Shown: in pieces, positions 1 to 64,000 of the stretch | Numbering within the stretch: position 1 is the first letter of the stretch | Layout: every line of letters begins with the position of its first letter | From: Bdellovibrionales bacterium | GTDB taxonomy: Bacteria; Bdellovibrionota; Bdellovibrionia; Bdellovibrionales; JAGQZY01 | Assembly (NCBI GenBank): GCA_031426555.1 | Contig: JANPLN010000023.1 | Coordinates: 214 to 64,213, forward strand | DNA: 64,000 nucleotides | Reading direction: 5' to 3' | Position numbers and translations under genes: made by a program | Notes under the pieces: generated by a model | The model's input: only the letters and a program-made list of their open reading frames with translations | Database searches by the model: none | Told to the model about the DNA's origin: nothing

Positions 1-1094
1 TGTTTCAGCGACAAGGATTGCTCCACCACCCACAGCGCCACGTCTCGCAGAACCTCAACCGACACTTGAACATTTTTATCAAAAGCGATGATGCCGTGGC
101 TTCCCGGCAAATCTTTGATGTGCAACCACAGGTGCCATGCCTTAGCTTTGCGCAAAATCTTAAGATTGTCCTCGGCAGATTTGCCAATAAACGCGCGCAG
201 GCCATCATTAATCACCTTCGTGCGCGCCTTCGTTCCCTCAGCCAAGCTATGGGTCACCCGACTCTTGCCGACCGGGGCCGCAGTAAAATCAAACAGTTCA
301 AGCTCTGCTTGCAGAACTTTTTGTCTCTCTAAAACCGCTTTGATTTTTTCTTTGCTCTGTTTCGCTTTACCAAAAGCATTTTCCACGTTCCACGACAAGG
401 ATTTGTTAAAATCTACACAGGCGCGATGCTCCTCGGGAACTTCTAAACTCCGATGCTCACCCAACCACTGGGCGGCCGCAAGCCAAGGCGAGGCCTCAAG
501 CTCCGATAACTTCTTTTGCAAATCCAAAAGCCCGTGTTGTTTTTTCTGAAAAATTTTTTGTCGGTCTTCCACTTTTACCGCCTTGCCGGCGGCGGGCTGA
601 GCAAACGCTTCCAGCCATTCCGTAAACAAAGCTTCCGGCATGCGTGGGTTTAAATCCTCGCTCACGGCTCCCATGGGCTTAAGCTCGCTCACTTTGCGCA
701 AACTGATATGGGCCGCGTTGGCAGCAAGTATTATGTTACGTGCCTGCGAGAACAAATGGATTTCCATCTGTCGTTTTTGCGAGAACTTTAAAACCAAAAG
801 TCGGCCGAATTCTTTTTTAACTTCAAGGCCCTCGAACACCGCACCTAAAAAGTGAGCTTTTAAAAATAATACGATGGGTTTGATTTGTTTTTTTAAACCC
901 GGTGCGCGATCCGTGCTTATTAAAAAATAGGGCTTCGGACGCAAATCCACCACGAAGTGAACTTTTTGCTCGTTGAATTTAAACAGCAACAACAAAACAT
1001 CATTGCTCAACACAACATCTTCCAAAACAGCCCCTGTAAAAAGAGCTGCCTTTTCCACGATGAGATCTAGTTCTTTGAATGAGAGCGACTTCAC
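1..1094 (-). CDS. NFACT/DUF814-family protein (fibronectin-binding-A / RqcH-like); C-terminus runs off the window
   Basis: Not in the ORF track (GTG start, open at the window edge). My own reverse-strand translation is stop-free from GTG at 1094 down to base 3: VKSLSFKELDLIVEKAALFTG...IGKSAEDNLKILRKAKAWHLWLHIKDLPGSHGIIAF. The WxH..PGSH block is the DUF814/NFACT-R signature. An in-frame TAA lies just upstream of the GTG. The start overlaps the stop of the upstream gene (GTGA). Confidence 0.6.
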   Translation of the reverse strand, partial: MKSLSFKELDLIVEKAALFTGAVLEDVVLSNDVLLLLFKFNEQKVHFVVDLRPKPYFLISTDRAPGLKKQIKPIVLFLKAHFLGAVFEGLEVKKEFGRLLVLKFSQKRQMEIHLFSQARNIILAANAAHISLRKVSELKPMGAVSEDLNPRMPEALFTEWLEAFAQPAAGKAVKVEDRQKIFQKKQHGLLDLQKKLSELEASPWLAAAQWLGEHRSLEVPEEHRACVDFNKSLSWNVENAFGKAKQSKEKIKAVLERQKVLQAELELFDFTAAPVGKSRVTHSLAEGTKARTKVINDGLRAFIGKSAEDNLKILRKAKAWHLWLHIKDLPGSHGIIAFDKNVQVSVEVLRDVALWVVEQSLSLK

Positions 1095-2233
1095 ATCTTA
1101 ACTTTATAATGAATCAACCGGCAGTCAATGCCACCATTGATCACAGGATAGCGCTGCTCTGCTCGCATCCCAAAATGGCGAGTGAGTTCGCGATTGCCCG
1201 AAAGCACAAACACATCCCAGCCCTTAAATTTGTTTTTGAGCGTAAAAGCAAAGTTCTTGTAGGTCTCGATCAAAAAGAATTCATCTCCCACCCGAATTCC
1301 GTAGGGAGGATTGGTGACGATGATGCCCTTTTCAACCGGTGCTTGGTCGATCTCCACCACATCTTTGCGAGTGAAGGAAATCAAATGATCCACACCGGCT
1401 TTGCGAGCGTTCTCCACCGCCATTTTGATGGCTTTGCGATCTTTATCGTAGCCGTAAAAAATCGGTTCCTTCACTTCTTTTAAACTGTCATCGTCTTCAA
1501 GCGCAGCAACTTCATCGATCACCGTGCTCCAGGCTTCGGGTTGAAAGGTTAAAAGCTTTTGAAAAGCAAAGTTTTTGCGGAGAGTTCCCGGCGCCCGCTT
1601 CATGTAAATCAAAGCGGCTTCGATCAGAATGGTCCCTGATCCACACATGGGATCGACAATGGGAGTGACCCCGTCCCAGTTTGCTAGCGACAACAATCCC
1701 GCCGCCACGTTTTCTTTAAGGGGAGCTTCCACAGTTCCCACGCGATACCCGCGCTGATTGAGAGTGGGGCTCGAGGTATCAATGGAGACCACGTACTTGT
1801 TGCGGAAGCCACGAATGTAGATGATCAAGCCTTCATCTTTTTCAACATCGGGACGCACACCAAATTTATCGCGGAATTGATCCACAATGGCGTCTTTGGC
1901 TTTCATCGCAACCAGGCGCTGGTCTGCCAAAGCACACTCCTCCACCTTCGCGCTGATCCAAAGTTTGCCATCGGGCTTAATGTATTTTGTAAAATCATGC
2001 TTTTGAATGTTGTGATAAAGATCTTCGGGCTTGTAAGCCGGAAATTCTAGGATCGGGAGAAGGATTCGAGTGGCGATGCTCGAACATAAGTTGGCGCGAT
2101 AGGCGCCTTCCCAATTGGATTCAAAAATCACACTGCTCTGATGACTTTCTAGTTTTTTAAGATCGAGTTTATGGAGTTCTTTAAATAGTACATCGGTAAG
2201 GCCTGGTGAAGTGACGGCCACGAATCTTGGCAT
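1091..2233 (-). CDS. THUMP-domain class I SAM-dependent RNA methyltransferase (RlmL/COG0116-like)
   Basis: 380-aa ORF. N-terminal THUMP-like region, SAM-binding DPMCGSGTILIEA and catalytic NPPYG motif. Confidence 0.8.
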   Translation of the reverse strand: MPRFVAVTSPGLTDVLFKELHKLDLKKLESHQSSVIFESNWEGAYRANLCSSIATRILLPILEFPAYKPEDLYHNIQKHDFTKYIKPDGKLWISAKVEECALADQRLVAMKAKDAIVDQFRDKFGVRPDVEKDEGLIIYIRGFRNKYVVSIDTSSPTLNQRGYRVGTVEAPLKENVAAGLLSLANWDGVTPIVDPMCGSGTILIEAALIYMKRAPGTLRKNFAFQKLLTFQPEAWSTVIDEVAALEDDDSLKEVKEPIFYGYDKDRKAIKMAVENARKAGVDHLISFTRKDVVEIDQAPVEKGIIVTNPPYGIRVGDEFFLIETYKNFAFTLKNKFKGWDVFVLSGNRELTRHFGMRAEQRYPVINGGIDCRLIHYKVKM

Positions 2234-2399
2234 ATTTTCCTCTTTCTAGGCACACCTTCTCACCCAGACGCTTGTCGTTTGCGCGTCTGGTTCGTGCGTA
2301 CCTAATGTTTATGTGATTGAGGGTGTAACATAGGTTCTTGCGAGGAAGAACCTATTTCCGATGGGTTAGAGGTTTTTACAAAGACGTCAAAAATTATGA

Positions 2400-3740
2400 C
2401 TACCTATACTCATAGGCGCCAATATCAACAGCACCACCCACGAGGCGAGAGAGACCCATAAAGTCCAAGGCAGGCGCGTTCATCAAGGTTCCGGTGTCGA
2501 CAGCCAACCCACCCATTTTTAAGCGGTAGTCCAGCTGAGCTGGGTTTGCGAAGATTTGCGCTAAGTTTCCACTGTTGGAAATCAGGTTATTACTCGTCGT
2601 AGTTCCTGAGCCCGCGTCCACGGTTGGCGAAATATTATTGCGAATCACCGATCCACTGGAAACAGTTCCGTTTTTATGATTGGTGATCATAATCCAAGGA
2701 CGGATGTTATCGCTAAGGTTTGGATCGATCACGGTGTTGTTTATAATTTTCACATTGATCGCGCCGTAAAAAGAAATGGCGTGGTAGTGGTTAGTCACGA
2801 TGACATTGTTTTCCACGACCCAGTCTTTAAACATTCCGTCAAATAGACCAATCGCTTGCAAATTGCACTTGAGTGGATGGCTCTGATTTTCGTGATCGGT
2901 AAAGTAGTTACCTCGTAAAGTAATACCAGTAACGACTCCTGTTCCCGGAACACCGCCGGCACCTAAGGACCACGACTGAAATCCATCCATATGGTTATCA
3001 TCCACTTGATAGCAATTTCTAATATCGTTGTATTCAAAAGTCGTATTGTCGCCCAGTCCGCGAAGTCCATCGCCGCGAAAGTCTTTGATTTTGTTTCGTG
3101 CAATTAAAGAGTTTGTGGCACCCACTGAAATCCCAAAGCCAAGATTTCGTAAAACATTATCGCGAATTGTAATTCGCGTGCCGCCCGCAGAAATTCCATT
3201 GCCGGTTTCGTTCACCCAGCGAGCTGCCGTCCAACTGGTCGTGTCGTCGGCATAGGTGATCAAAGATTTTTCAAAAATAATATCTTGTCCGTTGAGCGAA
3301 ACCGCGTCACCCATGCTGTCGCCACTGGCTTTTCGCGGTGAAAATGTTAAACCACTAAACACTAAGCGACTGCTGCTTTGTACACGCAAGCTTTTAAAAA
3401 CCGGCACGGCATTGATTTGCGGGCGAATTGTTACATTTTGAGAAAAATTGCGATTGCTCACTACCAGTTGCCCGTAGCTTCCAGAAGCTAAAGCAATGGT
3501 GTCACCAGCAATGGCATTTTGTAAAGCGGTCGTAAGTTCGCTGGCTGAAGATACAAGTTTCGCGTTGGCAGGTAAGGAATCTGTCACTGGAGGTGGATCT
3601 TCAGCAATCACGCAGTCTGGGGCTGTGCAAACATTGCCCGCCGGCGTTTCGCTCAGAAGAGCTTCGGAAGTGCTGTTATAGTCTGCCCCGCAACCTGTAA
3701 GAAAAATCAAAATCCCGATGTATAATTTTTTGTTGAGCAT
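2400..3740 (-). CDS. Secreted lipoprotein with right-handed parallel beta-helix repeats
   Basis: Lipobox LTGC after a signal peptide. Repeated N/D-rich beta-helix turns (IRDNV, IRNC, ENNVIV, IINNTVI, IRNNI). C-terminal DIGAYEY motif common in beta-helix proteins. Confidence 0.7.
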   Translation of the reverse strand: MLNKKLYIGILIFLTGCGADYNSTSEALLSETPAGNVCTAPDCVIAEDPPPVTDSLPANAKLVSSASELTTALQNAIAGDTIALASGSYGQLVVSNRNFSQNVTIRPQINAVPVFKSLRVQSSSRLVFSGLTFSPRKASGDSMGDAVSLNGQDIIFEKSLITYADDTTSWTAARWVNETGNGISAGGTRITIRDNVLRNLGFGISVGATNSLIARNKIKDFRGDGLRGLGDNTTFEYNDIRNCYQVDDNHMDGFQSWSLGAGGVPGTGVVTGITLRGNYFTDHENQSHPLKCNLQAIGLFDGMFKDWVVENNVIVTNHYHAISFYGAINVKIINNTVIDPNLSDNIRPWIMITNHKNGTVSSGSVIRNNISPTVDAGSGTTTSNNLISNSGNLAQIFANPAQLDYRLKMGGLAVDTGTLMNAPALDFMGLSRLVGGAVDIGAYEYR

Positions 3741-3885
3741 AATCCCCCACCTTGTTCACAACTTTATAAAGCAATTGGCATGACGGGATCGGTTTTTCGT
3801 AAACGAATATAAGCGCTTACGCCGTATCGCTACGGCGCATGTCTCATTGTGACTGTCGAACTCTCTTCCAATGACTAGCGGCTGA

Positions 3886-5598
3886 TCAAACTTCTTTGTA
3901 GTTCGGACCGCCGGTGGCTTCTGGGAGAGTCCAATCGATGTTATCAAAAGGACACTTCAGATCGCACGTATGGCAGTGAATACAGTTTGTGTAATTAATC
4001 TGCAGCTTTTTTTTGCCAGACGTTGAATCATCGATCATCTCGTAAACATTCGCAGGGCAAAAATGATTGCAAGGAGAATCATACTGCGGTTTGCAAATGT
4101 CGGAGCAGATATTGCCATCCTGAAGTTTAAGATGGTTTGGCGAATCCTCGTCATGCATGGTCCCGGTGAGATAAACGCTGCTCAATTTATCAAAAAACAA
4201 TTTGTTATCGGGTGTGGGTAAGCGCTTTTCCATTTCGGCCACTGTTGTGGAGCCCCAAGTTTCCTTAATAGTCCGCGTGGTTTCGAAGTCTTTATGCTCT
4301 ATGGGTCTGCGAGCGATCATACCCCGTCCACCGGTAAGCTCTTGCAGCATGATCTCTGGCATGGAGGCCAAAAGTCCTTTGCTCAAAGCTTGGTGAAAGT
4401 TTCGCGTTTTCCAAAGTTCGGTTTTAATGTAACTGGCATTTACTTTGTCTTCGTAAGTCTTCAATGTTTCGGCGCTGAAATCGTTTTTGCTCAAAGCTTC
4501 CACTGCAGTTTCTGCGGCCAGCATTCCGCTCTTCATCGCCAAATGAATACCTTTTAGTTTTTTTACATCCACCATGGAAACCGTATCTCCGCAGGCCATC
4601 ATGCCATGGTGATAAAGTTTGCTCATCGAAAACCAACCACCGGCCGGCAGAGATTTTCCGCCGTAAGTGATCACGTGGCCACCCTTTAAAAGTTTTTGCA
4701 TAAACGGATGGGTTTTTAATTTTTGCAACTCGCGATGGGGATCTAAAAGTGGATCTCTGGTGTCGAGGTAGGCACAAAGTCCCACCACAATTTGATCATT
4801 TTTAAGAGTGTAAATAAAAGTTCCGCCAAGACTTTTGTTAAACGGAAAACCAAGAGTATGAATCACCTGGCCGGGCTCCACAGTCCCTGCAGGCATTTGA
4901 ATGATTTCTTTTACGCCCAGTTCAAAAACCTCAGGATTGCGATCTTCGCGCAAGCCCAGTTTTTCCGAAACTCTTTTCAACAGCGGACTGCGCGTGCCGT
5001 CCGCAAAAACGGTGATCTTAGCTTTGATGATCATTCCCGGTTCGAAATTTTCTTTGGGCTCGCCATTTTTATTTAAACCGCGATCGCCGGTTTGCACGCC
5101 GATTACCTTGTCACCATCGAGCAAAACTTTGGCGGCGGTGAAGCCTGCAAAAATATTTACGCCTTTCGCTTCGGCTTGTTGGGCCAGCCAGCGATTGTAT
5201 TGGCTCAGCGAAATAATCACATTGCCGTGGTTTTGAAACGGCGGCGGAATGATGGGACTTTTGAGCGAAAAGGATTTCCCCAAATAATGAAAGGCTTCTT
5301 TTTTAACTTCGGAGTTAATCGGACAACCGAGCTCTTGATAGTTGGGAATCAACTCTTTCAGGGCCACCGGATTAAGCACCGCTCCCGACAAACTGTGGGC
5401 GCCAATTTCGGAACCTTTTTCGAGAACAACCACCATGGGGTCGGCACCTTGGGCCGTCATGAGATTCCTAAAATGAATGGCGCACGACAAGCCGGCAGCT
5501 CCCCCGCCAACAACAAGAACATCCACTTCCATTTCTTCTCTGGTTACTGCACTGGTGACATCACTGGTTTCTGCACTGGCAACTGCATCCGTACTCAT
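3886..5598 (-). CDS. Electron-transfer flavoprotein:ubiquinone oxidoreductase (ETF-QO)
   Basis: 570 aa. FAD fold VLVVGGGAAGLSCA. C-terminal 4Fe-4S ferredoxin-like segment CIHCHTCDLKCP followed by GGPNY, and the typical length. Confidence 0.9.
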   Translation of the reverse strand: MSTDAVASAETSDVTSAVTREEMEVDVLVVGGGAAGLSCAIHFRNLMTAQGADPMVVVLEKGSEIGAHSLSGAVLNPVALKELIPNYQELGCPINSEVKKEAFHYLGKSFSLKSPIIPPPFQNHGNVIISLSQYNRWLAQQAEAKGVNIFAGFTAAKVLLDGDKVIGVQTGDRGLNKNGEPKENFEPGMIIKAKITVFADGTRSPLLKRVSEKLGLREDRNPEVFELGVKEIIQMPAGTVEPGQVIHTLGFPFNKSLGGTFIYTLKNDQIVVGLCAYLDTRDPLLDPHRELQKLKTHPFMQKLLKGGHVITYGGKSLPAGGWFSMSKLYHHGMMACGDTVSMVDVKKLKGIHLAMKSGMLAAETAVEALSKNDFSAETLKTYEDKVNASYIKTELWKTRNFHQALSKGLLASMPEIMLQELTGGRGMIARRPIEHKDFETTRTIKETWGSTTVAEMEKRLPTPDNKLFFDKLSSVYLTGTMHDEDSPNHLKLQDGNICSDICKPQYDSPCNHFCPANVYEMIDDSTSGKKKLQINYTNCIHCHTCDLKCPFDNIDWTLPEATGGPNYKEV

Positions 5599-5695
5599 AA
5601 GCCCTCCAAAATGAAATTCAACATTTCATTATTAAAGGATCTTGGTCCATCTGGCAAAGGTTGATCGAAGTTTAGCGCAATCGCGCTTGAAAGGC

Positions 5696-6001
5696 CTAAT
5701 CCTCGTGGAGAATCTTGTACTCAATCCACGATCTAGAAAGCGTGGGCTCCGACGCTGGAATGGTTTTGAGCACGTCCAAATATTCGTCGCTGTTCTTAAC
5801 GGGGGCATCGTTCGCAGCCACGACGCTGCTTGGCTCTCTTTGCGCTTCGGCAACCGCCATTTTAGCCACTTCTTCGTCCGAGGGAAAATACGGCTCTGCC
5901 CAAGTTTCTTGATTCATCAAATCAGGATCGATGATCGTTTCACCGGCATTGCAAAAACAACCTGCCAAAAGCACCGCTAGGAATAATAGTTTTATACGCA
6001 T
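5696..6001 (-). CDS. Small secreted/lipoprotein, hypothetical
   Basis: Signal/lipobox MRIKLLFLAVLLAGCF. This is the only ORF in the interval with an export signal. Confidence 0.45.
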   Translation of the reverse strand: MRIKLLFLAVLLAGCFCNAGETIIDPDLMNQETWAEPYFPSDEEVAKMAVAEAQREPSSVVAANDAPVKNSDEYLDVLKTIPASEPTLSRSWIEYKILHED

Positions 6002-6092
6002 TGTTTTATTTTATATTGGAACAACTAAAAATCTAGAGGACCGAAGGCGTGTTTTGGTCGCGGACTGGAATGCACATGGGCACGACCCCATT

Positions 6093-6962
6093 CTAAAGCT
6101 TACGATGAGACAAAAGTGGAATCTGCGACCGGGTTTTTTGAATCTGCGCGCGATCGAGCTCCAAGGTCAGCGGCTTTAAAGACAGCGGCTGATCAAACGA
6201 ACTGGACGCGGCAAGAATTTCCCCCCACGGACCAACGATCAGACTCTCTCCCCACGTTTGCCGTTCGGCGAGCTGCGGGTTTTGCAAACTGCGGTGCATG
6301 CCCACCTGCGCCGGCGCCGCCACAAAACTTTGTGTCTCGATGGCGCGGGCCCGCAACAGCACCTGCCAATGACTTCTGCCCGTGGGAACTAAAAACGACG
6401 ATGGCACCAAAATCAAATCCGCCTTTTGTTTATGGTAATGGGTAAAAAGCTCTGCAAAACGCAGGTCGTAGCAAATGGTCATCCCCACACGCCAGCCCTT
6501 CACGTCTAAAATCGAAGGCTCACTCCCCGCGCAAAACGAATCGGATTCACGTACCACGCGCCCTTCCACATCCACATCAAACAGATGGATCTTGCGGTAA
6601 AGCACCTTCACCGCACCCGATGGTTCAACCACCACCGACGCATTGGAAACCTGGCTGTTCGTTTTTTTAGGAATTCCCGGCGCCGACCCTTCGCGAAGCG
6701 GAATTCCACCCAAATGCAAAAAGCATTGGTTTTTTTGCGCCCAAGCTGCGAGCTCTGGCCAAAAACTTTCCGTTAAATTGAGCGCATGGGTTGGATCGAG
6801 TTTTGAATTAAAATTAAAATAGAGTGAGTTTTCCGGAAAACACACGAGATCGGGCTTAAAGCTTTCTAGAGATTTGAGCTGAGTGAGAATCGACTGAACA
6901 TTCGCCTCAACACGATCGGTGGAGGCCATTGGCACAATTGCCAGTCTGAGTTTATCAGACAT
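6093..6962 (-). CDS. Carbon-nitrogen hydrolase (nitrilase superfamily / omega-amidase-like)
   Basis: 289 aa. Catalytic-triad context: FPE (Glu), RKIHLF (Lys), ICYDLRF (Cys). Confidence 0.85.
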   Translation of the reverse strand: MSDKLRLAIVPMASTDRVEANVQSILTQLKSLESFKPDLVCFPENSLYFNFNSKLDPTHALNLTESFWPELAAWAQKNQCFLHLGGIPLREGSAPGIPKKTNSQVSNASVVVEPSGAVKVLYRKIHLFDVDVEGRVVRESDSFCAGSEPSILDVKGWRVGMTICYDLRFAELFTHYHKQKADLILVPSSFLVPTGRSHWQVLLRARAIETQSFVAAPAQVGMHRSLQNPQLAERQTWGESLIVGPWGEILAASSSFDQPLSLKPLTLELDRAQIQKTRSQIPLLSHRKL

Positions 6963-7006
6963 GGCTTACACCCCAACCTGTTGAGTTGAGGTTTCTAACT
7001 GATCCA

Positions 7007-7276
7007 TTAGGCGTTTTTAGAAGCGGTTTTCTTTTTGGCTTTGGCTTTTGCCGAAGACTTGCTAGCAGCTTCGATCAACTTCACGTTGGAGTAGTGAATG
7101 GTGCCTTCAGTTTTAACAAGGTGGTTTTCTTTTTTATCCAAATTGGTCTGAATGCGAACGCCTTGAACTTTAATGCGCATTGTATTTGGATAAACTTCTA
7201 ACACAGAACCGGTTTTACCTTTGTCGCTGCCAGAAATAACTTTAACTGTGGAACCTTTTTTAATCTTTAGTTTCAT
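7007..7276 (-). CDS. KOW-domain ribosomal protein uL24-like with K/A-rich tail
   Basis: MKLKIKKGSTVKVISGSDKGKTGSVLEV...IHYSNVKL follows the L24 KOW pattern. It lies outside a canonical S10/spc operon context. Confidence 0.6.
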   Translation of the reverse strand: MKLKIKKGSTVKVISGSDKGKTGSVLEVYPNTMRIKVQGVRIQTNLDKKENHLVKTEGTIHYSNVKLIEAASKSSAKAKAKKKTASKNA

Positions 7277-7307
7277 ACTTCACCTATCTTTATTTTAGAC
7301 TCTCTTT

Positions 7308-7697
7308 TTAAACTTTCTTTTTAGCTTTAGCTTTTACTGTCGCAGTGGCTTTTGCCGCTACCCCAGTGGTTTTAGCTTCAACAGTCGTCGCTTTCGCAGC
7401 TCCAGCAGTGGCCTTTTTAGCTTTTATCTTACGAACAATGCGTCTTTTCACCGTGAGGGCGCGAGGAGACATAGAGTCTTCGTCTTGATTCAAAATAAAC
7501 TTATCGAAACCACCAGAATGCTCCAACGAGCGAATCGTGCTTGCCGCAATTCTCAAAGTTACGAACTCAGCAAGAGCATTGCTAAAAATACGTTTCTTTT
7601 GAACATTGGGAATGGCCTTAAACTTTGTTTTGATGTTTGAATGGCTCACTAAGTTCTTAACAACAGGGCATTTTCCAGTCAGTTCACAACGTGCCAC
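7308..7697 (-). CDS. rpmB: 50S ribosomal protein L28 (bL28) with long K/A-rich C-terminal extension
   Basis: ARCELTGKCPVVKNLVSHSNIKTK is the L28 N-terminal signature. I place the start at GTG 7697, 5 nt after a perfect AAGGAGG, rather than at the track start 7721. Confidence 0.85.
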   Translation of the reverse strand: MARCELTGKCPVVKNLVSHSNIKTKFKAIPNVQKKRIFSNALAEFVTLRIAASTIRSLEHSGGFDKFILNQDEDSMSPRALTVKRRIVRKIKAKKATAGAAKATTVEAKTTGVAAKATATVKAKAKKKV

Positions 7698-7810
7698 GAT
7701 GGCCTCCTTAAAAATTAACAAAAGAGTTTATAATTGAAAAAGAGACTTGTTGGCAACCCTAATTTATCGTATACAGTCAGATTCCTAACCCATATTAATG
7801 GAGTGATTGA

Positions 7811-8107
7811 ATGAAAGAGACTGGAACCGATAATTCTTTACGCAAAGTGATCCGCAACAAGTACCGCACAGATCTTCGCGGCGATCATTTTTTCGACTAT
7901 AAAGATCCAGGAAGCCTAAGCCGCTATGTTTCTGAAGGTGGCAAGATTACCCCGGCTCGCATCAGCAAATTGAGCTTAAATCAGCAAAAAAAGCTGTGTT
8001 CTGCCGTTAAAAAGGCCCGTAACCTGGCGCTTCTACCAAATGGTGCACCTGCTTACGATGAAGGCGGAATCCCAGAAATGATCTCGCCAAAGCCATTTTC
8101 GATCTAA
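7811..8107 (+). CDS. rpsR: 30S ribosomal protein S18 (bS18)
   Basis: FDYKDPGSLSRYVSEGGKITPARISKLSLNQQKKLCSAVKKARNLALLP matches the conserved S18 core. Confidence 0.85.
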   Translation: MKETGTDNSLRKVIRNKYRTDLRGDHFFDYKDPGSLSRYVSEGGKITPARISKLSLNQQKKLCSAVKKARNLALLPNGAPAYDEGGIPEMISPKPFSI

Positions 8108-8170
8108 TTTCTCGAATGGATTGAATTCTGCCTTCACCGGCAGGGTAAATAATGCAGTCAGCAAAACCAA

Positions 8171-8202
8171 GCTCAGCGCACCCCGCTGGGCTTTTTGTTT
8201 TT
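8171..8202 (+). terminator. Rho-independent terminator after rpsR
   Basis: GCTCAGCG-caccc-CGCTGGGC stem (8 bp, one G-U) followed by TTTTTGTTTTT. Confidence 0.6.
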
Positions 8203-8428
8203 GAGCCCCAGAGGTCCTTCGGTTCGTTGGACTGGTATTTTTTACACGGGGTTTCTTCGCAAAAGAATCCGATTTTTTAATTTGAGAGCCCTCTTTTGTC
8301 CGGATGCCGAAAATTTTTGTCACCAAAATCCGAAAATTCCGAATTTTTTTATTTTATGCGAATTTAAAGCGGACACTGCGTGGCACTGCCCTTGCTCTTA
8401 CAGTCTCTTGAGAAACAAGGGAGATACC

Positions 8429-8626
8429 ATGAAAAAATCACAAAAATTCACACTGATCCAGATGCTCACGCAGTTCGGACTCGATCCGGCGGAGTGGTTG
8501 ATCGACAGTAACGGGAAAGGTTTTTTTGATAAACTTTTACTCGTTAACAAAGACGATCCCAACTTTCGTTTGATTGGCGAAAAAGATCAAAAAGGTTGGA
8601 AGAGTTTGCAGCTGCTTTCTATTTAG
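8429..8626 (+). CDS. Small hypothetical protein (65 aa)
   Basis: Internal ATG of track ORF 8195..8626, preceded by AAGGGAG. The upstream part of the track ORF overlaps the terminator and a low-complexity region. Confidence 0.4.
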   Translation: MKKSQKFTLIQMLTQFGLDPAEWLIDSNGKGFFDKLLLVNKDDPNFRLIGEKDQKGWKSLQLLSI

Positions 8627-8649
8627 TGCGGCCACAAGAATGGCAAACG

Positions 8650-10284
8650 CTAAAAAATTTCCCAGCAGCTCAATGCGCCCCCGGGATTTTCGAATTGGTA
8701 GATTGCCGTGGGTAAAAAATCGACGAGAAGATCTTGAAAAGATCGCGTTGCGAGCGGTGGATTTTGCGCGAGGATTTCGTGCCACGTTTTGTTTTTAAAC
8801 TGGGCCACTAAGTAGCCGTCGATAACCACCAAGTAGCTGGTGTTTTTTTTGATTGGTACCCATTCACCGTTAATTAACAATTCCAACTTCTTTTTTTTCT
8901 CGCGAACATCAAAGTTGAGCTGCGGGCTGTACGCGCCTGTTTCCTTTCGTTCATAGTCCGCTCGACGAGCGAAAAAAAGATTTTCGATATCCTTACCCAG
9001 CAAACGAAAAACAGCGGACTTGTTTTCAAAAGGGTACATTTCACGAAGATCAATTTCGCGCAAGCTTCCCGCCTGCAGGGGCTCCTCTCTCCGGTAGGAA
9101 CTGGAGTTGATCAAGGCGATGACTGGCTCTGTCCACGAATTCATCAGTGACCGAACCCACAAAGTATGGGCCTCGCCCAAAAGACTTCCAAGATCTGTGC
9201 GACCACGCTTCATGTGATACTTGTGAGAGTCGAAGCCCCTTGTCCATCCCACCACGCGACCCAGACGTCGAGCCACCTGGGAAATAAAACTGTCGACATG
9301 GTCCTTAAATTTTTGCAGTTCCAAATCAGCCAGAATGGCTTTGTCGGTGACCGCATTGAGAGTGGCATTTCCCTCGGGAAAAAGTTGCTTGTCGATGCGG
9401 GAATACGACTCTTCAGAAATAGCTATATGCAAAACCGGCGTGCGAACCTCCGCAGTTTCGCGGTCGATGTCGATGACGTTGAAAGAGCCATGGGAACCTG
9501 CATCGGCAATCAAAGAATTGTGTCGGCGGTAAGCGGCCACTATGTGATCATCGGCTCCCATAATCAATGGCACGCTGACGCCCAAAGAACTGAGCATTTT
9601 TGGCAGCTGAGACAAACGCTCATGGCCCTCATGAACACCCAAGAAAATTTTTTGAAAACCCTTTTCCTTAACTCCAGGAAGGTTGCGCTTGAGGGACTCC
9701 TCATAGGTCTCCACGTCTGCAAACAAGGGCCGTGCACTTTCGCGAGTCAAATTGGCTTTTGAAAAAAAACTCTCTAGGGTCATACCCATGATGGCTGACT
9801 TGAAAGATAAAGTTTTTAGCTCGTAGTAGGGAAGAATAAAGTCTCGAAACGGTCGGCGAACTTTAGTGAGGTTGGCAGCCAGCACGGGTATGCCCCATTC
9901 GTAAAGCTGCTGCATCTGCTGAAACAACAACTCTCCCCCAAAATTCAATGCCCAATCGGGTGAATCGTGGTTTCCGAAAGTAAACAGCACTGTGTACCCA
10001 CGGTCTTTCAACAACCGCAAGGCATCAAAGGACAACTGACCTTTATCGACGTCGCTGTATGGATTTTTGGAGGTATGATCTCCTATCACGTATACGATAA
10101 ATTCACCCTGTGGGTGTTGGGAGTAAAAAGACTGAGCCAGTAGATCCATGGCCTTGAGTTGCTGCGGAAGGGTGGCGAGGGTGGAGTGGGCGTCGGTCCA
10201 CTGCACAATGCGCACTTGTGAAAAAGCTGAAGAGGCAAATAATAAGATCGCAAGTCCGCACAAAACGTGCAGCCGAAGTCGCAT
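8650..10284 (-). CDS. Secreted calcineurin-like metallophosphoesterase (5'-nucleotidase-like)
   Basis: Signal peptide, then phosphoesterase motifs WTDAHS, GDH, GNHD and GADDH. 544 aa, with a C-terminal substrate-binding-like half. Confidence 0.75.
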   Translation of the reverse strand: MRLRLHVLCGLAILLFASSAFSQVRIVQWTDAHSTLATLPQQLKAMDLLAQSFYSQHPQGEFIVYVIGDHTSKNPYSDVDKGQLSFDALRLLKDRGYTVLFTFGNHDSPDWALNFGGELLFQQMQQLYEWGIPVLAANLTKVRRPFRDFILPYYELKTLSFKSAIMGMTLESFFSKANLTRESARPLFADVETYEESLKRNLPGVKEKGFQKIFLGVHEGHERLSQLPKMLSSLGVSVPLIMGADDHIVAAYRRHNSLIADAGSHGSFNVIDIDRETAEVRTPVLHIAISEESYSRIDKQLFPEGNATLNAVTDKAILADLELQKFKDHVDSFISQVARRLGRVVGWTRGFDSHKYHMKRGRTDLGSLLGEAHTLWVRSLMNSWTEPVIALINSSSYRREEPLQAGSLREIDLREMYPFENKSAVFRLLGKDIENLFFARRADYERKETGAYSPQLNFDVREKKKKLELLINGEWVPIKKNTSYLVVIDGYLVAQFKNKTWHEILAQNPPLATRSFQDLLVDFLPTAIYQFENPGGALSCWEIF

Positions 10285-10419
10285 TTATAGGTCTCCTTGA
10301 ATGTGGCAACTCTATTCGAGGCTAACGTTCTGCTGTAGCAAATTGAGGGGGCATGAAGATAATGCAAAAATCTTAGGGAATTCATGACTGGTTTTTTGTG
10401 CTGCGTATTTATTGGCTGA

Positions 10420-11070
10420 TTACTGCAGGGAGCGTGGGCAGCTGTAGGAAAGCACAGTGCGCTCCCAAGCATCTTTTGCAGGCAGTTTTTTTAATTTGAT
10501 CAACTGCGCGTGCAGACTGTTTTGCAACTGTACGTAGGCCTCTTGGCCGTAAAGCCTTATGTATTCGCTTTTTAAACGGCAATAGATGATTAAATCCTCT
10601 TGATCCAGCCAGCCAAAAAGTCCCCGGCGAATGTTGGGGCCGTCGTTCCAAGAAATTTGACTAAACGTGTACATTGAAATCGTCATCCACTGCTTAAACG
10701 CGGCCATGGGGTCTGCGCCGCCGGTAAAGTGTTTCAGCTTGCGAAGCGAGCTGAGTCTGTCGGCACTGCACTCGGTGGGAATATTGCGACTGGAGAGCAA
10801 GGTTTTTTTAATTCCTTCCATCCAACCAAAACAGGCACCGGGTGAGTTTTGCTCTTGGCACAGGATGAGTTGTTTTTGATATTCTGGAGAATGTCTGACC
10901 GAGCGTTTTACGTGGCCGTAGATGTAGTTTTGATTTTCTTTTTGAAAAATTTCGTGTTGCAGATCACACACGGTTTTTGGCGGGTCGTCGTACACAAAGT
11001 ACAAAATCACCAGCGCCACCACCATGGGACCAATGAGCACTTTAGGAATGGACGCAAAAAACTGATCCAT
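10420..11070 (-). CDS. Membrane-anchored hypothetical protein
   Basis: N-terminal TM helix (LIGPMVVALVILYFVY), no recognisable motif. It fills the gap between flanking same-strand genes. Confidence 0.5.
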   Translation of the reverse strand: MDQFFASIPKVLIGPMVVALVILYFVYDDPPKTVCDLQHEIFQKENQNYIYGHVKRSVRHSPEYQKQLILCQEQNSPGACFGWMEGIKKTLLSSRNIPTECSADRLSSLRKLKHFTGGADPMAAFKQWMTISMYTFSQISWNDGPNIRRGLFGWLDQEDLIIYCRLKSEYIRLYGQEAYVQLQNSLHAQLIKLKKLPAKDAWERTVLSYSCPRSLQ

Positions 11071-11078
11071 TTTTTCCT

Positions 11079-12431
11079 TTAAAAGAAAAAGCCCACATCG
11101 AGAATCACACTCAGGATCGTGTCGTTGAGCGCGTTCAGCTGTGTCGGTACGCCTCCGGTGAAGGCTGTTTTCATGGCATCACCGGGCTTAAGAATATTGA
11201 AACTGAGTTCAAGGTTCACACCGCTTCGGTACGTTTTTCCAACCCAGATATCAAACTCCGTACCGAGGGATTTTGTATTGCCAAACTGCACGGTACCCGC
11301 TTGCAAGGCGCTTGAAAGATCGCCCGTGAGATACGAACGCTCCAAATAATTGGCCGCTCCTGATTTGCTCTTTTCGAAAAACAAAACCTCTCCGCCCACA
11401 TACCACTCCGACGAAAAGCGCAGCGATGCCCCCGAGCGCAGGTAAGTGAGATTGCCAAATTTAAAAAAGTCCAAGCGACCGGCATTTTGGTGCAAGTTGT
11501 AATTCAGCGGCTCGTACTGGCTGTCGGTTCCGTCGCCAGCGAGATCATCGCCGCTGTCGGCGTGATATCCTACCCAGAGTTCGAAGTTTTCCCAGTCGGG
11601 CATTAAAAATTTAGCTTCGGTATCAAGCATCAGTTGTTTGACTTTGTCGGTCACAGTGATGCCTTCTTTGGTGCCGGTAACGTAATTAATACTGCCGCCC
11701 ACTTCGTAATAAACGCCACCAAAAACCAGATCAAAACCAAAACGTTGCACGCGCTGCTTGCGAAGAACAGTGGCTGTTCCGGGAATTTGTCCCACATCGC
11801 CAAGAACTTGTACAAAGTGAATGTCGGCCATGCGAATCATGTCGGAGAGATCTTTAAAATCCAAATCCAAAATGTAATTGGTGAGTTCGGGATCGGAGGC
11901 GATGGACGACGGCGCCACGCGATCGAGCTCGTAAACTTTTACTCCGTAAAGCGAAAGCTCCATCACGTCCCAATCAAAAAGCAAACCAAAGCCATCGTAA
12001 TAGGTGGGAACATTTTCCCATTGGTTTTCGCCGTAGGAAAGCCCGCGACCAATCACGATGGGCTGACGACCAAATTTTAAATCTAAAAAGTCTGCCACTT
12101 TCCAATTGGCCCACGCTTGCTGAAGAATAAACGTGTCGCCGTTTGTGCTATTCACTTCGCCCCAGGCGCTGTGATGAATGGCGCGAAAAAAAGTTTCGAG
12201 ATACTCGCCCTTATTGAGTTGTAAATCCAGTTGCGCGCGATGGTTGGTATTGACCAAATCTTCTTCGAATGGAAGATAGCCACCCGTCGCGTTTTGCAGG
12301 TAAAATTGTCGAAGCCTTAAGCCCCCACCCATTTTGTAGAAGATGTCTTTTTCTTTGTCGGGATTTTCCTGCGCGGAAAGCGCCAGCGGAAGAAGACAGA
12401 GAGTGGCTAATAAGTATTTGAACATATTCAT
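11079..12431 (-). CDS. Outer-membrane beta-barrel protein (alginate-export-like family)
   Basis: Signal peptide, LRLRQFY and LKFGRQPIVIGRGL..ENQWENV motifs typical of the Alginate_exp family, alternating beta pattern, C-terminal F. Confidence 0.6.
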   Translation of the reverse strand: MNMFKYLLATLCLLPLALSAQENPDKEKDIFYKMGGGLRLRQFYLQNATGGYLPFEEDLVNTNHRAQLDLQLNKGEYLETFFRAIHHSAWGEVNSTNGDTFILQQAWANWKVADFLDLKFGRQPIVIGRGLSYGENQWENVPTYYDGFGLLFDWDVMELSLYGVKVYELDRVAPSSIASDPELTNYILDLDFKDLSDMIRMADIHFVQVLGDVGQIPGTATVLRKQRVQRFGFDLVFGGVYYEVGGSINYVTGTKEGITVTDKVKQLMLDTEAKFLMPDWENFELWVGYHADSGDDLAGDGTDSQYEPLNYNLHQNAGRLDFFKFGNLTYLRSGASLRFSSEWYVGGEVLFFEKSKSGAANYLERSYLTGDLSSALQAGTVQFGNTKSLGTEFDIWVGKTYRSGVNLELSFNILKPGDAMKTAFTGGVPTQLNALNDTILSVILDVGFFF

Positions 12432-12523
12432 TATTTTAAAAAATTATGGGATCAAAAGCAAACAAGTTTTTCGGAAAGACCTAGCCTTTCGTTGGTGCAT
12501 CTGCGGAGCCAAACAACCGATAG

Positions 12524-13678
12524 GTGGTGATGAAGAAAATTTCCTTGCTGCTTGGTGTTTTGTTTTTGCTAGCGTCCAGTCTTTCGTGCGCAAAGACGCA
12601 GCCGGTTTCGCAATCGGAAATCATCCCCGAAGCACCCACACGGATCATTCCTCCCGACATTGTGGGCGATTCCAGCTGGAAAATTGCCATCATCTCCGAT
12701 ATGAATGGCTCCTATGGCAGCACCAGCTACTCAAACGCCGTTGCAAGCGCCATCCAGCACATCACCGCCAGCGGCGTTTCGGCGGTGCTCTCCACCGGCG
12801 ACATGGTGGCTGGGCAAAAATCAGGTTTGGATTATCAAAAAATGTGGAACGCGTTTCACAGTGTTGTCACAAAACCTCTCTCCTCGGAGGAAATTCCTTT
12901 TCTACCCTCTCCCGGAAACCACGATGCCTCGGCGGGAAGCAATTTTAAAAACGAACGCGATTTTTACATCAATAACTGGAACACATTTCCCATCGAGCGT
13001 TTTAATTCTGCACGTCCCAACAACGCAAAAATAGAATTTATTTCGGGTGTGGTGCAAAACTATCCGCTCAATTACGCCGTAAAAATGGGCCCTGCGATTT
13101 TTATCAGCCTCGATGCCACAGCGGTGGGCCCCCAGATCAACAATCAACTGACGTGGCTAGAAGATGTGTTGAGCAAAACCGCCAGCGCAAAAATAAAAGT
13201 GGTGTTTGGCCACGTGCCGCTTTTTCCGTTCACCTTTAATAAAACCACCGAGTATCTCGCCTACGGCACGGCAAAAACCACCTACGCCGAACGCTTTGAA
13301 ACTTTACTTGAGACTCACAAAGTGACTTATTATTTAAGCGGTCATGCGCATGCGTTTTATCCCGGTCATCGAAATGGACAGGTTCGCTATATTTCGGTTC
13401 CACTTTTAGGTTCGGGGGCGCGAAAAGTTTTAACCCAGAATGGTGAGGGCAGTGTTTCGAAAACCAGTTTTTTATATCTCACCTTCGATGCTGACGGAAA
13501 CCACAACCTTGAGGCTTTAGAAAGCCCATCGTACAAAGCCATCGCCTTTAAGTCCCTTCCCGCCGCGGTCTCGGTTCCTAAAACCGATACTGCCGACTGC
13601 AAACAGTGCAGCACATTTCCGCAGGAGTTTTTCCTCAGTCCCACTTCGCGGGATCTTTTTTATCGACTGGTCGACTAG
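12524..13678 (+). CDS. Metallophosphoesterase lipoprotein
   Basis: Lipobox LSCAK. Motifs ISDMNG, GDMVAG, GNHD, GHVP and GHAH. Confidence 0.75.
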   Translation: MVMKKISLLLGVLFLLASSLSCAKTQPVSQSEIIPEAPTRIIPPDIVGDSSWKIAIISDMNGSYGSTSYSNAVASAIQHITASGVSAVLSTGDMVAGQKSGLDYQKMWNAFHSVVTKPLSSEEIPFLPSPGNHDASAGSNFKNERDFYINNWNTFPIERFNSARPNNAKIEFISGVVQNYPLNYAVKMGPAIFISLDATAVGPQINNQLTWLEDVLSKTASAKIKVVFGHVPLFPFTFNKTTEYLAYGTAKTTYAERFETLLETHKVTYYLSGHAHAFYPGHRNGQVRYISVPLLGSGARKVLTQNGEGSVSKTSFLYLTFDADGNHNLEALESPSYKAIAFKSLPAAVSVPKTDTADCKQCSTFPQEFFLSPTSRDLFYRLVD

Positions 13679-13851
13679 CGGAGCCCTAATAACGGGTTAA
13701 GTTGCTGAACACACTGATAATTTAGCAAACCCTGCTCGACCCTTTGCCCCTTAAGAATAATACTGCAATAAGTAATTGATCTTGTTGATTTTTGTGAAAA
13801 TTCCAACTAAGTTCTCGGTCTCGGCTCATACAAAAAATTGTGTCGGCCTTT

Positions 13852-13931
<80 letters not shown>

Positions 13932-14049
13932 TTTTTTTGACTTAAAATCCCAAAAAAACAGCACAAAAAATCCCTAATAATTGTAAGTAATTGAAATCCC
14001 ACAGAGGGGGTTTTTCTGTTGTGCCTATTTTTTAATGAAATATCATGAC

Positions 14050-14091
14050 GTTTCACGAGTTTGCTTCACGGAAGCTTCACGAATGCTTCAC
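14050..14091 (+). repeat. Helically phased heptamer repeats GCTTCAC x3 (11-bp period) plus GTTTCAC
   Basis: GCTTCAC at 14063, 14074 and 14085, with a degenerate copy at 14050, about 120 bp inside attL in a non-coding stretch. Confidence 0.5.
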
Positions 14092-14427
14092 CTAAAATGA
14101 CCCCTTTTCAGAGGGGAAAGGCCGTGGTTTGCCTGCAATTGAATCGAAAGCACGAAAAGAACATGTATTCGTTTCTAGTAATCTAAAATTGTTAGTTCTA
14201 AGACTAACCAAATGGCCCTTGCGAAAACTTAGAGCATCATTGAAGCGCTTCAAATAAACTTCATAAGATGTCAGACTTATACTGCAAAGTCCTACTTTCA
14301 GGCTTAGTTGTGCGGTTAATAGCTGAAGTTATAATGACGCCAAGTCGTCGTTTCTATTCAACTTGGCAAACTCGATGGAAGCACAGAGTCTCTACGTTTA
14401 TCGTTCTAGAAGGCTCCCAATAATCTT

Positions 14428-14847
14428 TTAATGATGATGAGTCGTCTCTTTCTTTTCTTTTACAATCTCATCAAATGCTTTTAAATCATAGCTAACGTCG
14501 ACTGATACACCGTCTCGGTTGGCTTTCAGATTCAGCTTTCCATCTTTTGGAGGAACGGCCTTTGTTTTACAGTGGTAATGGGTTCCTCCCATCACTGAGC
14601 AATCAAGTTTGATTTCTTCCTTAGATGTTTTTATAGATCCATCTAAGCTTGAGTTTTTTACCGTTGGATTTAATAAATTACCATCAAGTAGAAAAATATG
14701 AAATGATCCATCTTTGTCAGCAGCTACTTCGGTGTGAACATTTTTAGCCATCTCAATCTTTCCACCGTGGGGACCTGGTTTATCTTCACCATGTGCAAAC
14801 ACTTGTAATCCAGAAAAAAGAATTAAAAAGAATATAGAATTTTTCAT
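14428..14847 (-). CDS. Secreted small protein with predicted N-terminal His and C-terminal HHH (putative periplasmic metal-binding protein)
   Basis: Signal peptide ...LQVFA|HGEDKPGPHGG and C-terminal TTHHH. Paralogous to 24936-25388 (shared HG.P..GG start and the DGS/T-F/V-H/R-I/V-F/Y-L strand). Confidence 0.6.
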   Translation of the reverse strand: MKNSIFFLILFSGLQVFAHGEDKPGPHGGKIEMAKNVHTEVAADKDGSFHIFLLDGNLLNPTVKNSSLDGSIKTSKEEIKLDCSVMGGTHYHCKTKAVPPKDGKLNLKANRDGVSVDVSYDLKAFDEIVKEKKETTHHH

Positions 14848-14856
14848 AGCAGCTCC

Positions 14857-15615
14857 TTATTTTACAACTACAGAGAGAGGAATTGTTTTTAAAACACCAT
14901 CATCAATAAATTGAATCCACAACCGATATTCTCCAGCCAAGGGGAAGGTTGCATGTAGCATACCCATATTTGCGTCGTTACCCTCCATCGGGTGAACATG
15001 AATAAGGTCGTTTCCATTAAGTGGTGTCGCGATTACGTGAGCAAAAGCTCCCAGGTATGGAGAAAGACTAGGTGCTGTACCATCCGTTCTTGTTACCATA
15101 AAATCTATCATCGCCATTTTTCCAGCTTTGAGTTTTGTATTCGCAAGCTCTACTTGAGTTGTGCCATCTGCACCGACTCTTACATCACCAAGAGAGGTGA
15201 CTGGGATCTCCATCTCACCATTAACAACTACAACTGATCTACTTACAGAAAACTCTTTTCCATTTAACGTTTTTCCTTGCGCCCACACCTTATATGATCC
15301 ACTTACGGGAAGGTTCAATTCGACGTCCCAGGCCGTACCATTAAACTGAGGGTGCACATGGTTAAATTCGTTCAAAGAAGCGTCGTAAACCACGAGATGA
15401 AGAATTTTCGTATGTGTTTCGATTAGATCCATATCTGAAATCGATTTTGAAGTTTTATCATCCACGAGGTTAAACGAAAAATTGAGGCTTTCTGATGCAG
15501 AAAGAGTGGTTTGTGGGGTTTCGATTTGAACCCCGGCGAATGCAGAACCGCAAACTAGTAACCCTGTTAAAAATAATAATTTTCTCATATTCCCCCTTAT
15601 GTTGTTGAAACTCAT
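14857..15615 (-). CDS. Secreted protein with two tandem HVHP-motif domains (putative metal-binding, Ig-like)
   Basis: Signal peptide (the true start may be the internal MRKLLFL at 15588). An internal duplication carries NEFNHVHP...GSYKVWAQG in one copy and NDLIHVHP...GEYRLWIQF in the other. Confidence 0.55.
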   Translation of the reverse strand: MSFNNIRGNMRKLLFLTGLLVCGSAFAGVQIETPQTTLSASESLNFSFNLVDDKTSKSISDMDLIETHTKILHLVVYDASLNEFNHVHPQFNGTAWDVELNLPVSGSYKVWAQGKTLNGKEFSVSRSVVVVNGEMEIPVTSLGDVRVGADGTTQVELANTKLKAGKMAMIDFMVTRTDGTAPSLSPYLGAFAHVIATPLNGNDLIHVHPMEGNDANMGMLHATFPLAGEYRLWIQFIDDGVLKTIPLSVVVK

Positions 15616-15845
15616 CTGTTCTTTAGCATGAAGTCATGTAAGACGGACCTAAAAAGTAAACTCTGGCCGCTTAGCTAGACATTACTAGAAGCAACTACGT
15701 TCGCGCTATGCGTTTTGTGACAAACATCAACAAATAAAAAGAATAGTGTAATTATCCTAGAAATTTTAGGTATTTATGAAATATATTAACTTTCTGTCAC
15801 AACCGGCTTTGTCAATTCGTAGTACCAAGTGAGGATTATACTAAA

Positions 15846-16358
15846 GTGATTAAAAATAAAACTGACGAGGAACTTATGTTGGCCTACCAATTGGGTGATG
15901 AACTTGCTTTTATTGAGCTCTATGACCGTTACGCGAAAAAAATAAATGGATATTTAAGATCAAAGCTCATTAATGATTCCCAAGCGAATGACTTGCTTCA
16001 ATCGACCTACCTTAAACTTCACAAGAGCAAACATCTCTATAATTCGTCTCTCCCCTTTTCACCTTGGATTTTCACAATTTGTAGAAACGAACTCACTGAT
16101 TTTTTTCGCAGACAGAAGACTCTACATGAACCTTTCGATGAAGAACTCCTTGCTCCACAAACGCAATCTTATGATGAAGGTTCAGAAATTGATCTATCGA
16201 AACTTTCTCAAGAACAGCAAACCGCACTAAAGATGAGATATTATAACGATGCAACTTTTGAAGAGATCGCAAAGGCTCTTAGCACTTCCCCCGCCAACGC
16301 CCGACAAATTATTAGTCGCTCTTTAAAATATTTAAGAGGTTTTTATGAAAAACAGTAA
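15846..16358 (+). CDS. ECF-type RNA polymerase sigma-70 factor
   Basis: GTG start. Region 2 (FIELYDRY..., PWIFTICRNELTDFFR) and region 4 (LSQEQQTALKMRYYNDATFEEIAKALSTSPANARQIISRSLKYLR). Confidence 0.85.
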   Translation: MIKNKTDEELMLAYQLGDELAFIELYDRYAKKINGYLRSKLINDSQANDLLQSTYLKLHKSKHLYNSSLPFSPWIFTICRNELTDFFRRQKTLHEPFDEELLAPQTQSYDEGSEIDLSKLSQEQQTALKMRYYNDATFEEIAKALSTSPANARQIISRSLKYLRGFYEKQ

Positions 16359-16887
16359 AAAGACAAATTGGGAATCTGAGTTTGCAGAATTTTTAAAATC
16401 GGAACCCGTTGAAGTACCTCACAAGGTCACTGAAACGATAATTTCCAAAATCCAAAAGGAACTTAATCCTTCATTCTTGCAAGTATTCGGAAAAATTTCC
16501 TCTATCCATCTAATCATTGGCCTAGTTACTTTAATGTTTTGTCCACAATTTGATATTTCGATCACATCTCAAGTCGGACTTGTTCCGTACCTTATGCAAT
16601 TTGGACACGAGGTGTGCACTTTTGGCTGTGGAGCAATTTTTGTAGGAACAAGTCTATTAGCTTCTAGCTTTTACCTGAAACCTGAAGAAGTAAAAGTCTT
16701 AAAAAGACATGAACTTTTACAGCTCCTTGTTCTGTCTTCCCTTTCACTTGGATTTTTTGTTGCTCTTGGAGCAGAGGTCGTCTTATCACTCGGCATCATC
16801 TGGCTTGCTGGAGCTACTCTTGGTGGAATTTTATCACTCAATCTAGGATGGACTCTTCGTCGCCTTCAGTACAGAGAAGCTCTATGA
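16345..16887 (+). CDS. Putative membrane anti-sigma factor
   Basis: Overlaps the sigma gene by 14 nt. It has a short cytoplasmic N-terminus followed by about 4 TM helices. The call rests on position only. Confidence 0.45.
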   Translation: MKNSKKTNWESEFAEFLKSEPVEVPHKVTETIISKIQKELNPSFLQVFGKISSIHLIIGLVTLMFCPQFDISITSQVGLVPYLMQFGHEVCTFGCGAIFVGTSLLASSFYLKPEEVKVLKRHELLQLLVLSSLSLGFFVALGAEVVLSLGIIWLAGATLGGILSLNLGWTLRRLQYREAL

Positions 16888-17510
16888 AATATATAATCTA
16901 TTTGATTGTAATTTTAAACGCATCCGTTGCTTTTGCTCATCCGGTTTCTTTTAAAGATGCAACTGCTGTGATGACATGGAATCAGTCTTTTATGACTGAT
17001 AACTGGATCACCTACAGTTTTCACCCCAAAATGGCCGTCGCGGCTCGTACAATGCGCCTAGAGATGCCCGAAGGCCGCATGGACTACTACGCGCCTCAAT
17101 TTGATTTCTTAGTAAAAAGGTGGAACGAGACAAATTCACAGGCAAATATTTATATCTACGGATCTTACGGCGTCGCTCACTTTTTAAATCAAACGGATCG
17201 CGCCTCTCAAGTCGGAGTGGAAGTAGATGCAGAATCCAGGAAGTATTATATTTCAGTCCAATATGATAAAATGTGGACTCCTATCGGGCCCGATATGGAT
17301 ATCCTGAAAGCTAGGCTAGGAATCGCGCCGTACGAGGCAGAATTTAATGAAGTTGCAAGTTGGTTTATGATTCAATATCAACGACATCCAACGCTTGTAA
17401 AACAACATGTTGTTACTCCACTAGTTAGAATCTTCTACAAAAGCTTTCTTTTTGAAGGTGGAGTGAGCACCGACGGCGACTGGATGACGAATTTTATGTT
17501 TCACTTTTAA
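16884..17510 (+). CDS. Secreted protein, probable OM beta-barrel, predicted mature N-terminal His
   Basis: ATG at 16884 overlaps the upstream stop (ATGA). Signal peptide ...SVAFA|HPVSFKD, beta-rich, C-terminal F (MFHF). Confidence 0.5.
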   Translation: MKYIIYLIVILNASVAFAHPVSFKDATAVMTWNQSFMTDNWITYSFHPKMAVAARTMRLEMPEGRMDYYAPQFDFLVKRWNETNSQANIYIYGSYGVAHFLNQTDRASQVGVEVDAESRKYYISVQYDKMWTPIGPDMDILKARLGIAPYEAEFNEVASWFMIQYQRHPTLVKQHVVTPLVRIFYKSFLFEGGVSTDGDWMTNFMFHF

Positions 17511-17530
17511 AATAAACACGAGGAGAATTT

Positions 17531-17818
17531 ATGAAATTAACAATGATGACTCTGATTTTAACGATTGCAAACTTGGCTTTTGCAGTCGAGAAAAACATCA
17601 CCGTTAGTGTAAAAGGAATGGTCTGTGCATTTTGCGCACAAGGTATCACGAAAAAATTTAACTCTGAACCAGCAGTTTCCAAAGTGGACGTGAGTCTTGA
17701 GAAAAAAATCGTAAAACTGTCTCTTAAAGAAGGACAGGATATTCCAGATACTAAAATTGAAGGAGTTCTTAAAGATTCAGGTTTTAACGTAGAAAAAATT
17801 AGCAGAGATGAAAAATGA
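17531..17818 (+). CDS. Periplasmic heavy-metal-associated (HMA) domain protein, MerP-like
   Basis: Signal peptide followed by GMVCAFCAQGI (GMxCxxC). Confidence 0.8.
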   Translation: MKLTMMTLILTIANLAFAVEKNITVSVKGMVCAFCAQGITKKFNSEPAVSKVDVSLEKKIVKLSLKEGQDIPDTKIEGVLKDSGFNVEKISRDEK

Positions 17819-18177
17819 AAAAGGCTATTGCGTTTTTAAGTTTGTTTACCTCTGTGAGCACATTACTGTGCTGCGCCCTTCCAGCACTCTTCGTGGTATT
17901 GGGCTTTGGTGCAGCTTTTGCGGGAATTGTTGGAAACGTTCCACAGCTCATTTGGATTTCTGAAAACAAAATGTTACTTTTTGGGACAGGCGCTGTTTTA
18001 TTAATCCTGGGTGGCTTTTTGCAGTGGCAAGCCCGCAGTCTGGCGTGCCCCATTGATCCAAAACTTGCAGCTTCATGTTCAACAACTAAAGATTGGTCTC
18101 TACCGCTCTATTTTGGCTCAGTCGTCACATACCTTATCGGTGCGTTTTTCGCCTTCATCGCGCCGATGCTGGCCTAG
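17815..18177 (+). CDS. MerT-like three-TM metal transporter
   Basis: CC pair in TM1 (LLCCALPALF), a second Cys pair between TM2 and TM3 (CPIDPKLAASC), ~120 aa. This is the MerT architecture. ATGA overlap with the HMA gene. Confidence 0.6.
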   Translation: MKKAIAFLSLFTSVSTLLCCALPALFVVLGFGAAFAGIVGNVPQLIWISENKMLLFGTGAVLLILGGFLQWQARSLACPIDPKLAASCSTTKDWSLPLYFGSVVTYLIGAFFAFIAPMLA

Positions 18178-18180
18178 TCG

Positions 18181-20391
18181 ATGCAGAAATTATTTTTTTA
18201 CTCATTTTTTTTAATTTTTTCTTTCACTCAGAATGCTTTTGCTAAAACTGTTCAATATGAACTCTCAGCATCACAACAATCGGTAAACTTAAGCGGAAAA
18301 CGTAAGATAGACTTCGCTATCTCTCTCAATAACCAAATTCCAGCACCAACATTATCATTCACAGAAGGTGATGAAGCTGAAATTAAAATCATCAACAATT
18401 TAGATCAAGAACTGTCTATCCACTGGCATGGCATTCTTCTGCCTCCAGAGATGGATGGTGTTCCTTATGTGACAACAGCTCCGATCAAAGCCGGTAAGTC
18501 TTTTACATTCAAGTTTAAGATCCGCCAAAACGGCACCTACTGGTACCATTCTCACACAGGACTCCAAGAACAAAAGGGAGTGTATGGAGCCATTGTTATT
18601 CACCCGCAAAAACAAAAAATAAAAGTCGACAAAGATGTGACTGTCGTCCTCAGCGATTGGTCCGACGAAAATCCCGATCAAATTTTAAAAAATCTGAGAA
18701 AAGATGGTGATTATTATCTCTATAAAAAAGGCACCATTCGCTCGTGGTATGGAGCCATTAGCCAAGGTGAAGGTGCTTTGGGGCGCTTTTTATATAACGA
18801 ATGGACCCGTATGGGTGGAATGGACCTTTCGGATGTTGGCTACGATGCTTTTCTCATCAATGGGATGCGCGATGTTCAACTCGTGGAAGGACACCCTGGG
18901 GAACGTATTAGATTAAGAATTATTAATGCCGGAGCCTCGTCATACTTTTTCGTCTCTCTTGCCAACCTGCCATTCACTGTTGTGTCTGCTGACGGCATTG
19001 ATATAGAACCATTAAACTCCAAAGAATTACTTCTAGGCATGGCCGAGACCTACGATATTGTTTTTACCATCCCTGAGCATAAAAATTTTGAACTAAAAGC
19101 CACAGCGCAAGACGGTACGGGTACAGCATCTGGTTGGATCGGCATGGGGGAAAAAGTCTTCGCCCTGAACAAGCCAAAACCCGATCAGTATGCATCGATG
19201 GAGCATACAAATCACGGAAGTGCGCACGCTACAGATCAAAAGATGAGCCACGATGAGCACTCGATGAACCATGAAGCACATACTTCTGACAAAGAACAGC
19301 CACAAACAGATCATAAAAACCACTCCCCTCCTTCGGAACATACACAGCACGATACTCATCAGAAAAGTGTTGCGGTCGCTGTAAATCAATTCGCTCATTT
19401 GCCGACACTGGAATCGTTGACGGTAGACGATATTAAGTCTCGCGAAACCACTCTGTTTGATGCCAATACTCCAGTGCATGACGTAAAGCTCGTTCTCGGT
19501 GGGGATATGTCTCGCTACATTTGGTTTATAAACGGGAAAACGATTCAAGAAGATAGAAATATAATCATTAAAGAAAATGATGTTGTCCGGTTTACATTGG
19601 AGAATCAGACAATGATGCATCATCCGATGCATCTTCACGGGCACTTTTTCCGAGTTGTAAATAAATTCAAAGAAAAATCTCCACTCAAGCATACAGTAGA
19701 TGTTCCTCCTCACCAGACGAGAACGATTGAGTTTTTAGCGAACGAACCCGGGGAATGGATGCTCCATTGCCATAATCTCTATCACCTCAAAACTGGAATG
19801 GCTCGCGTAGTAAAATATTCCTCATTTACGCCAAAACCGGAAATCGCTAAATGGCAAAAAGATGATCCACACAACCACGATCATTGGTACAATTATGGAC
19901 TCCTCGAAACTTCTTCGAATCATGCACAAGGATATTTTAGTCTTTCGCAGACATGGAATCAGTTTGAGGCAAGGGTTGAAACTGCAAATATTCAGAATAA
20001 GCAGTTTGCTTTTGAGGGGCGAAATTGGGATTACGAAGTAGATCTTTTTTATCGACGCTGGTTGAACAGATATTTCAATGTCATCGCTGGTGGAACGAAC
20101 TATGGTGAAGAAAATAAAGCTGTCATAGGCGTTGGCTACCTACTTCCCTTTCTAGTTCGAACAAACTTGCTCATTAATAACTCTGGTAAAATAAGGATTG
20201 ACGTTGATAAGCGGTTCCAATGGACCAAAACCGTTTTTACTGATGTTGAATACAGCTTACGACCGAACCAGAATGGCGAACACGAATCAGAACTCGAGGT
20301 TTCTTTGATGTATTCGCCAAAGTGGTCATGGGCTGCTGGCCTTATGCTTACTAATGACAGTCTCGGTGGCGGCGTTGAAATCCAGTTTTAA
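18181..20391 (+). CDS. Multicopper oxidase (CopA/PcoA-like) fused to a C-terminal CopB/PcoB-like outer-membrane domain
   Basis: MCO copper sites HWHG, WYHSH, HPMHLHGH and HCHNLYHLKTGM. A His/Met-rich linker. The last ~180 aa (HDHWYNYGLLE...YFNVIAGG...GVGYLLPF...GGGVEIQF) parallels the PcoB barrel pattern and ends in F. Confidence 0.75.
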   Translation: MQKLFFYSFFLIFSFTQNAFAKTVQYELSASQQSVNLSGKRKIDFAISLNNQIPAPTLSFTEGDEAEIKIINNLDQELSIHWHGILLPPEMDGVPYVTTAPIKAGKSFTFKFKIRQNGTYWYHSHTGLQEQKGVYGAIVIHPQKQKIKVDKDVTVVLSDWSDENPDQILKNLRKDGDYYLYKKGTIRSWYGAISQGEGALGRFLYNEWTRMGGMDLSDVGYDAFLINGMRDVQLVEGHPGERIRLRIINAGASSYFFVSLANLPFTVVSADGIDIEPLNSKELLLGMAETYDIVFTIPEHKNFELKATAQDGTGTASGWIGMGEKVFALNKPKPDQYASMEHTNHGSAHATDQKMSHDEHSMNHEAHTSDKEQPQTDHKNHSPPSEHTQHDTHQKSVAVAVNQFAHLPTLESLTVDDIKSRETTLFDANTPVHDVKLVLGGDMSRYIWFINGKTIQEDRNIIIKENDVVRFTLENQTMMHHPMHLHGHFFRVVNKFKEKSPLKHTVDVPPHQTRTIEFLANEPGEWMLHCHNLYHLKTGMARVVKYSSFTPKPEIAKWQKDDPHNHDHWYNYGLLETSSNHAQGYFSLSQTWNQFEARVETANIQNKQFAFEGRNWDYEVDLFYRRWLNRYFNVIAGGTNYGEENKAVIGVGYLLPFLVRTNLLINNSGKIRIDVDKRFQWTKTVFTDVEYSLRPNQNGEHESELEVSLMYSPKWSWAAGLMLTNDSLGGGVEIQF

Positions 20392-20412
20392 CAAAATAGA
20401 ATCTCCTTGACG

Positions 20413-20450
20413 AACCTTATATACTATACTACCCTATAGTATATAAGGTT
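20413..20450. promoter_or_regulatory. Perfect 16-bp inverted repeat, candidate CsoR operator
   Basis: AACCTTATATACTATA-ctaccc-TATAGTATATAAGGTT, ending 15 nt upstream of the csoR ATG. Confidence 0.55.
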
Positions 20451-20465
20451 CACAAAAGGCGGTTT

Positions 20466-20765
20466 ATGGCTAAGCAAAAAACAACTCTCAAAGACCCCAA
20501 CACTCACCCCGACCACTCGGGTCAGAAAAGCCGTGTCAATCGCATCCGCGGTCAAATCGATGGAATCGAACGCATGATTGATGAGCGGAGATACTGTGTA
20601 GATATTGTTCAACAGATCAAAGCCGCTCGCTCGGCACTGACTGGGCTCGAAAACTCAATTATTGAAACTCATCTTCGAGGTTGTGTTCAAAGCGCAATGA
20701 CCTCGAAAGACGCTCACGATGCTGAACAAAAAATTCAGGAAATTATGAAAATCATGGCTAAATAG
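20466..20765 (+). CDS. csoR: CsoR-family copper-sensing transcriptional repressor
   Basis: [23 protein letters not shown]...ETHLRGCV carries the C-H-C ligand pattern of CsoR. Confidence 0.85.
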
Positions 20766-20785
20766 CCACGAGAAGGAAGTACATT

Positions 20786-23155
20786 ATGGATCAACCACAA
20801 AGTTCCAATCACAATCATCACGAACATCATTCATGCTGTTCAATTGATAAGAAAACAAATTTAGAAAATACAAGTGTTATAGATCCTGTATGTGGCATGA
20901 CCGTCGAGCCCAAAAACGCGAAGGGACAATCAGTGCGCAAAGGGAATTCCTACTTTTTTTGCAGCGCCAAATGCAAAGTAAAGTTCGATGAAAATCCAGA
21001 AAAATATTTGAACAAAGAAAAATTCCACGAAGCCACTTCGTCGAAAGATATTGAATATACCTGCCCAATGCACCCTGAGATCATTCAAATGGGCCCTGGT
21101 TCGTGTCCAAAGTGCGGAATGGCCCTAGAACCTCTAATGATCTCACTCGATCAAGAAGAGGATAATAGTGAATATCTGGACATGAAGAAACGATTTTGGG
21201 TTGCTACAGCACTCTCGATTCCTCTTCTTTTTATAACTATGGGCGGGCGCCATCTTATTCATAGCTCACTTCTTCAGTCACTTTTTGGTTATATTGAATT
21301 CTTACTTGCAACACCCGTTGTACTTTGGTGCGGATGGCCGTTTTTTGAGAGATTCGCACAGTCCTTAAAAAATAAAAGTCCCAATATGTTTACGCTCATT
21401 GGACTAGGGGTCGGAGTTTCATATATCTTTAGTGTTATCGCCCTATTCTTCCCCCATCTCTTTCCGGGATCCTTCATAGATCCAATGACTGGGTACGTTG
21501 GGTTATATTTTGAACCCGCTTCAGTGATTGTAGCGCTAGTTCTTCTAGGTCAGGTTTTAGAGCTGAAAGCACGCGGGCAAACTGGTGCCGCAATCAAAGC
21601 TCTTCTTAACCTTGCGCCAAAAAATGCGACAAGAATTAATTCTGATGGAAGCGAAGATGAAGTTTCCATGGATCAAATACGCATTGGAGACACTCTGCGC
21701 GTTCGTCCCGGCGAAAAAGTTCCCGTTGATGGCATTGTGGCATCCGGTCAAAGTACCGTGGATGAGTCGATGATTACAGGAGAGCCACTACCCGTTCAAA
21801 AGTCCCCTGGGGACAAAGTCGTCGGAGCTACGATCAATGGCACAGGCTCATTTATCGTGAAAGCTGAAAAGGTCGGAAAAGACTCCTTATTAGCGCAAAT
21901 AGTTCAGATGGTTTCGGATGCACAACGCTCACGGGCGCCGATTCAAAAACTTGCCGATCAGATTTCTGCTTTTTTCGTGCCTGCCGTAGTTCTCGCAGCA
22001 ATAGTCACAGCGGTTGTGTGGAGCATTTGGGGCGTCGAGCCGAAGTTCGCTTACGCTGTTGTAAATGCTGTAGCAGTTCTTATTATCGCATGCCCGTGTG
22101 CCCTCGGACTTGCGACCCCTATGTCAATCATGGTTGCCACTGGTCGCGCAGCAGGAATGGGAATTTTATTTAAAAATGCTGAATCCATTGAAACGCTTAG
22201 AAAAGTAAATGTCTTGGTCATTGATAAAACTGGGACAGTTACAGAAGGTAAGCCAAAGCTGATGGAAGTTAAAAGCTATTCAGATAAATCTACAGATGAA
22301 ATTCTTCGCTTAGTTGCCACCTTGGAAAAGGAAAGCGAACACCCCTTAGCCTCGGCCATTGTTGCAGGAGCATCTCATTTGAAGCTTGGCCAAACGGAAT
22401 CGTTCACTTCTATAACTGGAAAGGGAACACAGGCAATTGTAGAAGACAAGTTAGTTCAAATTGGAAATATTTCTCTGATGAATGATTCTTCTATCTCTAC
22501 CAATTCGGCTGAAAAGTATTCTGATGAATTGAGAGGTCAGGGGCATTCAGTTATGTACGTTGCTATCGAAAAGACTTTCGCAGGAATTATAAGTGTAGCT
22601 GATCCAATAAAAAAGACATCATTAGATGCGATCAAAGAATTAAAACACTCAGGCATCAAAGTCATCATGCTTACTGGAGATAATCAAAGAACCGCAGCTG
22701 CCGTTGCCAAGTCTGTAGGTATTGACGACGTCGTCGCCGATGTTCTTCCTCAGCAAAAAACGGATGTTATTAAAAGATTGCAGGCTGAAGGAAAAATTGT
22801 GGCCATGGCCGGAGATGGCATCAACGATGCCCCTGCTCTAGCACAAGCCCAAGTTGGTATTGCGATGGGGACAGGCACAGACATCGCGATAAAAAGCGCG
22901 GGAGTTACTCTTGTAAAAGGTGATTTAAAAGGAATTGTTAGCGCGATAGCAATCAGCAATGCGACAGTTAGAAACATCAAACAAAACTTGTTTTTTGCAT
23001 TTTTCTACAATGCTTTAGGCGTACCGGTTGCTGCGGGAATTTTATATCCTTTTTTCGGTATTCTTCTTAACCCTATGTTTGCAGCATTGGCTATGAGCTT
23101 GAGCTCTGTGTCAGTTATTGCGAACGCTTTGCGCTTAAGATCTAAGGCCCTTTAA
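20786..23155 (+). CDS. copA: Copper-translocating P1B-type ATPase
   Basis: CPC in TM6 ([11 protein letters not shown]), [13 protein letters not shown] and TGE. The N-terminus has a His-rich tract, a TRASH/YHS-like DPVCGMTV...FCSAKC segment and CPMHP...CPKCGM. Confidence 0.9.
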
Positions 23156-23263
23156 TTGCTTTCGCAGGTCAGCAAAACTTTGGCCTGCAACTTTTTAGTT
23201 CTGTTAAGTTGAACTGTCAATTTTTACACAGAAAAGTCGTAATTTGCTAAAGTATAGGCAATC

Positions 23264-23608
23264 CTACAAAAATCCAAACCGACGTAGAAGTAAAGAATAA
23301 AAGAAATAAAAAATTCCCAGACTAATAATACTGATAAAAAGAGAAGCCCAAAAATTGAGTCCAAATTTTAGTAGCACTGGTAAAAGTAAGAAAAACCCAA
23401 GTGATGGTAATACAAACCAGAATATACCCAAAGACAACTCAGATACTTTTGTTACATCACTGGACTTAAAATAAAGCATAGACAGTGCTAGAACAGAGGT
23501 TAAGGGTAACGACACTAGCAGTGAGGATAAAAAGCTTGAACGATTCGAAAGCTCTACTGCACTGGCTATAACGATTGCAGAAATTAAAGTATTTAATATA
23601 AATTGCAT
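23264..23608 (-). CDS. Small 4-TM membrane protein, hypothetical
   Basis: 114 aa, four hydrophobic helices, last gene of the minus-strand efflux operon. Confidence 0.5.
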   Translation of the reverse strand: MQFILNTLISAIVIASAVELSNRSSFLSSLLVSLPLTSVLALSMLYFKSSDVTKVSELSLGIFWFVLPSLGFFLLLPVLLKFGLNFWASLFISIISLGIFYFFYSLLLRRFGFL

Positions 23609-23637
23609 AAATTATTTCCTTATTTAAAAAAGTCTGT

Positions 23638-24888
23638 CTACTGTATTTCACTTTTACTTAACAAATGGCCTCTGGTTATATAAAAATCTCTTAACATTTC
23701 ATTATATTTTGTTTTTACTTCTAAAAGTTTATCTACAGATCCAAGAACATCGGGGGAGTTTTTCACTCCTCTAGAGTATTCATTCAATGTCAACTTTAGA
23801 TAATCTTGAGCTCGCTTTATGTTTTCTTCAGCATCGTGAATTTGCCGATGCAGAAAATTTAAAGAAGCAATTTCAGAATGGGCTTCATTTTCAATTTCAC
23901 GCTCTAAATATTTTGCTTCCGACTTAGAACTTTCAGATTCTGCATAAAGAGCCGCGGCCTCTTTGTTGCCTGTTGTAAAATCAAATAAATTCATTGTGGC
24001 TCTTATGCCTACGACAGTCTCTTTACCCTCTTGAGGTCCGAATACATTACCATTTCTGACGTTGTACTGATTTAAAGCAACAAAACCATCTATTCTTGGC
24101 CACCATGAGCGCGACTGCATTTTTGCAGACAATTCGTTTTCTTCAGCTTGAACCAAGTGGGGTTTGGCTAAAAACTGATGTTGAATCTCAGAGTGATTAT
24201 TCACTTTTTCCATTCCTTCAAAATGATCCATATTATCTGCTAAAGAAACTTTAGAGTCTTCTTCATAGCCAATCAAATTTAGCAATTCTCTTTTTAAAAT
24301 CTCTTTTTGCATATTCAAATGTTCAGAAGCGCGTTTTAATTCAGTATCTTTGATCTGAAACTCATAAAGATCTGCGCGTGTGGTTAGACCTGTTTTAACT
24401 CGCCTTTCGGCAGAGGTCAGATTTGATAAATTAATTCTTTTTATTTCATCCAACAAAACCACAGTTTTATCTATATAAACCAAATTCCAATAGGTCTCTT
24501 TGGCCTTTATGATCTCGTGATAGAGGGCAACTTTTTGCTCAGATTCGCTGCGAACTTTTCGTTTATTCACAATTTTATTATTCAAACTGTCTCTTGTTCC
24601 GTTAAACAAATTCACACTTATCTCGCCACCATAAGTTGGCTGAGTTCTTGTGTAATTATCACCAAGTTGAAAACGCTCATGCGCCCCATACAGTTTTAAA
24701 TTAGGGAAAAAAGATCTTTTTAAGAATCCTTGTCGATGTGACATAGCTTTAGTCTGATGGCTTTTACTAATAACACGTTCATTTTGACTCTCAACTAATG
24801 ATTTTAAATCTTTAACCTTCAAATTAAGTTCAGTTTGAGAATGAGCGTATTGCGAAACGAAAAATGTAATCCAAAAAAATAATTTCAT
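23638..24888 (-). CDS. TolC-family outer-membrane efflux protein (CusC/CzcC-like)
   Basis: 416 aa, signal peptide, two repeated coiled-coil/barrel halves typical of the OEP family. Confidence 0.75.
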   Translation of the reverse strand: MKLFFWITFFVSQYAHSQTELNLKVKDLKSLVESQNERVISKSHQTKAMSHRQGFLKRSFFPNLKLYGAHERFQLGDNYTRTQPTYGGEISVNLFNGTRDSLNNKIVNKRKVRSESEQKVALYHEIIKAKETYWNLVYIDKTVVLLDEIKRINLSNLTSAERRVKTGLTTRADLYEFQIKDTELKRASEHLNMQKEILKRELLNLIGYEEDSKVSLADNMDHFEGMEKVNNHSEIQHQFLAKPHLVQAEENELSAKMQSRSWWPRIDGFVALNQYNVRNGNVFGPQEGKETVVGIRATMNLFDFTTGNKEAAALYAESESSKSEAKYLEREIENEAHSEIASLNFLHRQIHDAEENIKRAQDYLKLTLNEYSRGVKNSPDVLGSVDKLLEVKTKYNEMLRDFYITRGHLLSKSEIQ

Positions 24889-24935
24889 AAAAAACCCCGT
24901 GAGTTAATAGGGCCTAAAATTAGGCCCAAGAATAT

Positions 24936-25388
24936 TTAATCTAGATTGTCAAAAGCAGTGAGCAGTTCTTTACTCCCATCTTTCAAAACAACATCAATAT
25001 TGTAAGGTTTTGATTCTGGCTTTGGCATTTTTCCAGAAAAAATTCCATCTTTGGCGTCAAGAGCAAAATTTGTTGATACCCACTTACCTTTGACCTTTGA
25101 TGCTAAAGAGGCTGATGCCTGAGGCGAAAAGTTTTTTATATCTAATGCAAACATCTTTTCATTGTATAAGTAGACTCTGACAGTTCCATCTGTAGAGCGA
25201 ACTAACTCTGCCTTGTAAACTAACGCAGCTTTTGATCCAATCTTTGCGTCTTGTTTTTGAACGACGGCAGATACAAGGCCGCCATACTTACCCGTATCGG
25301 CAAGCTTTGGTCCGTGGCCTTCATCGTGCGCATTCGCCAATCCTAAAAATCCTATTGTTATTGCGATTAAAACTAATCTCTTTTTCAT
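24936..25388 (-). CDS. Small periplasmic protein with predicted N-terminal His, translationally coupled to the RND pump
   Basis: ATG 25388 overlaps the cusA-like stop (ATGA). Signal peptide ...GLANA|HDEGHGPKLADTGKYGG. Paralog of 14428-14847. Confidence 0.6.
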   Translation of the reverse strand: MKKRLVLIAITIGFLGLANAHDEGHGPKLADTGKYGGLVSAVVQKQDAKIGSKAALVYKAELVRSTDGTVRVYLYNEKMFALDIKNFSPQASASLASKVKGKWVSTNFALDAKDGIFSGKMPKPESKPYNIDVVLKDGSKELLTAFDNLD

Positions 25389-28300
25389 TTCCACTCTCCT
25401 TCGTTTGTTTGGTTTTGTTGTTTCATATAATTAATAAATGCTTTTTTGCCGAATTTAAGAAATATAGTGGGTGTCACCACAAGATCTAATAGGGTTGACG
25501 ATATCAGCCCACCTACAATCACAACTGCAACCGGATAAAGAATTTCTTTTCCTGGTTCTCCCTTGGATAATAGCAGAGGTACTAACGCAAGGGCTGCGGT
25601 AGAAGCTGTCATTAAGACGGGTACAAGTCTTTCTAATGATCCTCGAATTACCATTTGCGCATTAAACTCTTCACCTTCTTCTTTCATCAGATGAAGGTAG
25701 TGGCTAATCAGTAAAATTCCATTTCGACTTGCAATTCCACAAAGGGTGATGAATGCCACAAGCGTTGCGATTGAAAGTGTTCTCTCAGTCAGATAAATTG
25801 CAATAATACTTCCAATCACTGCCAAAGGTACATTCATCATAACCTGAAGACTAAGAATAGCTGATCTAAAATGAATATAGAGAACCAAAAATATCCCAAG
25901 TAAAGATAAAAGACCTAACCAAAAAATCCGTTTTGATGCGTTTTGCTGGCTTTCAAATTGACCGCCAATTTTAATAAAATATCCTTCTGGCAATTTAACT
26001 TTGTCTGCAATTACTTTTTGAATTTCACTGACAATTGTACCAAGGTCTCTCCCTTGGGTATTTGCAGAAACAACTATTCGTCTTTGCATGTCTTCACGAT
26101 TGATCATGTTGGGGCCTGTCCCTTCGTAAACATTAGCTACATCTTGAAGTAATACTGGTTTTCCTGTGGGCATATATTTAATCAGAGTTTGATTGATCTT
26201 TTCAGTTGTTGCTCGTGACTCATCATCAAGCCTCATAAAAACGTCATGGATTCTTTGATTTTCTAAAAATTGCGAGGCGACCTCACCATTAAGTGCTATT
26301 TCTAAATCTTCTGCCAGTGTTCCTGCTCTGATCCCAAACTGATTTCCACTTTCTCGATCAATGGTTATTTTTAATTGCGGAATAAGAACCAAGGGCTCGG
26401 TTTGAAGGTCTACTACTCCATTTACACTTTTCATGGCATCAAAAATTTCACCACCATAACGCCTAAGTTCACCTAGATCAGGACCAAATATTTTAACAGC
26501 AATTTGAGCTCTCACACCAGATAGTAAGTGATCTAACCTATGGCTTATAGGTTGACCCAAGTTTACATATACATCCCCAGTTTTTTCAATGCGCTCGCGT
26601 ATTTCTGGCAACACCACATGCATAGGTCGGCCTTCGGCCTTAAAGTCCACATCAATTTCACTCCAATGAACTCCTTCGGCGTGTTCGTCCATTTCTGCAC
26701 GACCCGTGCGACGTACTGTTGATTTCACTTCAGGAACTGAAAGAATGGCTTTTTCAATTTCTGCTCCTAATTTATCAGAGGCAGAAAGTGAAATACCAGG
26801 TGCCGCTGCGACTCCAATTGTGGCTGTACCTTCGTTAAAGTCCGGCAAAAAGTTTCTTCCCATGAAAGGCAACAGTGCTAATGAAAATAACAAAAGCAGT
26901 CCCGCTCCTAGCAAAACAATTTTTGGTCGAGGCAAAGTATAATGAAGTATCACTAAGGCTTTGGCTTTTAAAAATCGAACTAAAGGGCCATCTTTGTCGT
27001 GTCCTACGGCTTTTGAAGAGGGTAGTAAAAACGAGCATAAGATAGGCGTCACTGTTAGCGACACAAATAGGGATGCAATGATCGAGATTATATAAGCAAT
27101 ACCTAGAGGCGCAAACAAACGACCTTCTATTCCTCCTAATGCAAAAAGGGGAATAAAAACAAGAACTACAATTATGGTTGATAAAACGATTGAATTTCGT
27201 ACCTCTGATGAGGCCTCATAAATAACCCTCAAGTTTCCTTTGGGTGAACCTAATGCTCGATTCTCTTTTAGTCTTCTAAAAACATTTTCAACATCAACAA
27301 TGGCATCATCCACCAATTCACCAATGGCGATAGCTATCCCACCAAGTGTCATGGTGTTGATACCAAGCCCCATGATTTGGAATACTATCGCCGTCACCAG
27401 AAGGCTTAAGGGGATGGCAACCAGAGTGATTCCCGTTGTACGAAAGTTCATAAGAAACAAAAAAAGAATTATCGCGACCATGATAATTCCATCGCGCAAA
27501 GCTTCTTCGACATTCCCAATGGCTGATTCAATAAAGTGTGACTGTTTAAATAAATCTGTTTCTAAGTGAACACCTTGAGGTAAAGTTTTTTGAGCCTCGA
27601 TGAGTTCTTTATCAATGGCCTTTGTAAGATCTATTGTGCTTGCAGAGGGTTGCTTTTGAACGGTCATTATGACGGAGTGTTTGGCATTTATACTGCCTTC
27701 TCCTCGCTTAGTCTTTGCGCCTATACGTACTTGGGCCACATCTTTAACTAAAACGGGTTTGCCAAAGTGCATGCCGACAAAGGAATTCTCTATATCCTCT
27801 AAACTGGCAACTCTGCCAATGGGTCGAATTAAGAATTCCTTGTCGTTAATATCAATAAAACCACCGGTTGTGTTTTCACTGATTTCAGTGATCGCATGTT
27901 TTAAATCCTCTAAAGATATATTTTTGGCTTGAAGTTTTTGGCTTGAAATTAAGATTTGATACTGCTTAACTTCTCCACCCATAACTATAACTTGGCTTAC
28001 CCCAGGTATTGTCATCAGCCGGGGTCTTAAGGTCCAATCTGCTAATGTTCGCAAATCCATAGAAGATGTTTGTCCATTAGGACTTGTTACACCTACGAAC
28101 TGAATTTCACCCATGATTGAAGTCACAGGTCCCATCACGGGTTGCATGCCAGGTGGTAATCTATTTTGGACGAGTTGCAATCTTTCTGCTACGAGCTGGC
28201 GATTTTTAAAGATCTCTGTGCCCCAATCGAACTCTACATAAACTATAGATACACCTATGCCACTGCTTGATCGCGTTCTTAAAACGCCGGGTGTTCCATT

Positions 28301-28519
28301 TAGAACACTTTCTACTGGAAGTGTGACAAGTGTCTCCACCTCTTCTGGGGCAAGCCCATGGGCTTCAGTGAGCACGGTCACGGTTGGTCTATTTAGATTA
28401 GGAAACACGTCTACAGGTAGATTGGGCACCAACCAAGCCCCATACAAACAAATAGCTATTGAAAATATAACCATTGTCAGACGGTGTTTTAAAGAAAACC
28501 TTATTATTAAGTTCAGCAT
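25385..28519 (-). CDS. cusA: Heavy-metal efflux RND transporter, CusA/CzcA family
   Basis: 1044 aa, 12-TM RND topology with two large periplasmic loops, N-terminal MLNLIIRFSLKHRL... typical of HME-RND. Confidence 0.85.
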   Translation of the reverse strand: MLNLIIRFSLKHRLTMVIFSIAICLYGAWLVPNLPVDVFPNLNRPTVTVLTEAHGLAPEEVETLVTLPVESVLNGTPGVLRTRSSSGIGVSIVYVEFDWGTEIFKNRQLVAERLQLVQNRLPPGMQPVMGPVTSIMGEIQFVGVTSPNGQTSSMDLRTLADWTLRPRLMTIPGVSQVIVMGGEVKQYQILISSQKLQAKNISLEDLKHAITEISENTTGGFIDINDKEFLIRPIGRVASLEDIENSFVGMHFGKPVLVKDVAQVRIGAKTKRGEGSINAKHSVIMTVQKQPSASTIDLTKAIDKELIEAQKTLPQGVHLETDLFKQSHFIESAIGNVEEALRDGIIMVAIILFLFLMNFRTTGITLVAIPLSLLVTAIVFQIMGLGINTMTLGGIAIAIGELVDDAIVDVENVFRRLKENRALGSPKGNLRVIYEASSEVRNSIVLSTIIVVLVFIPLFALGGIEGRLFAPLGIAYIISIIASLFVSLTVTPILCSFLLPSSKAVGHDKDGPLVRFLKAKALVILHYTLPRPKIVLLGAGLLLLFSLALLPFMGRNFLPDFNEGTATIGVAAAPGISLSASDKLGAEIEKAILSVPEVKSTVRRTGRAEMDEHAEGVHWSEIDVDFKAEGRPMHVVLPEIRERIEKTGDVYVNLGQPISHRLDHLLSGVRAQIAVKIFGPDLGELRRYGGEIFDAMKSVNGVVDLQTEPLVLIPQLKITIDRESGNQFGIRAGTLAEDLEIALNGEVASQFLENQRIHDVFMRLDDESRATTEKINQTLIKYMPTGKPVLLQDVANVYEGTGPNMINREDMQRRIVVSANTQGRDLGTIVSEIQKVIADKVKLPEGYFIKIGGQFESQQNASKRIFWLGLLSLLGIFLVLYIHFRSAILSLQVMMNVPLAVIGSIIAIYLTERTLSIATLVAFITLCGIASRNGILLISHYLHLMKEEGEEFNAQMVIRGSLERLVPVLMTASTAALALVPLLLSKGEPGKEILYPVAVVIVGGLISSTLLDLVVTPTIFLKFGKKAFINYMKQQNQTNEGEWK

Positions 28520-28642
28520 ATTGATCTCCGCTTAAGCGAGCCAGCTTAAAAATTCTTTTAAAAAAGAAATTACCAAAGGATTAAGATAGATATAAAATCT
28601 AGCTAAAAAATAGCATTAATTTTTAATATCAATTCTTCGTTT

Positions 28643-29029
28643 TTAGCTGATTGGAGGGCGAAATATAGACCCTAAAATAGGACTTTTAGGGGGTAAATCA
28701 TCATAAATAGAAAATGAAACTGACTCAATCTTAGAAACTGTTTTAAAACTAGTGAGCTGTGAAGCAGTCACAAAGTAGCTACTCGACATTGAAATTGAAA
28801 CTTTGTGAGAGTGTGGTGCAGACGAATCGTGATCTTTGTCTTCATCATTTTGATGATCGTCGTGATGGTAATCTTCTTCGTCTAAATCATGGTGATGATG
28901 TTCTGACACTAACTCATGTGTATGTTCTATTTCAACAGTTACAGCAGGTCCAACAGACCTTGATGGGTCAGAAAAACTTGTACCCAAGGCATAAGTGCTG
29001 ATTATGAGTAAGCAGATAATTAATCTCAT
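28643..29029 (-). CDS. Secreted His/Asp-rich protein (putative metal-binding)
   Basis: Signal peptide, then EHTHELVSEHHHHDLDEEDYHHDDHQNDEDKDHDSSAPHSHK. First gene of the RND operon. Confidence 0.55.
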   Translation of the reverse strand: MRLIICLLIISTYALGTSFSDPSRSVGPAVTVEIEHTHELVSEHHHHDLDEEDYHHDDHQNDEDKDHDSSAPHSHKVSISMSSSYFVTASQLTSFKTVSKIESVSFSIYDDLPPKSPILGSIFRPPIS

Positions 29030-29135
29030 CGACTTTATTATCTCTAACTTTACTTATTAAACGCAAGTAAAAATGTACGCTTGCCCGTATTATTTTTATC
29101 TCAGCTCTTTACTTTCGTTAAGAGCTGAGCTTGTT

Positions 29136-30254
29136 CTATTTACCTAGGATAACTTGTTCGACTTTTGGAGCAACCAAACAGTATGATTCGTCATTCGTCT
29201 GATCACATTCAAATGTGGCAGCTTTATGAAACCTCACAAGACATCCTGGATTTACCATTGCCAGCTCCCCTTCTGATGCGTCAAGTTCATAAGCACAGAA
29301 CTCAATATCATCATCGGTAAATGAGATGTCCAGATCTACGTCAGGAGCCATCCAATCGCCCTTAAAGTTATATGAATCTTGCCCAAATCTAACCCTCGGA
29401 TTGAATGTCACACCATTAAAAGGTTTAAACGGCGTTACTCTAATAGCTCTTAGGTTTATAGCACCACCTGGATCATTGCCATCAGAAGTAATATAGGGCT
29501 GATAGTCATACATTCTTTGGATTATGTCTTCGACAGCAAGAGGGTATATGTTTGTACTTCTCTGCGCCCATTGCTGAATGATTCCAGGATCGTTACCTGC
29601 ATGAGCAGGATCTATTTCAACGAAACCTAAAGTGAAAACAAACAAAAGGCTTAAAATCATGTCGTAGAACTTAAGTCTCCTAAAATTTAGACCGTCTATC
29701 TTTCCTTTTTTAGCGTTATCATGTGCAAACTGTTTTGATTTAAATTTTATAGCTTGGAACATGGCTTTTAACTCCATTGTTTGTTCTGGTGTAAAGAATG
29801 AATCAATTGAATAGTAAGCTCTTGTCTTCCAGTATTCTGGCTTACCTGTGTTTTCTTTCATAATCTCAAAGACCTTGGCGTCTTTCTTAGCCTCAAGATC
29901 TGAGTCGTACTTATAGTCCGAATAGTTAATATAGTTTTCGGGAAAGTTCGAATAATACTTTCCTTCACTAGTGATATGCACAAGACCGCAATCCACATAT
30001 CTAGTTAATACTGATAATGCTTTTTTAGGTGATGGCTCAGGAAATCTTCTTTTCACTTCCCCAAGTGAAAGACTCTGAACTCTTGTTGCATAGAACAACT
30101 TAAGCGAATATTCATCTGCATGAATTTCTTCGATTTGCTCGGGCTGAAGCCTGATGTTTGGCAAATCCTTTAATGTTGTATCTTGTACGTCCCCAATACG
30201 TTTCTCTGTATTTGGCTGCTCCTTTGGCAACCTACTCTCTTTTTCTATTTCCAT
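29136..30254 (-). CDS. Membrane-anchored protein: cytoplasmic winged-helix-like N-domain, one TM, Cys-containing extracytoplasmic C-domain (ToxR-like architecture)
   Basis: LGEVKRRFPEPSPKKALSVLTRYVDCGLVHITSEGKYY looks like a wHTH. TM helix ILSLLFVFTLGFV near residue 205. The C-terminal ~155 aa has 4 Cys. Confidence 0.5.
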   Translation of the reverse strand: MEIEKESRLPKEQPNTEKRIGDVQDTTLKDLPNIRLQPEQIEEIHADEYSLKLFYATRVQSLSLGEVKRRFPEPSPKKALSVLTRYVDCGLVHITSEGKYYSNFPENYINYSDYKYDSDLEAKKDAKVFEIMKENTGKPEYWKTRAYYSIDSFFTPEQTMELKAMFQAIKFKSKQFAHDNAKKGKIDGLNFRRLKFYDMILSLLFVFTLGFVEIDPAHAGNDPGIIQQWAQRSTNIYPLAVEDIIQRMYDYQPYITSDGNDPGGAINLRAIRVTPFKPFNGVTFNPRVRFGQDSYNFKGDWMAPDVDLDISFTDDDIEFCAYELDASEGELAMVNPGCLVRFHKAATFECDQTNDESYCLVAPKVEQVILGK

Positions 30255-30280
30255 TTCATCCCCCCGGAGAAATTAGTTGT

Positions 30281-30727
30281 TTACTTTCTTATCCTTACCC
30301 TATCTGCATGATTGCTTCGTGGCCTTTGATCTGATGATGACTGTCTTGAGAGGACGGCTACGAGTTCTTGCAAATATTCTTTTTTATCTTTTCCCACATC
30401 TTTCGATGTAAAATAAACTTGAGCTTCTAATGTTTTTATTAAACGCTGGTAGTCATCAAACGGAATCTCGCGCAATGCTTCGATCACTTTGATTTCTTCT
30501 GCGTAAACAAAAGCATCATCACTTGAAGAAAAAACATTTAGATTTACACCTAAACAATGAGCGATTCGAACTAGCTCATTAGCCGTTGCTTCTCTCTTGC
30601 CATTCTCAATTTTTGAGACGGAAGACTTTGGCAACTGGGCCATCTCATCAAGTTCGGCTTGAGTGATCTCTTTCGCCTTTCTTAATGATTTTATTTTATC
30701 TGCTAAATCGTGCTGTCTATTCTTCAT
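30281..30727 (-). CDS. XRE-family HTH transcriptional regulator
   Basis: ITQAELDEMAQLPKSSVSKIENGKREATANELVRIAHCLGV is a canonical Cro/C1 HTH. Confidence 0.85.
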   Translation of the reverse strand: MKNRQHDLADKIKSLRKAKEITQAELDEMAQLPKSSVSKIENGKREATANELVRIAHCLGVNLNVFSSSDDAFVYAEEIKVIEALREIPFDDYQRLIKTLEAQVYFTSKDVGKDKKEYLQELVAVLSRQSSSDQRPRSNHADRVRIRK

Positions 30728-30808
30728 GAATCGCTTTAAACCAAATCAGCGAATTAAAAGCAAGTAAAAAGTGTTGACTAAATAATCATATATTCTTTAA
30801 AACGCTTA

Positions 30809-30826
30809 TCTGTATGGGGATACAGA
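30809..30826. promoter_or_regulatory. Palindrome TCTGTAT-gggg-ATACAGA in the divergent XRE intergenic region (candidate operator)
   Basis: 7-bp arms, 20 nt upstream of the 30846 ATG. A TTGACT-N16-TTTAAA promoter-like pair lies just upstream. Confidence 0.35.
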
Positions 30827-30845
30827 GATTTATAAGGGGGAATAA

Positions 30846-31064
30846 ATGAAGGAAATTAAATTATCTAATTTAGCGAATAAAGAATTTCGAGAGCCGGACG
30901 TTTTAATCAAAAATCCGAAAACAATAGAGAGTCGATTAAAAGACGCCATAATGATCCTAGTAGAAGAACTTAAGATCAAAAATGGCAGCTTTAAGATATT
31001 CGTTCACAACGGCAGACCCGGTGAACGCGTTGAGATTCAAAATAAAGTACTGACAGACATCTAA
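30846..31064 (+). CDS. Small protein, YezD/DUF2292-like
   Basis: 72 aa. NGSFKIFVHNGRPGERVEIQNKV resembles the GS..I.V.dG.V..IE motif of DUF2292. Tentative. Confidence 0.4.
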   Translation: MKEIKLSNLANKEFREPDVLIKNPKTIESRLKDAIMILVEELKIKNGSFKIFVHNGRPGERVEIQNKVLTDI

Positions 31065-31169
31065 GATAACTAACCTACCCAGAAAGCCCTGGGCGGTTCT
31101 TTAATCAGAGCACAGGCCAACCACAGCAATGGAAGCCTTACTCTTAAAGACAGTAAATCACTGATCTTT

Positions 31170-31700
31170 TTGAAGGACTATCCAATGGGCAACCAAACAA
31201 AATCTAGTAAACCTTGGCTTAACAGCACAGGCTATCTTTTTAACGATGAAGAATTAAAATCCATATCCAAATCATGGACTCGAAAAACCTGGGAAGAGTA
31301 CCTCGACTATATAGAGACCCCTCGAACTGAATCCATACTTGATGAGGACCACTACACAGGCCTTGCAGAGAAACTTAAATACACCATCGAGCAAGATGAA
31401 GACTGCGACTTAGAAATCGAACTATCTTTAGCTCTGATAAATCTTACAGATAAGCAACGAGAAATTCTTGAATTTATTTTCTGGGATGGCCTCACCACTA
31501 GAGATATTGGTTTTAAGCTTAATATCTCTTCAGCCGCAGTTCAAAAAATTAAAGACCGTGCGCTTATTTCCCTTAAGAAAAGCATAGAGGGGGTTAACAC
31601 CCTACGTATTATAGAGGGTGACATGTCTTCACCTTTCTTGAAACGAGGAGAACAACATGAATCAAAATTTTTCAAACTACAAATCGTCAAAGCTTCATGA
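31170..31700 (+). CDS. Sigma-70 region-4-only (LuxR/ECF r4-type HTH) DNA-binding protein
   Basis: LTDKQREILEFIFWDGLTTRDIGFKLNISSAAVQKIKDRALISLKK. No region 2. Confidence 0.6.
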   Translation: MKDYPMGNQTKSSKPWLNSTGYLFNDEELKSISKSWTRKTWEEYLDYIETPRTESILDEDHYTGLAEKLKYTIEQDEDCDLEIELSLALINLTDKQREILEFIFWDGLTTRDIGFKLNISSAAVQKIKDRALISLKKSIEGVNTLRIIEGDMSSPFLKRGEQHESKFFKLQIVKAS

Positions 31701-31899
31701 ATTAAAATATGTGCTTCCCCTACTTACCGAAGATCAACGCTTAGCGATCTATCTTCGGTTTTGGGAGAACTACAGCATTTTAGAAGTGTCAGACTTTTTA
31801 AAAACAAGCTGGGAAAGCGCAGATGAACTTATCGAAAATGCACTTTCATTTTTAAAAACACAACTATACCAAGAACAAGAACTTCAAATCGCAGCCTAA
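31657..31899 (+). CDS. Second small sigma-70 region-4-only protein
   Basis: LTEDQRLAIYLRFWENYSILEVSDFLKTSWESADELIENALSFLK. AGGAG RBS. Overlaps the previous ORF by 44 nt. Confidence 0.55.
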   Translation: MNQNFSNYKSSKLHELKYVLPLLTEDQRLAIYLRFWENYSILEVSDFLKTSWESADELIENALSFLKTQLYQEQELQIAA

Positions 31900-31912
31900 A
31901 GGAGAATTTAAA

Positions 31913-32305
31913 ATGGAACAAAAAGAACAATCTACCTTCTATAAATTTCAAGTCTATACGGGAACACTCGACGATAATGGAGCCGTCAAAAAAGAAAAGT
32001 CTGTTGGTTTTGCTACCCTTAAAGAAGGGCAAGACATGTACAGCGTTAAGCTTTGGACGTTTCCGCAAGAAAAATATTACTTGATACCTACAAAAGATGA
32101 TCCAACGAAAATCTTAATTATGACCAGAGAAGAGAAAAAAGCGCCTTCGCAAAATAATCGAAAATACAACTGGAGCATTGTTGGCAATGGAACCGTCATC
32201 AGTCAAAAGGGTGTCGCCTTTCTTGATTTTGATTTACTACCGCTTTCAATCTTTATGAGCATTTATCCAGACAAACCAAACTCAAACAATTTACATGCTG
32301 CTTAA
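31913..32305 (+). CDS. Hypothetical protein preceding the T4SS genes
   Basis: 130-aa ORF with RBS AAAGGAG, no recognisable motif. Confidence 0.5.
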   Translation: MEQKEQSTFYKFQVYTGTLDDNGAVKKEKSVGFATLKEGQDMYSVKLWTFPQEKYYLIPTKDDPTKILIMTREEKKAPSQNNRKYNWSIVGNGTVISQKGVAFLDFDLLPLSIFMSIYPDKPNSNNLHAA

Positions 32306-32324
32306 AACAGTTAAGGGGAACTTT

Positions 32325-32612
32325 ATGAATAATAAAAATAAAATCTATTTTACTATTGGGCTTATGATCACAATGTTGATTTTACCTGAGCTTGCTTTCG
32401 CAGGTCTTGAATCAAGTCTTATTGGACTTAAGAGTAAACTCACAGGCGTCATACTGCCCGTTCTATCTGTGATAGGGATTGCAATTGGAGCTATCTCATT
32501 TTTTACAGGAAATCCGAATGCTAAACAGCACATCGCATATGCTGTCATGGGCTGCATCTTTGGATTTGGCAGCCAAGCCATCGTTGATTTCATCGCACAG
32601 ACAGTTCACTAA
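32325..32612 (+). CDS. virB2: VirB2/TrbC-like T4SS pilin
   Basis: ATG 32325 after AAGGGG. Long signal peptide ending AFA, then two hydrophobic helices separated by a short polar loop, 95 aa. Confidence 0.65.
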   Translation: MNNKNKIYFTIGLMITMLILPELAFAGLESSLIGLKSKLTGVILPVLSVIGIAIGAISFFTGNPNAKQHIAYAVMGCIFGFGSQAIVDFIAQTVH

Positions 32613-32624
32613 GGGGATTTAAAA

Positions 32625-32957
32625 ATGAGCGATCAAGGACTACTCACCTCATCAGTACCAAGAAGCTTAGACACTAAGAACAAGCTTTTTGGATTTGAGA
32701 TTCCAGACTTACTTTTTATTTTTATGAACTTGGCCCTGACCAATTTGATCTTTGGGTCCTCCAGATTCAGATACCCTCTGGTCTGGGGATCTACGATCCT
32801 TATTGCTTTAGCCATCTATTTTTTAAAAAAGGGAAAGCCTGACAACTACATTCAGCATCTTGGTGAGTATATTGCCCAAAGCTCTGTGAAACTCGCAGGA
32901 AAAGCAGATCTCAAACACAAACCGTTTTCTATAGGAGACACAAATGGGAGCATTTAA
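32625..32957 (+). CDS. virB3: VirB3/TrbD/TraL-like T4SS inner-membrane protein
   Basis: 110 aa, two TM helices, positioned between the pilin and VirB4 and overlapping virB4. Confidence 0.55.
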   Translation: MSDQGLLTSSVPRSLDTKNKLFGFEIPDLLFIFMNLALTNLIFGSSRFRYPLVWGSTILIALAIYFLKKGKPDNYIQHLGEYIAQSSVKLAGKADLKHKPFSIGDTNGSI

Positions 32958-35451
32958 AGAAAAAGAATCCTCACTCTGCGAAGAACTCCCCTTTTGGGAT
33001 TTCTTCTCTCATCCAATTTCGCACATAGTTTTAAATGACTCTTCCATAGTCACTGGGTTTCAAACAGAAGTGATTGATATTGAGTGTTTGGACGACAATG
33101 AAGTGAATAATTTGACGGTATCTTTAAGAAACTGCTTAAACTCAGTATCTGAAGGCACACATATTCAGTTCTTCTTAGATGTGGATTCTGACTACAGTGA
33201 GCTGACACAGAAACATGTGGATTTAAGATCAAAGACTCTTCACCCACTGATTCAAGAGATTGCAAACTCTAGAGATTCAGTTTTAAAAAACGATATTATT
33301 ACCCGTGCCCTTTTTAAACCTAAGCTTAATGTCTTTTTAAGACGAGAAATTGAAGCCAAAAGCACAATGTCTATCTTTAAGAAACAAGAAGAATTTGAGA
33401 AGATGGGTGTCGATCTTTATTCGGATCTTATGGATTCTATTTCTCAAGATATAGAATCTCTTAAGTCCTCATTTAATAGCCTTGGATTGGATACGATTGA
33501 TTTAACAAAGACAGATTTTATTTCTGATCTTTATAAGTTCTTTAATCCAAAACGAAGCGAAGAGCTTCCTGCACCAAGATTGATCACGACAACTGAAAAA
33601 GAAGTCGAAGCTTCAATTAAGCTAGAAGAAGAGTGGTTATCTAACAGCTCACCCAGAGAGCAATTGGTTTTTGGGGATCTGGTTTTGAGTCTTAAGCAGT
33701 TCACCTTAGATCAACACTACCATCGAATCATAAGTCTTAAAACTCTGCCCGAGAACACCTTCGCAGGACAACTCAGTAATTTTTTAAGAATGCCATTTCA
33801 TTATTCTTTACTACTTTCGATCTATGTTCCCTTCCAAGCTTCGGAAATGGAAAAGCTCCAGCAAAAGAGAAAAATGGCTCACTCCCTTGCCGCAACAAGT
33901 GGTGGGAAAGCTACTGACTTAGAGAGCGAATCGAAACTTTCGGCCACTGAAGAGTTAATCCGTGAGTTATTAAATACAGGTCAAAGAATTTATTCAGTTC
34001 AGATGAATTTAATTTTAAAAGAAGAGGCTTCAGCAGAAGGTGAAAAACTTCTTAACAAACAAGTGCGTGAAGTTTTATCACGATTTCGATCCCTACAAGG
34101 GGCGGAAGCCCTAGAAGAGACTGTTGGGTCTTGGAAAGTCATTAAGGGCAATTTCCCAATGGCCCCTGTAAAGCTTGAACGTGCCAAAAAAATGAAAACT
34201 AACAACTTGGCCGACTTCCTTCCGATCTATGGCCCAAGGAAAGGTGATTCAAATCCCGTAGTGCTTTTTAGAAATAGATTAAATGGTCTTGTAAGCTTTG
34301 ATCCTTTTGATTCGAAACTTAATAACTACAACTGTCTTGTGACTGGATCTTCTGGATCAGGAAAGAGTTTTTTAAATAACTGTATTTTACTTCAAGAGAT
34401 GGCGCGAGGCCTTAAGGTATTTGTCATTGATATTGGCGGGTCTTATAAAAAACTGACTGAAGCCTTAGATGGTCAGTACATTGAAATGGATTTATCTGAG
34501 AAATACAAAATTAATCCTTTTCATATCCAAGAGATAGAACAGGGTCCAAGCAATCAAAAGATTAAATCTTTGATCTCGATGGTTGAGTGCATGGTCACAG
34601 AAGAAGGACTTGATAAATTAGATAAGCTTTCTAAAGTTCAACTCGAAAAAGAAATCATTGATCTATATGAAGAGAAAAAGAAGAAGAATGAAGTTCCAAT
34701 CTTAAGTGACCTCGAAAAAAGATTGTCGCTTTCAAAAGACGATAACCTTAAGAGACTGGCAAAGATGCTCTACATTTGGACAGGAGATCGCCCTTACGGA
34801 AAACTTCTTGATGGATACGGAGCCTTAAGAACCAATGCTGATATTTGCTCTTTTGATTTAAAAGGCTTGTCTCAATATCCAGATTTACAAAGTGTGATGA
34901 TTCTAACGCTTACTGATTTTATTTTATCTCAAGTGGAAGGAGATCGTTCCGTCAAAAAGCGAATAATTCTGGATGAAGCATGGGAACTTTTAAAATCACA
35001 AGCGGCCGCAAGCTTTATGGAATACGCAGCACGAACTTTAAGAAAGACTGGTTCTGGAATCACCTTTATCACCCAAGGGGTCGAAGAGATTGCGAACTCC
35101 CCTATTGGGTCAGCCATCTTGAACAACACTTCGACAAAAATTCTTATGTTACAAAGAGGCGACATTGAAATTCTAAAAAAGTCTTTGAAGATCAATGACC
35201 AAGAGCTTGAGCTGATTCAGTCCCTGAAACAAAAGAAAGGGTTCTATTCTGAGGGGTTTTTGATTGAAGGCTTAGAAAGCCAAGTCATACAGATTCATCC
35301 CTCCCCTATGGAGTATTGGCTTGCAACCAGTGATGCCTCTGACAACAACTACCTAAATAGTCTTACAACAGGTGGTTTGTGCCTTAAGGACGCAATCCTC
35401 GAAGCAGCCAAGACGTACCCTCAGGGTATTTCGCAACCCAAAGGAGGCTAG
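32944..35451 (+). CDS. virB4: VirB4/TrbE/TraC T4SS ATPase
   Basis: 835 aa. Walker A VTGSSGSGKSF, Walker B RIILDEAWELL. Confidence 0.9.
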   Translation: MGAFKEKESSLCEELPFWDFFSHPISHIVLNDSSIVTGFQTEVIDIECLDDNEVNNLTVSLRNCLNSVSEGTHIQFFLDVDSDYSELTQKHVDLRSKTLHPLIQEIANSRDSVLKNDIITRALFKPKLNVFLRREIEAKSTMSIFKKQEEFEKMGVDLYSDLMDSISQDIESLKSSFNSLGLDTIDLTKTDFISDLYKFFNPKRSEELPAPRLITTTEKEVEASIKLEEEWLSNSSPREQLVFGDLVLSLKQFTLDQHYHRIISLKTLPENTFAGQLSNFLRMPFHYSLLLSIYVPFQASEMEKLQQKRKMAHSLAATSGGKATDLESESKLSATEELIRELLNTGQRIYSVQMNLILKEEASAEGEKLLNKQVREVLSRFRSLQGAEALEETVGSWKVIKGNFPMAPVKLERAKKMKTNNLADFLPIYGPRKGDSNPVVLFRNRLNGLVSFDPFDSKLNNYNCLVTGSSGSGKSFLNNCILLQEMARGLKVFVIDIGGSYKKLTEALDGQYIEMDLSEKYKINPFHIQEIEQGPSNQKIKSLISMVECMVTEEGLDKLDKLSKVQLEKEIIDLYEEKKKKNEVPILSDLEKRLSLSKDDNLKRLAKMLYIWTGDRPYGKLLDGYGALRTNADICSFDLKGLSQYPDLQSVMILTLTDFILSQVEGDRSVKKRIILDEAWELLKSQAAASFMEYAARTLRKTGSGITFITQGVEEIANSPIGSAILNNTSTKILMLQRGDIEILKKSLKINDQELELIQSLKQKKGFYSEGFLIEGLESQVIQIHPSPMEYWLATSDASDNNYLNSLTTGGLCLKDAILEAAKTYPQGISQPKGG

Positions 35452-35452
35452 T

Positions 35453-36157
35453 TTGAAGCGATTAAAACATTTTTTAATTATAAGTGTTCTTGTAGTGGCG
35501 ATTGGTACTCCTAAGCCAGCAAAAGCAGATCTCTTTGGTGGAGACGTTGTGGTGCTGGTCAAAATTTTAGCAAATGCAATCCAGCAATTAATTCAGCTCA
35601 AACAGATTTTATCTACGAGCAGCGATACCCTGGGGATTTTAAAGGATATCAATGCTGGGATTAAACATGGGCTCTCAATCATTCATATGATTAATCCTAA
35701 ATTTAATCCAGGAATCTACGGAAGCCTAGCGGATGCTGATCAGGTGCTCGCTGTGATCGAAGATTTGTATGGGGTTGTACCAGAAACAGCTGAGGCAAGG
35801 CTTCAGCAAGCGCACGATCAGTCTGTAGCGGAAAGTATTTCCATGAATGGAGCCTTATTTAATTTTGCAGATCAAGCCGATGAAGAAAGTCGAAGAATTA
35901 TGGCCCACTCCCAAGTGGTCAACCAGAATGGGGCTGCCAAACTGACTGCACAGTCTGTTGCGGTTTTGATAAGTGTCAGCACCCAAGTTTTGAGAACTAA
36001 TTCGATGATGCTAAAAATGCTCGGCGAAGATATTGCCATGAAGAATCGGCATGGAAAACTAGAGTCTGCTCAGTTTAAGACTCAGTATGAAAGTTTATCC
36101 ACAGCCTTTGGTGATCTTCCTCAGGAGCCTAAACTTCAACCCTTAGTAGGAAAATAA
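35453..36157 (+). CDS. Secreted coiled-coil protein, TrbJ/VirB5-like by position
   Basis: TTG start 35453 after AAAGGAGG (the track ORF start 35372 lies inside virB4). Signal peptide ...AKA|DLFGG, ~230 aa, helical. Confidence 0.45.
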   Translation: MKRLKHFLIISVLVVAIGTPKPAKADLFGGDVVVLVKILANAIQQLIQLKQILSTSSDTLGILKDINAGIKHGLSIIHMINPKFNPGIYGSLADADQVLAVIEDLYGVVPETAEARLQQAHDQSVAESISMNGALFNFADQADEESRRIMAHSQVVNQNGAAKLTAQSVAVLISVSTQVLRTNSMMLKMLGEDIAMKNRHGKLESAQFKTQYESLSTAFGDLPQEPKLQPLVGK

Positions 36158-36160
36158 CAG

Positions 36161-37027
36161 ATGCCACAATTTGAAATTTTAGGATCGCTGATGAAAGACC
36201 TTCATCAGGAGTTTGTACGAATGTACTATTTGCTCTTACCCGTGTGCTTCGCACTTGCCATCACTTTGCAATGGTTCAAGTCAGGGCGTGGGTATGTTGA
36301 GTTTTTGGATATTTTAAAGCGAGCAGTGGTTTCAACATTGCTGCTCGTGGCCCTACCCGACATTAGCAATGCTATATTATTTATTGCCGATGGAATTACG
36401 GCAAAAATTGATAGCGTTAACTCTCTCGATAATATCGTCAGAATGGCTCAAGAAAAATCCCAAGAGTATTCCATATCACCAACAAGTATTCTACTTCAGT
36501 TTAATACCTTGTTGATCGCGATACTTTCATTCTTAAGCTATTTACTTCTTTATGTATGTCGATACTTAACGATAGCGATGTATCACTTCTATTGGATATT
36601 TTTTATGGTATCTGCACCACTGCTTTTACTTTTTAATCTTTTTGCATCAACAAGTCAGATCACTGCAAACTTATTTAAGGGAATGATTGAAGTCGCAAGC
36701 TGGAAGGTTGTTTGGGCGATACTTGGAGCCATGTTGTCGGCGCTGTCTTTCGGTGATGTTTACAAAGTCGAAGGCAACTATATCACATTAATTGTGATGA
36801 ACTTTGTTATCGCCATTGCAATGCTACTCACTCCAATGCTTGTTAAATCTTTAGTAGGGCAAGGAGCACAGTCCGCTTCCAACTCTTTAGGATCAATGGC
36901 ATTCGCATTAATGGCAGGCTTACCAGCAAAAGCCGCAGCCGTAGGTACAACCAGCCGAAATACAATTCAATCCACTAAACAATTTATTAAGAAAAAATCT
37001 TTTCAACCAAAACGCAGTTCAACTTAA
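36161..37027 (+). CDS. virB6: VirB6/TrbL-like polytopic T4SS membrane protein
   Basis: 288 aa, 5-6 TM helices, Trb-order position. Confidence 0.6.
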   Translation: MPQFEILGSLMKDLHQEFVRMYYLLLPVCFALAITLQWFKSGRGYVEFLDILKRAVVSTLLLVALPDISNAILFIADGITAKIDSVNSLDNIVRMAQEKSQEYSISPTSILLQFNTLLIAILSFLSYLLLYVCRYLTIAMYHFYWIFFMVSAPLLLLFNLFASTSQITANLFKGMIEVASWKVVWAILGAMLSALSFGDVYKVEGNYITLIVMNFVIAIAMLLTPMLVKSLVGQGAQSASNSLGSMAFALMAGLPAKAAAVGTTSRNTIQSTKQFIKKKSFQPKRSST

Positions 37028-37038
37028 AAGGAGTACTT

Positions 37039-37626
37039 ATGGTACAAAAAATTAAACTCTCAGCGAATCAACTTCCTCAGAAAATGGCCGAGCTCATTCA
37101 TTCAAATCAGTTTTTAAAATTGTTTAGCCTAATCAGCCTTGCTGTTTTAATTCTTGCTTTTGCGACCATCATCTTAATGACGACTCGCGCACCAGCCGTT
37201 ATTGCTTTTGATATGACGGCTAATACTCTTGAGGCTCAAAAGCTACCTGATGTAAAATTGCTGATTGAAAGAGCAGTAGTTGAATACATCAAGCACCGCT
37301 ACGACTGGACACCCAATAACGTGAACCAGAAATTAGACAAGGCTCGAAGCTTTATTAATGGAAGTCATGAATCTGCATTTACCCAAGCAACAAGAAAAGT
37401 AGCTGATTTTAGTCACGACAAAAAAGTAATTCAAAGGGCTTTCCCCACTGATATCCAAATTGACCTAAAAAATCAGACGGCCAAAGTAGTCGGCGAAAGA
37501 GTAACATCTATCATGGGAATTCGAGCCGCTGGTGAATTGAAGGTGGAGCTCCACTTCACCTCTGGGCCTCATACCAAGGCTAATCCTTGGGGCGTGTATA
37601 TTTCTAAGGAAGTAGAGCTTTTATAA
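37039..37626 (+). CDS. virB8: VirB8/TrbF-like T4SS protein
   Basis: Single N-terminal TM, a periplasmic NTF2-like domain ending NPWGVYISK, 195 aa. Confidence 0.65.
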   Translation: MVQKIKLSANQLPQKMAELIHSNQFLKLFSLISLAVLILAFATIILMTTRAPAVIAFDMTANTLEAQKLPDVKLLIERAVVEYIKHRYDWTPNNVNQKLDKARSFINGSHESAFTQATRKVADFSHDKKVIQRAFPTDIQIDLKNQTAKVVGERVTSIMGIRAAGELKVELHFTSGPHTKANPWGVYISKEVELL

Positions 37627-37664
37627 TTAAGCTCAAACTTTTAGTCGGCTCAATGAATTAATAA

Positions 37665-38075
37665 TTATTTATACTCGCTTTGGAAAGATTTAATTTTTTT
37701 ACTAATTTCATCTCTAGCTGTTCGGAAAGCATCTTTTTTTTTATCTTCCTTTGCAGAAGCTGGATCATTTATTGGCCAATGAAGACGCTTAGCTCTTGAT
37801 GGTAAATAGGGACAGACCTCTTCTGCACATAAAGTAATAACAAAATCTAATTTTTCCAAAAATTCTGGCGAAAGCTCATCTGTAGATTTTGAAAAGTTTT
37901 TAGAGATATCAATATTTATTTCTTTAAGAACTTCAACGGCCCAAGGCTGCACTTTACCCGAAGGCACTGACCCAGCGCTTTCGACATTGTCTTTGCTTCC
38001 TAATATTGATTTTGCTAAACCTTCAGCGAGCTGGCTGCGAGCAGAGTTAGCAACGCATAAAAATAATATGTTCAT
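37665..38075 (-). CDS. arsC: Arsenate reductase, LMW-PTPase (thioredoxin-coupled) type
   Basis: CVANSARS P-loop and the downstream Cys pair LCAEEVCP. Confidence 0.85.
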
Positions 38076-39130
38076 ACAAACTCCTTAAAGTATTTTTTCT
38101 TAAACCACAATGATACGCTAACTAGTAAAATTAGAACTGGAACTTCGACTAAAGGACCTATTACGGCAGCAAATGCAGCTCCGTGATGAATTCCAAAAGT
38201 GGCGATGGCTACAGCAATAGCCAGTTCAAAATTATTAGAAGCCGCAGTAAAGGAAAGTGTGGCCGACTTTTCATAATCTGCTCCTGCTTTTTTACTCATA
38301 TAAAATGACAAAAGAAACATGAGTAGAAAATAAATAAGCAGTGGAATAGAAATTCTAAGAACATCAAGTGGAAGCTCTAAGACTTTTTCTCCTTTTAAGG
38401 AAAACATGACTACAATCGTAAACAGTAAAAACACCAAGGTAATTGGAGAAATTTTAGGTATAAATTCAGTCTCAAACCATTTTTTGCCTTTTGATTTCAT
38501 CAAAATCTTTCGACTAAAATAGCCTGCAAAAAAGGGAAGGCCTAAGTAAATCAATACTGCACCTGCAACATCCCAAATACTGATATTAACTTCTACGGTT
38601 TGTATTCCTAACCAACCAGGTGCCGTGGTTAGAAAGAAGTAAGCTAGAAAGGGGAAAGTAAAAATTTGAAAAAGAGAGTTAAGCGCCACAAGTCCCGCAC
38701 AGTACTCTCGACTTCCGCCAGCTAAATCATTCCAAACAATGACCATGGCAATACATCTTGCAAGACCAATAAGTATTAAGCCCGTCATGTACTCAGGATA
38801 ATCTCGTAAGAATATGACCGCGAACGCAAACATAAGTACCGGACCCAGCAACCAGTTTTGAACCAGTGATAGGATCAATACCCTCGTATTTTTGAAAACC
38901 TGAGGCATCTCTTCATATTTTACTTTAGCTAGAGGTGGATACATCATCAGTATCAAACCGATAGCTATAGGAATTGACGTTGAGCCGACAGACATTCTTT
39001 CAAGGGCGTTTGAGAATTGAGGTACAAACTTACCCAAAAAAATACCCAAGCCCATAGACATAAATATCCATAAAGTTAAATACCTGTCTAAAAATGATAG
39101 TTTGCCGATGATTGATTGATCTTGGTTCAT
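38072..39130 (-). CDS. acr3: ACR3-family arsenite efflux permease
   Basis: 352 aa, 10 TM, N-terminal [13 protein letters not shown] typical of ACR3. Overlaps arsC by 4 nt. Confidence 0.85.
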
Positions 39131-39148
39131 TTACATTCTCCAGTTGCT

Positions 39149-39166
39149 TATCGTATAGTTACGATA
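39149..39166. promoter_or_regulatory. Palindrome TATCGTA-tagt-TACGATA in the acr3/arsR divergent region (candidate ArsR operator)
   Basis: 7-bp arms, 13 nt upstream of the arsR ATG. Confidence 0.4.
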
Positions 39167-39178
39167 TACATTAAGCAA

Positions 39179-39526
39179 ATGGCTCTATCAAGAATAAATG
39201 ACTTTCCAGAAAAAGATGTTCAACTCGCAGAATGGTGTAAAGCACTTTCGCACCCCGCCAGAATTGAAATTTTAAGGACCTTAGCAAATCGTGGCGAATG
39301 CATTTGTGGAGATCTTGTTCTTGATTTACCACTAGCTCAATCTACCGTGAGCCAACACCTTAAAGCTCTTAAAGAAATAGGCCTCGTACAAGGAGAAGTG
39401 GATGGACCTAGATCTCTATACTGCATTGATAAAAAGAACTTCGCTAAATTCATAAAGGCTTTTGGACTATTTGGAGAGCTAATAAATCAAAAACTTAATG
39501 ATGAGGCCTGTAAAGTTAAGCTTTAG
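39179..39526 (+). CDS. arsR: ArsR/SmtB-family metalloregulator
   Basis: Start at the internal ATG (MALSRIN...). [26 protein letters not shown] carries the CxC As(III) site, and [17 protein letters not shown] is the wHTH. Confidence 0.85.
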
Positions 39527-39562
39527 GTCTAGCTAATTAAGAGCAGCTTACAATATTCCGAT

Positions 39563-39994
39563 ATGCCGAAGATGAGATGGCTTAATAGACGTCTGAATAA
39601 ATTAATCTCGTCCTTACTAACACTTCCATTTGTTCTTATTTTTCTATTCTTTCGCTGGCTCTTATTTGGCAAACGTCTTAGTTCTGATGGCTATGTCATC
39701 AAGAAATCAAACTATGGTCGCGAAAGATATGAACACCGAGAGATCGCAGAACGAATCTTGGGTCGCCCCTTAGAGCCAAGAGAAGTCGTGCATCACATAA
39801 ATGGTCGTCGAGATGATAATAGACCTTCAAATTTATGCGTTATGGATCGGGTAGATCACGATCGCTATCACAAATGGTACGATTGGGTCCGTGAAAACTA
39901 TGGCAAGTATCCTCGAAAATCAACTCAGTTGAGAAAACTAAGGGAAGATTTTCATGGATTGCCTCTCAGCGATGTTCCGAATAGGAAGTACTAA
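39563..39994 (+). CDS. HNH endonuclease-domain protein with N-terminal hydrophobic helix
   Basis: VVHHINGRRDDNRPSNLCVMDRVDHDRYH is the H-N-H motif. The N-terminal LISSLLTLPFVLIFLFFRWLLF looks like a TM anchor. Confidence 0.7.
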   Translation: MPKMRWLNRRLNKLISSLLTLPFVLIFLFFRWLLFGKRLSSDGYVIKKSNYGRERYEHREIAERILGRPLEPREVVHHINGRRDDNRPSNLCVMDRVDHDRYHKWYDWVRENYGKYPRKSTQLRKLREDFHGLPLSDVPNRKY

Positions 39995-40144
39995 TTTAGC
40001 TTCAATGTGGTCAATATACCTTATTATAGGCTAGATGGAACTTTAGCTAGAATTTACTTGCTCACTGATTGTCTCAAACTGAGAACTTAATATCCTAATG
40101 TTTTCAATTACTTATATATGAAAGCAGATATGCTTGCAGTAAGA

Positions 40145-40174
40145 TGTCACATTTTTCTATTGAAAAATGTGACA
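40145..40174. promoter_or_regulatory. 13-bp perfect inverted repeat upstream of abiEi (candidate autoregulatory operator)
   Basis: TGTCACATTTTTC-tatt-GAAAAATGTGACA, ending 32 nt before the abiEi ATG. Confidence 0.5.
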
Positions 40175-40206
40175 CAATCCGATAACATTATATGTAGGAG
40201 TAAACT

Positions 40207-40926
40207 ATGAGCCTAGCTGGTTCTATCGAACAAAAGATTAGCCAACTATCACCAGGAGAGGTGTTCTCTTCTAGTCAGCTTAAACTCATTAGCACTGCGG
40301 GAGCACGCCAAGCTATTTCAAGATTAGAAAAAAAAGGTCTCATTCAAAGATTAGATGGTATTCAAAGTCTCTATTATATTCCTAAAAAAGGAATACTTGG
40401 CGACATTAAGCCAACCAGAGGTCAAATTATAGAGGCCATCATCAATGGGCGAAAAAAAGGCTACCGTACAGGTCTTAGCCTCTACAACATGATGGGCCTC
40501 ACAACCCAAGTCCCTGGCTCTGTGACCATAGCTACTGAAGCTACCCCACAAAGTACGACCGTAGCAGGATTAGAAATAAAGTTTGTTAAAGCTAAAGGTC
40601 CTATCACTGAGGAGTCTATCCCACTTTTGCAAATCCTAGATGTTATTAGTGATTTAAAAGATATTCCCGACACAACACCCGACATGGTTTTCACAAAAAT
40701 AATTAAAACAATTAAAAACTTAGAAGAAAAACCCATGAAGTTATTAACGACACTGGCTTTGAAGTATCCTAAAAGAGTTCAGGCTCTTGTGGGAGCAACG
40801 TTTGAATTTCTAAAGGAAGATGAACTTGCTACAAAGATAAGAAAAAATCTAAACTTAGGCTCAGCTTACAACATCGGAATAAGCGAATCATTACTTCCAA
40901 ATAAATCCAACTGGAATATCCTATGA
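40207..40926 (+). CDS. abiEi: AbiEi-like type IV toxin-antitoxin antitoxin (wHTH, DUF6088-like)
   Basis: N-terminal GARQAISRLEKKGLIQRL..LYYIP wHTH. 4-nt overlap with the downstream AbiEii gene. Confidence 0.7.
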   Translation: MSLAGSIEQKISQLSPGEVFSSSQLKLISTAGARQAISRLEKKGLIQRLDGIQSLYYIPKKGILGDIKPTRGQIIEAIINGRKKGYRTGLSLYNMMGLTTQVPGSVTIATEATPQSTTVAGLEIKFVKAKGPITEESIPLLQILDVISDLKDIPDTTPDMVFTKIIKTIKNLEEKPMKLLTTLALKYPKRVQALVGATFEFLKEDELATKIRKNLNLGSAYNIGISESLLPNKSNWNIL

Positions 40927-41792
40927 AGCTACACGAACATAAAGAAAATTTTATTGAACTAATCCAAAACACTAGCTCTGCACTTGGAATTCAAGATATT
41001 TTTATAGAAAAAGATTACTGGGTAACATACGTTTTAAAAAATCTCACCTCATGGGACAAAAACAAGACGATTGTTTTTAAGGGTGGAACTTCTTTATCTA
41101 AAGCCTACAAACTTATTGATAGATTCTCTGAGGACATAGATTTAGTTCTGAAAGATACGACCTTAAATGGCAACCAAATTAAAACAGCTATCACCAACGC
41201 GCAAAAAAGCTGTGTTCAGCTACCTCTTAAAGAGGTAGAAGCTGATAGGACCTCTAAGGGATCAAGAATTAGAAAAGTTGATTGTTCCTACCCGCAAATA
41301 TTGGATGAGTATCAGTTCGGTGATGCAAGCGACAAATTACTTATTGAGGTTAATTCTTTTTCAAAACCATTTCCAGTGGTTGAAAAAACAATTGGTTCTT
41401 ATGTTTTCCAAATGTTACAGGACTTAGAAAGAACAGATCTCATTGAAAAATTCGAACTTAAGCCTTTCACGATAGAGGTACTAGACTTTAAACAAACATT
41501 TTGTGAAAAAATAATGAGTCTACTTCGTATAAGCCAAAAGAATGATGCCAAGGAGCAGTTAAGAAAAAAGATTCGTCACTTTTACGACATCAGTAAACTC
41601 GTCAGCGATTCAGAAATTCTAAATTTTATTAAATCAAAAGAGTTTTCTGATTCTTTAAAGAATATTTACAAAAACGATTTGTTAAATCCAGAGTTTCAAC
41701 AAGATTGGACAATGACAGATGTTTCTAACATAAATCTTATTGCAAACTTTGATTCACTATTTGATGAACTAGAACCGACGTTCAAGGGATAA
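40923..41792 (+). CDS. abiEii: AbiEii/AbiGii-family nucleotidyltransferase toxin
   Basis: IVFKGGTSLSKAYKLIDRFSEDIDLV is the family signature. Confidence 0.8.
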   Translation: MKLHEHKENFIELIQNTSSALGIQDIFIEKDYWVTYVLKNLTSWDKNKTIVFKGGTSLSKAYKLIDRFSEDIDLVLKDTTLNGNQIKTAITNAQKSCVQLPLKEVEADRTSKGSRIRKVDCSYPQILDEYQFGDASDKLLIEVNSFSKPFPVVEKTIGSYVFQMLQDLERTDLIEKFELKPFTIEVLDFKQTFCEKIMSLLRISQKNDAKEQLRKKIRHFYDISKLVSDSEILNFIKSKEFSDSLKNIYKNDLLNPEFQQDWTMTDVSNINLIANFDSLFDELEPTFKG

Positions 41793-41922
41793 TTTAAAAC
41801 TCTTCTCTACACGAGAGAAAAAATAAAATTCTCGGACGTTAAAGATAGTTTTTCAAAAATCATCCCTTACCTACAGCCAATCGACCTTAAAAACTAAAAA
41901 TACATAAAAACAAGGAGTTCAG

Positions 41923-42633
41923 ATGCCCCTATTTAAAATAGGTGCGCTCTGCTTTATTGTCTTGGCATTTGCCACGGCAAAGGCAGACGTGCGCCATGTG
42001 GAAGCTAAAAAAGATCAAATCATAGCCGTTAAAACAGCCGTAGGGATTGCAACCATCATACAAGTACCCGATAGACCCACAAGTGTCGTGATCGGTGACC
42101 AGTCCGCATTTAAAGTTGAATACCTAGATCGAGCGATCACCATTAAGCCGCTGATACCCAATGCTAGAACCAACCTTTACATCTATACAGATTGGCAAAG
42201 GTACAACATCAAGCTTGTTCCTACTGACAAGAACCAAGCTGATTTTGTTGTTTACCTCCAACCCAAAACCATTAAGCACGAATCTTTTAGTATCAGATGG
42301 AAGGATTTTAAAAATCACCTGAAAAGTAATGACTTACGAGTTGATATTTTAAAATTGGGCTCAACCAAGAATGGACTCTACTTAATTGAGTTCGATATCC
42401 AGTCTTTAAAAAAAGAAGCATTTAAGCCTGAGTGGATTTGGTTAACTCAAAATGGGAGAACAATACCAATTCATAAACTTGCACTTAATGAGCTTAAATT
42501 AAAACCCGATAAAAAGGTTTCTGGACTGATCATCACTAAAAAAGAGGATCTATCCACACACTCCCCCATCCGATTTGAAATCCGAAGAGATAAAACTTCT
42601 TACCTCACAATCATGGAGCCAAGACGATGGTAG
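41923..42633 (+). CDS. virB9: VirB9/TrbG-like T4SS outer-membrane core protein
   Basis: Signal peptide. AFKVEYLDRAITIKPLIPNARTNLYIYTDWQRYNIKLV matches the VirB9 N-domain pattern. Confidence 0.7.
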   Translation: MPLFKIGALCFIVLAFATAKADVRHVEAKKDQIIAVKTAVGIATIIQVPDRPTSVVIGDQSAFKVEYLDRAITIKPLIPNARTNLYIYTDWQRYNIKLVPTDKNQADFVVYLQPKTIKHESFSIRWKDFKNHLKSNDLRVDILKLGSTKNGLYLIEFDIQSLKKEAFKPEWIWLTQNGRTIPIHKLALNELKLKPDKKVSGLIITKKEDLSTHSPIRFEIRRDKTSYLTIMEPRRW

Positions 42634-43565
42634 ATAGAATTAAAAAAATATTTTTAAAAGAGCCTCTGCCTTTTACAAATAAAAGAGACCTTAATTGGCA
42701 GATTATTAAGAAAGCAACTGCTGTAAGTCTGTTAAGTTTAGTTGTTGTGCTTTTGATAATGCCTGCTCCTGATGAAAGCAATGCTACTTTTGCAGAGGAG
42801 CGACACCAAACTTATGTAGAAAAGGAAAATGAAGTTGAAAAAATAAATAACGAAACACTAGAAGTATTATCCGGAGGATCTAAATACAGAAAAGCTCCCA
42901 GCAACTTAAATCACCTTTATGGATCATCATCCTTAGCAAGTAGCTCAGATAAAAATACTGGTTCGATGATTATCGCTAGAAATGATCTTCAGTCAGGAAA
43001 CACACTTCCGATGAGTTCTACCATTCCGCTTATACTTCCAGCTTCAATCAAGGTGGAAGGACAGCAGATACCCGTTATGGCGCTCGTAACTCAAGATGTT
43101 TACTACAAAGAGAATTTAGCCATACCCAAGGGCTCATCACTCTTTGGTCATGCAAGTACGTCAACCAGGAATCGAGTCAGTATTGAATGGATTCAGGTGC
43201 AGTTTGCAGATGGTAGCGAAAAGAAGATTCAGGCAACTTCTATGGGAGCTGATGGACGGATTGGAGTGGCAGGAGAACTTAATGGCAATGCTGCCACCAA
43301 CACTCTTGGTCTGGGTCTTACCAAACTTATTGGGGCCTACGCTGAAGGGTCACAGGAAACGGGGCCGTTTGGCGCAAACCGTGGTGGTCATGAGAATGGA
43401 CTTAGAAATGCCGTTGCTGAAACAGCTCGCGATAGAAGCGAGGACTGGGCTCGTCAACTTCAAGAGCAAGTGAGATGGGTCACCATCAGAGAAGGCACCA
43501 CTCTTAATGCACTCGTCACACAACCTTTTGTCTTCAGAGATCCAGGAGCTAGCTATGGGCAATGA
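42627..43565 (+). CDS. virB10: VirB10/TrbI-like T4SS core protein
   Basis: N-terminal TM, a linker, and a TrbI-like C-domain (IPLILPASI...ALVTQDVYY...RVSIEWIQVQFADG...GADGRIGVAGELN). Confidence 0.7.
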   Translation: MVDRIKKIFLKEPLPFTNKRDLNWQIIKKATAVSLLSLVVVLLIMPAPDESNATFAEERHQTYVEKENEVEKINNETLEVLSGGSKYRKAPSNLNHLYGSSSLASSSDKNTGSMIIARNDLQSGNTLPMSSTIPLILPASIKVEGQQIPVMALVTQDVYYKENLAIPKGSSLFGHASTSTRNRVSIEWIQVQFADGSEKKIQATSMGADGRIGVAGELNGNAATNTLGLGLTKLIGAYAEGSQETGPFGANRGGHENGLRNAVAETARDRSEDWARQLQEQVRWVTIREGTTLNALVTQPFVFRDPGASYGQ

Positions 43566-45174
43566 CCACGACAACACTTTAAGTATGCTCTTTATGACTG
43601 TCTTTGGTTTTGGGCTTATTTGGCTTCATGGAAAATCTTCGTTCATCATTGAATTTCTAAACCTAAAAGAAACCCAGGCACTAATCTTCATTCTCATATT
43701 TTCAACGATCTATCTTGGAAGCTTTTACTTTTTCAGGTGGATGGACAGACGAAAAGACAGATTAAAACTCGAAGGACAAGTGCATGAGAAAAAACCTAGT
43801 TCCTCTTTTTGTGGTTTTGATAAGGAAACTAAAAAGCCCGTCTATGTGACCGAAGCCCAAAGAACAATGCACACACAAGTGCTGGGCACTACCAACGCAG
43901 GTAAAACCGAGTCAGTGATTTTGCCTTGGGCGATTCAGGACATAGAAAAAGGAAACGGACTAATCATCATTGATGGCAAATCTGACCGAGGGCTTTTAAA
44001 TAAATTATGGAGCTACACCTGTAAACATGGACGAGAAAAAGACTTCTGCTTATTTTCTTTAGGAAATATTGAGGAATCCTCCCAATACAATCCACTGATT
44101 GGCAATACTGCGGAAGAGGTCATTGAAAGGGTCTTTAGTGCCTTTGAGTTTGATAATAGCTACTACAAAAACGTTCAGTTCGAAGTGTTCTCAAATCTGA
44201 TAAGACTTTTCTTTGAAGCTAAGGTGGGACTTACTTTTAAAAGACTGCATTTAGCACTTACTGATAAAAACTATTTAAGAGCACTTAGTCAAAAGATTGA
44301 AAGCACAGAGCTTGACCAATGGTCTCTGGACTTTCTATCTTTGACGGCCTCAGAGCGAGAGCAAAGAATCAGCGGACTCAAAGCCTCAATCAGTCACTTC
44401 GCAAACGGAAATACTTCGGCTTTGTTTAATTCAACCGACCCCTTTATTGATATTGATCGAGCTTTAAAAGAAAATAAGATTATTTATTTTCAACTGCCCG
44501 TCTTGCTAAGTCCTTTTCTTGGTACAGCTACAGGTAAAATGATTCTGCAGAATATTCAAAGTGCTGTAGCCAATCGCCACCGAGGACTAGATCGAAAGCC
44601 TAAGTTCTTTTCAATCTTCTTAGATGATTTTACCGAATATCTTTATCCGGGCTTTGTCTCGATCTTAAATAAATCAAGAAGTGCAAACGTTGGGATCGTG
44701 TTTGCTCACCAAGCTTTAGGAGATATCAAAGCTATTGGAGATTCGATTGCAAATTCCATTTTAACAAACTCGAACTTAAAAATATTTATGAGGGGCAATG
44801 ACCCTGAATCAGCTGAATATTTTTCGAGAGTCATAGGTACTAGAAAAACAACTAAGTTAACCGAAAGGAGAACTCAAGCATTTTTTCAGGACAAAAACAC
44901 TGGAGAAAAATCAGCCCGAGAAGTTGATGAATTTATAATTCATCCCAACAAGTTCAAAAATGAACTAGGCACTGGGGAAGCAATTATGATTATCCCCTTA
45001 AGTACAGGAGCCAAAGCTGTCGAAATAAAGTTTGAAATGTTTCCCGACATAACCACCAAAAAAGAAATTTTAGGTGTAAAAAATTATCCTTCTGAAATTC
45101 GAACTATAAAAACCGAGGAAAAGAAAACGAATGTAAAACCATTATTAGAAAATATGGAGCAACTATGTATTTAA
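43555..45174 (+). CDS. virD4: VirD4/TraG-family type IV coupling protein
   Basis: Start at ATG 43555 (MGNDHDN). Two N-terminal TM helices, Walker A GTTNAGKTES, Walker B-like FFSIFLDDFTEY. Confidence 0.85.
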   Translation: MGNDHDNTLSMLFMTVFGFGLIWLHGKSSFIIEFLNLKETQALIFILIFSTIYLGSFYFFRWMDRRKDRLKLEGQVHEKKPSSSFCGFDKETKKPVYVTEAQRTMHTQVLGTTNAGKTESVILPWAIQDIEKGNGLIIIDGKSDRGLLNKLWSYTCKHGREKDFCLFSLGNIEESSQYNPLIGNTAEEVIERVFSAFEFDNSYYKNVQFEVFSNLIRLFFEAKVGLTFKRLHLALTDKNYLRALSQKIESTELDQWSLDFLSLTASEREQRISGLKASISHFANGNTSALFNSTDPFIDIDRALKENKIIYFQLPVLLSPFLGTATGKMILQNIQSAVANRHRGLDRKPKFFSIFLDDFTEYLYPGFVSILNKSRSANVGIVFAHQALGDIKAIGDSIANSILTNSNLKIFMRGNDPESAEYFSRVIGTRKTTKLTERRTQAFFQDKNTGEKSAREVDEFIIHPNKFKNELGTGEAIMIIPLSTGAKAVEIKFEMFPDITTKKEILGVKNYPSEIRTIKTEEKKTNVKPLLENMEQLCI

Positions 45175-45614
45175 GTACGAAATATTTAAAAAACTATTTA
45201 ATCTCGATCGCAATCCCTTTCTGCTTAATCTCTTCCGGCTGCTCAAGCCTTGGAAAGTCGATTGGACTTGGTGGAGGAATTGGAGCTGGAACGGGCGCAG
45301 TCCTCGGCGGCATTGCTGACCCTGGGGCTGGTGGCAAGTATAGAACCCGAAACGTAGTTATTGGAGCAACCCTCGGTGGCCTTACTGGCATGGCCCTTGG
45401 GTCTACGATCCATGGGATGAAAGAAGATGAGAGGAAAAAAGGATATCTTGAGGGAAAGAGCGCAAAGTCCAACTTAGCCCAAGGACTTCCACCTAACTTA
45501 AGCGATCCAAGAGTTGAAACAAGGTGGATCGAAGGCAGAGCAGTGGGTAATAAATATGTAGAAGGTCATTTCGAATACGTCATCGCAGAACCCACAAGAT
45601 GGGACGTGGATTGA
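45165..45614 (+). CDS. Glycine-zipper lipoprotein (VirB7/entry-exclusion-like by position)
   Basis: Lipobox ISSGC, then GLGGGIGAGTGAVLGGIADPGAGG. Confidence 0.55.
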   Translation: MYLSTKYLKNYLISIAIPFCLISSGCSSLGKSIGLGGGIGAGTGAVLGGIADPGAGGKYRTRNVVIGATLGGLTGMALGSTIHGMKEDERKKGYLEGKSAKSNLAQGLPPNLSDPRVETRWIEGRAVGNKYVEGHFEYVIAEPTRWDVD

Positions 45615-46246
45615 TGAGGCCATTTATAATTCCAACTCAGGAAATTATACTTGCATCAAAGTGTGGATTCTTAACGAAAAGTATTTGGAATAAATACCTT
45701 AACAAAAAGTGTAGAAGTTGGGCTTACGAAACATGGCTGGGATATTTAAACCGTGGAATCTTTAAACCCTACGGCAAACATAAAGACGGCTCCATTGTCG
45801 TCTTAAACCGTAAATCTGACTTGGTTCAAAAGCTTGTAGGATTTGATTTCACTCCACCACCCTATGCGTACCAACTTAATCATGACGAGATGGTTGTTGA
45901 TTTCGTTCTTAAGCTTTACAGAGATAAGAAGATCACGAGCTACTTTTTTGAACCTGAGCTTAAAAGAAATCCTGACATTTTTGGCTTAAAGAATACCGAC
46001 AAAATGCCCGACGCAATCGTCAAAAATGAATCTTTTAAATACGCCATAGAACTTGAGCTGAGTAAGAAAAATCCCAAGCGCTACCGCCAAGCTCTTGAAT
46101 CCTACGCTTCGATGACACTCATTGATGAAGTTTACTATCTAACGAACACCCAGAACATCAAAAACCAGATTATGAAAACAGCTCGACAGATTCAGTATCC
46201 ATCGAAGCTTAGGCCCCTCCGATTTACGATGATTGAAGCTAGCTAG
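45614..46246 (+). CDS. Replication-relaxation-family-like protein (PD..ExE..K nuclease-like motif); candidate non-canonical relaxase
   Basis: ATG 45614 overlaps the upstream stop (TGATG). NHDEMVVDFVLKL...MPDAIV...AIELELSKKNPKRY resembles the H-D / PD / E.D..t pattern of Replic_Relax proteins. Tentative. Confidence 0.4.
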   Translation: MRPFIIPTQEIILASKCGFLTKSIWNKYLNKKCRSWAYETWLGYLNRGIFKPYGKHKDGSIVVLNRKSDLVQKLVGFDFTPPPYAYQLNHDEMVVDFVLKLYRDKKITSYFFEPELKRNPDIFGLKNTDKMPDAIVKNESFKYAIELELSKKNPKRYRQALESYASMTLIDEVYYLTNTQNIKNQIMKTARQIQYPSKLRPLRFTMIEAS

Positions 46247-46454
46247 TTATCCGAACGAAAGCCGAACATCGGTTCGGATAACTAAAATTGAGATCTCTAA
46301 AAAATGAGAACAATTAAATAATCTAATCAACACCTTACCCCCGCCGCCTCTTTTGAATCCTTTCTGATCGGTTGGAGACCACTCCCCCTCCACGATGTTA
46401 CGGGAAAGTGGTCTCCAACCTGAAAGAATACAAAAATCGGCGGCGGGGGTAAGG
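46246..46454. other. Cluster of strong inverted repeats, candidate oriT
   Basis: IR1 is GTTATCCGAAC/GTTCGGATAAC (46246-46256 and 46272-46282), with a third CCGAAC in the loop. IR2 has outer 16-bp GC-rich arms CCTTACCCCCGCCGCC/GGCGGCGGGGGTAAGG (46333-46348 and 46439-46454). These enclose an inner 14-bp IR, GGTTGGAGACCACT/AGTGGTCTCCAACC (46370-46383 and 46407-46420). Confidence 0.4.
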
Positions 46455-46474
46455 AAAATATTAAAGGAAATAAA

Positions 46475-46846
46475 ATGGAAAACAAAGAATTAGAACAAAA
46501 AAAAGAAATACAAAACAACAAAAGAAAACGAGAAGAGCATTATCGAGTGATCTTAACAAAAAGTGCAAATATGGCATTAGAGTCGTTTACAAATAAGATA
46601 AGCGATGAAGTCTCGTTTTCTAACATTACAAAATCTGACGTTGCAAATTGGCTACTTGAACGCATTGAAAAGAAGATCTCGACTTCAGAAGCTAATGAAA
46701 TTCTTGATTCTAATTTTGATGAAACCAAGGCTCTAAATAATCTTCTTAAAAATCATAAGAACGGAGTTCAGGATCTCCCACAAGAAATTGCACTCGCACT
46801 AAAGTCACATTTAAAAATGAGTAGAAAATCAAAAAAAGCTAGCTAA
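46475..46846 (+). CDS. Small K/E-rich protein, possible relaxosome accessory/RHH-like
   Basis: 123 aa. A basic N-terminus is followed by HYRVILTKSANMALESF (beta-strand/helix typical of RHH-type proteins). The call is mainly positional. Confidence 0.35.
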   Translation: MENKELEQKKEIQNNKRKREEHYRVILTKSANMALESFTNKISDEVSFSNITKSDVANWLLERIEKKISTSEANEILDSNFDETKALNNLLKNHKNGVQDLPQEIALALKSHLKMSRKSKKAS

Positions 46847-46941
46847 CTAAATTTTAAATACGAAGCCTAATGATTTTAGAATCTTAGGTGCCCCTAAAAA
46901 TCAATCTTGCCCTTGAATGGGCCCCTCACTAGGAGTATAAC

Positions 46942-47169
46942 ATGAGTACTTATAAGCTTCCGGAATCGGAAGAATTATGGCTCTTTGACAAAAGAATATC
47001 GGAGCATGAGTGGCTTTCTACTGAAGAAGCAGCTCGTTTTTTGTCGATCTCTACTAACGCCCTTAGGATTATGGTTTATCGAGAACAAATCAAAGCCTAT
47101 AAGTTTGGTAGGCGTCTAAGATTTAGAATGCATGACTGCAAAGCTCTCTTTATAAAAAAAGGAGCTTAA
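46942..47169 (+). CDS. xis: Excisionase-family HTH protein
   Basis: WLSTEEAARFLSISTNALRIMVYREQIKAYKFGRRLRF is the MerR-like excisionase HTH. It sits immediately upstream of int. Confidence 0.8.
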   Translation: MSTYKLPESEELWLFDKRISEHEWLSTEEAARFLSISTNALRIMVYREQIKAYKFGRRLRFRMHDCKALFIKKGA

Positions 47170-47170
47170 A

Positions 47171-48271
47171 ATGGCAATCAGACTTTATACACTAAACGAA
47201 AAACGACTATGGGAAGTACAAGTCAGCGGAACAGACGCGCTAGGAAATCGTCTGCAAAGACGACGACGCGGTTTTGAAACCCGTCGAGCGGCTGAGAAGT
47301 TTGAATTCGAACTAAAACGCGAACTCAGAATGATCAAAGATACGGCCATACCACCTCGATGGGGTGAATGGCTTCCTGTCTGTCTAGAACGGATGAAGCT
47401 TGTACACAGACCGTCTACGGTTGAAAACTACTCAAGAACATTAGGCAAGTGGGTCACACCATCTTGGAAAGATAAAGATTTAACAGACATCTCAAAAGCT
47501 GATGTTTACTCATTAGTTTATGAATCTTTAAATCCTGAACTTTCCCCGTGGTCTAAAAAAACAATTCTAAAGTTCATAAAAAGGATTTTACAAATGGCAG
47601 TCGAAGAAGGAATTCTTGCAAGAAATCCTTCTGTAGGAGTCAAAGTTACTGTTCCTGAAACTGATCAAAAAGTTTTAACGAATAGTGAAGTTGAAATTTT
47701 CCTAAAAGAAGCCAAAGCTTACAATCACAGATTTTATCCTATATGGGTCATGGCCCTATTAACTGGAATGAGATCAGGTGAAATGTATGCATTGAAATGG
47801 TCTGACGTAGATTTTGACGTTGGGATCATTACTGTAAAAAGACAATGGACGAGCAAGAATGGTTTTGGACCCACTAAAACCCAACGCAGTAGGGTTGTTC
47901 CTATTGCAGAGGATTTGTCTAAGTTTTTAAAGGAACTGAAACTTAAAAATGACGGAAGTGAATATGTGCTTCCCCAATTGCCTGAATGGACCCAAGGGGC
48001 TCAAGCTGAGGTCACCAGAGAGTTTTGTGAGGCCATCCAAATCACGTCGATTAAGTTCCATGATTTGAGGGCTACGTTTATCACAAACTTACTGACCCGA
48101 GGCGAAACGCTAGCACGAGTGATGTCTATAGTTGGCCACAGCCAGATTAAAACCACGAATGTTTACCTCAGAAAAGCTGGGATTGATGTTCAAGGGGCTA
48201 CTGACAAACTTGGATATGGCGTCCCACAGGGCATTTCAGGACAAGTTATCCCTTTAAAAACCAAGGGTTAG
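47171..48271 (+). CDS. int: Tyrosine site-specific recombinase (integrase)
   Basis: GMRSGEMYALKW (Arg box I), and HDLRATFITNLL...GHSQIKTTNVYLR (H-x-x-R ... H ... Y). Confidence 0.9.
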   Translation: MAIRLYTLNEKRLWEVQVSGTDALGNRLQRRRRGFETRRAAEKFEFELKRELRMIKDTAIPPRWGEWLPVCLERMKLVHRPSTVENYSRTLGKWVTPSWKDKDLTDISKADVYSLVYESLNPELSPWSKKTILKFIKRILQMAVEEGILARNPSVGVKVTVPETDQKVLTNSEVEIFLKEAKAYNHRFYPIWVMALLTGMRSGEMYALKWSDVDFDVGIITVKRQWTSKNGFGPTKTQRSRVVPIAEDLSKFLKELKLKNDGSEYVLPQLPEWTQGAQAEVTREFCEAIQITSIKFHDLRATFITNLLTRGETLARVMSIVGHSQIKTTNVYLRKAGIDVQGATDKLGYGVPQGISGQVIPLKTKG

Positions 48272-48366
48272 ACACCAAACCGCTTAAAATGTAGTTGAAG
48301 CTGCAAATGGCTTCTGCTACTTTAAAATAACAAGCGATTCAGGGTGCTTAAAGATTGAGCCGAACA

Positions 48367-48377
48367 CCCGACCAATT
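48367..48377 (+). repeat. attR core CCCGACCAATT
   Basis: Identical to 13921-13931. Lies 96 bp downstream of the int stop. Confidence 0.6.
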
Positions 48378-48390
48378 AAACTATTCAGGG

Positions 48391-48434
48391 TTTATAAAAA
48401 GGATCAAAGATCCTTTTTATAAACCTTTTTTTTT
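48391..48434 (+). terminator. Strong rho-independent terminator (likely the original tRNA-Pro terminator)
   Basis: Perfect 15-bp stem TTTATAAAAAGGATC-aaa-GATCCTTTTTATAAA, then CC and T9. Confidence 0.7.
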
Positions 48435-48660
48435 GCGTCCGAGGAATCAGGATTCAAACCTGCGAAACTCAGGTCCACTAGAAACCCGGGACCAGAGGCT
48501 GTGCCCGCGTTAAAACGATCCAGTGGATCGTTTTAATGTGGAGCATGGAGAAATAAAATTTGCGAAGGCAAATTTTATTACGACCTCGGCGCAGCCGAGT
48601 GTTCGAATCCGAGTGATAAACCGGGCTGTCTCATTCAAGTCCGAACCCGCACAAAAAAAC
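48435..48660. other. Hairpin-dense intergenic segment with tRNA-Pro-related fragments (candidate structured RNA or relic att scars)
   Basis: Perfect 12-bp hairpins at 48510-48536 and 48552-48579, and a 6-bp hairpin at 48585-48599. There is a 17/18 inverted match to the tRNA-Pro T arm (48448-48465 vs 13899-13916). There is also an 11-nt direct match, GGGACCAGAGG (48488-48498 vs 13887-13897). Confidence 0.3.
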
Positions 48661-49449
48661 CTACCGAACACAACTCTCCATCCGTTCCCCACGATACCCC
48701 TTTGTAAAAGCAGCTACGCGCTGATCGGAGGTACCGTGCGTAAAAGAGTCAGGCACAACGTACCCTTGCGATTTTTTCTGAAGTCGATCATCTCCGACGG
48801 CCGCCGCAGCATTCAACGCCTCTTCAATGTCCCCTTCTTCAATAAATTCTTTATTCTTTTTTGCAGCCTCCTTGGACCAAAAACCGGCCAGGCAGTCGGC
48901 TTGCAGTTCGACCGCAATGCTATCGGAGTTTTTTAACAAACCCAGGGAATTTTGCACGTGGTGACCTACTTCGTGGGCGATCACGTAGGCCGCAGCAAAA
49001 TCGCCTTTTGCACCCAAGGAGCCCGACAGTTGGTCAAGAAAACTTAAATCCATATACAACCGCTCATCCCCTGGACAATAAAAAGGACCCGACGACTGGC
49101 TCGCACGACCACAGGCCGAATCAACAACACCGCGAAATAAAACCAACTGGGGCTCGCGATACCTCTGGGACGAAACTTCGAAAACGCTACGCCAAACATC
49201 TTCGGTGCTTGCCAAAACAACCGAAACTAATTGTTTTTTTTCGGAATCGACCTCTTCAGAAATCGGCCCACTGGTCGGCACACTCAACTGGGACGTATCT
49301 ATATTTTGCGCCAGATACTCCAGAGGGTTCCCACCCATTAAATAATAGACGATGGCACCCAAGATGAGACCCCCGCCTCCTATGGTTTTTCCGCCAATAC
49401 GTCTTTGATCGATAACGTTGTCACTCTGTCGCTGATTTTTCCAAAGCAT
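48661..49449 (-). CDS. Neutral zinc metallopeptidase (YpfJ-like)
   Basis: N-terminal TM, and AYVIAHEVGHHVQ (HExxH). Confidence 0.8.
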   Translation of the reverse strand: MLWKNQRQSDNVIDQRRIGGKTIGGGGLILGAIVYYLMGGNPLEYLAQNIDTSQLSVPTSGPISEEVDSEKKQLVSVVLASTEDVWRSVFEVSSQRYREPQLVLFRGVVDSACGRASQSSGPFYCPGDERLYMDLSFLDQLSGSLGAKGDFAAAYVIAHEVGHHVQNSLGLLKNSDSIAVELQADCLAGFWSKEAAKKNKEFIEEGDIEEALNAAAAVGDDRLQKKSQGYVVPDSFTHGTSDQRVAAFTKGYRGERMESCVR

Positions 49450-49561
49450 TTACACTCCCGTAGAAGCGTAGACCTTAAACTGCAACTGACCTTTTTGGAA
49501 CATTTTATATGGAGGCTGTGGGAAGGCGCGAAATAGACTTAAATTGTGCTATATTCCCCGC

Positions 49562-50977
49562 ATGCGATCTATTTTTATCCTGTCTATTTTTCTGCTTTCT
49601 TCGCCATCGTGGGCGCAGCTCCAGTGCCGCGACCTGTTCACCGCCGCCAAAGACAACCCGTCCATTATCCTCCCTGAATACCTTGGCATTAACTCCCGGG
49701 TCGAAGAGCTGATTCTCGATGGCCCACTTCAGGATTCGGCCCTGAGACTTACAGATCTTTTTTACCAGATCAGTGACCCTTATTTTATCGGCAAGCTGAT
49801 TCATGTTTTCGAACAGAGAGTGTATCATCCAAACCCAGAAGCCGATCCAAACTCGGACTGGTATGTCTGGAAAGCGCAATTCGAACTGCAAAATCCCCAT
49901 GTGAAGTTGCAAAGCGCCGACTGGATTCGCTTGTGGAATATCCGCACCGCTCTCCACGATCAGTTTTCGGACAACTGGAGTTCGCATCAACTCGCATGGA
50001 TGACGGCCTGGCTTTCAAAGGTGGTAAGCCCGGAGCATTTCCGCTCCTCGCCTCGCGACTACGTGGTCCCAATGAATCAAGGTCCTTTGGTCATGCTACA
50101 AAATCCAGTTCTCCGGCAGGTTTTTAAAATCCTTTTGTCTGATGAGAAATTTAAAAAAATTATTTCAGATGTCCTCAATCGACGTGGCAGATTAAAAGGC
50201 AAGCTCCAACTGCAACTCTCAAAAGCAACGGTCGAGTTGGATACGAGTCTCGAATCGCAAGTTCTTGTTCAAATGACTTTTCAAATTTTATACTCGCGTT
50301 ATAAAGCGTTTATCGAAAATCATAATTACAAGAGCGAAGCCTCCAATGGGTTGTTTGTGACGGATGACATCCATCTTTATCTGTATGATCTTTTTGAGAG
50401 GCAGCAAGCAAAAGATCTTTCCATCCACTTTTTGAAACATGTTTTTTTAGGCAATGCGATGCCCATTTTGGATGTGGAGTTGCAGAGTTTACTGATGACC
50501 GCCTTGCAACGACAAATGCGTCCCATCATCGATGAAGCCGTGGAAAGATCGGCGCCCATCGCCGATGCGCCCCGCCCTGCCGCTGAGCCCACGATCAGCC
50601 TCACTCCAATTCCTCTCGCAGAGCACGCCCACGATGTGATCGAACGTCAACCCTACAGCTTCACCATGGCGCGAAGTTTAAATCTCGGCCCACAGGTTTT
50701 AGTTTTTGCCGAGGGTTCTTTGCGAATTTTCGAAAGCGAAACGGTGGAAGAGATCTCAAAGTTTGCGCGGGCGATTCAGTACGGCTTTACAGATGTGGAT
50801 GGTTCTAATGGCCTTAAAGCATTAGCCGTCAGTACCTACTACGAACTTAAACCGGGCCATAGTTACTTTCGCATGGTGGTGCGCCGTGATGGTAACCTGT
50901 GGACGGTTGTGGCAACTCTGCATAAAGATAAAGTCAGACGCTACATGCACCAGCACACAGGCCCGCACCCTCGGTAA
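49562..50977 (+). CDS. Secreted hypothetical protein
   Basis: Start at the internal ATG giving signal peptide MRSIFILSIFLLSSPSWA|QLQ. 471 aa, no recognised motif. Confidence 0.5.
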   Translation: MRSIFILSIFLLSSPSWAQLQCRDLFTAAKDNPSIILPEYLGINSRVEELILDGPLQDSALRLTDLFYQISDPYFIGKLIHVFEQRVYHPNPEADPNSDWYVWKAQFELQNPHVKLQSADWIRLWNIRTALHDQFSDNWSSHQLAWMTAWLSKVVSPEHFRSSPRDYVVPMNQGPLVMLQNPVLRQVFKILLSDEKFKKIISDVLNRRGRLKGKLQLQLSKATVELDTSLESQVLVQMTFQILYSRYKAFIENHNYKSEASNGLFVTDDIHLYLYDLFERQQAKDLSIHFLKHVFLGNAMPILDVELQSLLMTALQRQMRPIIDEAVERSAPIADAPRPAAEPTISLTPIPLAEHAHDVIERQPYSFTMARSLNLGPQVLVFAEGSLRIFESETVEEISKFARAIQYGFTDVDGSNGLKALAVSTYYELKPGHSYFRMVVRRDGNLWTVVATLHKDKVRRYMHQHTGPHPR

Positions 50978-51016
50978 GTGCGAGCAGGAGTTGTTGCGCA
51001 AATTTTTACAGATGCT

Positions 51017-52111
51017 CTAAAAACTTAAAGCCAGCGATGTTGTCACAGTCGTATTGCTCTCCGACACTTGAGACACTCTTTTGGGAAACACCTTCTCATC
51101 GGCCGAAAGATAACGAACCTCGGTCCTCCAAAGCAAATAGGACTCCAGAGTTTGATCCCACCCAATGGAGCCGCCGTAAGCCGAAAGGCCTTTCGCTTGC
51201 CCCGTTACAATCACAATCTGATCAGGATCATTAAAATGCTCCGCACGGAAAGCAATTTTTTGTGTGTCCGAAATTTTATACCTCGCCATGAGTGAGGCCC
51301 CAGTCCAGTCACTAGAACCCGATCCAGCAGATTTTTTTTGCAATCCCACATCAAATTCTGCGACCCACTCTAGGCTCTCCGCATTTTTATTGCGCACAAT
51401 AAAATTGTGATAGTGGCGAAATTTGCTGGGGCGAGGAGTGCCCAAAAGATCGGGAGATTTTTCATTACCTAAAAGAGTGTTGTAAGCAAACGAAATATTC
51501 TTTAATGAATATTCAATACCTGTTCCGATGTTCTTGTCGGTGTTGTTTTCGGAAATATTCTGCCAGCCATTTGTGACCAACAGCTGCAGCGTCAATGCCT
51601 CCGTGGCAGCATGAGTTAGTTTTACGCCAGACATGTAATACGGCGAGTAGTCGGCCACTAGCGAACGCGTAAGAACAATATTATCGCGCGAAATCCACGT
51701 CTCTGCTCCCACGTGGGCAAAAAAGATTCCGGCATCGATCCACGTTTTATCAGACACCTTGTAACCAATGCGTGCCTCTTGAATATGTCGCGAAAGATCG
51801 GGGCCGCTCACTGCACCGTTTGTGGGCTCGGCAGCGTAATTGCTTTGCACCGACGTCCCTGCTTGCAAGGCTAAGCGGCCACGGAGTTTTTCCGATGCAA
51901 GATTCGCCTCCAAAAACCCTAAATTGAGATTGAACTCATTTGTGCGCGCAGGTTGGCTGGAGAAAGCGCGATCGCCGCTGGCCGGGACGTTGAAGTCGAA
52001 GGCGTACTGGGTGTCTACAAACCCACCCCAGGTGATGTCTGGTTTTAAGTCCTCGGCACGACTGAATGTTGTGACGGATGTAACAAGGATGGTTAAGAAA
52101 AAGACTTTCAT
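51017..52111 (-). CDS. Outer-membrane beta-barrel porin (OmpL/BBP2-like)
   Basis: Signal peptide, ITWGGFVDTQYAFDFN start typical of this porin family, alternating beta pattern, C-terminal F. Confidence 0.65.
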   Translation of the reverse strand: MKVFFLTILVTSVTTFSRAEDLKPDITWGGFVDTQYAFDFNVPASGDRAFSSQPARTNEFNLNLGFLEANLASEKLRGRLALQAGTSVQSNYAAEPTNGAVSGPDLSRHIQEARIGYKVSDKTWIDAGIFFAHVGAETWISRDNIVLTRSLVADYSPYYMSGVKLTHAATEALTLQLLVTNGWQNISENNTDKNIGTGIEYSLKNISFAYNTLLGNEKSPDLLGTPRPSKFRHYHNFIVRNKNAESLEWVAEFDVGLQKKSAGSGSSDWTGASLMARYKISDTQKIAFRAEHFNDPDQIVIVTGQAKGLSAYGGSIGWDQTLESYLLWRTEVRYLSADEKVFPKRVSQVSESNTTVTTSLALSF

Positions 52112-52141
52112 GGTGTCTCCGAATTCTAAGCTCCGCGAATT

Positions 52142-52423
52142 TTACTTCGCGCGAACGCCGCGAGTTGCAAGAATCTCTATGTAGACCGAAGGCACTTTTC
52201 TCAGTGCAACCTGGTCGATGGATTTGCTAAGTTCTTTCACGTGGACTCTTTGCGCAGAGCCTTCATCGACGCCAACCTTGCAATCAAAATCCCAGTAATC
52301 CACGCCTTCAGGGAGAGTTTTGCGGCGCTCTCTGGCCAAATATTTATTAACATCGGCTTTGATAGCCTCTAGGACACGATCTGGCTTTTTATTGGGTGCT
52401 TCTAATGCAAAATTTTTCTTCAT
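52142..52423 (-). CDS. Small conserved protein (DUF6172-like)
   Basis: PDRVLEAIKADVNKYLARERRKTLPEGVDYWDFDCKVG resembles that family's core. Tentative. Confidence 0.45.
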   Translation of the reverse strand: MKKNFALEAPNKKPDRVLEAIKADVNKYLARERRKTLPEGVDYWDFDCKVGVDEGSAQRVHVKELSKSIDQVALRKVPSVYIEILATRGVRAK

Positions 52424-52477
52424 AGTGGTTCTACTTATCGCAAAAAATAGATCTCTGCACCTTTTTTTAACATTCCA

Positions 52478-52522
52478 CTGTAGGCCTATTAGCTGTAGGC
52501 CTACTAACTGTAGGCCTATTAA
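52478..52522. repeat. Three tandem 15-bp repeats CTGTAGGCCTAYTAR, each containing the palindrome TAGGCCTA
   Basis: Copies at 52478-52492, 52493-52507 and 52508-52522. They lie in the gap between the kinase stop and the small downstream gene. Confidence 0.8.
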
Positions 52523-53640
52523 CTGATAATTGGAATTTTGATTTCCACGGTAGTGTTTGGTTGGTCAACAGGGAAGTTTAGCAAAGCTCCCATCTGAGTT
52601 AAATGAGACTTCGTTAAGCTTAAGCCTAAGCCAGCAGTACTGGGACCTTTTGTTGTCGTAAACGGCAATAGATCCTCTTCTTGGATCTGTTTTGGAGTTC
52701 CGCTGTCAATTATTTTAATACTATAAAATTTTGAATTTCTTGAAAGCTCAATCTTCACCCAGGGATCTTTAGATTGGCTCGCTGCTTCGAAAGCGTTTGT
52801 TAATATATGAGATAGTGAATCAATAAATCCTGAAGTTAATATCGGAAATGCAAAATTGATATTGCCTCGGATTTCTCGTCGAATCCCATTGCTAACCTGT
52901 CTTTCATCACAAATAGATAAGGCTAAGTAAATGGCATCTTGAATGCTGAGGCTTGTATGTTCCTGCGATGCCAAATCAAATTGGCTTAACTCTGACATCG
53001 AATGGACTAGTTTTTTTAAACGTTGAGTGGCAAGAATGATGCTTTCAAAGTCAGAATTAAAAACATCTGCAGACTGCCCTTGATTTTCTAATTTCTTTTT
53101 TAACAACTCACACTGAAGGTTGATGATTGCTAGGGGGTTATTGATATGATGAGCCATCTCTGAAGCAAGATGCGACATAGAAGAATATTTTGTAGATTGT
53201 AGTAATTTTTCCGTGAGTTTTTTTTGAGAACTCACATTTCTATTAATAGATATTACGCTCTCAACACTTCCCGATTCGCCGAAAATTGGATATGCAACAG
53301 AATGAAAATGGAAGGTTTGATTTTTTGAAGTATAGCTAAAATCAATTTCAACTTTTTCTGCGCTTGCAAAAACATCTTCTAATTGCTTGTTCCAAATGTC
53401 CACAAGTGCTTCGGGCATACCTAATTCGGCATTTGTTTTTCCAATAAATTCGTCTCTGGCTCTTCCAGTTATGCTTTCGATAACTTTATTTACAAATAAA
53501 TGTTTATAAGAACGATCATGTTGAGCAATAATATCACTAACGCTATCGGCAATAAATTTAAATTCGGGATTTTGAAAATTAGCTGAATTATTATCTTTCT
53601 TAAGATAATTTATAATTCTTTGGGACATTTTTATCCTCAC
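52519..53640 (-). CDS. PAS-domain sensor histidine kinase (no cognate response regulator adjacent)
   Basis: H-box SEMAHHINNPLAII, N-box LTNAFEA, G-box GLGLSL, and an N-terminal PAS-like region. Confidence 0.8.
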   Translation of the reverse strand: MRIKMSQRIINYLKKDNNSANFQNPEFKFIADSVSDIIAQHDRSYKHLFVNKVIESITGRARDEFIGKTNAELGMPEALVDIWNKQLEDVFASAEKVEIDFSYTSKNQTFHFHSVAYPIFGESGSVESVISINRNVSSQKKLTEKLLQSTKYSSMSHLASEMAHHINNPLAIINLQCELLKKKLENQGQSADVFNSDFESIILATQRLKKLVHSMSELSQFDLASQEHTSLSIQDAIYLALSICDERQVSNGIRREIRGNINFAFPILTSGFIDSLSHILTNAFEAASQSKDPWVKIELSRNSKFYSIKIIDSGTPKQIQEEDLLPFTTTKGPSTAGLGLSLTKSHLTQMGALLNFPVDQPNTTVEIKIPIIS

Positions 53641-53871
53641 TCTGCTTTATTTTAATATTAATGAAATATTATAGCTTAATTATAATTTTTTCAGATTTGA
53701 ATCCTCATAAATTCTCATATTTCTACTTTAGTCTTGTGGCTTTGGCCTATCCTATATGAGTGTACTTAGGAAAATTGCGATGGGACGTTTCAAAAGGAGA
53801 ACTCGTAACTAATTCAGCTTTAGTTTTTTAACACCAGACCGAAAAGATAGGATTGGAATGGATGTACGCTG

Positions 53872-54882
53872 ATGAAATCGTTATGTATGCGTCTTCGTTT
53901 GATACTCACTTTGTTTATCTCCCCCTTTGTTTTAGGGGGTTGCAGTCCCAGTTCAACACACACTGTTAGCACAGACCCAATCCTGAAAAATGCGTATGTG
54001 ACTGATGCCATCGACCAAAAAGTTTACGTATGCTCTGTTGATGCGGCCACCGCATCTTTAAGTAGCTGCTCGGTGACCGATGGCGGCCTCGGCGTTGGTG
54101 GTTGGACTCCTGAATCTGTCACCAGAGCTGTATTTGCTGGTATTGAGCGCTTCTACGTCGCAGACCAATCAGGCCATATTTATCTTTGCGATCGGGATTC
54201 CGACTCGGGCGAGCTGAGTGGTTGCACAGCGAACGATGGCGGAGCCACAGGCTGGACTCCGGGTGAAATTACTTTCGCTGAAATGAATGGAGTCACCTAC
54301 GCTTACGTCTCAGACATTGATACAAATGTGTTTCGATGCATTGTAGCCACAGCCACCGGAATTCTTAACAGCTGTGTGATAGGCAACGGAGGCCAGGCCG
54401 GGTGGTGGCCAACAAATATCGAAATCGTTGGAAGCGGAAGCACTTACTTTGCATACGTTCCAGATCTGTACGTTGATTTGTACGTGTGCACAATCAATGC
54501 TAGCTCTGGCCATCTTGTCAGCTGTACTGCTGCCGCAGGCGCAATGCCTTGGACACCCGACTCGGTCAGAATAATTACAGTTAACGGCATACAGCGCGCT
54601 TATGTCACCGATGGTAATGGTGACGTGTACTATTGCTCTTTGAATTCATCCACAGGTGCCCTTACTTTGTGTGCGATCAGCAATGGCGGACAAGTGGGAT
54701 GGGCGCCGAATGCAATAACTGCGGTGACGGTTGCGGGCGTTACGTACGCTCACGTCGCTGATTTTTTAGGGGATGTCTTAGTCTGCCCGCTTGATTCCTC
54801 AACTGGCGCATTAACGAGTTGCACCGTTTCGAATGGTGGGATAACGACTTGGCAACCTGTGAGTGCTGTCTTGGTTCCCTAA
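53872..54882 (+). CDS. Lipoprotein with six ~48-aa repeats, each with a conserved Cys pair (beta-propeller-like)
   Basis: Lipobox LGGC. The unit is Y-V-x-D-x(4-5)-V/L-x-x-C-x(6-9)-G-x-L-x-x-C-x(3-5)-G-G-x(2-4)-W-x-P, repeated six times. Confidence 0.6.
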   Translation: MKSLCMRLRLILTLFISPFVLGGCSPSSTHTVSTDPILKNAYVTDAIDQKVYVCSVDAATASLSSCSVTDGGLGVGGWTPESVTRAVFAGIERFYVADQSGHIYLCDRDSDSGELSGCTANDGGATGWTPGEITFAEMNGVTYAYVSDIDTNVFRCIVATATGILNSCVIGNGGQAGWWPTNIEIVGSGSTYFAYVPDLYVDLYVCTINASSGHLVSCTAAAGAMPWTPDSVRIITVNGIQRAYVTDGNGDVYYCSLNSSTGALTLCAISNGGQVGWAPNAITAVTVAGVTYAHVADFLGDVLVCPLDSSTGALTSCTVSNGGITTWQPVSAVLVP

Positions 54883-54995
54883 CCGAGTCCACTTCCTGCG
54901 TGCTAAGTCCTCCCGAAGTTTATACATACTTTCCCAATTGATGTTTAGCGAGTTAACGACTACGTTTTACAACAATTAAAAAAAAAGGAGTCCTT

Positions 54996-55769
54996 ATGAA
55001 AATATCTGGAAATACAATTCTGATCACCGGTGGTGCCTCAGGCATTGGCCTTGCGCTCGCTGAAGAATTTAAAAAACTTGATAATCATGTCATTGTTGCT
55101 GGTCGCTCAAAGGACAAACTCAAAAAAGCAGAGACTTTAGGCTTTACTACATGTTCTGTTGATATGACTGATCATAGCAGCATTCGGTCCATGACTAAAA
55201 AGTTACTGCAAGATTTTCCAAGCTTAAATGTTGTCATCCATAATGCTGGAGTGATGAAAACTGAAAATATTTTGGCAGGAGATAATTCTGCAGCTCAGGA
55301 TGAAACGATTGCCACAAATCTATTGGGTCCCATTCGGCTGACTGACGCCCTCCTTCCCCATCTCCTTAAACAAGAATCCTCCACGATTATGACCGTGACA
55401 TCTGGCTTAGCATTTCTGCCTTTGGCACTCAGCCCCACCTATTGCGCCACTAAGGCCGCATTGCACTCCTACACAGAGAGTCTGCGCTACCAACTGAAAA
55501 AGACGCCTGTGGAAGTCATTGAGTTGCCTCCACCTTACGTACAGACCACTTTGGGCGGTGAGCAACAGGCAACAGATCCGCACGCTATGCCGCTCAAAGA
55601 GTTTATTAGTGAGGTAATGGATATTCTCTCCAAAAAATCCACAGCGGCAGAAGTCTTAGTCAAACGAGTGGAGCCATTAAGATTTTCAGCTGGTGGTGGT
55701 CAAGAAAAATACGATGCTTTTTTTGGACAATTTAACGATGCGATGAGTGCGCACTTCGAATCTCATTAA
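54996..55769 (+). CDS. Short-chain dehydrogenase/reductase (SDR)
   Basis: TGGASGIG, NAG and YCATKAA motifs. Confidence 0.85.
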   Translation: MKISGNTILITGGASGIGLALAEEFKKLDNHVIVAGRSKDKLKKAETLGFTTCSVDMTDHSSIRSMTKKLLQDFPSLNVVIHNAGVMKTENILAGDNSAAQDETIATNLLGPIRLTDALLPHLLKQESSTIMTVTSGLAFLPLALSPTYCATKAALHSYTESLRYQLKKTPVEVIELPPPYVQTTLGGEQQATDPHAMPLKEFISEVMDILSKKSTAAEVLVKRVEPLRFSAGGGQEKYDAFFGQFNDAMSAHFESH

Positions 55770-55944
55770 TTCACAGAACATCTTTGGCTGTTTTGGTACA
55801 ATGAATTGATCAAAAATAGCTTCCACGGTGGCTTGTCCGCAGCCAATATGACAGATGCGAAGAATATCAAAGGAAAACGATTTCTTTCAAGAAATCAATA
55901 AATAGTAAAATGCTGAAAGGGAGGATTTTCATCCCTTGAGGCTC

Positions 55945-57381
55945 TTAACGTATGAGCGCATCTCCGCATCTCAGTAACTCAGATTTGTGTTCGCCATTGT
56001 TCGGTTGTAAAGCCAGTTGTAAAGCGGCATCCCGCAAAGCTGTGCGCAGTCCCTCTTCGATCACCGGATGATAAAATGGCAACTTCAACGCCTCAAAAAC
56101 GGTGAGCTTTAAAGAAATCGCCCAAGCGATAAGATGGGCTAAATGTTCGCCATCCGGGGCCTGAAGCTCTGCTCCTAAAATCGTGCCGGTAGGATCATCG
56201 ACATAAATGTGGAGCAACCCCTGTTCTTTCAGCTTAACAATACTCCGCCCTTGGCCTTCGAAAGAAACTTTACCGGTCACAAAAGAATCTTGATCGTTCT
56301 TGAGTTGTGAATAATGTTTTCCGACGACGGCGATATTAGGCTCCGAAAAGGTAATTGCCAATGGCGTGCGACGCCGAAAGCACTGCTCCTCGTTAACAGC
56401 ATTGTAACCCGCAATGGTACCCTCGTCCGCGGCTTCGTGCAAAATGGCTCGACCGGCATTGGCGTCGCCAGGCAAAAATAGATGTGGCGCCTGTTTCAAC
56501 TTCATTGTGTTCATATCAACGTCGGGCATCCCTTTTTTATCAAGCGCGATTCCTAAATTCTGCAAACCCAATTTATCGACGTTGGCTCTACGACCCACGG
56601 TTGCTATGATTTTATCAACTTCAAAAACTTTTCCGTCGGCGCTCACTTGAATTTTGCCGGCAGTGGTTTTTCCTACCAGCGTGGCCCCTGTAAAATAAAC
56701 CGGCATCTCAGCGCTCAACTTTTGCGCCACATAGTCTTGCAGATCTGGATCACTCAATCCACCGATGGCTTTACCAACCGTCACACCAATAACTTTGACT
56801 CCCAACTTATGGAGCGCTTGGCCAATCTCTACGCCAATCACACCTAATCCGATAACGGCCACGGCTTGAGGGAGTTCTGGCAGTTCGAAAAAAGAATCTG
56901 TATCGATTAAAAAATCTTGATAGGGCAACCATTCTACCGGAAGGATTGGCCGTGATCCTGTAGCGATAATAATCTTATCCGCTTTCACAAGCTCTCCGCC
57001 AATCTCCAGCGTATGAAGGTCCTTAAACTGCGCTCTTTTCGGTATCAACTTATCAGACCATGCGTCCATAGAAGTTTTAACACCTTTCACAAAACGATCG
57101 CGCAAAGCGCGCACATGAGTCATGACAAGTGTGGAATCAACACTCAGTTGGTTGCCCCCCATAATTCCCATCTGCTCCATCTTTTTTCTGCGATCGAAGT
57201 CATTGGCAACCTGGATGAGCACTTTGGATGGCATACAGCCCACTCGTGCGCACGTTGTGCCGAGAGGGCCGTCATCTACGACGATATAGTTTTGCGTTTT
57301 TTTGGCCACTTCTTTGCGCGCCGTTAAACCCGCAGTTCCGGCGCCAATAATGACAACATCGTAGTGTTTCATCAAGACCAC
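55945..57381 (-). CDS. FAD-dependent pyridine nucleotide-disulfide oxidoreductase (dihydrolipoamide dehydrogenase / glutathione-reductase-like)
   Basis: GAGTAG FAD fold, redox-active GTTCARVGCMPSK (CxxxxC), a second GxGxxG, and a C-terminal dimerisation domain with HP. Confidence 0.8.
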   Translation of the reverse strand: MVLMKHYDVVIIGAGTAGLTARKEVAKKTQNYIVVDDGPLGTTCARVGCMPSKVLIQVANDFDRRKKMEQMGIMGGNQLSVDSTLVMTHVRALRDRFVKGVKTSMDAWSDKLIPKRAQFKDLHTLEIGGELVKADKIIIATGSRPILPVEWLPYQDFLIDTDSFFELPELPQAVAVIGLGVIGVEIGQALHKLGVKVIGVTVGKAIGGLSDPDLQDYVAQKLSAEMPVYFTGATLVGKTTAGKIQVSADGKVFEVDKIIATVGRRANVDKLGLQNLGIALDKKGMPDVDMNTMKLKQAPHLFLPGDANAGRAILHEAADEGTIAGYNAVNEEQCFRRRTPLAITFSEPNIAVVGKHYSQLKNDQDSFVTGKVSFEGQGRSIVKLKEQGLLHIYVDDPTGTILGAELQAPDGEHLAHLIAWAISLKLTVFEALKLPFYHPVIEEGLRTALRDAALQLALQPNNGEHKSELLRCGDALIR

Positions 57382-58107
57382 TTAAGATAACATTTTCTTA
57401 AGTTTATCGGCGCCGCCAATTCTTTCGCCGTTCATAAAGATTTGTGGAACTTGGGTGCCTCCACTAATCGCCATCAGCGTTTTGATGCTGTAGTCCTTAC
57501 CCAAAACATGCTCTGCAAACTGCATATTGTTTTTCTTAAGGAGCTCTTTCGCTGCAAAACAATGCTCGCAACCAGGGCGCGTGAAAATGGCGACGGATTT
57601 AGAAATATCGGCCTTTAAATACTTCAGCATCGTCTCGGCCGTCGAGGCGTCAAACGGATCTCCTGGGACTTCTTGCTCTAAAAACATTTTTTCGATAACC
57701 CCATTGTTGACGAGCATCGAATACCGCCACGTCCGTTTCCCAAAACCAATGGCACTTTTATCCACAAGCAAACCTAGTTTTTCAGAAAACTCCCCATTAC
57801 CGTCAGGCAACATCGTCAATTTGTCGGCGTGCTGGTCTTCTTTCCATGCATTCATCACAAACGTATCGTTCACTGATAAACAAATGACGTCGTCGATTCC
57901 AGCTTTTTTAAAGTCTTCATAGAGCTCGTTATAGCGCGGTAAGTGCGTGGATGAGCATGTTGGGGTGTAAGCTCCCGGCAGGCCAAATAACACAACTTTT
58001 TTATTCTTAAAGAAATCATCGGTTGTTTTTTCAACCCACTGATATCCAGCCCGTGTTTTAAACACGACATTCGGTACTTTTTGTCCAGTTTGATCTTTTA
58101 AACTCAT
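57382..58107 (-). CDS. Peroxiredoxin (Prx5-type)-glutaredoxin hybrid
   Basis: Start at ATG 58107 after GAGGAGG. FGLPGAYTPTCS is the Prx5 active site, and the C-terminal RPGCEHCFAAKELL is the Grx CxxC. The stop abuts the start of the downstream reductase. Confidence 0.8.
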   Translation of the reverse strand: MSLKDQTGQKVPNVVFKTRAGYQWVEKTTDDFFKNKKVVLFGLPGAYTPTCSSTHLPRYNELYEDFKKAGIDDVICLSVNDTFVMNAWKEDQHADKLTMLPDGNGEFSEKLGLLVDKSAIGFGKRTWRYSMLVNNGVIEKMFLEQEVPGDPFDASTAETMLKYLKADISKSVAIFTRPGCEHCFAAKELLKKNNMQFAEHVLGKDYSIKTLMAISGGTQVPQIFMNGERIGGADKLKKMLS

Positions 58108-58271
58108 AGTTACCTCCTCGTTATGAGGTTCAATATAGCATCCCAAGCTTACGTACGCATAAAAAAAGTCATAAAGGACAGATAAAATTTTCATTAAATT
58201 GCAATCTTAAGCGTTTTAAAGATCCGGCGTGCTAAAACCAAGCCAAACCTTAGGACTTCGGAGATCAATAA

Positions 58272-58634
58272 TTGCTTAGATTCCTTCTAATTATTATAGC
58301 GATGCTCACACAAACCGCCGAGGCTAATTGGATTGGTCGCACTTGCACATTTATTTTTAGTAAGATCGCTGTCGATGATCCATACCAGTATGAAGAGGTC
58401 AGGACTGACGCACTTTTACTTTACTATGAACAGCACGGAGTTAAGGGCACATGGGGAAGCCTTCAGCCACAGGAAGCCATCACCATGAACATCATCGGAG
58501 CAGAGCTGCGCTGGCGTCTAGAGCCTGTGATGATTCAATTTGAGCTTCCACAAAATATTGAACGCATTACACTTGCCATGGAGCTCTATCAAGAGTTTGA
58601 GGGCGAAGCTGTGTATGCGAAGGGTAGAAGATGA
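58272..58634 (+). CDS. Hypothetical secreted protein
   Basis: TTG start, signal-like MLRFLLIIIAMLTQTAEA. No motif. Confidence 0.4.
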   Translation: MLRFLLIIIAMLTQTAEANWIGRTCTFIFSKIAVDDPYQYEEVRTDALLLYYEQHGVKGTWGSLQPQEAITMNIIGAELRWRLEPVMIQFELPQNIERITLAMELYQEFEGEAVYAKGRR

Positions 58635-58714
58635 CCCACTCCCATGATGTGGCGCGATTCGTTATTAAACTCTCTACCTCAAAAGCTGCATTTCACACGT
58701 TATGAGGAATCAGA

Positions 58715-59626
58715 ATGCTTTTGCGCTTTTCATTTAAGCTTTTCGCTCTCTCTTTATTTTTTATCTCTTACTCTCAGGTCAATGCGGCTACCCAGATAGC
58801 TAGCCAGATAACTGGCAAGATCAGCTGTGTTGAGATTTTCGATAGCGAGTTGAACCAAGCTGAATTCGCGAGTCTGGAAATGGTCGGACAAATTGTCGCG
58901 CAAAAGACCGCGCAAAAAATCAGTCACGAAGCGAGTTCGCTTGCTGAGGTTGAGCTAGCTAAAAAAGGAATCTCCGGCCCGCAGAAACGCGGTTATGCCA
59001 TCCTCATCGGTTCAATGGTTGGAAGCGCGGCCCTCACAACTTACGCTGGATCCCATCTCAGTTCCGATCTTCAGTTTTTGTCCATCTTCCTCGCTCAAGT
59101 CTCCACACTGGGAGTCTACGTGGTCGGTGCGCCGATATGGGAGCCGATTTCTTCTCGATTTCGACAAATGGCATTTGGCATTGGTAAAGATTCATCGCTA
59201 GATGCCGTCGGCTTAAATCCGCAGCTCGAAGCGACCTGGCTTCGAACGCAAGAAAGCTACAGCCTGAATGCGCAGATGAGTCGTAACATCATCAGTCAGT
59301 TTATTGTTTCCGTAAAACAGAACTTCTACGAAGCACAGCGTGCTTACTCGACAAATGACAACAATTTTTCGGCGGACCAAGTTGCCGAGGCTGCATTTCG
59401 ACTTAAGATTCTTTTTAAGGAAATCAGCCCCGATGACGTCTCGGTTGCGGCTGCTATCAATTCTGCTTTTACGAATCACATTGTAGTTGATTCGACCTTT
59501 GTCGAATTGGTTTGGAGCAAAATAAGAATTCTCGATCCAAACTTCGACTTAGTTGAAAACCGCCAGTACTACCGCTTGGCGCTTCAATCCTGGTTGAAGA
59601 TGCCAGTAAACCAAATTCCCGATTAA
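58715..59626 (+). CDS. Hypothetical secreted/membrane protein
   Basis: Signal peptide ...SQVNA and two central hydrophobic helices. No motif. Confidence 0.5.
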   Translation: MLLRFSFKLFALSLFFISYSQVNAATQIASQITGKISCVEIFDSELNQAEFASLEMVGQIVAQKTAQKISHEASSLAEVELAKKGISGPQKRGYAILIGSMVGSAALTTYAGSHLSSDLQFLSIFLAQVSTLGVYVVGAPIWEPISSRFRQMAFGIGKDSSLDAVGLNPQLEATWLRTQESYSLNAQMSRNIISQFIVSVKQNFYEAQRAYSTNDNNFSADQVAEAAFRLKILFKEISPDDVSVAAAINSAFTNHIVVDSTFVELVWSKIRILDPNFDLVENRQYYRLALQSWLKMPVNQIPD

Positions 59627-59648
59627 GAAGAAGCTTACACCCACTTCT

Positions 59649-60071
59649 TTATCGGCTCCGAGACTTAAGTATTTTTACAAATACAAATGAGAAGAAAATA
59701 AAACACATCCAGTCGTTAATTCCGTAAATTGAATAGAATAATCCGGCCATCCAATCTTTTGCAAATACGTCGGAAAGCTCATTATTAAACTGCCATTTTA
59801 TCCAAATATATCCATAAATAAATTTCTCTAAAACAAAAGTGCCAACAAGCCACTTCAGTTGCTCGAATTCTTTTGCGACAGATATGTAAGCCAGTCCCCA
59901 AACAACAATCATGAGGAGCCCAAAATTGGACATGACTACTGGATCAAATTCGTGAATTGTCGCATTCGTGAAAAGCCTTGAAAGTATCGTGACTCCAAGA
60001 ATGTTCATGAGTCCTGCGAAAATAAACCCAAGGCTGATTGCTTTTTTGTTCATAAAGTTCTTTGTGTTCAT
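59649..60071 (-). CDS. 4-TM membrane protein, hypothetical
   Basis: 140 aa, Trp-rich hydrophobic helices. Confidence 0.5.
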   Translation of the reverse strand: MNTKNFMNKKAISLGFIFAGLMNILGVTILSRLFTNATIHEFDPVVMSNFGLLMIVVWGLAYISVAKEFEQLKWLVGTFVLEKFIYGYIWIKWQFNNELSDVFAKDWMAGLFYSIYGINDWMCFIFFSFVFVKILKSRSR

Positions 60072-60134
60072 ATAATTCTTGTTACAAAAATTTCGAATAT
60101 ATTTACACCAGCGCTCTGACGGAATTCAAAAACA

Positions 60135-60815
60135 CTATTTCGTTTTTTCCGCAGAAAGCTTTTGTAGCTCTTCGTAACCAGGGAGTGACGACAGATCAGG
60201 GACAATCACGATTTCGATACGACGATTGAGAGCTTTGCCTTCAGGCGTGTCGTTAGTAGAAATCGGCTGCGCATCCGCAAAACTTGCCGCACTTAAACGC
60301 GTGGTGGGCATCGAATTTTGCATCATCGTTTTCACAACTGTCAGCGCCCGTGCCGAAGCTAATTCCCAGTTCGACGCAAACGCCGCCGTTGAAATTGGAA
60401 CATTGTCCGTGTGTCCTTCCACTTGATATTTTTTATCAGGAATCGACACCAACTGCGCCGTCACATCTTTAATCGTCTGCTGACCTTTGTCAGAAAGTTT
60501 AGCCGAGCCCGAGGGGAAAAGCACATCGGAACCCAAACTCACCACCATTTTACCTTCGACCATGCGAACAGAGAGTGTTCCTGCGTTGATCAACTTTTTA
60601 AATTTTTTCGTCAAATCAGTAAATTCTTGCAGTCTTTTCTTTTGCTCTTCCTCACGCGCCTGCATTTCGCTGAGAGCTTTTTGCGTCTCCGCCAAAGAGG
60701 CCTTAAGCTCCCCACGCTCTTTATCGATCATGTTCTTTTCACTCATAAGTTCTTTATGAGTCTTGTTAGAAACACACCCTGCCAATAACAGAATAACTAA
60801 AATTGCCTTTTTCAT
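60135..60815 (-). CDS. OmpA/MotB-family peptidoglycan-binding lipoprotein with coiled-coil
   Basis: Lipobox LLAGC, coiled-coil, GHTDNVPI...NWELASARA...NRRIEIV. Confidence 0.85.
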   Translation of the reverse strand: MKKAILVILLLAGCVSNKTHKELMSEKNMIDKERGELKASLAETQKALSEMQAREEEQKKRLQEFTDLTKKFKKLINAGTLSVRMVEGKMVVSLGSDVLFPSGSAKLSDKGQQTIKDVTAQLVSIPDKKYQVEGHTDNVPISTAAFASNWELASARALTVVKTMMQNSMPTTRLSAASFADAQPISTNDTPEGKALNRRIEIVIVPDLSSLPGYEELQKLSAEKTK

Positions 60816-60923
60816 TAAAACCTCACGATTTGTTTTATTTATCGTAAGCGTCCAACAAGAAGCGAGTCAATAGAATAGGTTGCTGAAATTTTAGCCGCCT
60901 GCACCTCTATTTTTTTAGAAAAC

Positions 60924-61478
60924 TTAGTGCGCCCGGAGGGACTTATTGAGCGGCGTAGAGCCCGGGCACTTGCTGGCGAGTTTGGCCTTGGGGGAGTTTA
61001 TAAAGTCGATGATTCCGCCGTTAGTTGGTTTTTCTAAATAGGCCTCAAGGATGTCTGTTAGGCAACGGCAGTAACCATCTGCGGTGAGTGGGTCGGATAA
61101 CTTTCCCTCTTCAAACTTTGCTACCGTCTCTATGCAGAACAGATAAAAATTCTTTCGTTGTGGCACAGTCCATCTCGCACTTGGCAGTGCGTTGTTTTCG
61201 GCGGGCCTTTTGCGACGATGGTACTCGTCGCGACATGGGTGAAACTTTTCGATCTGGGTATTCAGAAGTTCCGTGATTGCCGCATCGTTGGGGTGCGGGA
61301 GGTGCTCCTCCAGTTTGTCGACGATGCACGCACACACGTCGTGGGCCAGCACAGGATCTTGCAGGAAGCCTGCTTGGAAGTCCGAGACTTCGTGCAGGCA
61401 CTGCATGTAGTTGAGTTTTCGCGAAGAATCCGTCCACTCAGCCAGCGCGAGTTGCAACGCTAGCATCACAAACATCAT
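60924..61478 (-). CDS. Secreted Cys-containing protein with internal duplication, hypothetical
   Basis: Two ~80-aa halves share the C..V..F..G.L.DP...D..C.C..D.LE..L pattern. Confidence 0.5.
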   Translation of the reverse strand: MMFVMLALQLALAEWTDSSRKLNYMQCLHEVSDFQAGFLQDPVLAHDVCACIVDKLEEHLPHPNDAAITELLNTQIEKFHPCRDEYHRRKRPAENNALPSARWTVPQRKNFYLFCIETVAKFEEGKLSDPLTADGYCRCLTDILEAYLEKPTNGGIIDFINSPKAKLASKCPGSTPLNKSLRAH

Positions 61479-61505
61479 AACAACCTCCCTGTTCGTTTAA
61501 AATTC

Positions 61506-62111
61506 TTACTGGTCAGCCACGTCCGTATTTTTTTGCACGGGCGCAAAGAATTCTTTCTGGCGATTGCGAACCGCTTGAGCAACTTCTTCGCTCACTTGGA
61601 TCAGATTGCTCAAAAGTTGACTCTTTAAGCGCTGATAATCGCTGTTTTTCATTTTGGACAAAACAAAACAATCGATGCGCTCCACATCGCCAATTACATA
61701 GCGCTCAAAGTACTGCTCCGAGATCCCAAGGCCTTGCAGCCGCCCTTTAAACTCCGAGCGAAAGCTTTTGCTAAGCAAAGGATCTGCTCCTTCCGACAAC
61801 CCTTCACCGGCCAGGTTGAGTTCGCCCGTGATGTCGTCCTTAAGGGACGTTAAAAGCGATTCCTTCAAATCCACCTTTGCTAAGTCGTAGCAGCTGTTAA
61901 TGCGCTGATCGCCGCGAATGGTGTACTGCGAGCGAAGGTGCACCTGATCGCCATCAAGCCAACTCATCGTGGTTCCAGTGGCCCAGTTGGGGCGACCGTT
62001 GGCGTTTGAGTCCAGCACCTTGCGCTCCGTTTGCATGCTTGCGCAGCCGGTGATCAAAATGCTGGCCAGCAAAATTTGTCTTAGATTCTTTTTCTTCATA
62101 ACTACCTCCAT
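61506..62111 (-). CDS. Lipoprotein, hypothetical
   Basis: Lipobox LITGC. No motif. Confidence 0.5.
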   Translation of the reverse strand: MEVVMKKKNLRQILLASILITGCASMQTERKVLDSNANGRPNWATGTTMSWLDGDQVHLRSQYTIRGDQRINSCYDLAKVDLKESLLTSLKDDITGELNLAGEGLSEGADPLLSKSFRSEFKGRLQGLGISEQYFERYVIGDVERIDCFVLSKMKNSDYQRLKSQLLSNLIQVSEEVAQAVRNRQKEFFAPVQKNTDVADQ

Positions 62112-62186
62112 GGTAATTGGTTGGTTTTTATAAAACGCTCAATGCGAAAGTTTTATTTTTCATCAAAAAGCTTGTGGGTCATGCAC

Positions 62187-62378
62187 TTAATCTGGGTGAT
62201 AGATCTTGTAGATTTTTTCTTCGTCGATTTTATGTTGTTCAGCTAGCATTTCGCTTTCGACTTTCCACTTTTCGGGATCGGGCATAAGTTTACAATTATC
62301 GATTGCGTACTTTGCTTCCACTTCTTTCATTTTTTTGTTTTTGCTTGTGTAGCTCTCATTTCTTATCGCTGATACCAA
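62187..62378 (-). CDS. Small hypothetical protein (63 aa)
   Basis: ORF only. Charged, no motif. Confidence 0.3.
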   Translation of the reverse strand: MVSAIRNESYTSKNKKMKEVEAKYAIDNCKLMPDPEKWKVESEMLAEQHKIDEEKIYKIYHPD

Positions 62379-62393
62379 CTTATCCTGCTTCGA

Positions 62394-62912
62394 TTAAAAA
62401 AATTCGCCGATCGCTGCTCCAAAAGCCAAGCCTACGAAGCCAACAAACATGAGTATTCCCGCTCCGCAAAAAAGAAAACTACAGCCCACATAAACAGCTC
62501 GCCAGATACGGCGCTCGCTTCGAAATTGCAAAAACCTCTGTGCCGTCGCAATGCCTTCGAAGGCCTGCGGACTGTAAACCCAATGAAAAAAGCTGTAATA
62601 AATAAAGGTGCCGTGCAGAATCGAGAGAACTACGATGGATAGAAATGTCCCAAACGCTTCTTTTCTGTAACCGTGTTTGGCAAATTCAACCAACCCAAGA
62701 ACGACGGGAATCAATATGCTAAGAACGAATCCGGCCTTGCCTGCAAATCGCGTCTGTAATATTTCTGGCTCTGTTTGTGGACTCAGGGTCTTCATATAAA
62801 ACGCCATGGCAATACCAAAAATAGCCAACTGGATGCCAATGAGCATGGGATCCGTTAATCCCATAATATGCCCACCATCAAAGTAGAACATGAGCCCAAA
62901 AACCAAAAACAA
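62394..62912 (-). CDS. Polytopic membrane protein, hypothetical
   Basis: Five hydrophobic helices. Start uncertain. Confidence 0.45.
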   Translation of the reverse strand: MFLVFGLMFYFDGGHIMGLTDPMLIGIQLAIFGIAMAFYMKTLSPQTEPEILQTRFAGKAGFVLSILIPVVLGLVEFAKHGYRKEAFGTFLSIVVLSILHGTFIYYSFFHWVYSPQAFEGIATAQRFLQFRSERRIWRAVYVGCSFLFCGAGILMFVGFVGLAFGAAIGEFF

Positions 62913-63205
62913 GATCAGATAGCGAACAACACCTGATTAAAAGCATAGAACCTCCGTGTGAGTTCTAAGCTAACAAAAGGATGTGTCATGGGAGGTCACT
63001 GGGATAAAACGCTATCCCGCTTTGAGATATAATTTTCGGAGGAGATCGCAAAAGATCAAATCAGCAAATTCACCAGTCAATGAATGGTTAGTAAAAGTTA
63101 AATCCGTCTTACTTTCTTTATATGCCTATCTATCGCAAATTTATCTCTTGGCGCCACCACAATTACGCAGTAGTTTCATGCAATAACCTAATAAAGGAGA
63201 TACTC

Positions 63206-63715
63206 GTGAAATTAATTTCGATGATTGTAACATTACTTGCTTTGTCTGGCTCGGCTTGGGCTTACGATAAAAGTGGAACTCAAAAAACTAGCGCAACCAT
63301 GGACATCGTGGATACAGCTGTAGGCGCTGGACAATTTAAAACTCTAGCCGCTGCTCTCCAAGCAGCAGATTTAGTAACAACGCTCAAAGGCGCTGGACCA
63401 TTTACTGTATTTGCACCCACAGACGCCGCTTTCGCGAAGCTCCCAAAGGGAACGATCGAAAAGCTCTTGAAGCCCGAAAACAAAGGTATGTTGGTTAAGA
63501 TTTTAACTTACCACGTAGTCCCAGGTTCGATTATGGCTAAAGATGTTAAAGCGGGTAAAGCAAAAACAGTTGAAGGCAAAGACATCACAATCAGCACAGC
63601 TGGCGGTGTGACTCTTAACGGTTCTTCAAAAGTAACAACGACTGATATCAGTGCTACAAACGGCGTGATCCACATTATCGACTCCGTTATCCTACCACCA
63701 GGAACGAAGCTCTAA
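63206..63715 (+). CDS. Secreted fasciclin (FAS1) domain protein
   Basis: GTG 63206 after AAGGAG. Signal peptide ...GSAWA. FTVFAPTDAAFAKLPKGT and NGVIHIIDSVILPP are FAS1 H1/H2 motifs. Confidence 0.85.
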   Translation: MKLISMIVTLLALSGSAWAYDKSGTQKTSATMDIVDTAVGAGQFKTLAAALQAADLVTTLKGAGPFTVFAPTDAAFAKLPKGTIEKLLKPENKGMLVKILTYHVVPGSIMAKDVKAGKAKTVEGKDITISTAGGVTLNGSSKVTTTDISATNGVIHIIDSVILPPGTKL

Positions 63716-63749
63716 GCTTTAGTTCTAATTATTTTGAGTGCCTAAAAAA

Positions 63750-63774
63750 GCGAGAAGAGATTCTCGCTTTTTTA
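63750..63774 (+). terminator. Rho-independent terminator after the fasciclin gene
   Basis: GCGAGAA-gaga-TTCTCGC followed by TTTTTTATT. Confidence 0.7.
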
Positions 63775-63886
63775 TTGTCTAAAATCAGTTTAAAATCGAT
63801 GTACTCAACTTTTTGCTGTCGCGTTCCGGCTTATTTCTAACGAATGAGTACACTAACGAGGCAAAAGCGCGTACTTTCATGAATCT

Positions 63887-64000
63887 ATGACTCCACTGCA
63901 GAATAACAAAGCGGCTCTCAATCTCGATAAGTATTATTATATCGAGAATTTCGAAAAACTATTGAAAAAAGTTTTAGAGTCTCATGCGCCAAGTCTGTCG
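63887..64000 (+). CDS. Hypothetical protein, N-terminal fragment (runs off window)
   Basis: ATG 63887, open for 38 codons to the window end (MTPLQNNKAALNLDKYYYIENFEKLL...). Confidence 0.3.
   Translation, partial: MTPLQNNKAALNLDKYYYIENFEKLLKKVLESHAPSLS

Follow-up and report, generated by a model that had tools for sequence, protein, structure and literature searches.

Unannotated exported proteins with an invariant N-terminal histidine are encoded on a mobile copper-resistance island of a Bdellovibrionales bacterium

CopC (PF04234) binds Cu(II) at one end of its β-barrel through the amine and imidazole of His1, a conserved Asp and a second His. The histidine brace consists of the NH2 and Nδ of His1, plus the Nε of a second His. 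An N-terminal His after the signal peptide marks Cu- or Ni-binding Ig-like proteins, namely CopC, YcnI, DUF4198, DUF6702 and Ang-1/2 (PMC12537917), and has proved itself at the sequence level as a marker for secreted proteins that bind metal. The ‘signal-strapping’ families DUF4198, DUF6702, Ang-1 and Ang-2 are Ig-like and secreted, have a conserved His1, bind Cu or Ni, and appear to hand the metal to membrane transporters (PMC12537917). Here, the same marker flags three unannotated families in copper and efflux operons of predatory bacteria.

The window, that is, the whole 64,000-nucleotide stretch of Bdellovibrionales DNA analysed, contains a mobile copper-resistance island that encodes three unannotated exported proteins, A, B and C, all within 11 kb of one another on the contig (C23; Table 1). 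The carrier is an integrative conjugative element that is near-identical in genomes from different families, so the A/B/C module spreads as a unit. Also in the island are genes for a multicopper oxidase (MCO), for a CopA-type ATPase and for a CsoR whose Cys-His-Cys pattern is typical of Cu(I) sensors. No gene for an HlyD-type adaptor (MFP) was found within the island; the few MFP-like genes of this genome sit on other contigs. In other genomes, A-type genes and RND operons are accompanied by genes for the 252-aa HVHP protein, which had no family match in Pfam or NCBIfam scans, and are adjoined by CsoR homologues. A literature search on Bdellovibrio copper efflux found nothing relevant.

Table 1. 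Positions of A, B, C and neighbouring genes in the window
Feature	Position	Strand	Basis and remarks
Protein A, 139 aa	14428..14847	-	ORF; signal peptide residues 1-18 (14847-14794)
Secreted protein, 252 aa, two HVHP motifs	14857..15615	-	ORF; same operon, just upstream of A
ECF sigma factor	15846-16358	+	Profile scan; upstream of C
Multi-pass membrane protein, putative anti-sigma factor	16345-16887	+	Position and membrane segments only; upstream of C
Protein C, 208 aa	16884..17510	+	ORF; signal peptide residues 1-18 (16884-16937)
Exported HMA protein, MerP/CopZ-like, GMVCAFCAQG	17531-17818	+	Profile scan
Membrane protein, 120 aa, CC motif	17815-18177	+	MerT-like by eye only
CsoR-family repressor	20466..20765	+	Pfam Trns_repr_metal; Cys-His-Cys pattern in sequence
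Outer-membrane factor (OMF), TolC-like	23638..24888	-	Profile scan and synteny; downstream of B
Protein B, 150 aa	24936..25388	-	ORF; signal peptide residues 1-20 (25388-25329)
CusA/CzcA-family RND pump, partner of B	25385..28519	-	TIGR00914, 776 bits

The N-termini of A, B and C each have a basic residue, then a hydrophobic core and an AxA-type c-region. Cleavage is predicted after MKNSIFFLILFSGLQVFA in A, leaving HGEDKPGPHGG (His codon CAT at 14793-14791), after MKKRLVLIAITIGFLGLANA in B, leaving HDEGHGPKLADTGKYGG (HDEGHGPK; CAC at 25328-25326), and after MKYIIYLIVILNASVAFA in C, leaving HPVSFKD (CAT at 16938-16940). Entropy in the family alignments was ~3 bits at −8 to −4 and 0.00 at +1, which was His in 88/88 A-type, 49/49 B-type and 46/46 C-type sequences; −3 was A, V, S or T and −1 was A, S or G, in keeping with the von Heijne rule. 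This was also true for 29 more C homologues, to ~30% identity, which combined +1 His with the −3/−1 rule. Among 149 A/B-superfamily proteins examined, 146 have a His past the hydrophobic region, and in 138 of these representatives the first such His directly follows A, S or G. The alignments thus show A, B and C to be predicted Sec substrates that signal peptidase I would cut directly before the invariant His, confirming the proposal of the first-pass annotation that the three ORFs mature with His as residue 1. Judged from the same alignments, His1 is under absolute selection in all three families. Cleavage at this point would present the free α-amine and the imidazole of His1 in the periplasm.

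AlphaFold predicted an all-β sandwich for A, with nine strands and a C-terminal helix (pLDDT 83.5, pTM 0.75), i.e. an Ig-like fold with a flexible N-terminal peptide (residues 1–11 in coil). Residues 1–3, His1 included, had pLDDT below 50; the His1 of ‘signal-strapping’ proteins is likewise poorly modelled in the apo state (PMC12537917). Candidate ligands besides His1 are H9, M15, H20 and E22 (mature numbering), and H9, H20 and E22 are conserved in the A family, but H9 is Asn in 23/88 sequences. From strand pairing only, we infer that a second ligand may lie near His1. The family alignments also contain an invariant Cys pair, and most of the family shares a His-rich tail; it is A, ending in ...TTHHH, to which an earlier mention of a C-terminal HHH applies.

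Foldseek searches with the A model returned only generic Ig and filamin folds, and apo-CopC (8ytq_B), at rank 6, was a weak generic resemblance (TM 0.40/0.38, E 0.014). Pfam and NCBIfam gave no match to A, B or C at E ≤ 0.1, none to the 88 A-type and 49 B-type members at E ≤ 0.01, CopC and DUF1775 included, and nothing above noise for all 183 A, B and C family members. Profile searches of PDB sequences with A, B and C produced chance matches only (E ≥ 0.2). By sequence profile, A and B are thus not CopC members, in line with the first-pass annotation. The association with metal loci that it presumed was also borne out for A and B, whose families are tightly tied to metal-efflux genes by synteny: 16/22 A-type loci adjoin an RND/OMF operon, CsoR with a Cu-ATPase, or both, and in most the neighbouring genes encode an MCO, a CsoR with the Cu(I)-type pattern and an ATPase of the CopA type.

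A and B had been taken for clear paralogs, a reading that the comparisons do not bear out. BLASTP aligned them across 33 residues at E = 0.028, the two family HMMs score each other at only 1–7 bits, and H20 of A aligns with a Lys in B. Profile-profile comparison (hhalign) gave a probability of 90% with signal peptides, a figure inflated because the signal peptides were aligned, and 28–72% (E 6e-4 to 3e-5) for mature sequences only. Kinship of A and B is probable but at best remote, on these scores, and is supported indirectly by a third type of small protein, which in other genomes is located between pump and OMF at A-type loci and has the mature start HEGH...HGG. By hhalign, this third type matched A with 96.5% probability (E 9e-10, mature sequences) and B, weakly, with 58%, and some genomes have one pump with a small protein of this kind on either side. 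Together with the third type, A forms an unannotated superfamily, of which B is probably also a member; its Ig-like β-sandwich proteins of ~110–130 residues (fold modelled for A) make up ~536 clusters at 50% identity, largely in Bdellovibrionota. The third type also gave a YtkA-like match at E 0.014, which is sub-threshold; matches to DUF6488, likewise sub-threshold, fell mostly on the signal peptide.

B sits within the pump operon. The start codon of B and the RND stop codon share bases (ATGA), an overlap also seen at other loci, and B is, on this gene arrangement, translationally coupled to the pump gene. The order RND-B-OMF was found at every locus with enough flank except one (L047); among 55 B loci, the pump was visible at ~40 and the OMF at 53. 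At many B loci, no further copper gene (MCO, CopA, CsoR) lies nearby; a ferroportin-like gene is present at one and a chromate transporter at another. Besides His1, candidate ligands in B are H5 and E41 (mature numbering), and the C-terminus LLxAFDNLD is invariant. The pump is a member of the CusA/CzcA family (TIGR00914) that, by alignment, lacks the CusA methionine triad: M573, M623 and M672 of E. coli CusA correspond to G569, W619 and H664. In a conservation set of 47 related pumps, G/W/H occupied the triad positions in 35/35 B-linked pumps, as did H618, E621 and H664 their own positions, placing conserved His and Glu at or beside the sites of the Met triad. As the Cu(I)/Ag(I) methionine site is missing, Cu(I) need not be the substrate, and Cu(II), Zn, Ni or Co are candidates instead. 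In TM4, the pump has the motif AIGx3DDAx3VEN, without the first Asp of DFGx3DGAx3VEN, the divalent CzcA-type motif of the HME-RND classification.

C differs from A and B in fold. It was confidently modelled by AlphaFold as a 12-strand outer-membrane β-barrel (pLDDT 89.5), with KdgM (4pr7, TM 0.50/0.58), NanC (2wjq, TM 0.46) and autotransporter barrels as the best Foldseek matches, at 6–12% identity. The earlier idea of an undescribed periplasmic family stands for A and B, which are unannotated, and fails for C as a soluble periplasmic protein. Both the mature HPV start and the penultimate His (C-terminus NFMFHF) are invariant; a penultimate His occurred in 0/34 other OMP-like C-termini of this genome. 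As the modelled barrel is closed by its first and last strands, His1 and the penultimate His are expected to be next to each other. C and 46 family members had no Pfam match, KdgM and CopB included, and C has ~320 close homologues. The ATG of C and the stop codon of the putative anti-sigma gene overlap, and an ECF sigma/putative anti-sigma pair adjoins C in most of 29 loci. The order C, HMA protein, MerT-like protein is kept in 28 of the 29, and further loci were also found; a chromosomal paralog of the cassette is present, with CsoR as the neighbouring regulator. The 120-aa MerT-like protein had no MerT HMM match in Pfam or NCBIfam. C showed no significant similarity to the barrel-like extension at the C-terminus of the neighbouring MCO (BLASTP E 0.31), and this extension itself had no Pfam match.

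We consider it fairly probable that A, B and C are exported His1 proteins of which A and B act as metallochaperones and C as a copper conduit. From gene context and ligand conservation, we infer that the most likely roles are periplasmic copper chaperone for A and B and outer-membrane copper conduit for C. The flexible N-terminal peptide of A and B, rich in Gly, Pro and acidic residues, would be a capture peptide ahead of the fold, and copper would be chelated by the amine and imidazole of His1 plus further His, Glu or Met. A and B would then pass the metal to the His/Glu site of the pump, standing in for the methionine triad, as periplasmic metallochaperones functionally analogous to CusF. 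C would be the outer-membrane conduit of a copper relay with the HMA and MerT-like proteins. A more specific joint reading, which is tentative and in our view somewhat unlikely as a whole, has a His-based relay replacing the Met-based Cus relay in Bdellovibrionota and a terminal-His brace in the barrel C. A and B, encoded at the operon position that normally belongs to CusF and the membrane-fusion adaptor, would bind copper through an N-terminal His chelate, perhaps as Cu(II) produced by the MCO nearby, and His1 and the penultimate His of C would form a histidine brace at the periplasmic mouth of the pore.

Because the island has no MFP gene, A and B could be structural rather than chaperones. 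They would then be pump parts that replace the missing adaptor and seal or stabilise direct RND-OMF contact, the His peptide serving as a docking element. The position of B, exactly at the adaptor/CusF place and with a coupled start, fits this account, as do the two small proteins around a single pump in other genomes. In tripartite pumps such as AcrAB-TolC and CusCBA, however, the RND-OMF distance is bridged by MFP hexamers, and a sandwich of ~110–130 residues without an α-hairpin cannot span it. Moreover, the invariant residues (His1, His5/His20, Glu) are classic metal ligands, and an adaptor for the pump could come in trans from the MFP genes on other contigs. We regard a structural role as unlikely.

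The identity of the metal raises another alternative, namely that A and B bind divalent Zn, Ni or Co instead of copper and that the RND protein is a divalent-cation pump. The absence of the three methionines, with His and Glu at or beside their positions, and the B loci that lack copper genes or neighbour ferroportin-like and chromate transporter genes are all in line with this, and N-terminal-His proteins of DUF4198 and DUF6702 prefer Ni (PMC12537917). To this we assign a low probability, given the MCO, the CopA-type ATPase and the Cu(I)-type CsoR in the island and in most A-type loci, and a TM4 motif that presumably sets the pump apart from the CzcA type. It is highly improbable that His1 is a by-product of signal-peptidase context or of folding, with no ligand role and three coincidental occurrences. 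Isolated cases are expected, as His stood at +1 in ~2.5% of 1300 signal-peptide-like ORFs genome-wide by a crude heuristic. Yet the +1 position of signal peptidase tolerates most residues, and this His is invariant in three unrelated folds and hundreds of sequences whose signal peptides vary freely, with A, B and C all embedded in metal-handling operons.

A, B and C are good candidates for new copper-handling families. If they bind metal as proposed, A and B would bring a new fold to the chaperones of RND metal pumps, the pump would use a His/Glu site instead of Met, which bears on the oxidation state of the exported copper, and C would be an outer-membrane barrel with a terminal His pair tied to MerP/MerT-like proteins. 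The brace in C, if real, would lie at a transport gate and not in an enzyme or soluble chaperone.

Like CusF, B is a small exported protein inside an HME-RND operon near OMF and pump genes, A-type and third-type genes lie within or beside RND operons, and these proteins would presumably supply the pump with metal from the periplasm. In contrast, A and B have no sequence match to the CusF Pfam family, A is modelled as a nine-strand Ig-like sandwich whereas CusF is a small OB-type barrel, and the candidate ligands are an N-terminal His and Glu rather than His36, Met47, Met49 and Trp44. The surrounding system differs from Cus as well, in that the partner pump of B lacks the Met triad and the island has no CusB adaptor gene. 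With CopC/PcoC and YcnI, A and B share Sec export, a β-sandwich (modelled for A), a conserved mature His1 and copper loci. However, no CopC or DUF1775 HMM matched any of the 137 A/B members, His1 of A is predicted to be carried on a flexible 11-residue peptide instead of opening strand 1, and the partner is an RND pump instead of CopD or YcnJ. Among the requirements of a histidine brace, the predicted mature A, B and C show only the first, the N-terminal His. DUF4198 and DUF6702 differ from A and B in HMM, with no match, and in taxa, and the ‘signal-strapping’ partners are HupE/UreJ permeases, unlike the RND pumps of A and B.

C resembles KdgM and NanC in its modelled 12-strand outer-membrane barrel but matches no profile of that family. 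It resembles CopB/PcoB (PF05275) as a modelled outer-membrane barrel encoded in a copper-resistance locus, but has no CopB HMM match and lacks the long Met/His-rich N-terminal region of CopB/PcoB. C departs from both pairs in its invariant His-Pro-Val start and penultimate His, and in its fixed association with HMA and MerT-like genes, usually near an ECF sigma gene. Finally, the pairing of an exported HMA protein with a downstream membrane protein of ~120 aa that has Cys-Cys in its first helix recalls MerP-MerT, although the HMA protein scored 34.5 bits against the MerP HMM, far under the cut-off of 92.6. Unlike the mer system, the C cassette has no MerA or MerR, with CsoR nearby, and adds an outer-membrane barrel, usually with an ECF sigma gene in the vicinity.

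The three open reading frames and their N-termini are as the first-pass annotation gave them when it proposed, from the sequence alone, three secreted proteins (A, B and C) with histidine as mature residue 1. We tested the cleavage site independently via family conservation, using alignments of 88 A-type, 49 B-type and 46 C-type sequences. In all three families, variability is high from −8 to −4 (about 3 bits), residue −3 is A, V, S or T, residue −1 is A, S or G, and entropy is zero exactly at the His, where the conserved mature sequence starts (HGEDKPGPHGG in A, HDEGHGPK in B and HPV in C). The same pattern was found in 149 representatives of the A/B superfamily (A-type and B-type proteins and their relatives) and in another 29 homologues of C, with identities as low as about 30%. 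By a crude heuristic, His occupies position +1 in about 2.5% of signal-peptide candidates across the whole 3.1-Mb genome, and A, B and C all lie within 11 kb of one another. These alignments show all three as predicted exported proteins with an invariant His1, and computationally there is a strong case that the N-terminal His in metal operons is real and under selection. The His-rich C-terminus remarked on in A also proved common within its family. A crude genome-wide screen additionally picked out a small exported 147-aa protein on contig C30 of the same genome (minus strand, start about 25741), with MKTLFTLLFVSFATTAHA predicted before the cleavage site and HHIQGHEMDHE after it.

Neither A nor B matched Pfam, NCBIfam or PDB sequences. 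Close homologues number only 29 for A and about 490 for B; nearly all are found in Bdellovibrionales-type genomes and metagenomes, under the name "hypothetical". A joint A/B profile gathered 536 clusters at 50% identity, and among the 150 clusters listed, members are 74–185 residues long and never fused to larger proteins. The first-pass description of A and B as clear paralogs was too strong, given a BLASTP E-value of 0.028, a probability of 28–72% in mature-only profile comparison and a reciprocal HMM score of a few bits.

AlphaFold modelled mature A with confidence (pLDDT 83.5, pTM 0.75); in the predicted fold, residues 1–11 are coil, followed by nine strands and a short C-terminal helix ahead of the His tail. 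Foldseek returned only generic Ig/filamin-type sandwiches, with apo-CopC at rank 6 (TM 0.40). The A type keeps H1, G2, G7, P8, G10, G11, M15, H20, E22, D37, C65 and C75 invariant or nearly so; from the strand pairing in the model (12–16/19–25), M15, H20 and E22 should all point to one side of the first hairpin, and C65 and C75 would be cross-strand neighbours. In B, H1 and H5 of the mature protein (H21 and H25 of the precursor), G26, P27, a GG pair and E61 are invariant, as is the C-terminus, LLxAFDNLD.

A, B, C and a third type of small exported protein from other genomes are operon-coupled. B lies between a TIGR00914 RND efflux pump and an outer-membrane factor (OMF) in every sufficiently flanked locus except one (L047), and its ATG overlaps the TGA of the pump gene. 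The partner pumps are 69–93% identical to the window's pump and so form one dedicated lineage. Sixteen of the 22 A-type loci adjoin a related pump (58–62% identity), OMF, CsoR or copper ATPase, and the A-type gene either directly precedes the pump gene or directly follows the OMF gene. In those operons the position between the pump and OMF genes is held by the third type, whose mature start is HEGH(D/N)xPGxLxAxHGG. With hhalign on mature sequences, homology between the third type and A is clear (96.5%, E = 9e-10); with B there is weak similarity (58%, E = 1e-4). The N-terminal-His sandwiches that serve these pumps thus fall into at least two subfamilies, and probably into three. The island that carries A, B and C has no HlyD-type adaptor gene; the genome's genes resembling membrane-fusion adaptors are on other contigs. 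In one related locus (L002, 16905–17443), a DUF6488 protein and a 58-aa anchored peptide (…AQEHGHSHGEGGEVEH…) adjoin a third RND gene and are further small His-rich RND-pump partners in the phylum.

The window's CusA/CzcA-family pump is 30% identical to E. coli CusA in alignment. It lacks the Cu(I)/Ag(I) methionine triad of CusA (M573/M623/M672), with G569, W619 and H664 at the aligned positions. H618, E621 and H664 are kept in all 35 B-linked pumps, and E621 and H664 also in all 12 pumps linked to A or the third type; the TM4 motif of the window's pump is AIGx3DDAx3VEN. A putative His/Glu site of this kind fits partners whose conserved ligands are His and Glu, not Met, and would leave open more than one metal and oxidation state. 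The link to copper comes from the neighbours: a multicopper oxidase (MCO), a CopA-type ATPase and a CsoR with a Cys-His-Cys pattern.

The model of C is confident (pLDDT 89.5) and predicts 12 antiparallel strands, and all significant Foldseek matches are outer-membrane barrels: the 12-strand porin KdgM ranks first (TM 0.50/0.58), ahead of NanC and the β-domains of autotransporters and intimin. Together with an OMP-type C-terminal signal, NFMFHF, these results identify C as an outer-membrane protein and not as a soluble periplasmic binder. None of its roughly 320 close homologues is annotated. Across homologues, the mature His-Pro-Val start and the penultimate His are invariant (M-x-H-aromatic in every homologue seen). 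Because the strand number is even, both termini of C would be periplasmic, and because strand 1 of a barrel adjoins the last strand, the N-terminal His-Pro-Val would be expected near the penultimate His; the invariant Met residues (M30, M201 and M205) are on the same two strands. A crude screen of 34 other OMP-like C-termini of the genome found a penultimate His in none.

C is followed by an exported heavy-metal-associated-type protein (HMA) and then a Cys-Cys membrane protein of about 120 aa, MerT-like by eye, in 28 of 29 loci, and C homologues occur in 83 of 301 genomes of the phylum. Genes for an ECF sigma factor and a putative anti-sigma membrane protein usually adjoin C; in the window, the stop codon of the latter is overlapped by the ATG of C. 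This membrane protein has no family match and might act as metal sensor within the ECF pair. A membrane protein of 351 aa whose N-terminus is His-rich lies downstream of a diverged chromosomal paralog cassette.

A, B and C travel on a mobile element. From about 14 to 48 kb the window has low GC (about 37–43%, vs. 46–48% in the flanks), and between tRNA-Pro and a tyrosine integrase are type IV secretion genes (TraC/VirB4-like ATPase, coupling protein, TrbI). On this evidence the block is an integrative conjugative element (ICE), and the metal module, its left arm, is therefore ICE cargo. The module runs A, a 252-aa secreted protein, ECF sigma, the putative anti-sigma protein, C, exported HMA, small Cys-Cys membrane protein, MCO, CsoR, CopA-type ATPase, OMF, B, RND pump and a His-rich 128-aa protein. 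The 252-aa protein has no family match; elsewhere it is found before or after RND-OMF operons (L002, L027, L075, L097, L102). The C-terminal extension of the MCO has no Pfam match and no significant similarity to C, and related loci encode homologous MCOs of about 706 aa. This module also occurs, at 96–99% amino-acid identity, in a genome assigned to another family of the phylum (G069:C7:18948-35310), where it comprises A, the 252-aa protein, the ECF sigma pair, C, HMA, the MerT-like protein, MCO, CsoR and ATPase; such identity points to very recent horizontal transfer. Of 301 genomes sampled from the phylum, 81 have an A/B member, with a patchy distribution between close relatives, as expected of mobile cargo, and both copies in this genome are on the island.

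Locations of features in the window and in related loci
Feature	Location	Strand	Remarks
ICE (low-GC block)	window 13852-48271
tRNA-Pro	window 13852-13928		left edge of block
Protein A	window 14428-14847	−
252-aa secreted protein	window 14857-15615		two HVHP motifs; co-transcribed with A
Putative anti-sigma membrane protein	window 16345-16887		apparently multi-pass; conserved-looking Cys/His motifs FCPQF, HEVCTFGCG
Protein C	window 16884-17510	+
MCO	window 18181-20391		C-terminal extension of ~190 residues, end GVEIQF (OMP-like)
Protein B	window 24936-25388	−
RND pump	window 25385-28519
AbiEii toxin gene	window 40923-41792		inside block
Tyrosine integrase	window 47171-48271		near right end of block
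Third-type proteins	L002 6066-6455; L092 6363-6761; L094 6333-6740; L105 5989-6390; L106 11572-11961		between RND and OMF; A-type gene in operon
Diverged paralog cassette (chromosomal)	G000 C28:2886-5563		C-like barrel (HA/HPVTY…FMVHL, slash at cleavage), exported HMA, MerT-like, CsoR-like gene

In the mechanism we propose, A, B and the third type would capture periplasmic copper through a chelate of the His1 amine and imidazole with nearby His, Glu or Met, and would hand it on to their RND partner at its His/Glu site, the role that CusF plays toward CusCBA. C would serve in the outer membrane as part of a relay with the exported HMA protein and the MerT-like protein, a relay that might move metal either inward or outward.

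Precedents for N-terminal-His, Ig-like metal carriers include CopC, YcnI and the recently described DUF4198, DUF6702 and Ang-1/2, for which apo-state models also give His1 low confidence (PMC12537917). By profile, A, B and C belong to none of CopC, CusF, DUF4198/DUF6702, KdgM or CopB. In their presumed way of working, A and B resemble known periplasmic metallochaperones and C a copper-locus outer-membrane barrel; they differ from those known kinds in having new folds or ligand sets and new partners.

Follow-up and report, generated by a model that had tools for sequence, protein, structure and literature searches.

To our knowledge, no tripartite RND system whose structure and genetics have been characterised does without an adaptor, which recruits the outer-membrane channel and opens it. 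How, then, would a heavy-metal RND pump work that is encoded together with a TolC-family channel but with no adaptor gene? This question is raised by an operon in a stretch of 64,000 nucleotides from a Bdellovibrionales bacterium (hereafter the window), which comprises five ORFs on the minus strand (29029-23264). The operon begins with a His/Asp-rich secreted protein of 128 aa (28643-29029), which carries a signal peptide, ends in ...SIFRPPIS and has no real match in Pfam or NCBIfam. It is followed by a heavy-metal-type RND pump of 1044 aa (25385-28519; Pfam ACR_tran, NCBIfam TIGR00914), a secreted, predicted β-sandwich protein of 150 aa that we call S150 (24936-25388), a TolC-family outer-membrane channel of 416 aa (23638-24888; Pfam OEP, E 2.6e-28, in two stretches) and a 4-TM protein of 114 aa (23264-23608). 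The last of these resembles an NCBIfam PRK09272-type 'hypothetical protein' at 99.7 bits, below the cut-off; its gene adjoins the module in only ~9 of ~52 loci and is best seen as an optional accessory.

The stop codon of the pump gene overlaps the start codon of the S150 gene, as can be read directly from the sequence (...GAG TGG AAA TGA / ATG AAA AAG, an ATGA overlap). The S150 ORF as listed starts at a GTG two codons 5' of this ATG, from which the length of 150 aa is counted. The remaining intergenic gaps are 123, 47 and 29 nt, and no gene is hidden between the ORFs, since these gaps are too small. A scan of the operon for promoters and terminators gave sites no more numerous than in shuffled sequence.

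Absence of an adaptor gene

None of the operon proteins matches the HlyD/MFP adaptor family in Pfam or NCBIfam, and the same holds in Pfam for the 20 ORFs of 280-600 aa in the window. A profile of the MFP family, compiled from CusB, AcrA, MdtA, MacA and two MFPs of Bdellovibrionota, gave zero matches to the six frames of the 64-kb window. An earlier, sequence-only reading of this DNA had described the five minus-strand ORFs and the ATGA overlap and had stated that the operon has neither an adaptor gene nor room for one; both statements stand, the latter for the operon proteins and for the window as a whole. One adaptor-sized ORF of 372 aa with no Pfam match lies just upstream (29136-30254); it was rejected as an adaptor on account of a mid-protein TM helix, a lack of MFP similarity and the lack of a homolog beside other copies of the module.

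The related loci give the same picture. No MFP is found within 10 kb of the module in 50 of the 52 loci, and in the other two the MFP gene adjoins a different RND pump. In three neighbourhoods with precomputed Pfam assignments, the pump (1044 aa) is followed by a gene for 148-150 aa and then by OEP, with no HlyD family member. In the same phyla there are other OEP and RND gene pairs that lack an MFP as well as a small gene between them (loci L008, L067 and L059), so that the absence of an MFP is independent of S150. A search of the available literature turned up no work on RND systems without an adaptor or on heavy-metal pumps of Bdellovibrio.

Conservation and distribution of the module

The gene order pump, S150, channel recurs in ~50 species-level genomes from Bdellovibrionota, Elusimicrobiota and Myxococcota, and the module was found at 69 loci in species-representative genomes. 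Carriers include Oligoflexus tunisiensis Shr3, Bdellovibrio sp. GT3 and the Elusimicrobiota genome CP096137.1. The channel gene follows the S150 gene in nearly all loci, and the ATGA overlap is usable or kept in at least 40 of 52. Compared with the window proteins, the pump has a median identity of 73.5%, S150 of 56% and the channel of 28%, which identifies the pump and S150 as the conserved core; in Elusimicrobiota and Myxococcota the pump is still 67-74% identical. The operon is thus one copy of a four-gene mobile metal-efflux module that is conserved across Bdellovibrio-like bacteria without an encoded adaptor. A check of the S150 gene neighbourhood, which had been proposed earlier, accordingly finds the family linked to RND genes throughout these ~50 genomes.

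The RND pump

The pump matches Pfam ACR_tran over its full length (E 1e-262) and the CusA/CzcA model TIGR00914 over residues 1-1023 with 776.3 bits (cut-off 701.45); among proteins of solved structure, CusA (487 bits) and ZneA (425 bits) come closest to it. However, the columns of CusA Met573, Met623 and Met672 hold Gly, Trp and His in this pump. The other CusA methionine columns have changed as well (M403 to Leu, M410 to Asp, M486 to Ile, M501 to Cys and M1009 to Leu), and only M391 is kept. Absence of the CusA-type methionine sites is common to four lineages of the pump, and so is an intact proton relay of the AcrB type, which CusA does not share: the columns of AcrB D407/D408 are Asp-Asp, that of K940 is Arg, and R971 and T978 are kept. 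TM4 is acidic (E401, D404, D405, D409 and E411), with His, Asp or Glu at CusA methionine sites. Judged by these residues, the pump belongs to a distinct heavy-metal RND subfamily that is not CusA-type, and would define one with a substrate site other than the CusA methionine relay. With the CusA methionine sites absent, Cu(I)/Ag(I) are no more than candidate substrates of the pump; the sequence-only reading had overlooked this absence, and its focus on Cu/Ag alone is premature. Next to the closest paralog of the pump (L069, 1199 bits) there is an S150-like gene but again no MFP gene, and the loci compared showed no close paralog that comes with an MFP.

The S150 protein

S150 has 419 homologs of 145-154 aa, which carry no Pfam domain. 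Its signal peptide has an A-x-A site for cleavage, and the invariant positions of the protein comprise the mature N-terminus (HDEGHGPK..D.GK.GG), Met81, Met123 and a C-terminal AFDNLD, with His23, His27, Met81 and Met123 as candidate metal ligands. An AlphaFold2 model (pLDDT 93) predicts an eight-strand sandwich with one helix. Among the 50 best PDB matches listed, the best fold match is Helicobacter pylori CrdA (TM 0.61/0.66, rmsd 3.5 Å). Foldseek gives this pair a probability of 1.00 but an E value of 0.04, which is weak, and FN3/Ig domains score nearby, the sandwich being generically Ig-like. Neither the Pfam CopC model nor CusF_Ec (PF11604) matches S150 at E <= 0.1, and a profile search of the PDB for solved relatives returned only chance matches to ribosomal L6.

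The sequence-only reading had offered the 150-aa protein as a chaperone or a novel adaptor. The first half of this proposal gains support, as S150 is secreted, has a modelled β-sandwich closest, among the matches listed, to that of a copper protein and retains invariant His and Met. The second half fares worse, with no MFP support in sequence or fold: hhalign against six MFPs gave a probability of 0.1% and against the mini-adaptors of sister operons (see below) one of 4%, and for neither model do the 50 best PDB matches listed include an MFP chain. In an exhaustive profile search the S150 family appeared only as stand-alone proteins of ~135-175 aa, never fused to an adaptor, and divergent members of the superfamily directly follow other RND genes too (L069 and L083). 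S150 is most likely a periplasmic metallochaperone, with metal binding predicted from these features.

Known metallochaperones help to place it. CusF is an OB-type barrel whose family is marked by a Met2His plus Trp site, whereas S150 is modelled as an Ig/CopC-like β-sandwich. Like CopC and PcoC, S150 would be a secreted β-sandwich of ~100 residues whose mature N-terminus starts with His; in CopC, the Cu(II) site involves the N-terminal His (PMC9182242). Unlike them, it has an additional helix, a disordered but invariant tail of 15 residues and the invariant C-terminal AFDNLD; its sequence does not match theirs, and its gene is coupled to an RND gene. In H. pylori, the copper/silver protein CrdA accompanies the CrdB-CzcBA pump; it contains no His but a Met-rich loop (PMC9182242). 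In S150, by contrast, the N-terminal tail is invariant and rich in His, and two Met are likewise invariant; the sequences of CrdA and S150 are ~10% identical.

The TolC-family channel

Two OEP stretches and a signal peptide assign the channel to the TolC family (PF02321), as do its periplasmic tip turns, which are conserved. Across 60 module channels the motifs at these tips, ..TGLTTRADL.. and ..RGVKNSPDVL.., are both kept even though the channel as a whole is so poorly conserved across loci. In canonical systems such motifs contact the adaptor hairpin, and their conservation here therefore implies some conserved periplasmic partner.

The 128-aa protein as a putative leader

The 128-aa protein shows the features by which CutF-like leader proteins have been defined (bioRxiv 10.1101/2022.11.11.516240): a Sec signal peptide, a metal motif, a C-terminal proline-rich motif (FRPPI) and a metal gene downstream on the same strand. 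CutF-like genes have been documented upstream of ACR_tran and OEP genes (bioRxiv 10.1101/2022.11.11.516240). In the related loci a small ORF likewise lies directly 5' of the pump gene, with [FL]RPP[IKT] or [RK]APP at the C-terminus in 42 of the 49. By analogy, we consider the 128-aa protein a putative leader or sensor of the operon, of the CutF-like kind, a role that the earlier reading did not mention. It resembles the CutF/CruR/CopL/CzcI-type leader sensors (DUF2946 class) in its position directly upstream of a metal-efflux gene, but its metal motif is His-rich rather than CxxxC, Pfam DUF2946 does not match it at E <= 0.1, and the spacer of 123 nt is long (the median distance from the small ORF to the pump start is 78 nt). 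As to a stem-loop that would mask the downstream ribosome-binding site, this spacer folds no better than shuffled sequence (z = -1.3), and its hairpin stops just before GGAG. The protein would add a His-type, FRPPI-ending candidate member to the CutF-like leader sensors.

Genomic context and the likely metal

Copper genes on the plus strand adjoin the operon (18181..23155). They encode a multicopper oxidase (MCO, 18181-20391; Pfam Cu-oxidase 1-3), a CsoR-type repressor (20466-20765; Pfam Trns_repr_metal) and a CopA-type P1B ATPase (20786-23155; Pfam E1-E2_ATPase with YHS and HMBD domains). An MCO or CopA is paired with the module in six other loci also (L012, L048, L065, L019, L067 and L044). 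In Bdellovibrio sp. GT3, the module adjoins a ferroportin-type gene and a regulator that combines RcnR-like with CsoR-like residues, a neighbourhood that would fit Ni/Co. The residue fingerprint of the CsoR/RcnR-type regulators next to the module is ambiguous as to the metal. From gene context alone, the exported metal is probably copper.

The operon is carried by an integrative conjugative element (13852..48271) that extends from a tRNA-Pro (13852-13928) to a tyrosine integrase (47171-48271). Its genes include TraC/VirB4-like, TrbI and coupling proteins, none of its genes was found to encode an MFP, and the GC content drops from ~0.47 to ~0.39 between 14 and 48 kb. No attachment-site repeats of the element were found. 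Other resistance genes are carried on the element together with the module.

Proposed mechanism

The best explanation, to which we give about an even chance of being right, is a self-contained, mobile metal-efflux module of four core genes that is most likely independent of a dedicated adaptor. It builds on the observed gene content, conservation, coupling and absence of a nearby MFP gene, and on the modelled fold of S150; beyond these, we infer metal binding and hand-over, regulation by the leader, and adaptor independence. The 128-aa protein would be exported co-translationally as a His-rich leader of the CutF type, and its FRPPI motif, together with the ~80-120-nt spacer, may tune expression of the pump genes to periplasmic metal. 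The RND protein is predicted to be a working proton-driven pump. S150, translated in concert with the pump owing to the ATGA overlap and then secreted, would bind metal through its flexible invariant N-terminal tail (mature His1 and His5, possibly also Met81 and Met123) on a CopC/CrdA-like β-sandwich and pass it to the periplasmic cleft of the pump. It would thereby do the job of CusF and perhaps also that of the metal-binding N-terminus of CusB. The TolC-family protein would serve as the exit duct; that it couples to the pump by direct docking is a guess. More tentatively, and with somewhat less than an even chance, this widespread and mobile RND pump family would work with its channel without any MFP, the coupling being either direct or mediated by S150 as the first member of a new class of RND partner that combines a chaperone with an adaptor N-terminus.

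Two known metal-efflux systems are close to this arrangement. The module resembles E. coli CusCFBA, which exports copper and silver, in having a CusA/CzcA-family pump, a TolC-family channel and, in the CusF role, a small secreted protein in the operon; however, the E. coli system has the CusB adaptor while the module encodes none, and the gene order is leader, pump, small protein, channel in the module and cusC-F-B-A in E. coli. The copper efflux cluster CrdA-CrdB-CzcB-CzcA of H. pylori likewise combines an outer-membrane factor and an RND protein of the heavy-metal type with a periplasmic metal protein, CrdA, which has the CopC fold and is the best listed structural match of S150, but it includes the CzcB adaptor.

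Alternative explanations

A canonical adaptor may instead be encoded elsewhere in the genome and be borrowed by the pump, with S150 as an accessory chaperone. The precedent is E. coli AcrD, a close AcrB paralog that is encoded alone and uses AcrA and TolC, and whose gene, like that of the module pump, has no linked adaptor gene. Moreover, Bdellovibrionota have canonical CusB-like MFPs beside other RND genes (among others L013, 16735-17913, and L050, 15139-16242), an MFP/RND pair lies 6-16 kb from the module in two genomes (L013/L084 and L066/L085), and the channel tip motifs that normally meet adaptor hairpins are conserved. The likeness to AcrD is limited, however, as the module has a linked channel and is mobile, and the closest paralog of its pump comes with an S150-like gene rather than an MFP. 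The CusB-like MFP of L013 has close relatives in only ~5 Bdellovibrionales genomes, and nearly all module loci have no MFP within 10 kb. Since the module moves without an MFP and its pump is so similar across phyla, a specific partner would have to pre-exist in each new host. An adaptor elsewhere, one of the options of the sequence-only reading, is therefore disfavoured by its absence from the vicinity of the module and from the element; we regard it as unlikely while keeping it among the candidates.

Less probable still is that S150 serves as a novel adaptor without homology to MFPs; in several copies it would then clamp or seal the docking domain of the pump to the channel tips in place of an MFP. 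Its gene sits between those of the pump and the channel and is translationally coupled to the former, as adaptor genes often are; the invariance of the N-terminal 15 residues and of AFDNLD suggests protein contacts, and the channel tips are conserved though no MFP is encoded. In sister operons, moreover, the same slot is taken by a 'mini-adaptor' of 130-203 aa that weakly matches the MFP membrane-proximal domain, and drastic shrinkage of adaptors may thus occur in these lineages. Nonetheless, S150 resembles no MFP domain, be it lipoyl, β-barrel, membrane-proximal or hairpin, in sequence or among the 50 best PDB matches listed; it has no membrane anchor, and its closest structural relative among those matches binds metal. 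A protein that fits the channel would also be expected to track it, which the identities of 56% and 28% do not bear out, and the OEP and RND pairs that lack both an MFP and a small gene exist without any such protein. The remaining idea, that the operon is a decaying tripartite remnant that lost its adaptor gene and with it metal export, has the missing gene as its sole support and practically no probability. All reading frames are intact, ~50 species keep the same gene order with strong sequence conservation, the catalytic residues of the pump and the translational coupling are preserved, and the module travels as cargo of a mobile element alongside other resistance genes. These conservation data refute decay in practice, and with it the earlier suggestion of a defective pump, which the overlap kept in most loci and the intact proton-relay residues equally contradict.

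The preferred reading, a self-contained module, bears on RND machines in general. With four genes, the module is small enough to be transferred to E. coli and provides a natural test of the adaptor rule. If it works alone, RND pumps and TolC-like ducts could be coupled in a second manner, and a new family of periplasmic partners would come to light; if it borrows an adaptor, adaptor use would be unusually promiscuous across phyla. Should experiments confirm the adaptor-free reading, the need of such pumps for an adaptor would no longer hold as a rule; taken with the mini-adaptors, this would imply that RND/OMF machines do not universally require a long hexameric adaptor.

A remote relative of S150 in the window

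The window encodes a further secreted protein of 139 aa (14428..14847, minus strand), which the sequence-only reading had called a paralog of the 150-aa protein. A remote relationship is borne out by profile-profile comparison (hhalign probability 87%, E 4e-6, 108 columns), whereas close paralogy is not, as neither BLASTP (E 0.028) nor the family HMM (E 3.5) gives a significant match between the two; the protein is placed by hhalign only, in the S150 superfamily but in a different family. A member of the 139-aa family follows a cluster of RND, a 129-aa gene and OEP in L083. Its usual partner is a secreted protein of 252 aa with HVHP motifs and no Pfam match (14857..15615, minus strand), homologs of which adjoin the 139-aa family or RND modules in L082, L083, L010 and L066.

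An RND operon without an adaptor gene

Five tightly packed ORFs run along the minus strand from 29029 to 23264. They encode a 128-aa protein whose signal peptide precedes a central region rich in His and Asp (28643-29029), a 1,044-aa RND permease (25385-28519), a 150-aa secreted protein that we call S150 (24936-25388), a 416-aa TolC-family protein (23638-24888) and a four-helix membrane protein of 114 aa (23264-23608). The permease matches Pfam ACR_tran over its full length (E 1e-262) and scores 776 bits on the NCBIfam CusA/CzcA model, for which the curated cut-off is 701, while the channel carries two OEP repeats (Pfam, E 2.6e-28). The pump stop and the S150 start overlap as ATGA, with GGAG read just 5' of it, and the other intergenic gaps are 123, 47 and 29 nt. 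The gene set and the overlap are therefore as the sequence-only reading described them, and its observation that the operon holds no adaptor gene also stands, as HlyD-type families of Pfam and NCBIfam match none of the encoded proteins. The adaptor-less operon is real and not an artefact.

Pfam found no HlyD-type family among all 20 ORFs of 280-600 aa in the window. A profile of membrane-fusion adaptors (MFPs), built from E. coli CusB, AcrA, MdtA and MacA together with two Bdellovibrionota MFPs, gave no match when the 64-kb window was searched in all six frames. The adaptor-sized ORF directly upstream (29136-30254, 372 aa, without a Pfam match) was rejected as an adaptor because it has a mid-protein transmembrane (TM) helix and no MFP similarity, and its homologues lie beside none of the other module copies.

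The operon lies on an integrative conjugative element

The operon sits within an integrative conjugative element of ~34 kb (13852-48271), bounded by tRNA-Pro (13852-13928) at one edge and encoding an integrase (47171-48271) as well as TraC/VirB4-like, TrbI and coupling proteins. GC content falls from ~0.47 to ~0.39 across 14-48 kb of the window; a search for the attachment-site repeat of the element detected none. The copper cargo comprises a multicopper oxidase, a CsoR-type repressor and a CopA-type ATPase, accompanied by an arsenate reductase (37665-38075), an ACR3-type arsenite carrier (38072-39130) and an AbiEii toxin (40923-41792). No adaptor gene is aboard the element (13852-48271).

Two further features of the island were noted. 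The multicopper oxidase (18181-20391) has a C-terminal extension of ~190 aa (residues 547-736) without a Pfam match, and its end, ...GGGVEIQF, resembles the terminal-Phe signature of outer-membrane β-barrels; the protein is possibly a fusion of an oxidase with a CopB/PcoB-like domain. Between the 252-aa/139-aa gene pair (14428-15615) and the HMA and multicopper oxidase genes lies a region (15846-17510) encoding an ECF-type sigma factor (15846-16358) and, after it, two proteins without a Pfam match: a membrane protein of 180 aa and one of 220 aa that ends ...NFMFHF. These genes may serve to regulate the island itself.

Conservation of the module across species

S150 has 419 homologues. All measure 145-154 aa and lack Pfam domains, and the named ones are annotated as 'hypothetical protein'. 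An exhaustive profile search retrieved only 139 clusters of this family among 1.8 billion representatives; nearly every one is a protein of 135-175 aa that stands alone, and adaptor fusions are absent. Precomputed Pfam annotation of three long contigs showed the same order of pump (1,044 aa), S150 (4-nt overlap) and OEP gene, with no HlyD gene within 10 kb in any of the three. Screening one genome per species gave 69 loci in total, from Bdellovibrionales, Pseudobdellovibrionaceae, Bacteriovoracaceae, Oligoflexus (including the cultured O. tunisiensis), Elusimicrobiota and Myxococcota. Carriers of the module include Oligoflexus tunisiensis Shr3 (NZ_BDFO01000001), Bdellovibrio sp. GT3 (GCA_037996765.1) and an elusimicrobiotal genome (CP096137.1). 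Wherever the contig is long enough, the pump lies 5' and the channel 3' of S150 (L031 and L076 are the exceptions). In 40 of 52 loci ATGA is the best S150 start, and it is usable in several others. Compared with the proteins of the window, the pumps reach a median identity of 73.5% and S150 proteins 56%, but the channels only 28%. Pumps of four distant lineages retain the residues of the AcrB-type relay: Asp-Asp in TM4, Arg in the Lys940 column, and Arg971 and Thr978. This conservation of gene order, overlap, pump and S150 sequence, and relay residues excludes a decaying remnant, a reading to which we give almost no credence, and contradicts the earlier suggestion that the pump is defective.

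The MFP profile detected only two MFPs within 10 kb of any module (L013 16735-17913 and L050 15139-16242), each directly adjoining a different, distantly related RND gene; that of L013 has close relatives in only ~5 Bdellovibrionales genomes. As a control for blindness of the profile, Pfam was run on the genes adjoining the other 'second' RND genes in related loci, which proved to be OEP proteins and no adaptors. In three loci the OEP gene directly adjoins the RND gene, and no adaptor or small gene separates them (L008 4257-8632, L067 1021-5481 and L059 13495-18055). Given several such second pairs, pumps and channels without a linked adaptor seem to be common in these phyla.

S150 is a predicted periplasmic metallochaperone

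In the family alignment the S150 signal peptide ends A-x-A, so the mature protein begins with His. Its invariant features are an N-terminal tail, HDEGHGPK(L)xDxGK(Y/F)GG, Met81 and Met123, the latter in GKMP, and a C-terminus LLxAFDNLD. AlphaFold2 models S150 with confidence as a β-sandwich of eight strands plus one helix, the tail being disordered (mean pLDDT 84 at full length, 93 for residues 35-152). The best PDB TM-scores were obtained with H. pylori CrdA with and without silver (0.61/0.66 and 0.57/0.62, probability 1.00), ahead of generic FN3/Ig domains; since the E-values are weak (0.04), the modelled match is a resemblance of fold and does not prove homology. CrdA, a periplasmic copper protein of the CopC family, is encoded beside the CrdB-CzcB-CzcA pump (PMC9182242).

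A secreted protein with a CopC-like fold, an invariant flexible His tail and two invariant methionines fits a predicted periplasmic metallochaperone. Of the two roles proposed from sequence, novel adaptor or chaperone, it is thus the chaperone that gained support. Profile-profile comparison with six MFPs gave a probability of 0.1%, which argues against a shrunken adaptor, and none of the 50 best PDB matches listed is an adaptor chain; every sequence or fold test applied left that reading unsupported. The putative metal-binding tail recalls the CusB N-terminus as much as it does CusF. That S150 is a new kind of adaptor appears improbable to us.

A second family of ~150-aa proteins (P0231-P0257; L009 8001-8492) matches S150 in the N-terminal half only (AHxSGHGPxIxGKGPxGG...). 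It is unlinked to RND genes, and in L009 a DUF6607 gene precedes the family member.

The upstream 128-aa protein is a putative regulatory leader

Related loci also have a small ORF directly upstream of the pump (median distance to the pump start 78 nt), with an N-terminal signal or anchor, a His-rich and sometimes Cys-rich centre and a conserved end, [FL]RPP[IKT] in 36 of 49 and [RK]APP in 6 more. The 128-aa protein and these relatives share the architecture of the CutF-like proteins (CutF, CruR, CopL, CzcI; DUF2946 class). The 128-aa protein matches that class by architecture only; Pfam DUF2946 gave no match to it. CutF-like proteins, among which His-only variants are known, are reported to lie upstream of genes for ACR_tran and OEP proteins (bioRxiv 10.1101/2022.11.11.516240). 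The 123-nt spacer between the leader gene and the pump showed no significant structure. The protein is best read as a predicted regulatory leader and not as a structural stand-in for an adaptor. The L067 OEP/RND pair likewise has a leader of the module's type upstream, a Cys/His protein of 85 aa that ends FLFRPPKASV.

Coupling of pump and channel

The channel tip regions meet the adaptor hairpins in canonical systems. Across ~60 loci the channels are ~28% identical yet keep two periplasmic tip motifs, rR..tG..T.aD.y.F and EY.RGVKNspDvL. Such strong conservation at this identity implies that the tips make some conserved periplasmic contact, though no adaptor is encoded. An extension bridging the gap is not visible in pump or channel on comparison with CusA and CusC: the pump has the length of CusA and aligns to it with small indels only, and the channel has fewer residues than CusC. 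The contact could be with an adaptor borrowed in trans, but none is linked in ~50 genomes, the module travels on an element without one, and the pump is 67-74% identical across phyla; we consider borrowing unlikely, although it deserves serious attention. To a self-contained module, consisting of leader sensor, pump, coupled chaperone and channel with no dedicated adaptor, we assign an about even chance. The literature searched yielded no description of this adaptor-less arrangement. The module brings two new or newly assigned accessory families, and its four genes are few enough for a direct test in E. coli.

Three ORFs without a Pfam match lie between OEP and RND genes elsewhere (L065 15923-16441, minus strand; L083 10674-11285 and L048 14515-14901, plus strand). 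They encode 130-203 aa with an N-terminal TM helix, a His/Glu-rich stretch and a 'GIKLSxxAxKxxGI' strand resembling CusB 79-98, and a C-terminal segment aligns weakly with CusB 322-386 (hhalign E 3e-4, probability 39%). They may be adaptors cut down to the membrane-proximal domain, in which case long hairpin adaptors would be dispensable in these lineages and the prior for direct or minimal coupling would rise, a weak link that comes from outside the window.

Pump substrate and RND-linked small proteins

The closest solved structures to the pump are CusA (487 bits) and ZneA (425 bits). In place of CusA Met573, Met623 and Met672 the pump has Gly, Trp and His, and of the remaining CusA methionines it retains a single one; it does not use the Cu(I)/Ag(I) methionine relay of CusA. 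Acidic residues are unusually frequent in its TM4 (AIGELVDDAIVDVEN), and RAEMDEHAEGVHW and SHRLDH occur in the periplasmic cleft region. In the window and in six related loci (L012, L048, L065, L019, L067 and L044) the module has genes for a multicopper oxidase and a CopA-type ATPase at its flanks. In Bdellovibrio sp. GT3 the neighbours are a regulator with a mixed RcnR/CsoR fingerprint and a ferroportin-type gene, and elsewhere CNNM and chromate genes. Our best guess from gene context is copper, with Ni, Co and Zn also possible.

The 139-aa protein at 14428 had been taken for an S150 paralogue, a term that direct comparison does not bear out (BLASTP E 0.028; S150 HMM E 3.5, neither significant). 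Its family of 29 members does align with the S150 family (hhalign probability 87%, E 4e-6, 108 columns), which supports a shared, remote RND-linked superfamily. Further, divergent members lie immediately 3' of other RND genes. In Oligoflexus, a 133-aa gene (L069 7200-7631) overlaps the stop codon of the gene for a paralogous pump. In L083 a 129-aa member lies between pump and channel, a member of the 139-aa family lies 3' of the channel, and a homologue of the 252-aa protein of the window (14857-15615) lies 5' of the pump. The 252-aa protein, with HVHP motifs and no Pfam match, and the 139-aa protein recur as a pair in the window (14428-15615), L082, L083, L010 and L066, where they adjoin copper genes (multicopper oxidase, CopA) or flank other clusters of RND, small and OEP genes.

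Follow-up and report, generated by a model that had tools for sequence, protein, structure and literature searches.

A candidate divergent MOBC relaxase and its probable oriT in an integrative conjugative element of a Bdellovibrionales bacterium

Introduction

Relaxases of the MOBC class, such as MobC of CloDF13 and TraX of pAD1, are an established group of restriction-endonuclease-like enzymes (PMC12857230, PMC6736028) that, together with those of the MOBM class, are reported to be the most abundant relaxases in integrative conjugative elements (ICEs; preprint 10.64898/2026.01.13.699239). They are also the least understood relaxase class: they have no HUH motif, the way in which the strand is piloted and rejoined is unclear (PMC12857230, PMC6736028), no covalent intermediate with DNA has been observed and the chemistry is unsettled (PMC12857230). 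TraX combines an N-terminal winged helix with a PD-(D/E)xK catalytic domain and is reported to bind direct repeats situated 70-120 bp from nic (PMC12857230). A DEE metal-binding motif is a feature of the class, and Y181 of TraX is reportedly essential for transfer (PMC6736028). The nic site of CloDF13 reads 5'-GGGTG/GTCGGG-3' (Nunez & de la Cruz 2001, quoted in PMC5935869).

Here we analyze a stretch of 64,000 nucleotides from a Bdellovibrionales bacterium (contig JANPLN010000023.1; hereafter the window), for which a preliminary description had pointed to a 210-aa protein reminiscent of the Replic_Relax and PD-(D/E)xK group, followed by inverted repeats that might form an oriT. On the combined evidence of sequence comparison, a structural model and analogy with the above systems, we consider it likely that this protein is a divergent MOBC relaxase of an ICE and that positions 46244-46454 are its oriT.

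A probable ICE in a tRNA-Pro gene

Jointly with this reading of the relaxase and oriT, we judge that the window probably carries an ICE of ~34 kb in a tRNA-Pro gene, at roughly 13.93-48.38 kb. The features of such an element found here are a bounded low-GC island (~13.9-48.4 kb), a tRNA-Pro gene with an 11-bp repeat, int and xis genes, a type IV secretion system (T4SS) and a type IV coupling protein (T4CP), along with the relaxase and oriT argued for below. The left end of the island is marked by the putative integration target, a tRNA-Pro (UGG) gene predicted by ARAGORN at 13852-13928 on the + strand, just past which the GC content drops from ~0.47-0.48 to 0.35-0.44. The 3' end of this tRNA gene holds the candidate attL core, the 11-bp direct repeat CCCGACCAATT (13921-13931, + strand), and an exact second copy at 48367-48377 (+ strand) is the candidate attR core, beyond which the GC content is back to ~0.48; for so short a repeat, both att assignments are those of candidates. 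The gene for a tyrosine integrase with an arm-binding domain (47171-48271, + strand; Pfam Phage_integrase 6e-24, Arm-DNA-bind_4 6e-6) lies some 100 bp from the candidate attR and is adjoined by that for an excisionase of the HTH_17 family (46942-47169, + strand; Pfam HTH_17 5.7e-9, TIGR01764 excise 2.2e-7). The T4SS is of the VirB type, with genes for VirB2, B4, B8, B9 and B10 recognized in the island alongside the T4CP by Pfam and NCBIfam models; VirB11 and VirB1 were not found in the island and the match for VirB6 is weak. The cargo comprises copper and arsenic resistance genes.

A divergent MOBC-type relaxase candidate

Pfam models were run on all island ORFs of at least 100 aa, and NCBIfam models in addition on those left unassigned. 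No match to the Relaxase, MobA_MobL, TrwC, TraI_2, Mob_Pre or Rep_trans families was obtained. As a relaxase candidate, the 210-aa protein is the best that the element offers, and the only one. The earlier statement that the element is devoid of a MOB-type relaxase thus holds for the HUH-type families and is not supported for MOBC, the class in which we place the 210-aa protein. The role that we propose for it is the same as that of the HUH relaxases (MOBF/P/Q/V) and of MOBH, MOBT and MOBM, i.e., nicking an oriT with an inverted repeat by nic and coupling to a VirD4-type T4CP, whereas its fold is unrelated to theirs and it features neither an HUH/3H motif nor an HD domain, a Rep_trans domain or a tyrosine-recombinase fold.

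The gene occupies 45614-46246 on the + strand, and its ATG at 45614 overlaps the TGA stop codon of the preceding lipoprotein gene (ATGA). An upstream ATG at 45599 gives a longer form of the ORF (45599-46246, 215 aa), which we use for residue numbering; the start at 45614 is the one used by homologs, in which M6 is nearly invariant.

In family-level searches this protein proved too divergent for curated models. A Pfam scan of the protein gave no match at E <= 0.1, and none of the 87 members of its clade matches PF13814 Replic_Relax at E <= 0.01. Among curated families, a signal was obtained solely for the NCBIfam model NF041423 (MobC_subf, "MobC family replication-relaxation protein"), which aligns with residues 131-199, the region of the catalytic motif, at E 1.9e-7 and 30.6 bits against a curated cut-off of 200; 78 of the 87 homologs match the same model, all of them below the cut-off and the best at 8.7e-14. 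Because the curated scores fall below threshold, the family assignment is based on fold, motifs and the comparison of profile with sequence. Word-index searches recovered merely 2, 9 and 3 homologous proteins, as against 244 matches in an exhaustive HMMER search, and a 59% homolog is labeled "hypothetical protein" at NCBI. A sequence search of the PDB with the 215-aa protein yielded nothing meaningful, and tblastn against plasmids produced a single weak match, from Cytobacillus, at 29% identity. In this the preliminary description had a point: the relaxase candidate is not readily recognized, on account of its divergence and not of its kind. The class is most likely the already known, if rarely recognized, MOBC, and the standard annotation models miss this member.

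The kinship with MOBC emerges from comparison with TraX. An hhalign alignment of the homolog profile with the TraX homolog of pAM373 covers 158 columns at ~18% identity (probability 89%, E 2.3e-6); the latter protein is itself positive for Pfam Replic_Relax and shows an HTH_45 signal in the aligned region. At 261 aa it is longer than the 210-aa protein, which, in contrast, has no Pfam Replic_Relax match. An AlphaFold model of the window protein (pLDDT 87.4, pTM 0.84) displays a winged helix, with N-terminal helices at 13-51 followed by a beta-hairpin at 55-69, joined to a PD-(D/E)xK fold. In Foldseek searches of the PDB its N-terminal half matched winged-helix proteins (S25, TubR, ZitR and SqrR) and its C-terminal half PD-(D/E)xK nucleases (the R.BspD6I small subunit, Cdn1, VC1899, EcoT38I, AF1548, Can2, Hjc and HincII), the best E-values being only ~5e-4 and the TM-scores 0.3-0.4. 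These two-part matches agree with the domain plan of TraX (PMC12857230).

The catalytic motifs point in the same direction. The H-D...PDAIV...IELELSKK pattern that first drew attention to the protein is genuine and conserved in the 87 homologs, among which G23, E151, E153 and K157 are invariant and H95, D96, E118, K135, P137, D138, R161, Y162 and Y169 are conserved in at least 90%. The D...ExE (DEE) metal-binding motif of MOBC is present as D138, E151 and E153, the counterparts of which in the pAM373 TraX homolog are D152, E170 and E172; indeed, the D...ExE...K...RY series of that homolog aligns throughout with D138, E151, E153, K157 and R161-Y162. Y162 corresponds to the Y of RRYRE, residue 181 in the pAM373 homolog, and would match the essential Y181 if the numbering is common to pAD1 and pAM373, as we assume. 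The homolog profile also finds the mobC region of CloDF13 at KxPD...AxExExxxK...RY, in fragments only, as the region is frameshifted in the RefSeq record. Taken together, the NF041423 signal, the alignment with the TraX homolog and the modeled fold bear out the earlier suggestion of a Replic_Relax/PD-(D/E)xK protein.

Linkage to the transfer genes

The relaxase candidate is preceded by genes for a VirD4/TraD-like T4CP of 555 aa (43507-45174, + strand; Pfam T4SS-DNA_transf 6e-13 and TraG-D_C 4e-12, NCBIfam SXT_TraD 8e-37) and a glycine-zipper lipoprotein of 149 aa (45165-45614, + strand; a weak Pfam Gly-zipper_YMGG match). Proximity of the relaxase gene to the T4CP gene is likewise seen in pAM373 and pAD1, from which the window differs in that their oriT lies between these two genes and the candidate oriT here downstream of the relaxase gene. 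They also differ in setting: pAD1 and pAM373 are pheromone plasmids of a Firmicute, Enterococcus faecalis, while the window derives from a Gram-negative predator lineage and holds an ICE with a VirB-type T4SS. The order VirB9, VirB10, T4CP, lipoprotein, relaxase candidate is kept in four relatives (L007-L010) with 22-30% identity, in which the lipoprotein position is filled by a gene with the same Gly-zipper_YMGG family match; a lipoprotein homolog also occurs in 31 of the 56 metagenome loci that have a relaxase-like ORF. In L011, the most distant of the relatives (17%), the relaxase candidate directly follows the T4CP, with no lipoprotein in between. Where the contigs of the relatives extend far enough, the recombinase downstream is of either the tyrosine or the serine type, which indicates that the relaxase candidate is linked to the transfer machinery.

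This linkage bears on the possibility that the 210-aa nuclease has another function, such as defense, element replication or resolution, with the transfer nick being made by a MOBM-type activity of the integrase or by a relaxase supplied in trans. Such a reading could appeal to the multifunctionality of PD-(D/E)xK folds, to the restriction enzymes and CRISPR ancillary nucleases among the best structural matches, to the scores below the curated MOBC thresholds and to the resemblance of MOBM relaxases, common in ICEs, to tyrosine recombinases. However, the gene adjoins the T4CP-lipoprotein pair (in L011 the T4CP only) in every relative examined, whichever recombinase type lies downstream, the homology to the TraX homolog spans the whole protein, winged helix included, and the associated hairpin has the same core as the nick site of CloDF13 MobC (see below). 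Moreover, the sole tyrosine recombinase of the island, with its arm-binding domain, adjacent xis and position by the candidate attR, looks like a typical bona fide integrase. Hence, we regard a different job for the nuclease as very improbable and favor the MOBC relaxase.

Repeats downstream of the relaxase candidate

The ORFs and repeats of this region were all found where the preliminary description had placed them, its 16- and 14-bp arms being the perfect cores of longer ones. At the stop codon of the relaxase candidate lies a candidate protein-binding site (46244-46284), a perfect 13-bp inverted repeat whose arms, 46244-46256 and 46272-46284, are 100% complementary. It contains two direct copies of CCGAAC 11 nt apart (46251-46256 and 46262-46267) and an inverted copy, GTTCGG (46272-46277). 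This design of two direct and one inverted copies after the stop codon recurs, with locus-specific sequence and 11-12-nt spacing, in 13 of 39 related loci as opposed to 1.5% of shuffles. Further downstream is a nested inverted repeat of 122 bp. Its GC-rich outer arms, CCCCCGCCGCC (46333-46354) and GGCGGCGGGGG (46433-46454), pair over 22 nt at 91% and enclose inner arms of 19 nt that match at 89%: the left one, GGTTGGAGACCACTCCCCC (46370-46388), bears the conserved core GACCAC at 46377-46382, and the right one, GGGAAAGTGGTCTCCAACC (46402-46420), holds GTGGTC at 46408-46413. They flank the loop TCCACGATGTTAC (46389-46401, + strand). As single-stranded DNA, 46240-46470 folds at -57.6 kcal/mol, compared with -20.8 +/- 3.2 for 200 shuffles (z = -11.6).

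Both MOBC systems compared here have counterparts of these elements. The oriT2 of pAM373 features a large nested inverted repeat of 142 bp and, as in the window, element-specific short repeats at a spacing of 11-12 bp, some 100 bp distant from the hairpin center; they differ in number and orientation, there being five direct repeats spaced 12 bp in pAM373 versus three copies in the window. The two also share TGACC in the inner arm and the start of the loop (CAACG/CCACG). Similarly, the oriT region of CloDF13 has a GC-rich outer repeat around an inner repeat (arms CTGACCACCC / GGGTGGTC); its inner right arm reads TTTTGTGGGTGGTCGGGCG, and the published nic falls in the hexamer equivalent to GTGGTC of the window. 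Thus, a nested-repeat design with a TGACC/GGTCA core is common to CloDF13, pAM373 and the window, and the oriT regions of both plasmids also combine a large nested repeat with short repeats spaced by one helical turn. On the other hand, CloDF13 does not have the C-rich TCCCCC...ACGA loop motif of the window clade, and is a small mobilizable plasmid dependent on MobB and on a helper T4SS, unlike the window element with its own T4SS and T4CP. The TGACC and CAACG motifs shared with pAM373 and CloDF13 are short, and chance may account for part of this likeness. At the level of architecture only, a large inverted repeat for nic plus separate short binding repeats, the window matches a cognate MOBC oriT. 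Accordingly, what had been seen as non-standard parts would be those of an established class, and the repeats 3' of the stop codon are very probably the oriT, as had been proposed. By analogy with CloDF13, we predict a cut at GTG/GTC between 46410 and 46411, putatively on the + strand.

Might the repeats instead be transcriptional signals, either a terminator of the T4SS-relaxase operon or an operator of the downstream operon that comprises xis, int and the 123-aa gene? They sit between two co-directional gene blocks, the first of them abuts the stop codon and the fold is very stable; besides, a regulatory role could be combined with that of an oriT. Nevertheless, no + strand T-run follows either repeat and a terminator scan predicted no + strand terminator there, so that a mere terminator, the alternative foreseen in the preliminary description, is disfavored. 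Nor would a terminator need two direct and one inverted copies at one-turn spacing, or an asymmetric loop and core conserved in sequence across relatives of 17-30% identity. A dimeric operator with fixed half-site spacing is a misfit too, given that the stretch from core to core varies (31-49 nt), and elsewhere the hairpin lies upstream of Replic_Relax genes and beside serine recombinase genes. On balance, we deem purely transcriptional signals very improbable in comparison with an oriT.

Two further readings of the hairpin were discarded. A structured RNA was dropped, as an Rfam scan of 45000-48500 gave no credible family (the best was a Plasmodium RNA at E 0.11) and the stem is almost free of G.T pairs; an attP was rejected, as the hairpin is intact in the integrated element and occurs with both tyrosine and serine recombinases. 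A literature search for the hairpin sequence returned unrelated eukaryotic papers only.

Conservation of the hairpin

The nested hairpin is present 3' of the gene in every protein-anchored relative (L001, L004, L007-L011), with compensatory changes in the stem. Its core across these relatives, down to 17-30% protein identity, is GACC(A/C)C...G(T/G)GGTC, and the 5' part of the loop is conserved as (C/T)C(A/C/T)ACG, with CAACG in pAM373. A DNA motif was used to scan metagenomes and recovered 120 loci, of which 89 possess the whole hairpin. The seed of the scan was the motif of the left arm and loop, so that its conservation in the 120 loci is circular, and the independent evidence that they provide is confined to the right arm and distal stem, to the outer repeat and to the neighboring genes. 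In ~49 of the scan loci a relaxase-like ORF on the same strand ends 59-195 bp upstream of the hairpin, and in 7-9 a related ORF lies just downstream, one of which clears the Pfam Replic_Relax cut-off (30.0 vs 25.3 bits). Of 75 related loci, 68 have an outer repeat of 8 nt or more around the hairpin, as opposed to 11 of 75 controls after shuffling. Watson-Crick pairs are formed at the six core-distal stem positions in 70-78 of 78 distinct sequences (90-100%), with all four pair types in use.

The stem also bears on a role confined to the transferred single strand, as an ssDNA promoter or priming site for synthesis of the complementary strand in the recipient, or as a single-strand replication origin, with the nick elsewhere. 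So large and stable a hairpin would suit such a role, and the proximal stem is asymmetric, being C-rich on one side and G-rich on the other, with a conserved C.A mismatch on the + strand that would be a G.T wobble on the - strand, which is compatible with strand-specific recognition. Yet the near absence of G.T pairs from the variable stem implies constraint on both strands or on the duplex, and the nic of CloDF13 lies within the corresponding arm. We therefore think it very unlikely that the hairpin has this role in place of that of an oriT, though the two can coexist.

A possible mechanism

By analogy with the described MOBC systems, the fold, motifs, synteny and DNA conservation observed here would fit the following course of events. 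Past the stop codon, the N-terminal winged helix may dock on the element-specific CCGAAC repeats, of which one copy is inverted and the other two are direct and separated by one helical turn. The nested inverted repeat, some 100-150 bp from there, would melt or be extruded into a hairpin or cruciform. The PD-(D/E)xK domain, with a metal presumably bound by D138, E151 and E153 and with K157 and Y162 nearby, would then cut one strand in or beside the GACCAC/GTGGTC core, possibly at GTG/GTC, and the adjacent coupling protein could pass the nicked strand to the T4SS.

Implications for related elements

To what is known of MOBC, the window element adds a compact and well-modeled candidate of 210 aa from a Gram-negative ICE with its own T4SS, and a precise prediction of its oriT, with protein binding at 46244-46284, nic in the hairpin of 46370-46420 and the cut at GTG/GTC. 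The ~80 distinct hairpins offer a comparative set by which a conserved catalytic core may be separated from variable specificity repeats. ICE and relaxase finders that use curated cut-offs would probably score elements of this kind, among them the copper- and arsenic-resistance ICE described here, as having no relaxase, and the hairpin motif could be a simple marker for them. It might equally mark elements that exploit them: the hairpin also adjoins genes for large serine recombinases at sites where neither a relaxase gene nor a T4SS gene is close by, which suggests possible "oriT-only" islands hitching on such ICEs. More broadly, one may envisage that short MOBC relaxases form a large, mostly environmental and unannotated clade (244 or more clusters at 50% identity, all below curated thresholds), which would share with CloDF13 and pAD1/pAM373 a class-wide oriT core, TGACC(A/C)C / G(T/G)GGTCA, around the nick, draw its specificity from element-specific one-turn repeats and be accompanied by relaxase-less oriT-only islands; we put the chances of this whole picture at somewhat short of even.

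A conserved small protein downstream of the hairpin

As originally described, the repeats are followed by an ORF for a small basic protein of 123 aa (46475-46846, + strand) and then by xis and int. The protein is conserved, with homologs encoded directly 3' of the hairpin in ~32 loci. It has no match in Pfam or the PDB, its family profile yields only chance coiled-coil matches in the PDB, and its AlphaFold model (pLDDT 56) is unusable. Judging from its position, it may be a relaxosome accessory protein, contributing as such to the above-proposed mechanism, or a regulator. The N-terminus of the family reads RV(I/V)L(T/N)K..A, which raised the suspicion of an RHH-type accessory protein.

A probable MOBC relaxase encoded on a Bdellovibrionales integrative element

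Our analysis points to a divergent MOBC relaxase and its oriT, borne by a Bdellovibrionales integrative conjugative element, as the best explanation of this locus, and we regard this reading as likely. Its main value is that it gives a relaxase class about which little is understood a clean model that can be tested. MOBC is one of the nine accepted classes of relaxases and, together with MOBM, is reported to be the most abundant in ICEs (preprint 10.64898/2026.01.13.699239). The relaxase-candidate ORF occupies 45599-46246 (215 aa, the form used here for residue numbering); the ATG at 45614, which shares an ATGA with the TGA stop of the gene before it and matches the start used by homologues, yields a 210-aa protein. 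This protein has no Pfam match, and its one NCBIfam match, to NF041423 'MobC family replication-relaxation protein' (residues 131-199, E 1.9e-7), is sub-threshold at 30.6 bits against a cut-off of 200 bits. A word-index search recovered two relatives only; when 1.84 billion cluster representatives were searched exhaustively with HMMER, 244 matched at E <= 1e-3, most of them 235-275 aa long, and the closest genomes carrying the gene are Bdellovibrionales MAGs. Across 87 homologues, G23, E151, E153 and K157 are invariant, and conservation is 90% or more at H95, D96, E118, K135, P137, D138, R161, Y162 and Y169. NF041423 is matched, below its cut-off, by 78 of these 87, and Pfam Replic_Relax by none. 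The clade falls under every curated threshold tested and is labeled hypothetical in the databases, which is not ordinary.

AlphaFold, given an alignment of ten sequences, models the 210-aa protein with confidence (pLDDT 87.4, pTM 0.84). In Foldseek searches against the PDB its C-terminal half retrieves PD-(D/E)xK nucleases (the R.BspD6I small subunit, Cdn1, VC1899, EcoT38I, Can2, Hjc and HincII) and its N-terminal half winged-helix proteins, with modest E-values (best ~5e-4). In the literature, MOBC relaxases are PD-(D/E)xK enzymes in which a DEE motif binds metal (PMC6736028); for the prototype TraX, the same source describes Y181 as essential, and PMC12857230 an N-terminal winged helix. The TraX homologue of pAM373, a plasmid typed as MOBC in PLSDB, passes Pfam Replic_Relax and aligns with the 210-aa family profile over 158 columns (hhalign probability 89%, E 2.3e-6), such that its D152, E170, E172, K176 and R180-Y181 fall on D138, E151, E153, K157 and R161-Y162 of the window protein. 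The frameshifted mobC region of CloDF13 is also matched by this profile, at KxPD...AxExExxxK...RY. The fold, the DEE residues and the alignment to the TraX homologue support the Replic_Relax or PD-(D/E)xK kinship put forward in the preliminary description; its "non-standard relaxosome" is better replaced by one of a known kind, since the protein probably belongs to the MOBC class. In the CloDF13 RefSeq record (L005, NC_002119) the mobC region, 6469-7202, is broken up between two frames and carries annotations of short hypothetical proteins; the MOB-suite/PLSDB type of this plasmid is 'non-mobilizable', although CloDF13 is the MOBC prototype.

Genomic context and cargo

The setting of the relaxase candidate is an integrative conjugative element. 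Between about 14 and 48.4 kb of the window GC content is 0.35-0.44, down from ~0.47-0.48, and a tRNA-Pro gene (13852-13928) marks the left edge. An 11-bp direct repeat, CCCGACCAATT, recurs at 13921-13931, overlapping the 3' end of tRNA-Pro, and at 48367-48377 as a candidate att core; the putative island boundaries are drawn solely from this repeat and the change in GC. The integrase is encoded at the end distal to tRNA-Pro. The transfer genes code for VirB2, VirB4, VirB8, VirB9, VirB10 and a VirD4/TraD-type coupling protein (T4CP). No HUH, MOBH or MOBT relaxase domain was found in the island ORFs of at least 100 aa, as searched with Pfam and, for those left unassigned, NCBIfam, in agreement with the earlier remark that a canonical relaxase is lacking.

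Copper and ars genes and an RND efflux pump form the cargo, and an AbiE toxin-antitoxin pair is found alongside. Metal-resistance cargo lies in the left part of the island (15846-30727), with an ECF-type sigma factor (15846-16358), a multicopper oxidase (18181-20391), a copper P-type ATPase (20786-23155) and, on the - strand, an outer-membrane efflux protein (23638-24888) and the RND pump (25385-28519). In the same part, also on the - strand, an HTH_3 regulator (30281-30727) adjoins a 372-aa ORF (29136-30254) with no match in the family search. A second block (37665-41792) sits within the T4SS genes, flanked by virB8 (37039-37626) and virB9 (41923-42633): an ArsC-like LMW phosphatase (37665-38075) and an ACR3/SBF transporter (38072-39130), both on the - strand, ArsR (39116-39526), an HNH endonuclease (39563-39994) and the AbiEi/AbiEii pair (40207-41792).

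In four protein-anchored relatives' loci (L007-L010, 22-30% identity) the T4CP gene is followed by a gene for a glycine-zipper lipoprotein and then directly by the relaxase-candidate gene; in L007-L009, whose contigs reach further upstream, VirB9 and VirB10 precede these. L011, the most distant relative at 17%, has the gene right behind that of the T4CP, and no lipoprotein gene was called there. The downstream recombinase varies: the window and L001 have a tyrosine integrase, L007 and L008 a large serine recombinase; therefore, the constant partner is the transfer machinery and not the recombinase. A different function for the 210-aa nuclease is possible in principle; this would leave unexplained both its fixed place after the T4CP and the shared nic-type hairpin described below. 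The lipoprotein gene (45165-45614 in the window) is likewise interposed in 31 of 56 metagenome loci among the matches listed, and the overlap of its stop with the relaxase start (ATGA) suggests translational coupling.

A candidate oriT downstream of the relaxase gene

Two repeat structures follow the relaxase candidate. The first, at its stop codon, is an inverted repeat whose 13-bp arms (46244-46256 and 46272-46284) match perfectly; it contains two direct copies of CCGAAC (46251-46256 and 46262-46267) and one inverted copy, GTTCGG (46272-46277). Two direct and one inverted copy of a 6-10-nt word, the direct copies 11-12 nt apart, occur in the first 70 nt past the stop in 13 of the 39 relatives listed, and the same design in 1.5% of shuffles. 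The word itself is locus-specific (CCGAAC in the window; ACTAGAGCC, TTAGCCCA, CAATATGC and AAGTGGCCCT elsewhere); a conserved design with an element-specific sequence is what would be expected of a specificity-determining binding site.

The second is a nested repeat with outer arms at 46333-46354 and 46433-46454 (22 nt, 91%) and inner arms at 46370-46388 and 46402-46420 (19 nt, 89%), the latter bearing the core hexamers GACCAC (46377-46382) and its complement GTGGTC (46408-46413). Folded as single-stranded DNA, 46240-46470 reaches -57.6 kcal/mol vs -20.8 +/- 3.2 in shuffles (z = -11.6). In the 59%-identical loci the inner hairpin is near-identical to that of the window, with one compensatory pair (GGTTGGAGACC/GGTCTCCAACC to GGCTGGAGACC/GGTCTCCAGCC), and a nested repeat follows the gene in every one of the distant protein-anchored relatives, which were chosen without a DNA criterion. 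Their inner hairpin reads, on the 5' side, variable stem, GACC(A/C)C, TCCCCC and (C/T)C(A/C)ACG... into the loop, and thereafter GGAAG, G(T/G)GGTC and variable stem.

A motif-first metagenome scan with the pattern GACCMCTCCCCCYCHACGA retrieved at least 120 loci. The complementary right arm, which lies outside the pattern, is present in 89 of the 120 matches listed; most of the remainder look like chance matches in GC-rich DNA. Among the listed matches, a relaxase-like ORF ends 59-195 bp upstream (mostly ~140 bp) on the same strand in ~49 and 475 bp upstream in one more, and a more distant relaxase relative begins just downstream of the hairpin in 7-9; one such downstream ORF exceeds the Pfam Replic_Relax cut-off (30.0 vs 25.3 bits) and another falls just below (24.7). 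At six variable stem positions that the pattern does not cover, 70-78 of the 78 distinct sequences from the listed matches form Watson-Crick pairs, with all four pair types occurring and G.T pairs almost absent. The hairpin is enclosed by an outer repeat 8 nt or longer in 68 of 75 listed loci vs 11 of 75 shuffled controls. The hairpin sequence appeared in no bacterial-context paper in the literature searched, a set that did not include the key MOBC papers.

A rival reading, raised in part by the preliminary description, takes the repeats as a terminator or an operator. As to the former, neither repeat has a T-run after it, and terminator calls on the + strand are absent; against the latter, loop length varies (core-to-core span 31-49 nt). 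The asymmetric, sequence-conserved hairpin loop speaks against both. A role of the hairpin as a single strand, in priming or as a promoter, could coexist with nicking. We also rejected a structured RNA (Rfam found nothing, and G.U-type pairs are missing from the stem) and attP (the hairpin remains whole although the element is integrated, and it accompanies recombinases of either type).

In the proximal stem (46383-46388/46402-46407) TCCCCC pairs with GG(G)AA(A/G) in the window and related loci, and the conserved C.A mismatches of the + strand are G.T wobbles on the - strand; this clade-wide asymmetry may mark the recognised strand.

The oriT reading is further shaped by comparison with known MOBC systems. 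CloDF13 nic is 5'-GGGTG/GTCGGG-3' (Nunez & de la Cruz 2001, as quoted in PMC5935869), and PMC12857230 reports TraX as binding five direct repeats 70-120 bp from nic. CloDF13 has GC-rich outer arms (9650-9663 and 9770-9783) around inner arms CGGCTGACCACCCGCAAAA and TTTTGTGGGTGGTCGGGCG, with the published nic inside the hexamer GTGGTC of the right one. The pAM373 nested repeat, 142 bp long, has outer arms of 18 nt, inner arms of 25 nt (...TTCCTGACCATTTTAGCG) and a loop starting CAACG, and is flanked by five direct repeats 12 bp apart. The common hairpin core hints at a class-wide MOBC nic structure. Given the nic inside GTGGTC of CloDF13 and the GTGGTC/GACCAC pair of the window, nicking is predicted at GTG/GTC, or at its mirror in GACCAC on the - strand. 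On the + strand the cut would fall between 46410 and 46411, provided that the transfer genes enter last, as they do in CloDF13. The pAM373 oriT region lies between the T4CP and traX-like genes, whereas here the candidate oriT lies downstream of the relaxase gene, which is not ordinary.

Downstream genes and hairpins apart from relaxases

Directly after the hairpin comes a 123-aa small basic protein (46475-46846), followed by an excisionase (HTH_17) and the tyrosine integrase; the positions first proposed for the ORF, the repeats and these genes were reproduced by ORF calls and the repeat search. The 123-aa protein has no Pfam or PDB match and a low-confidence AlphaFold model (pLDDT 56). Homologues lie directly past the hairpin in ~32 related loci among the matches listed, with the consensus RIxISKxA..L....VNDGF.GG.VNR.Q.ANWIL....IR..HFDE...LE.ILR.AK. 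Such a conserved protein past the hairpin is not ordinary.

The hairpin also furnishes a marker for elements to which current tools would probably assign no relaxase. In ~15 listed metagenome loci (L024, L025, L035, L040, L050, L055, L070, L081, L084, L099, L101, L114, L115, L118 and L132) a large serine recombinase gene is preceded, at a distance of ~200-430 bp, by the same oriT-type hairpin. The fetched DNA of these loci has no relaxase-like ORF and no T4CP, VirB9/10 or lipoprotein homologue, and, where usable sequence extends upstream, the genes on it resemble cargo or host genes. Such loci may represent islands that have only an oriT and no relaxase of their own and are mobilised in trans.
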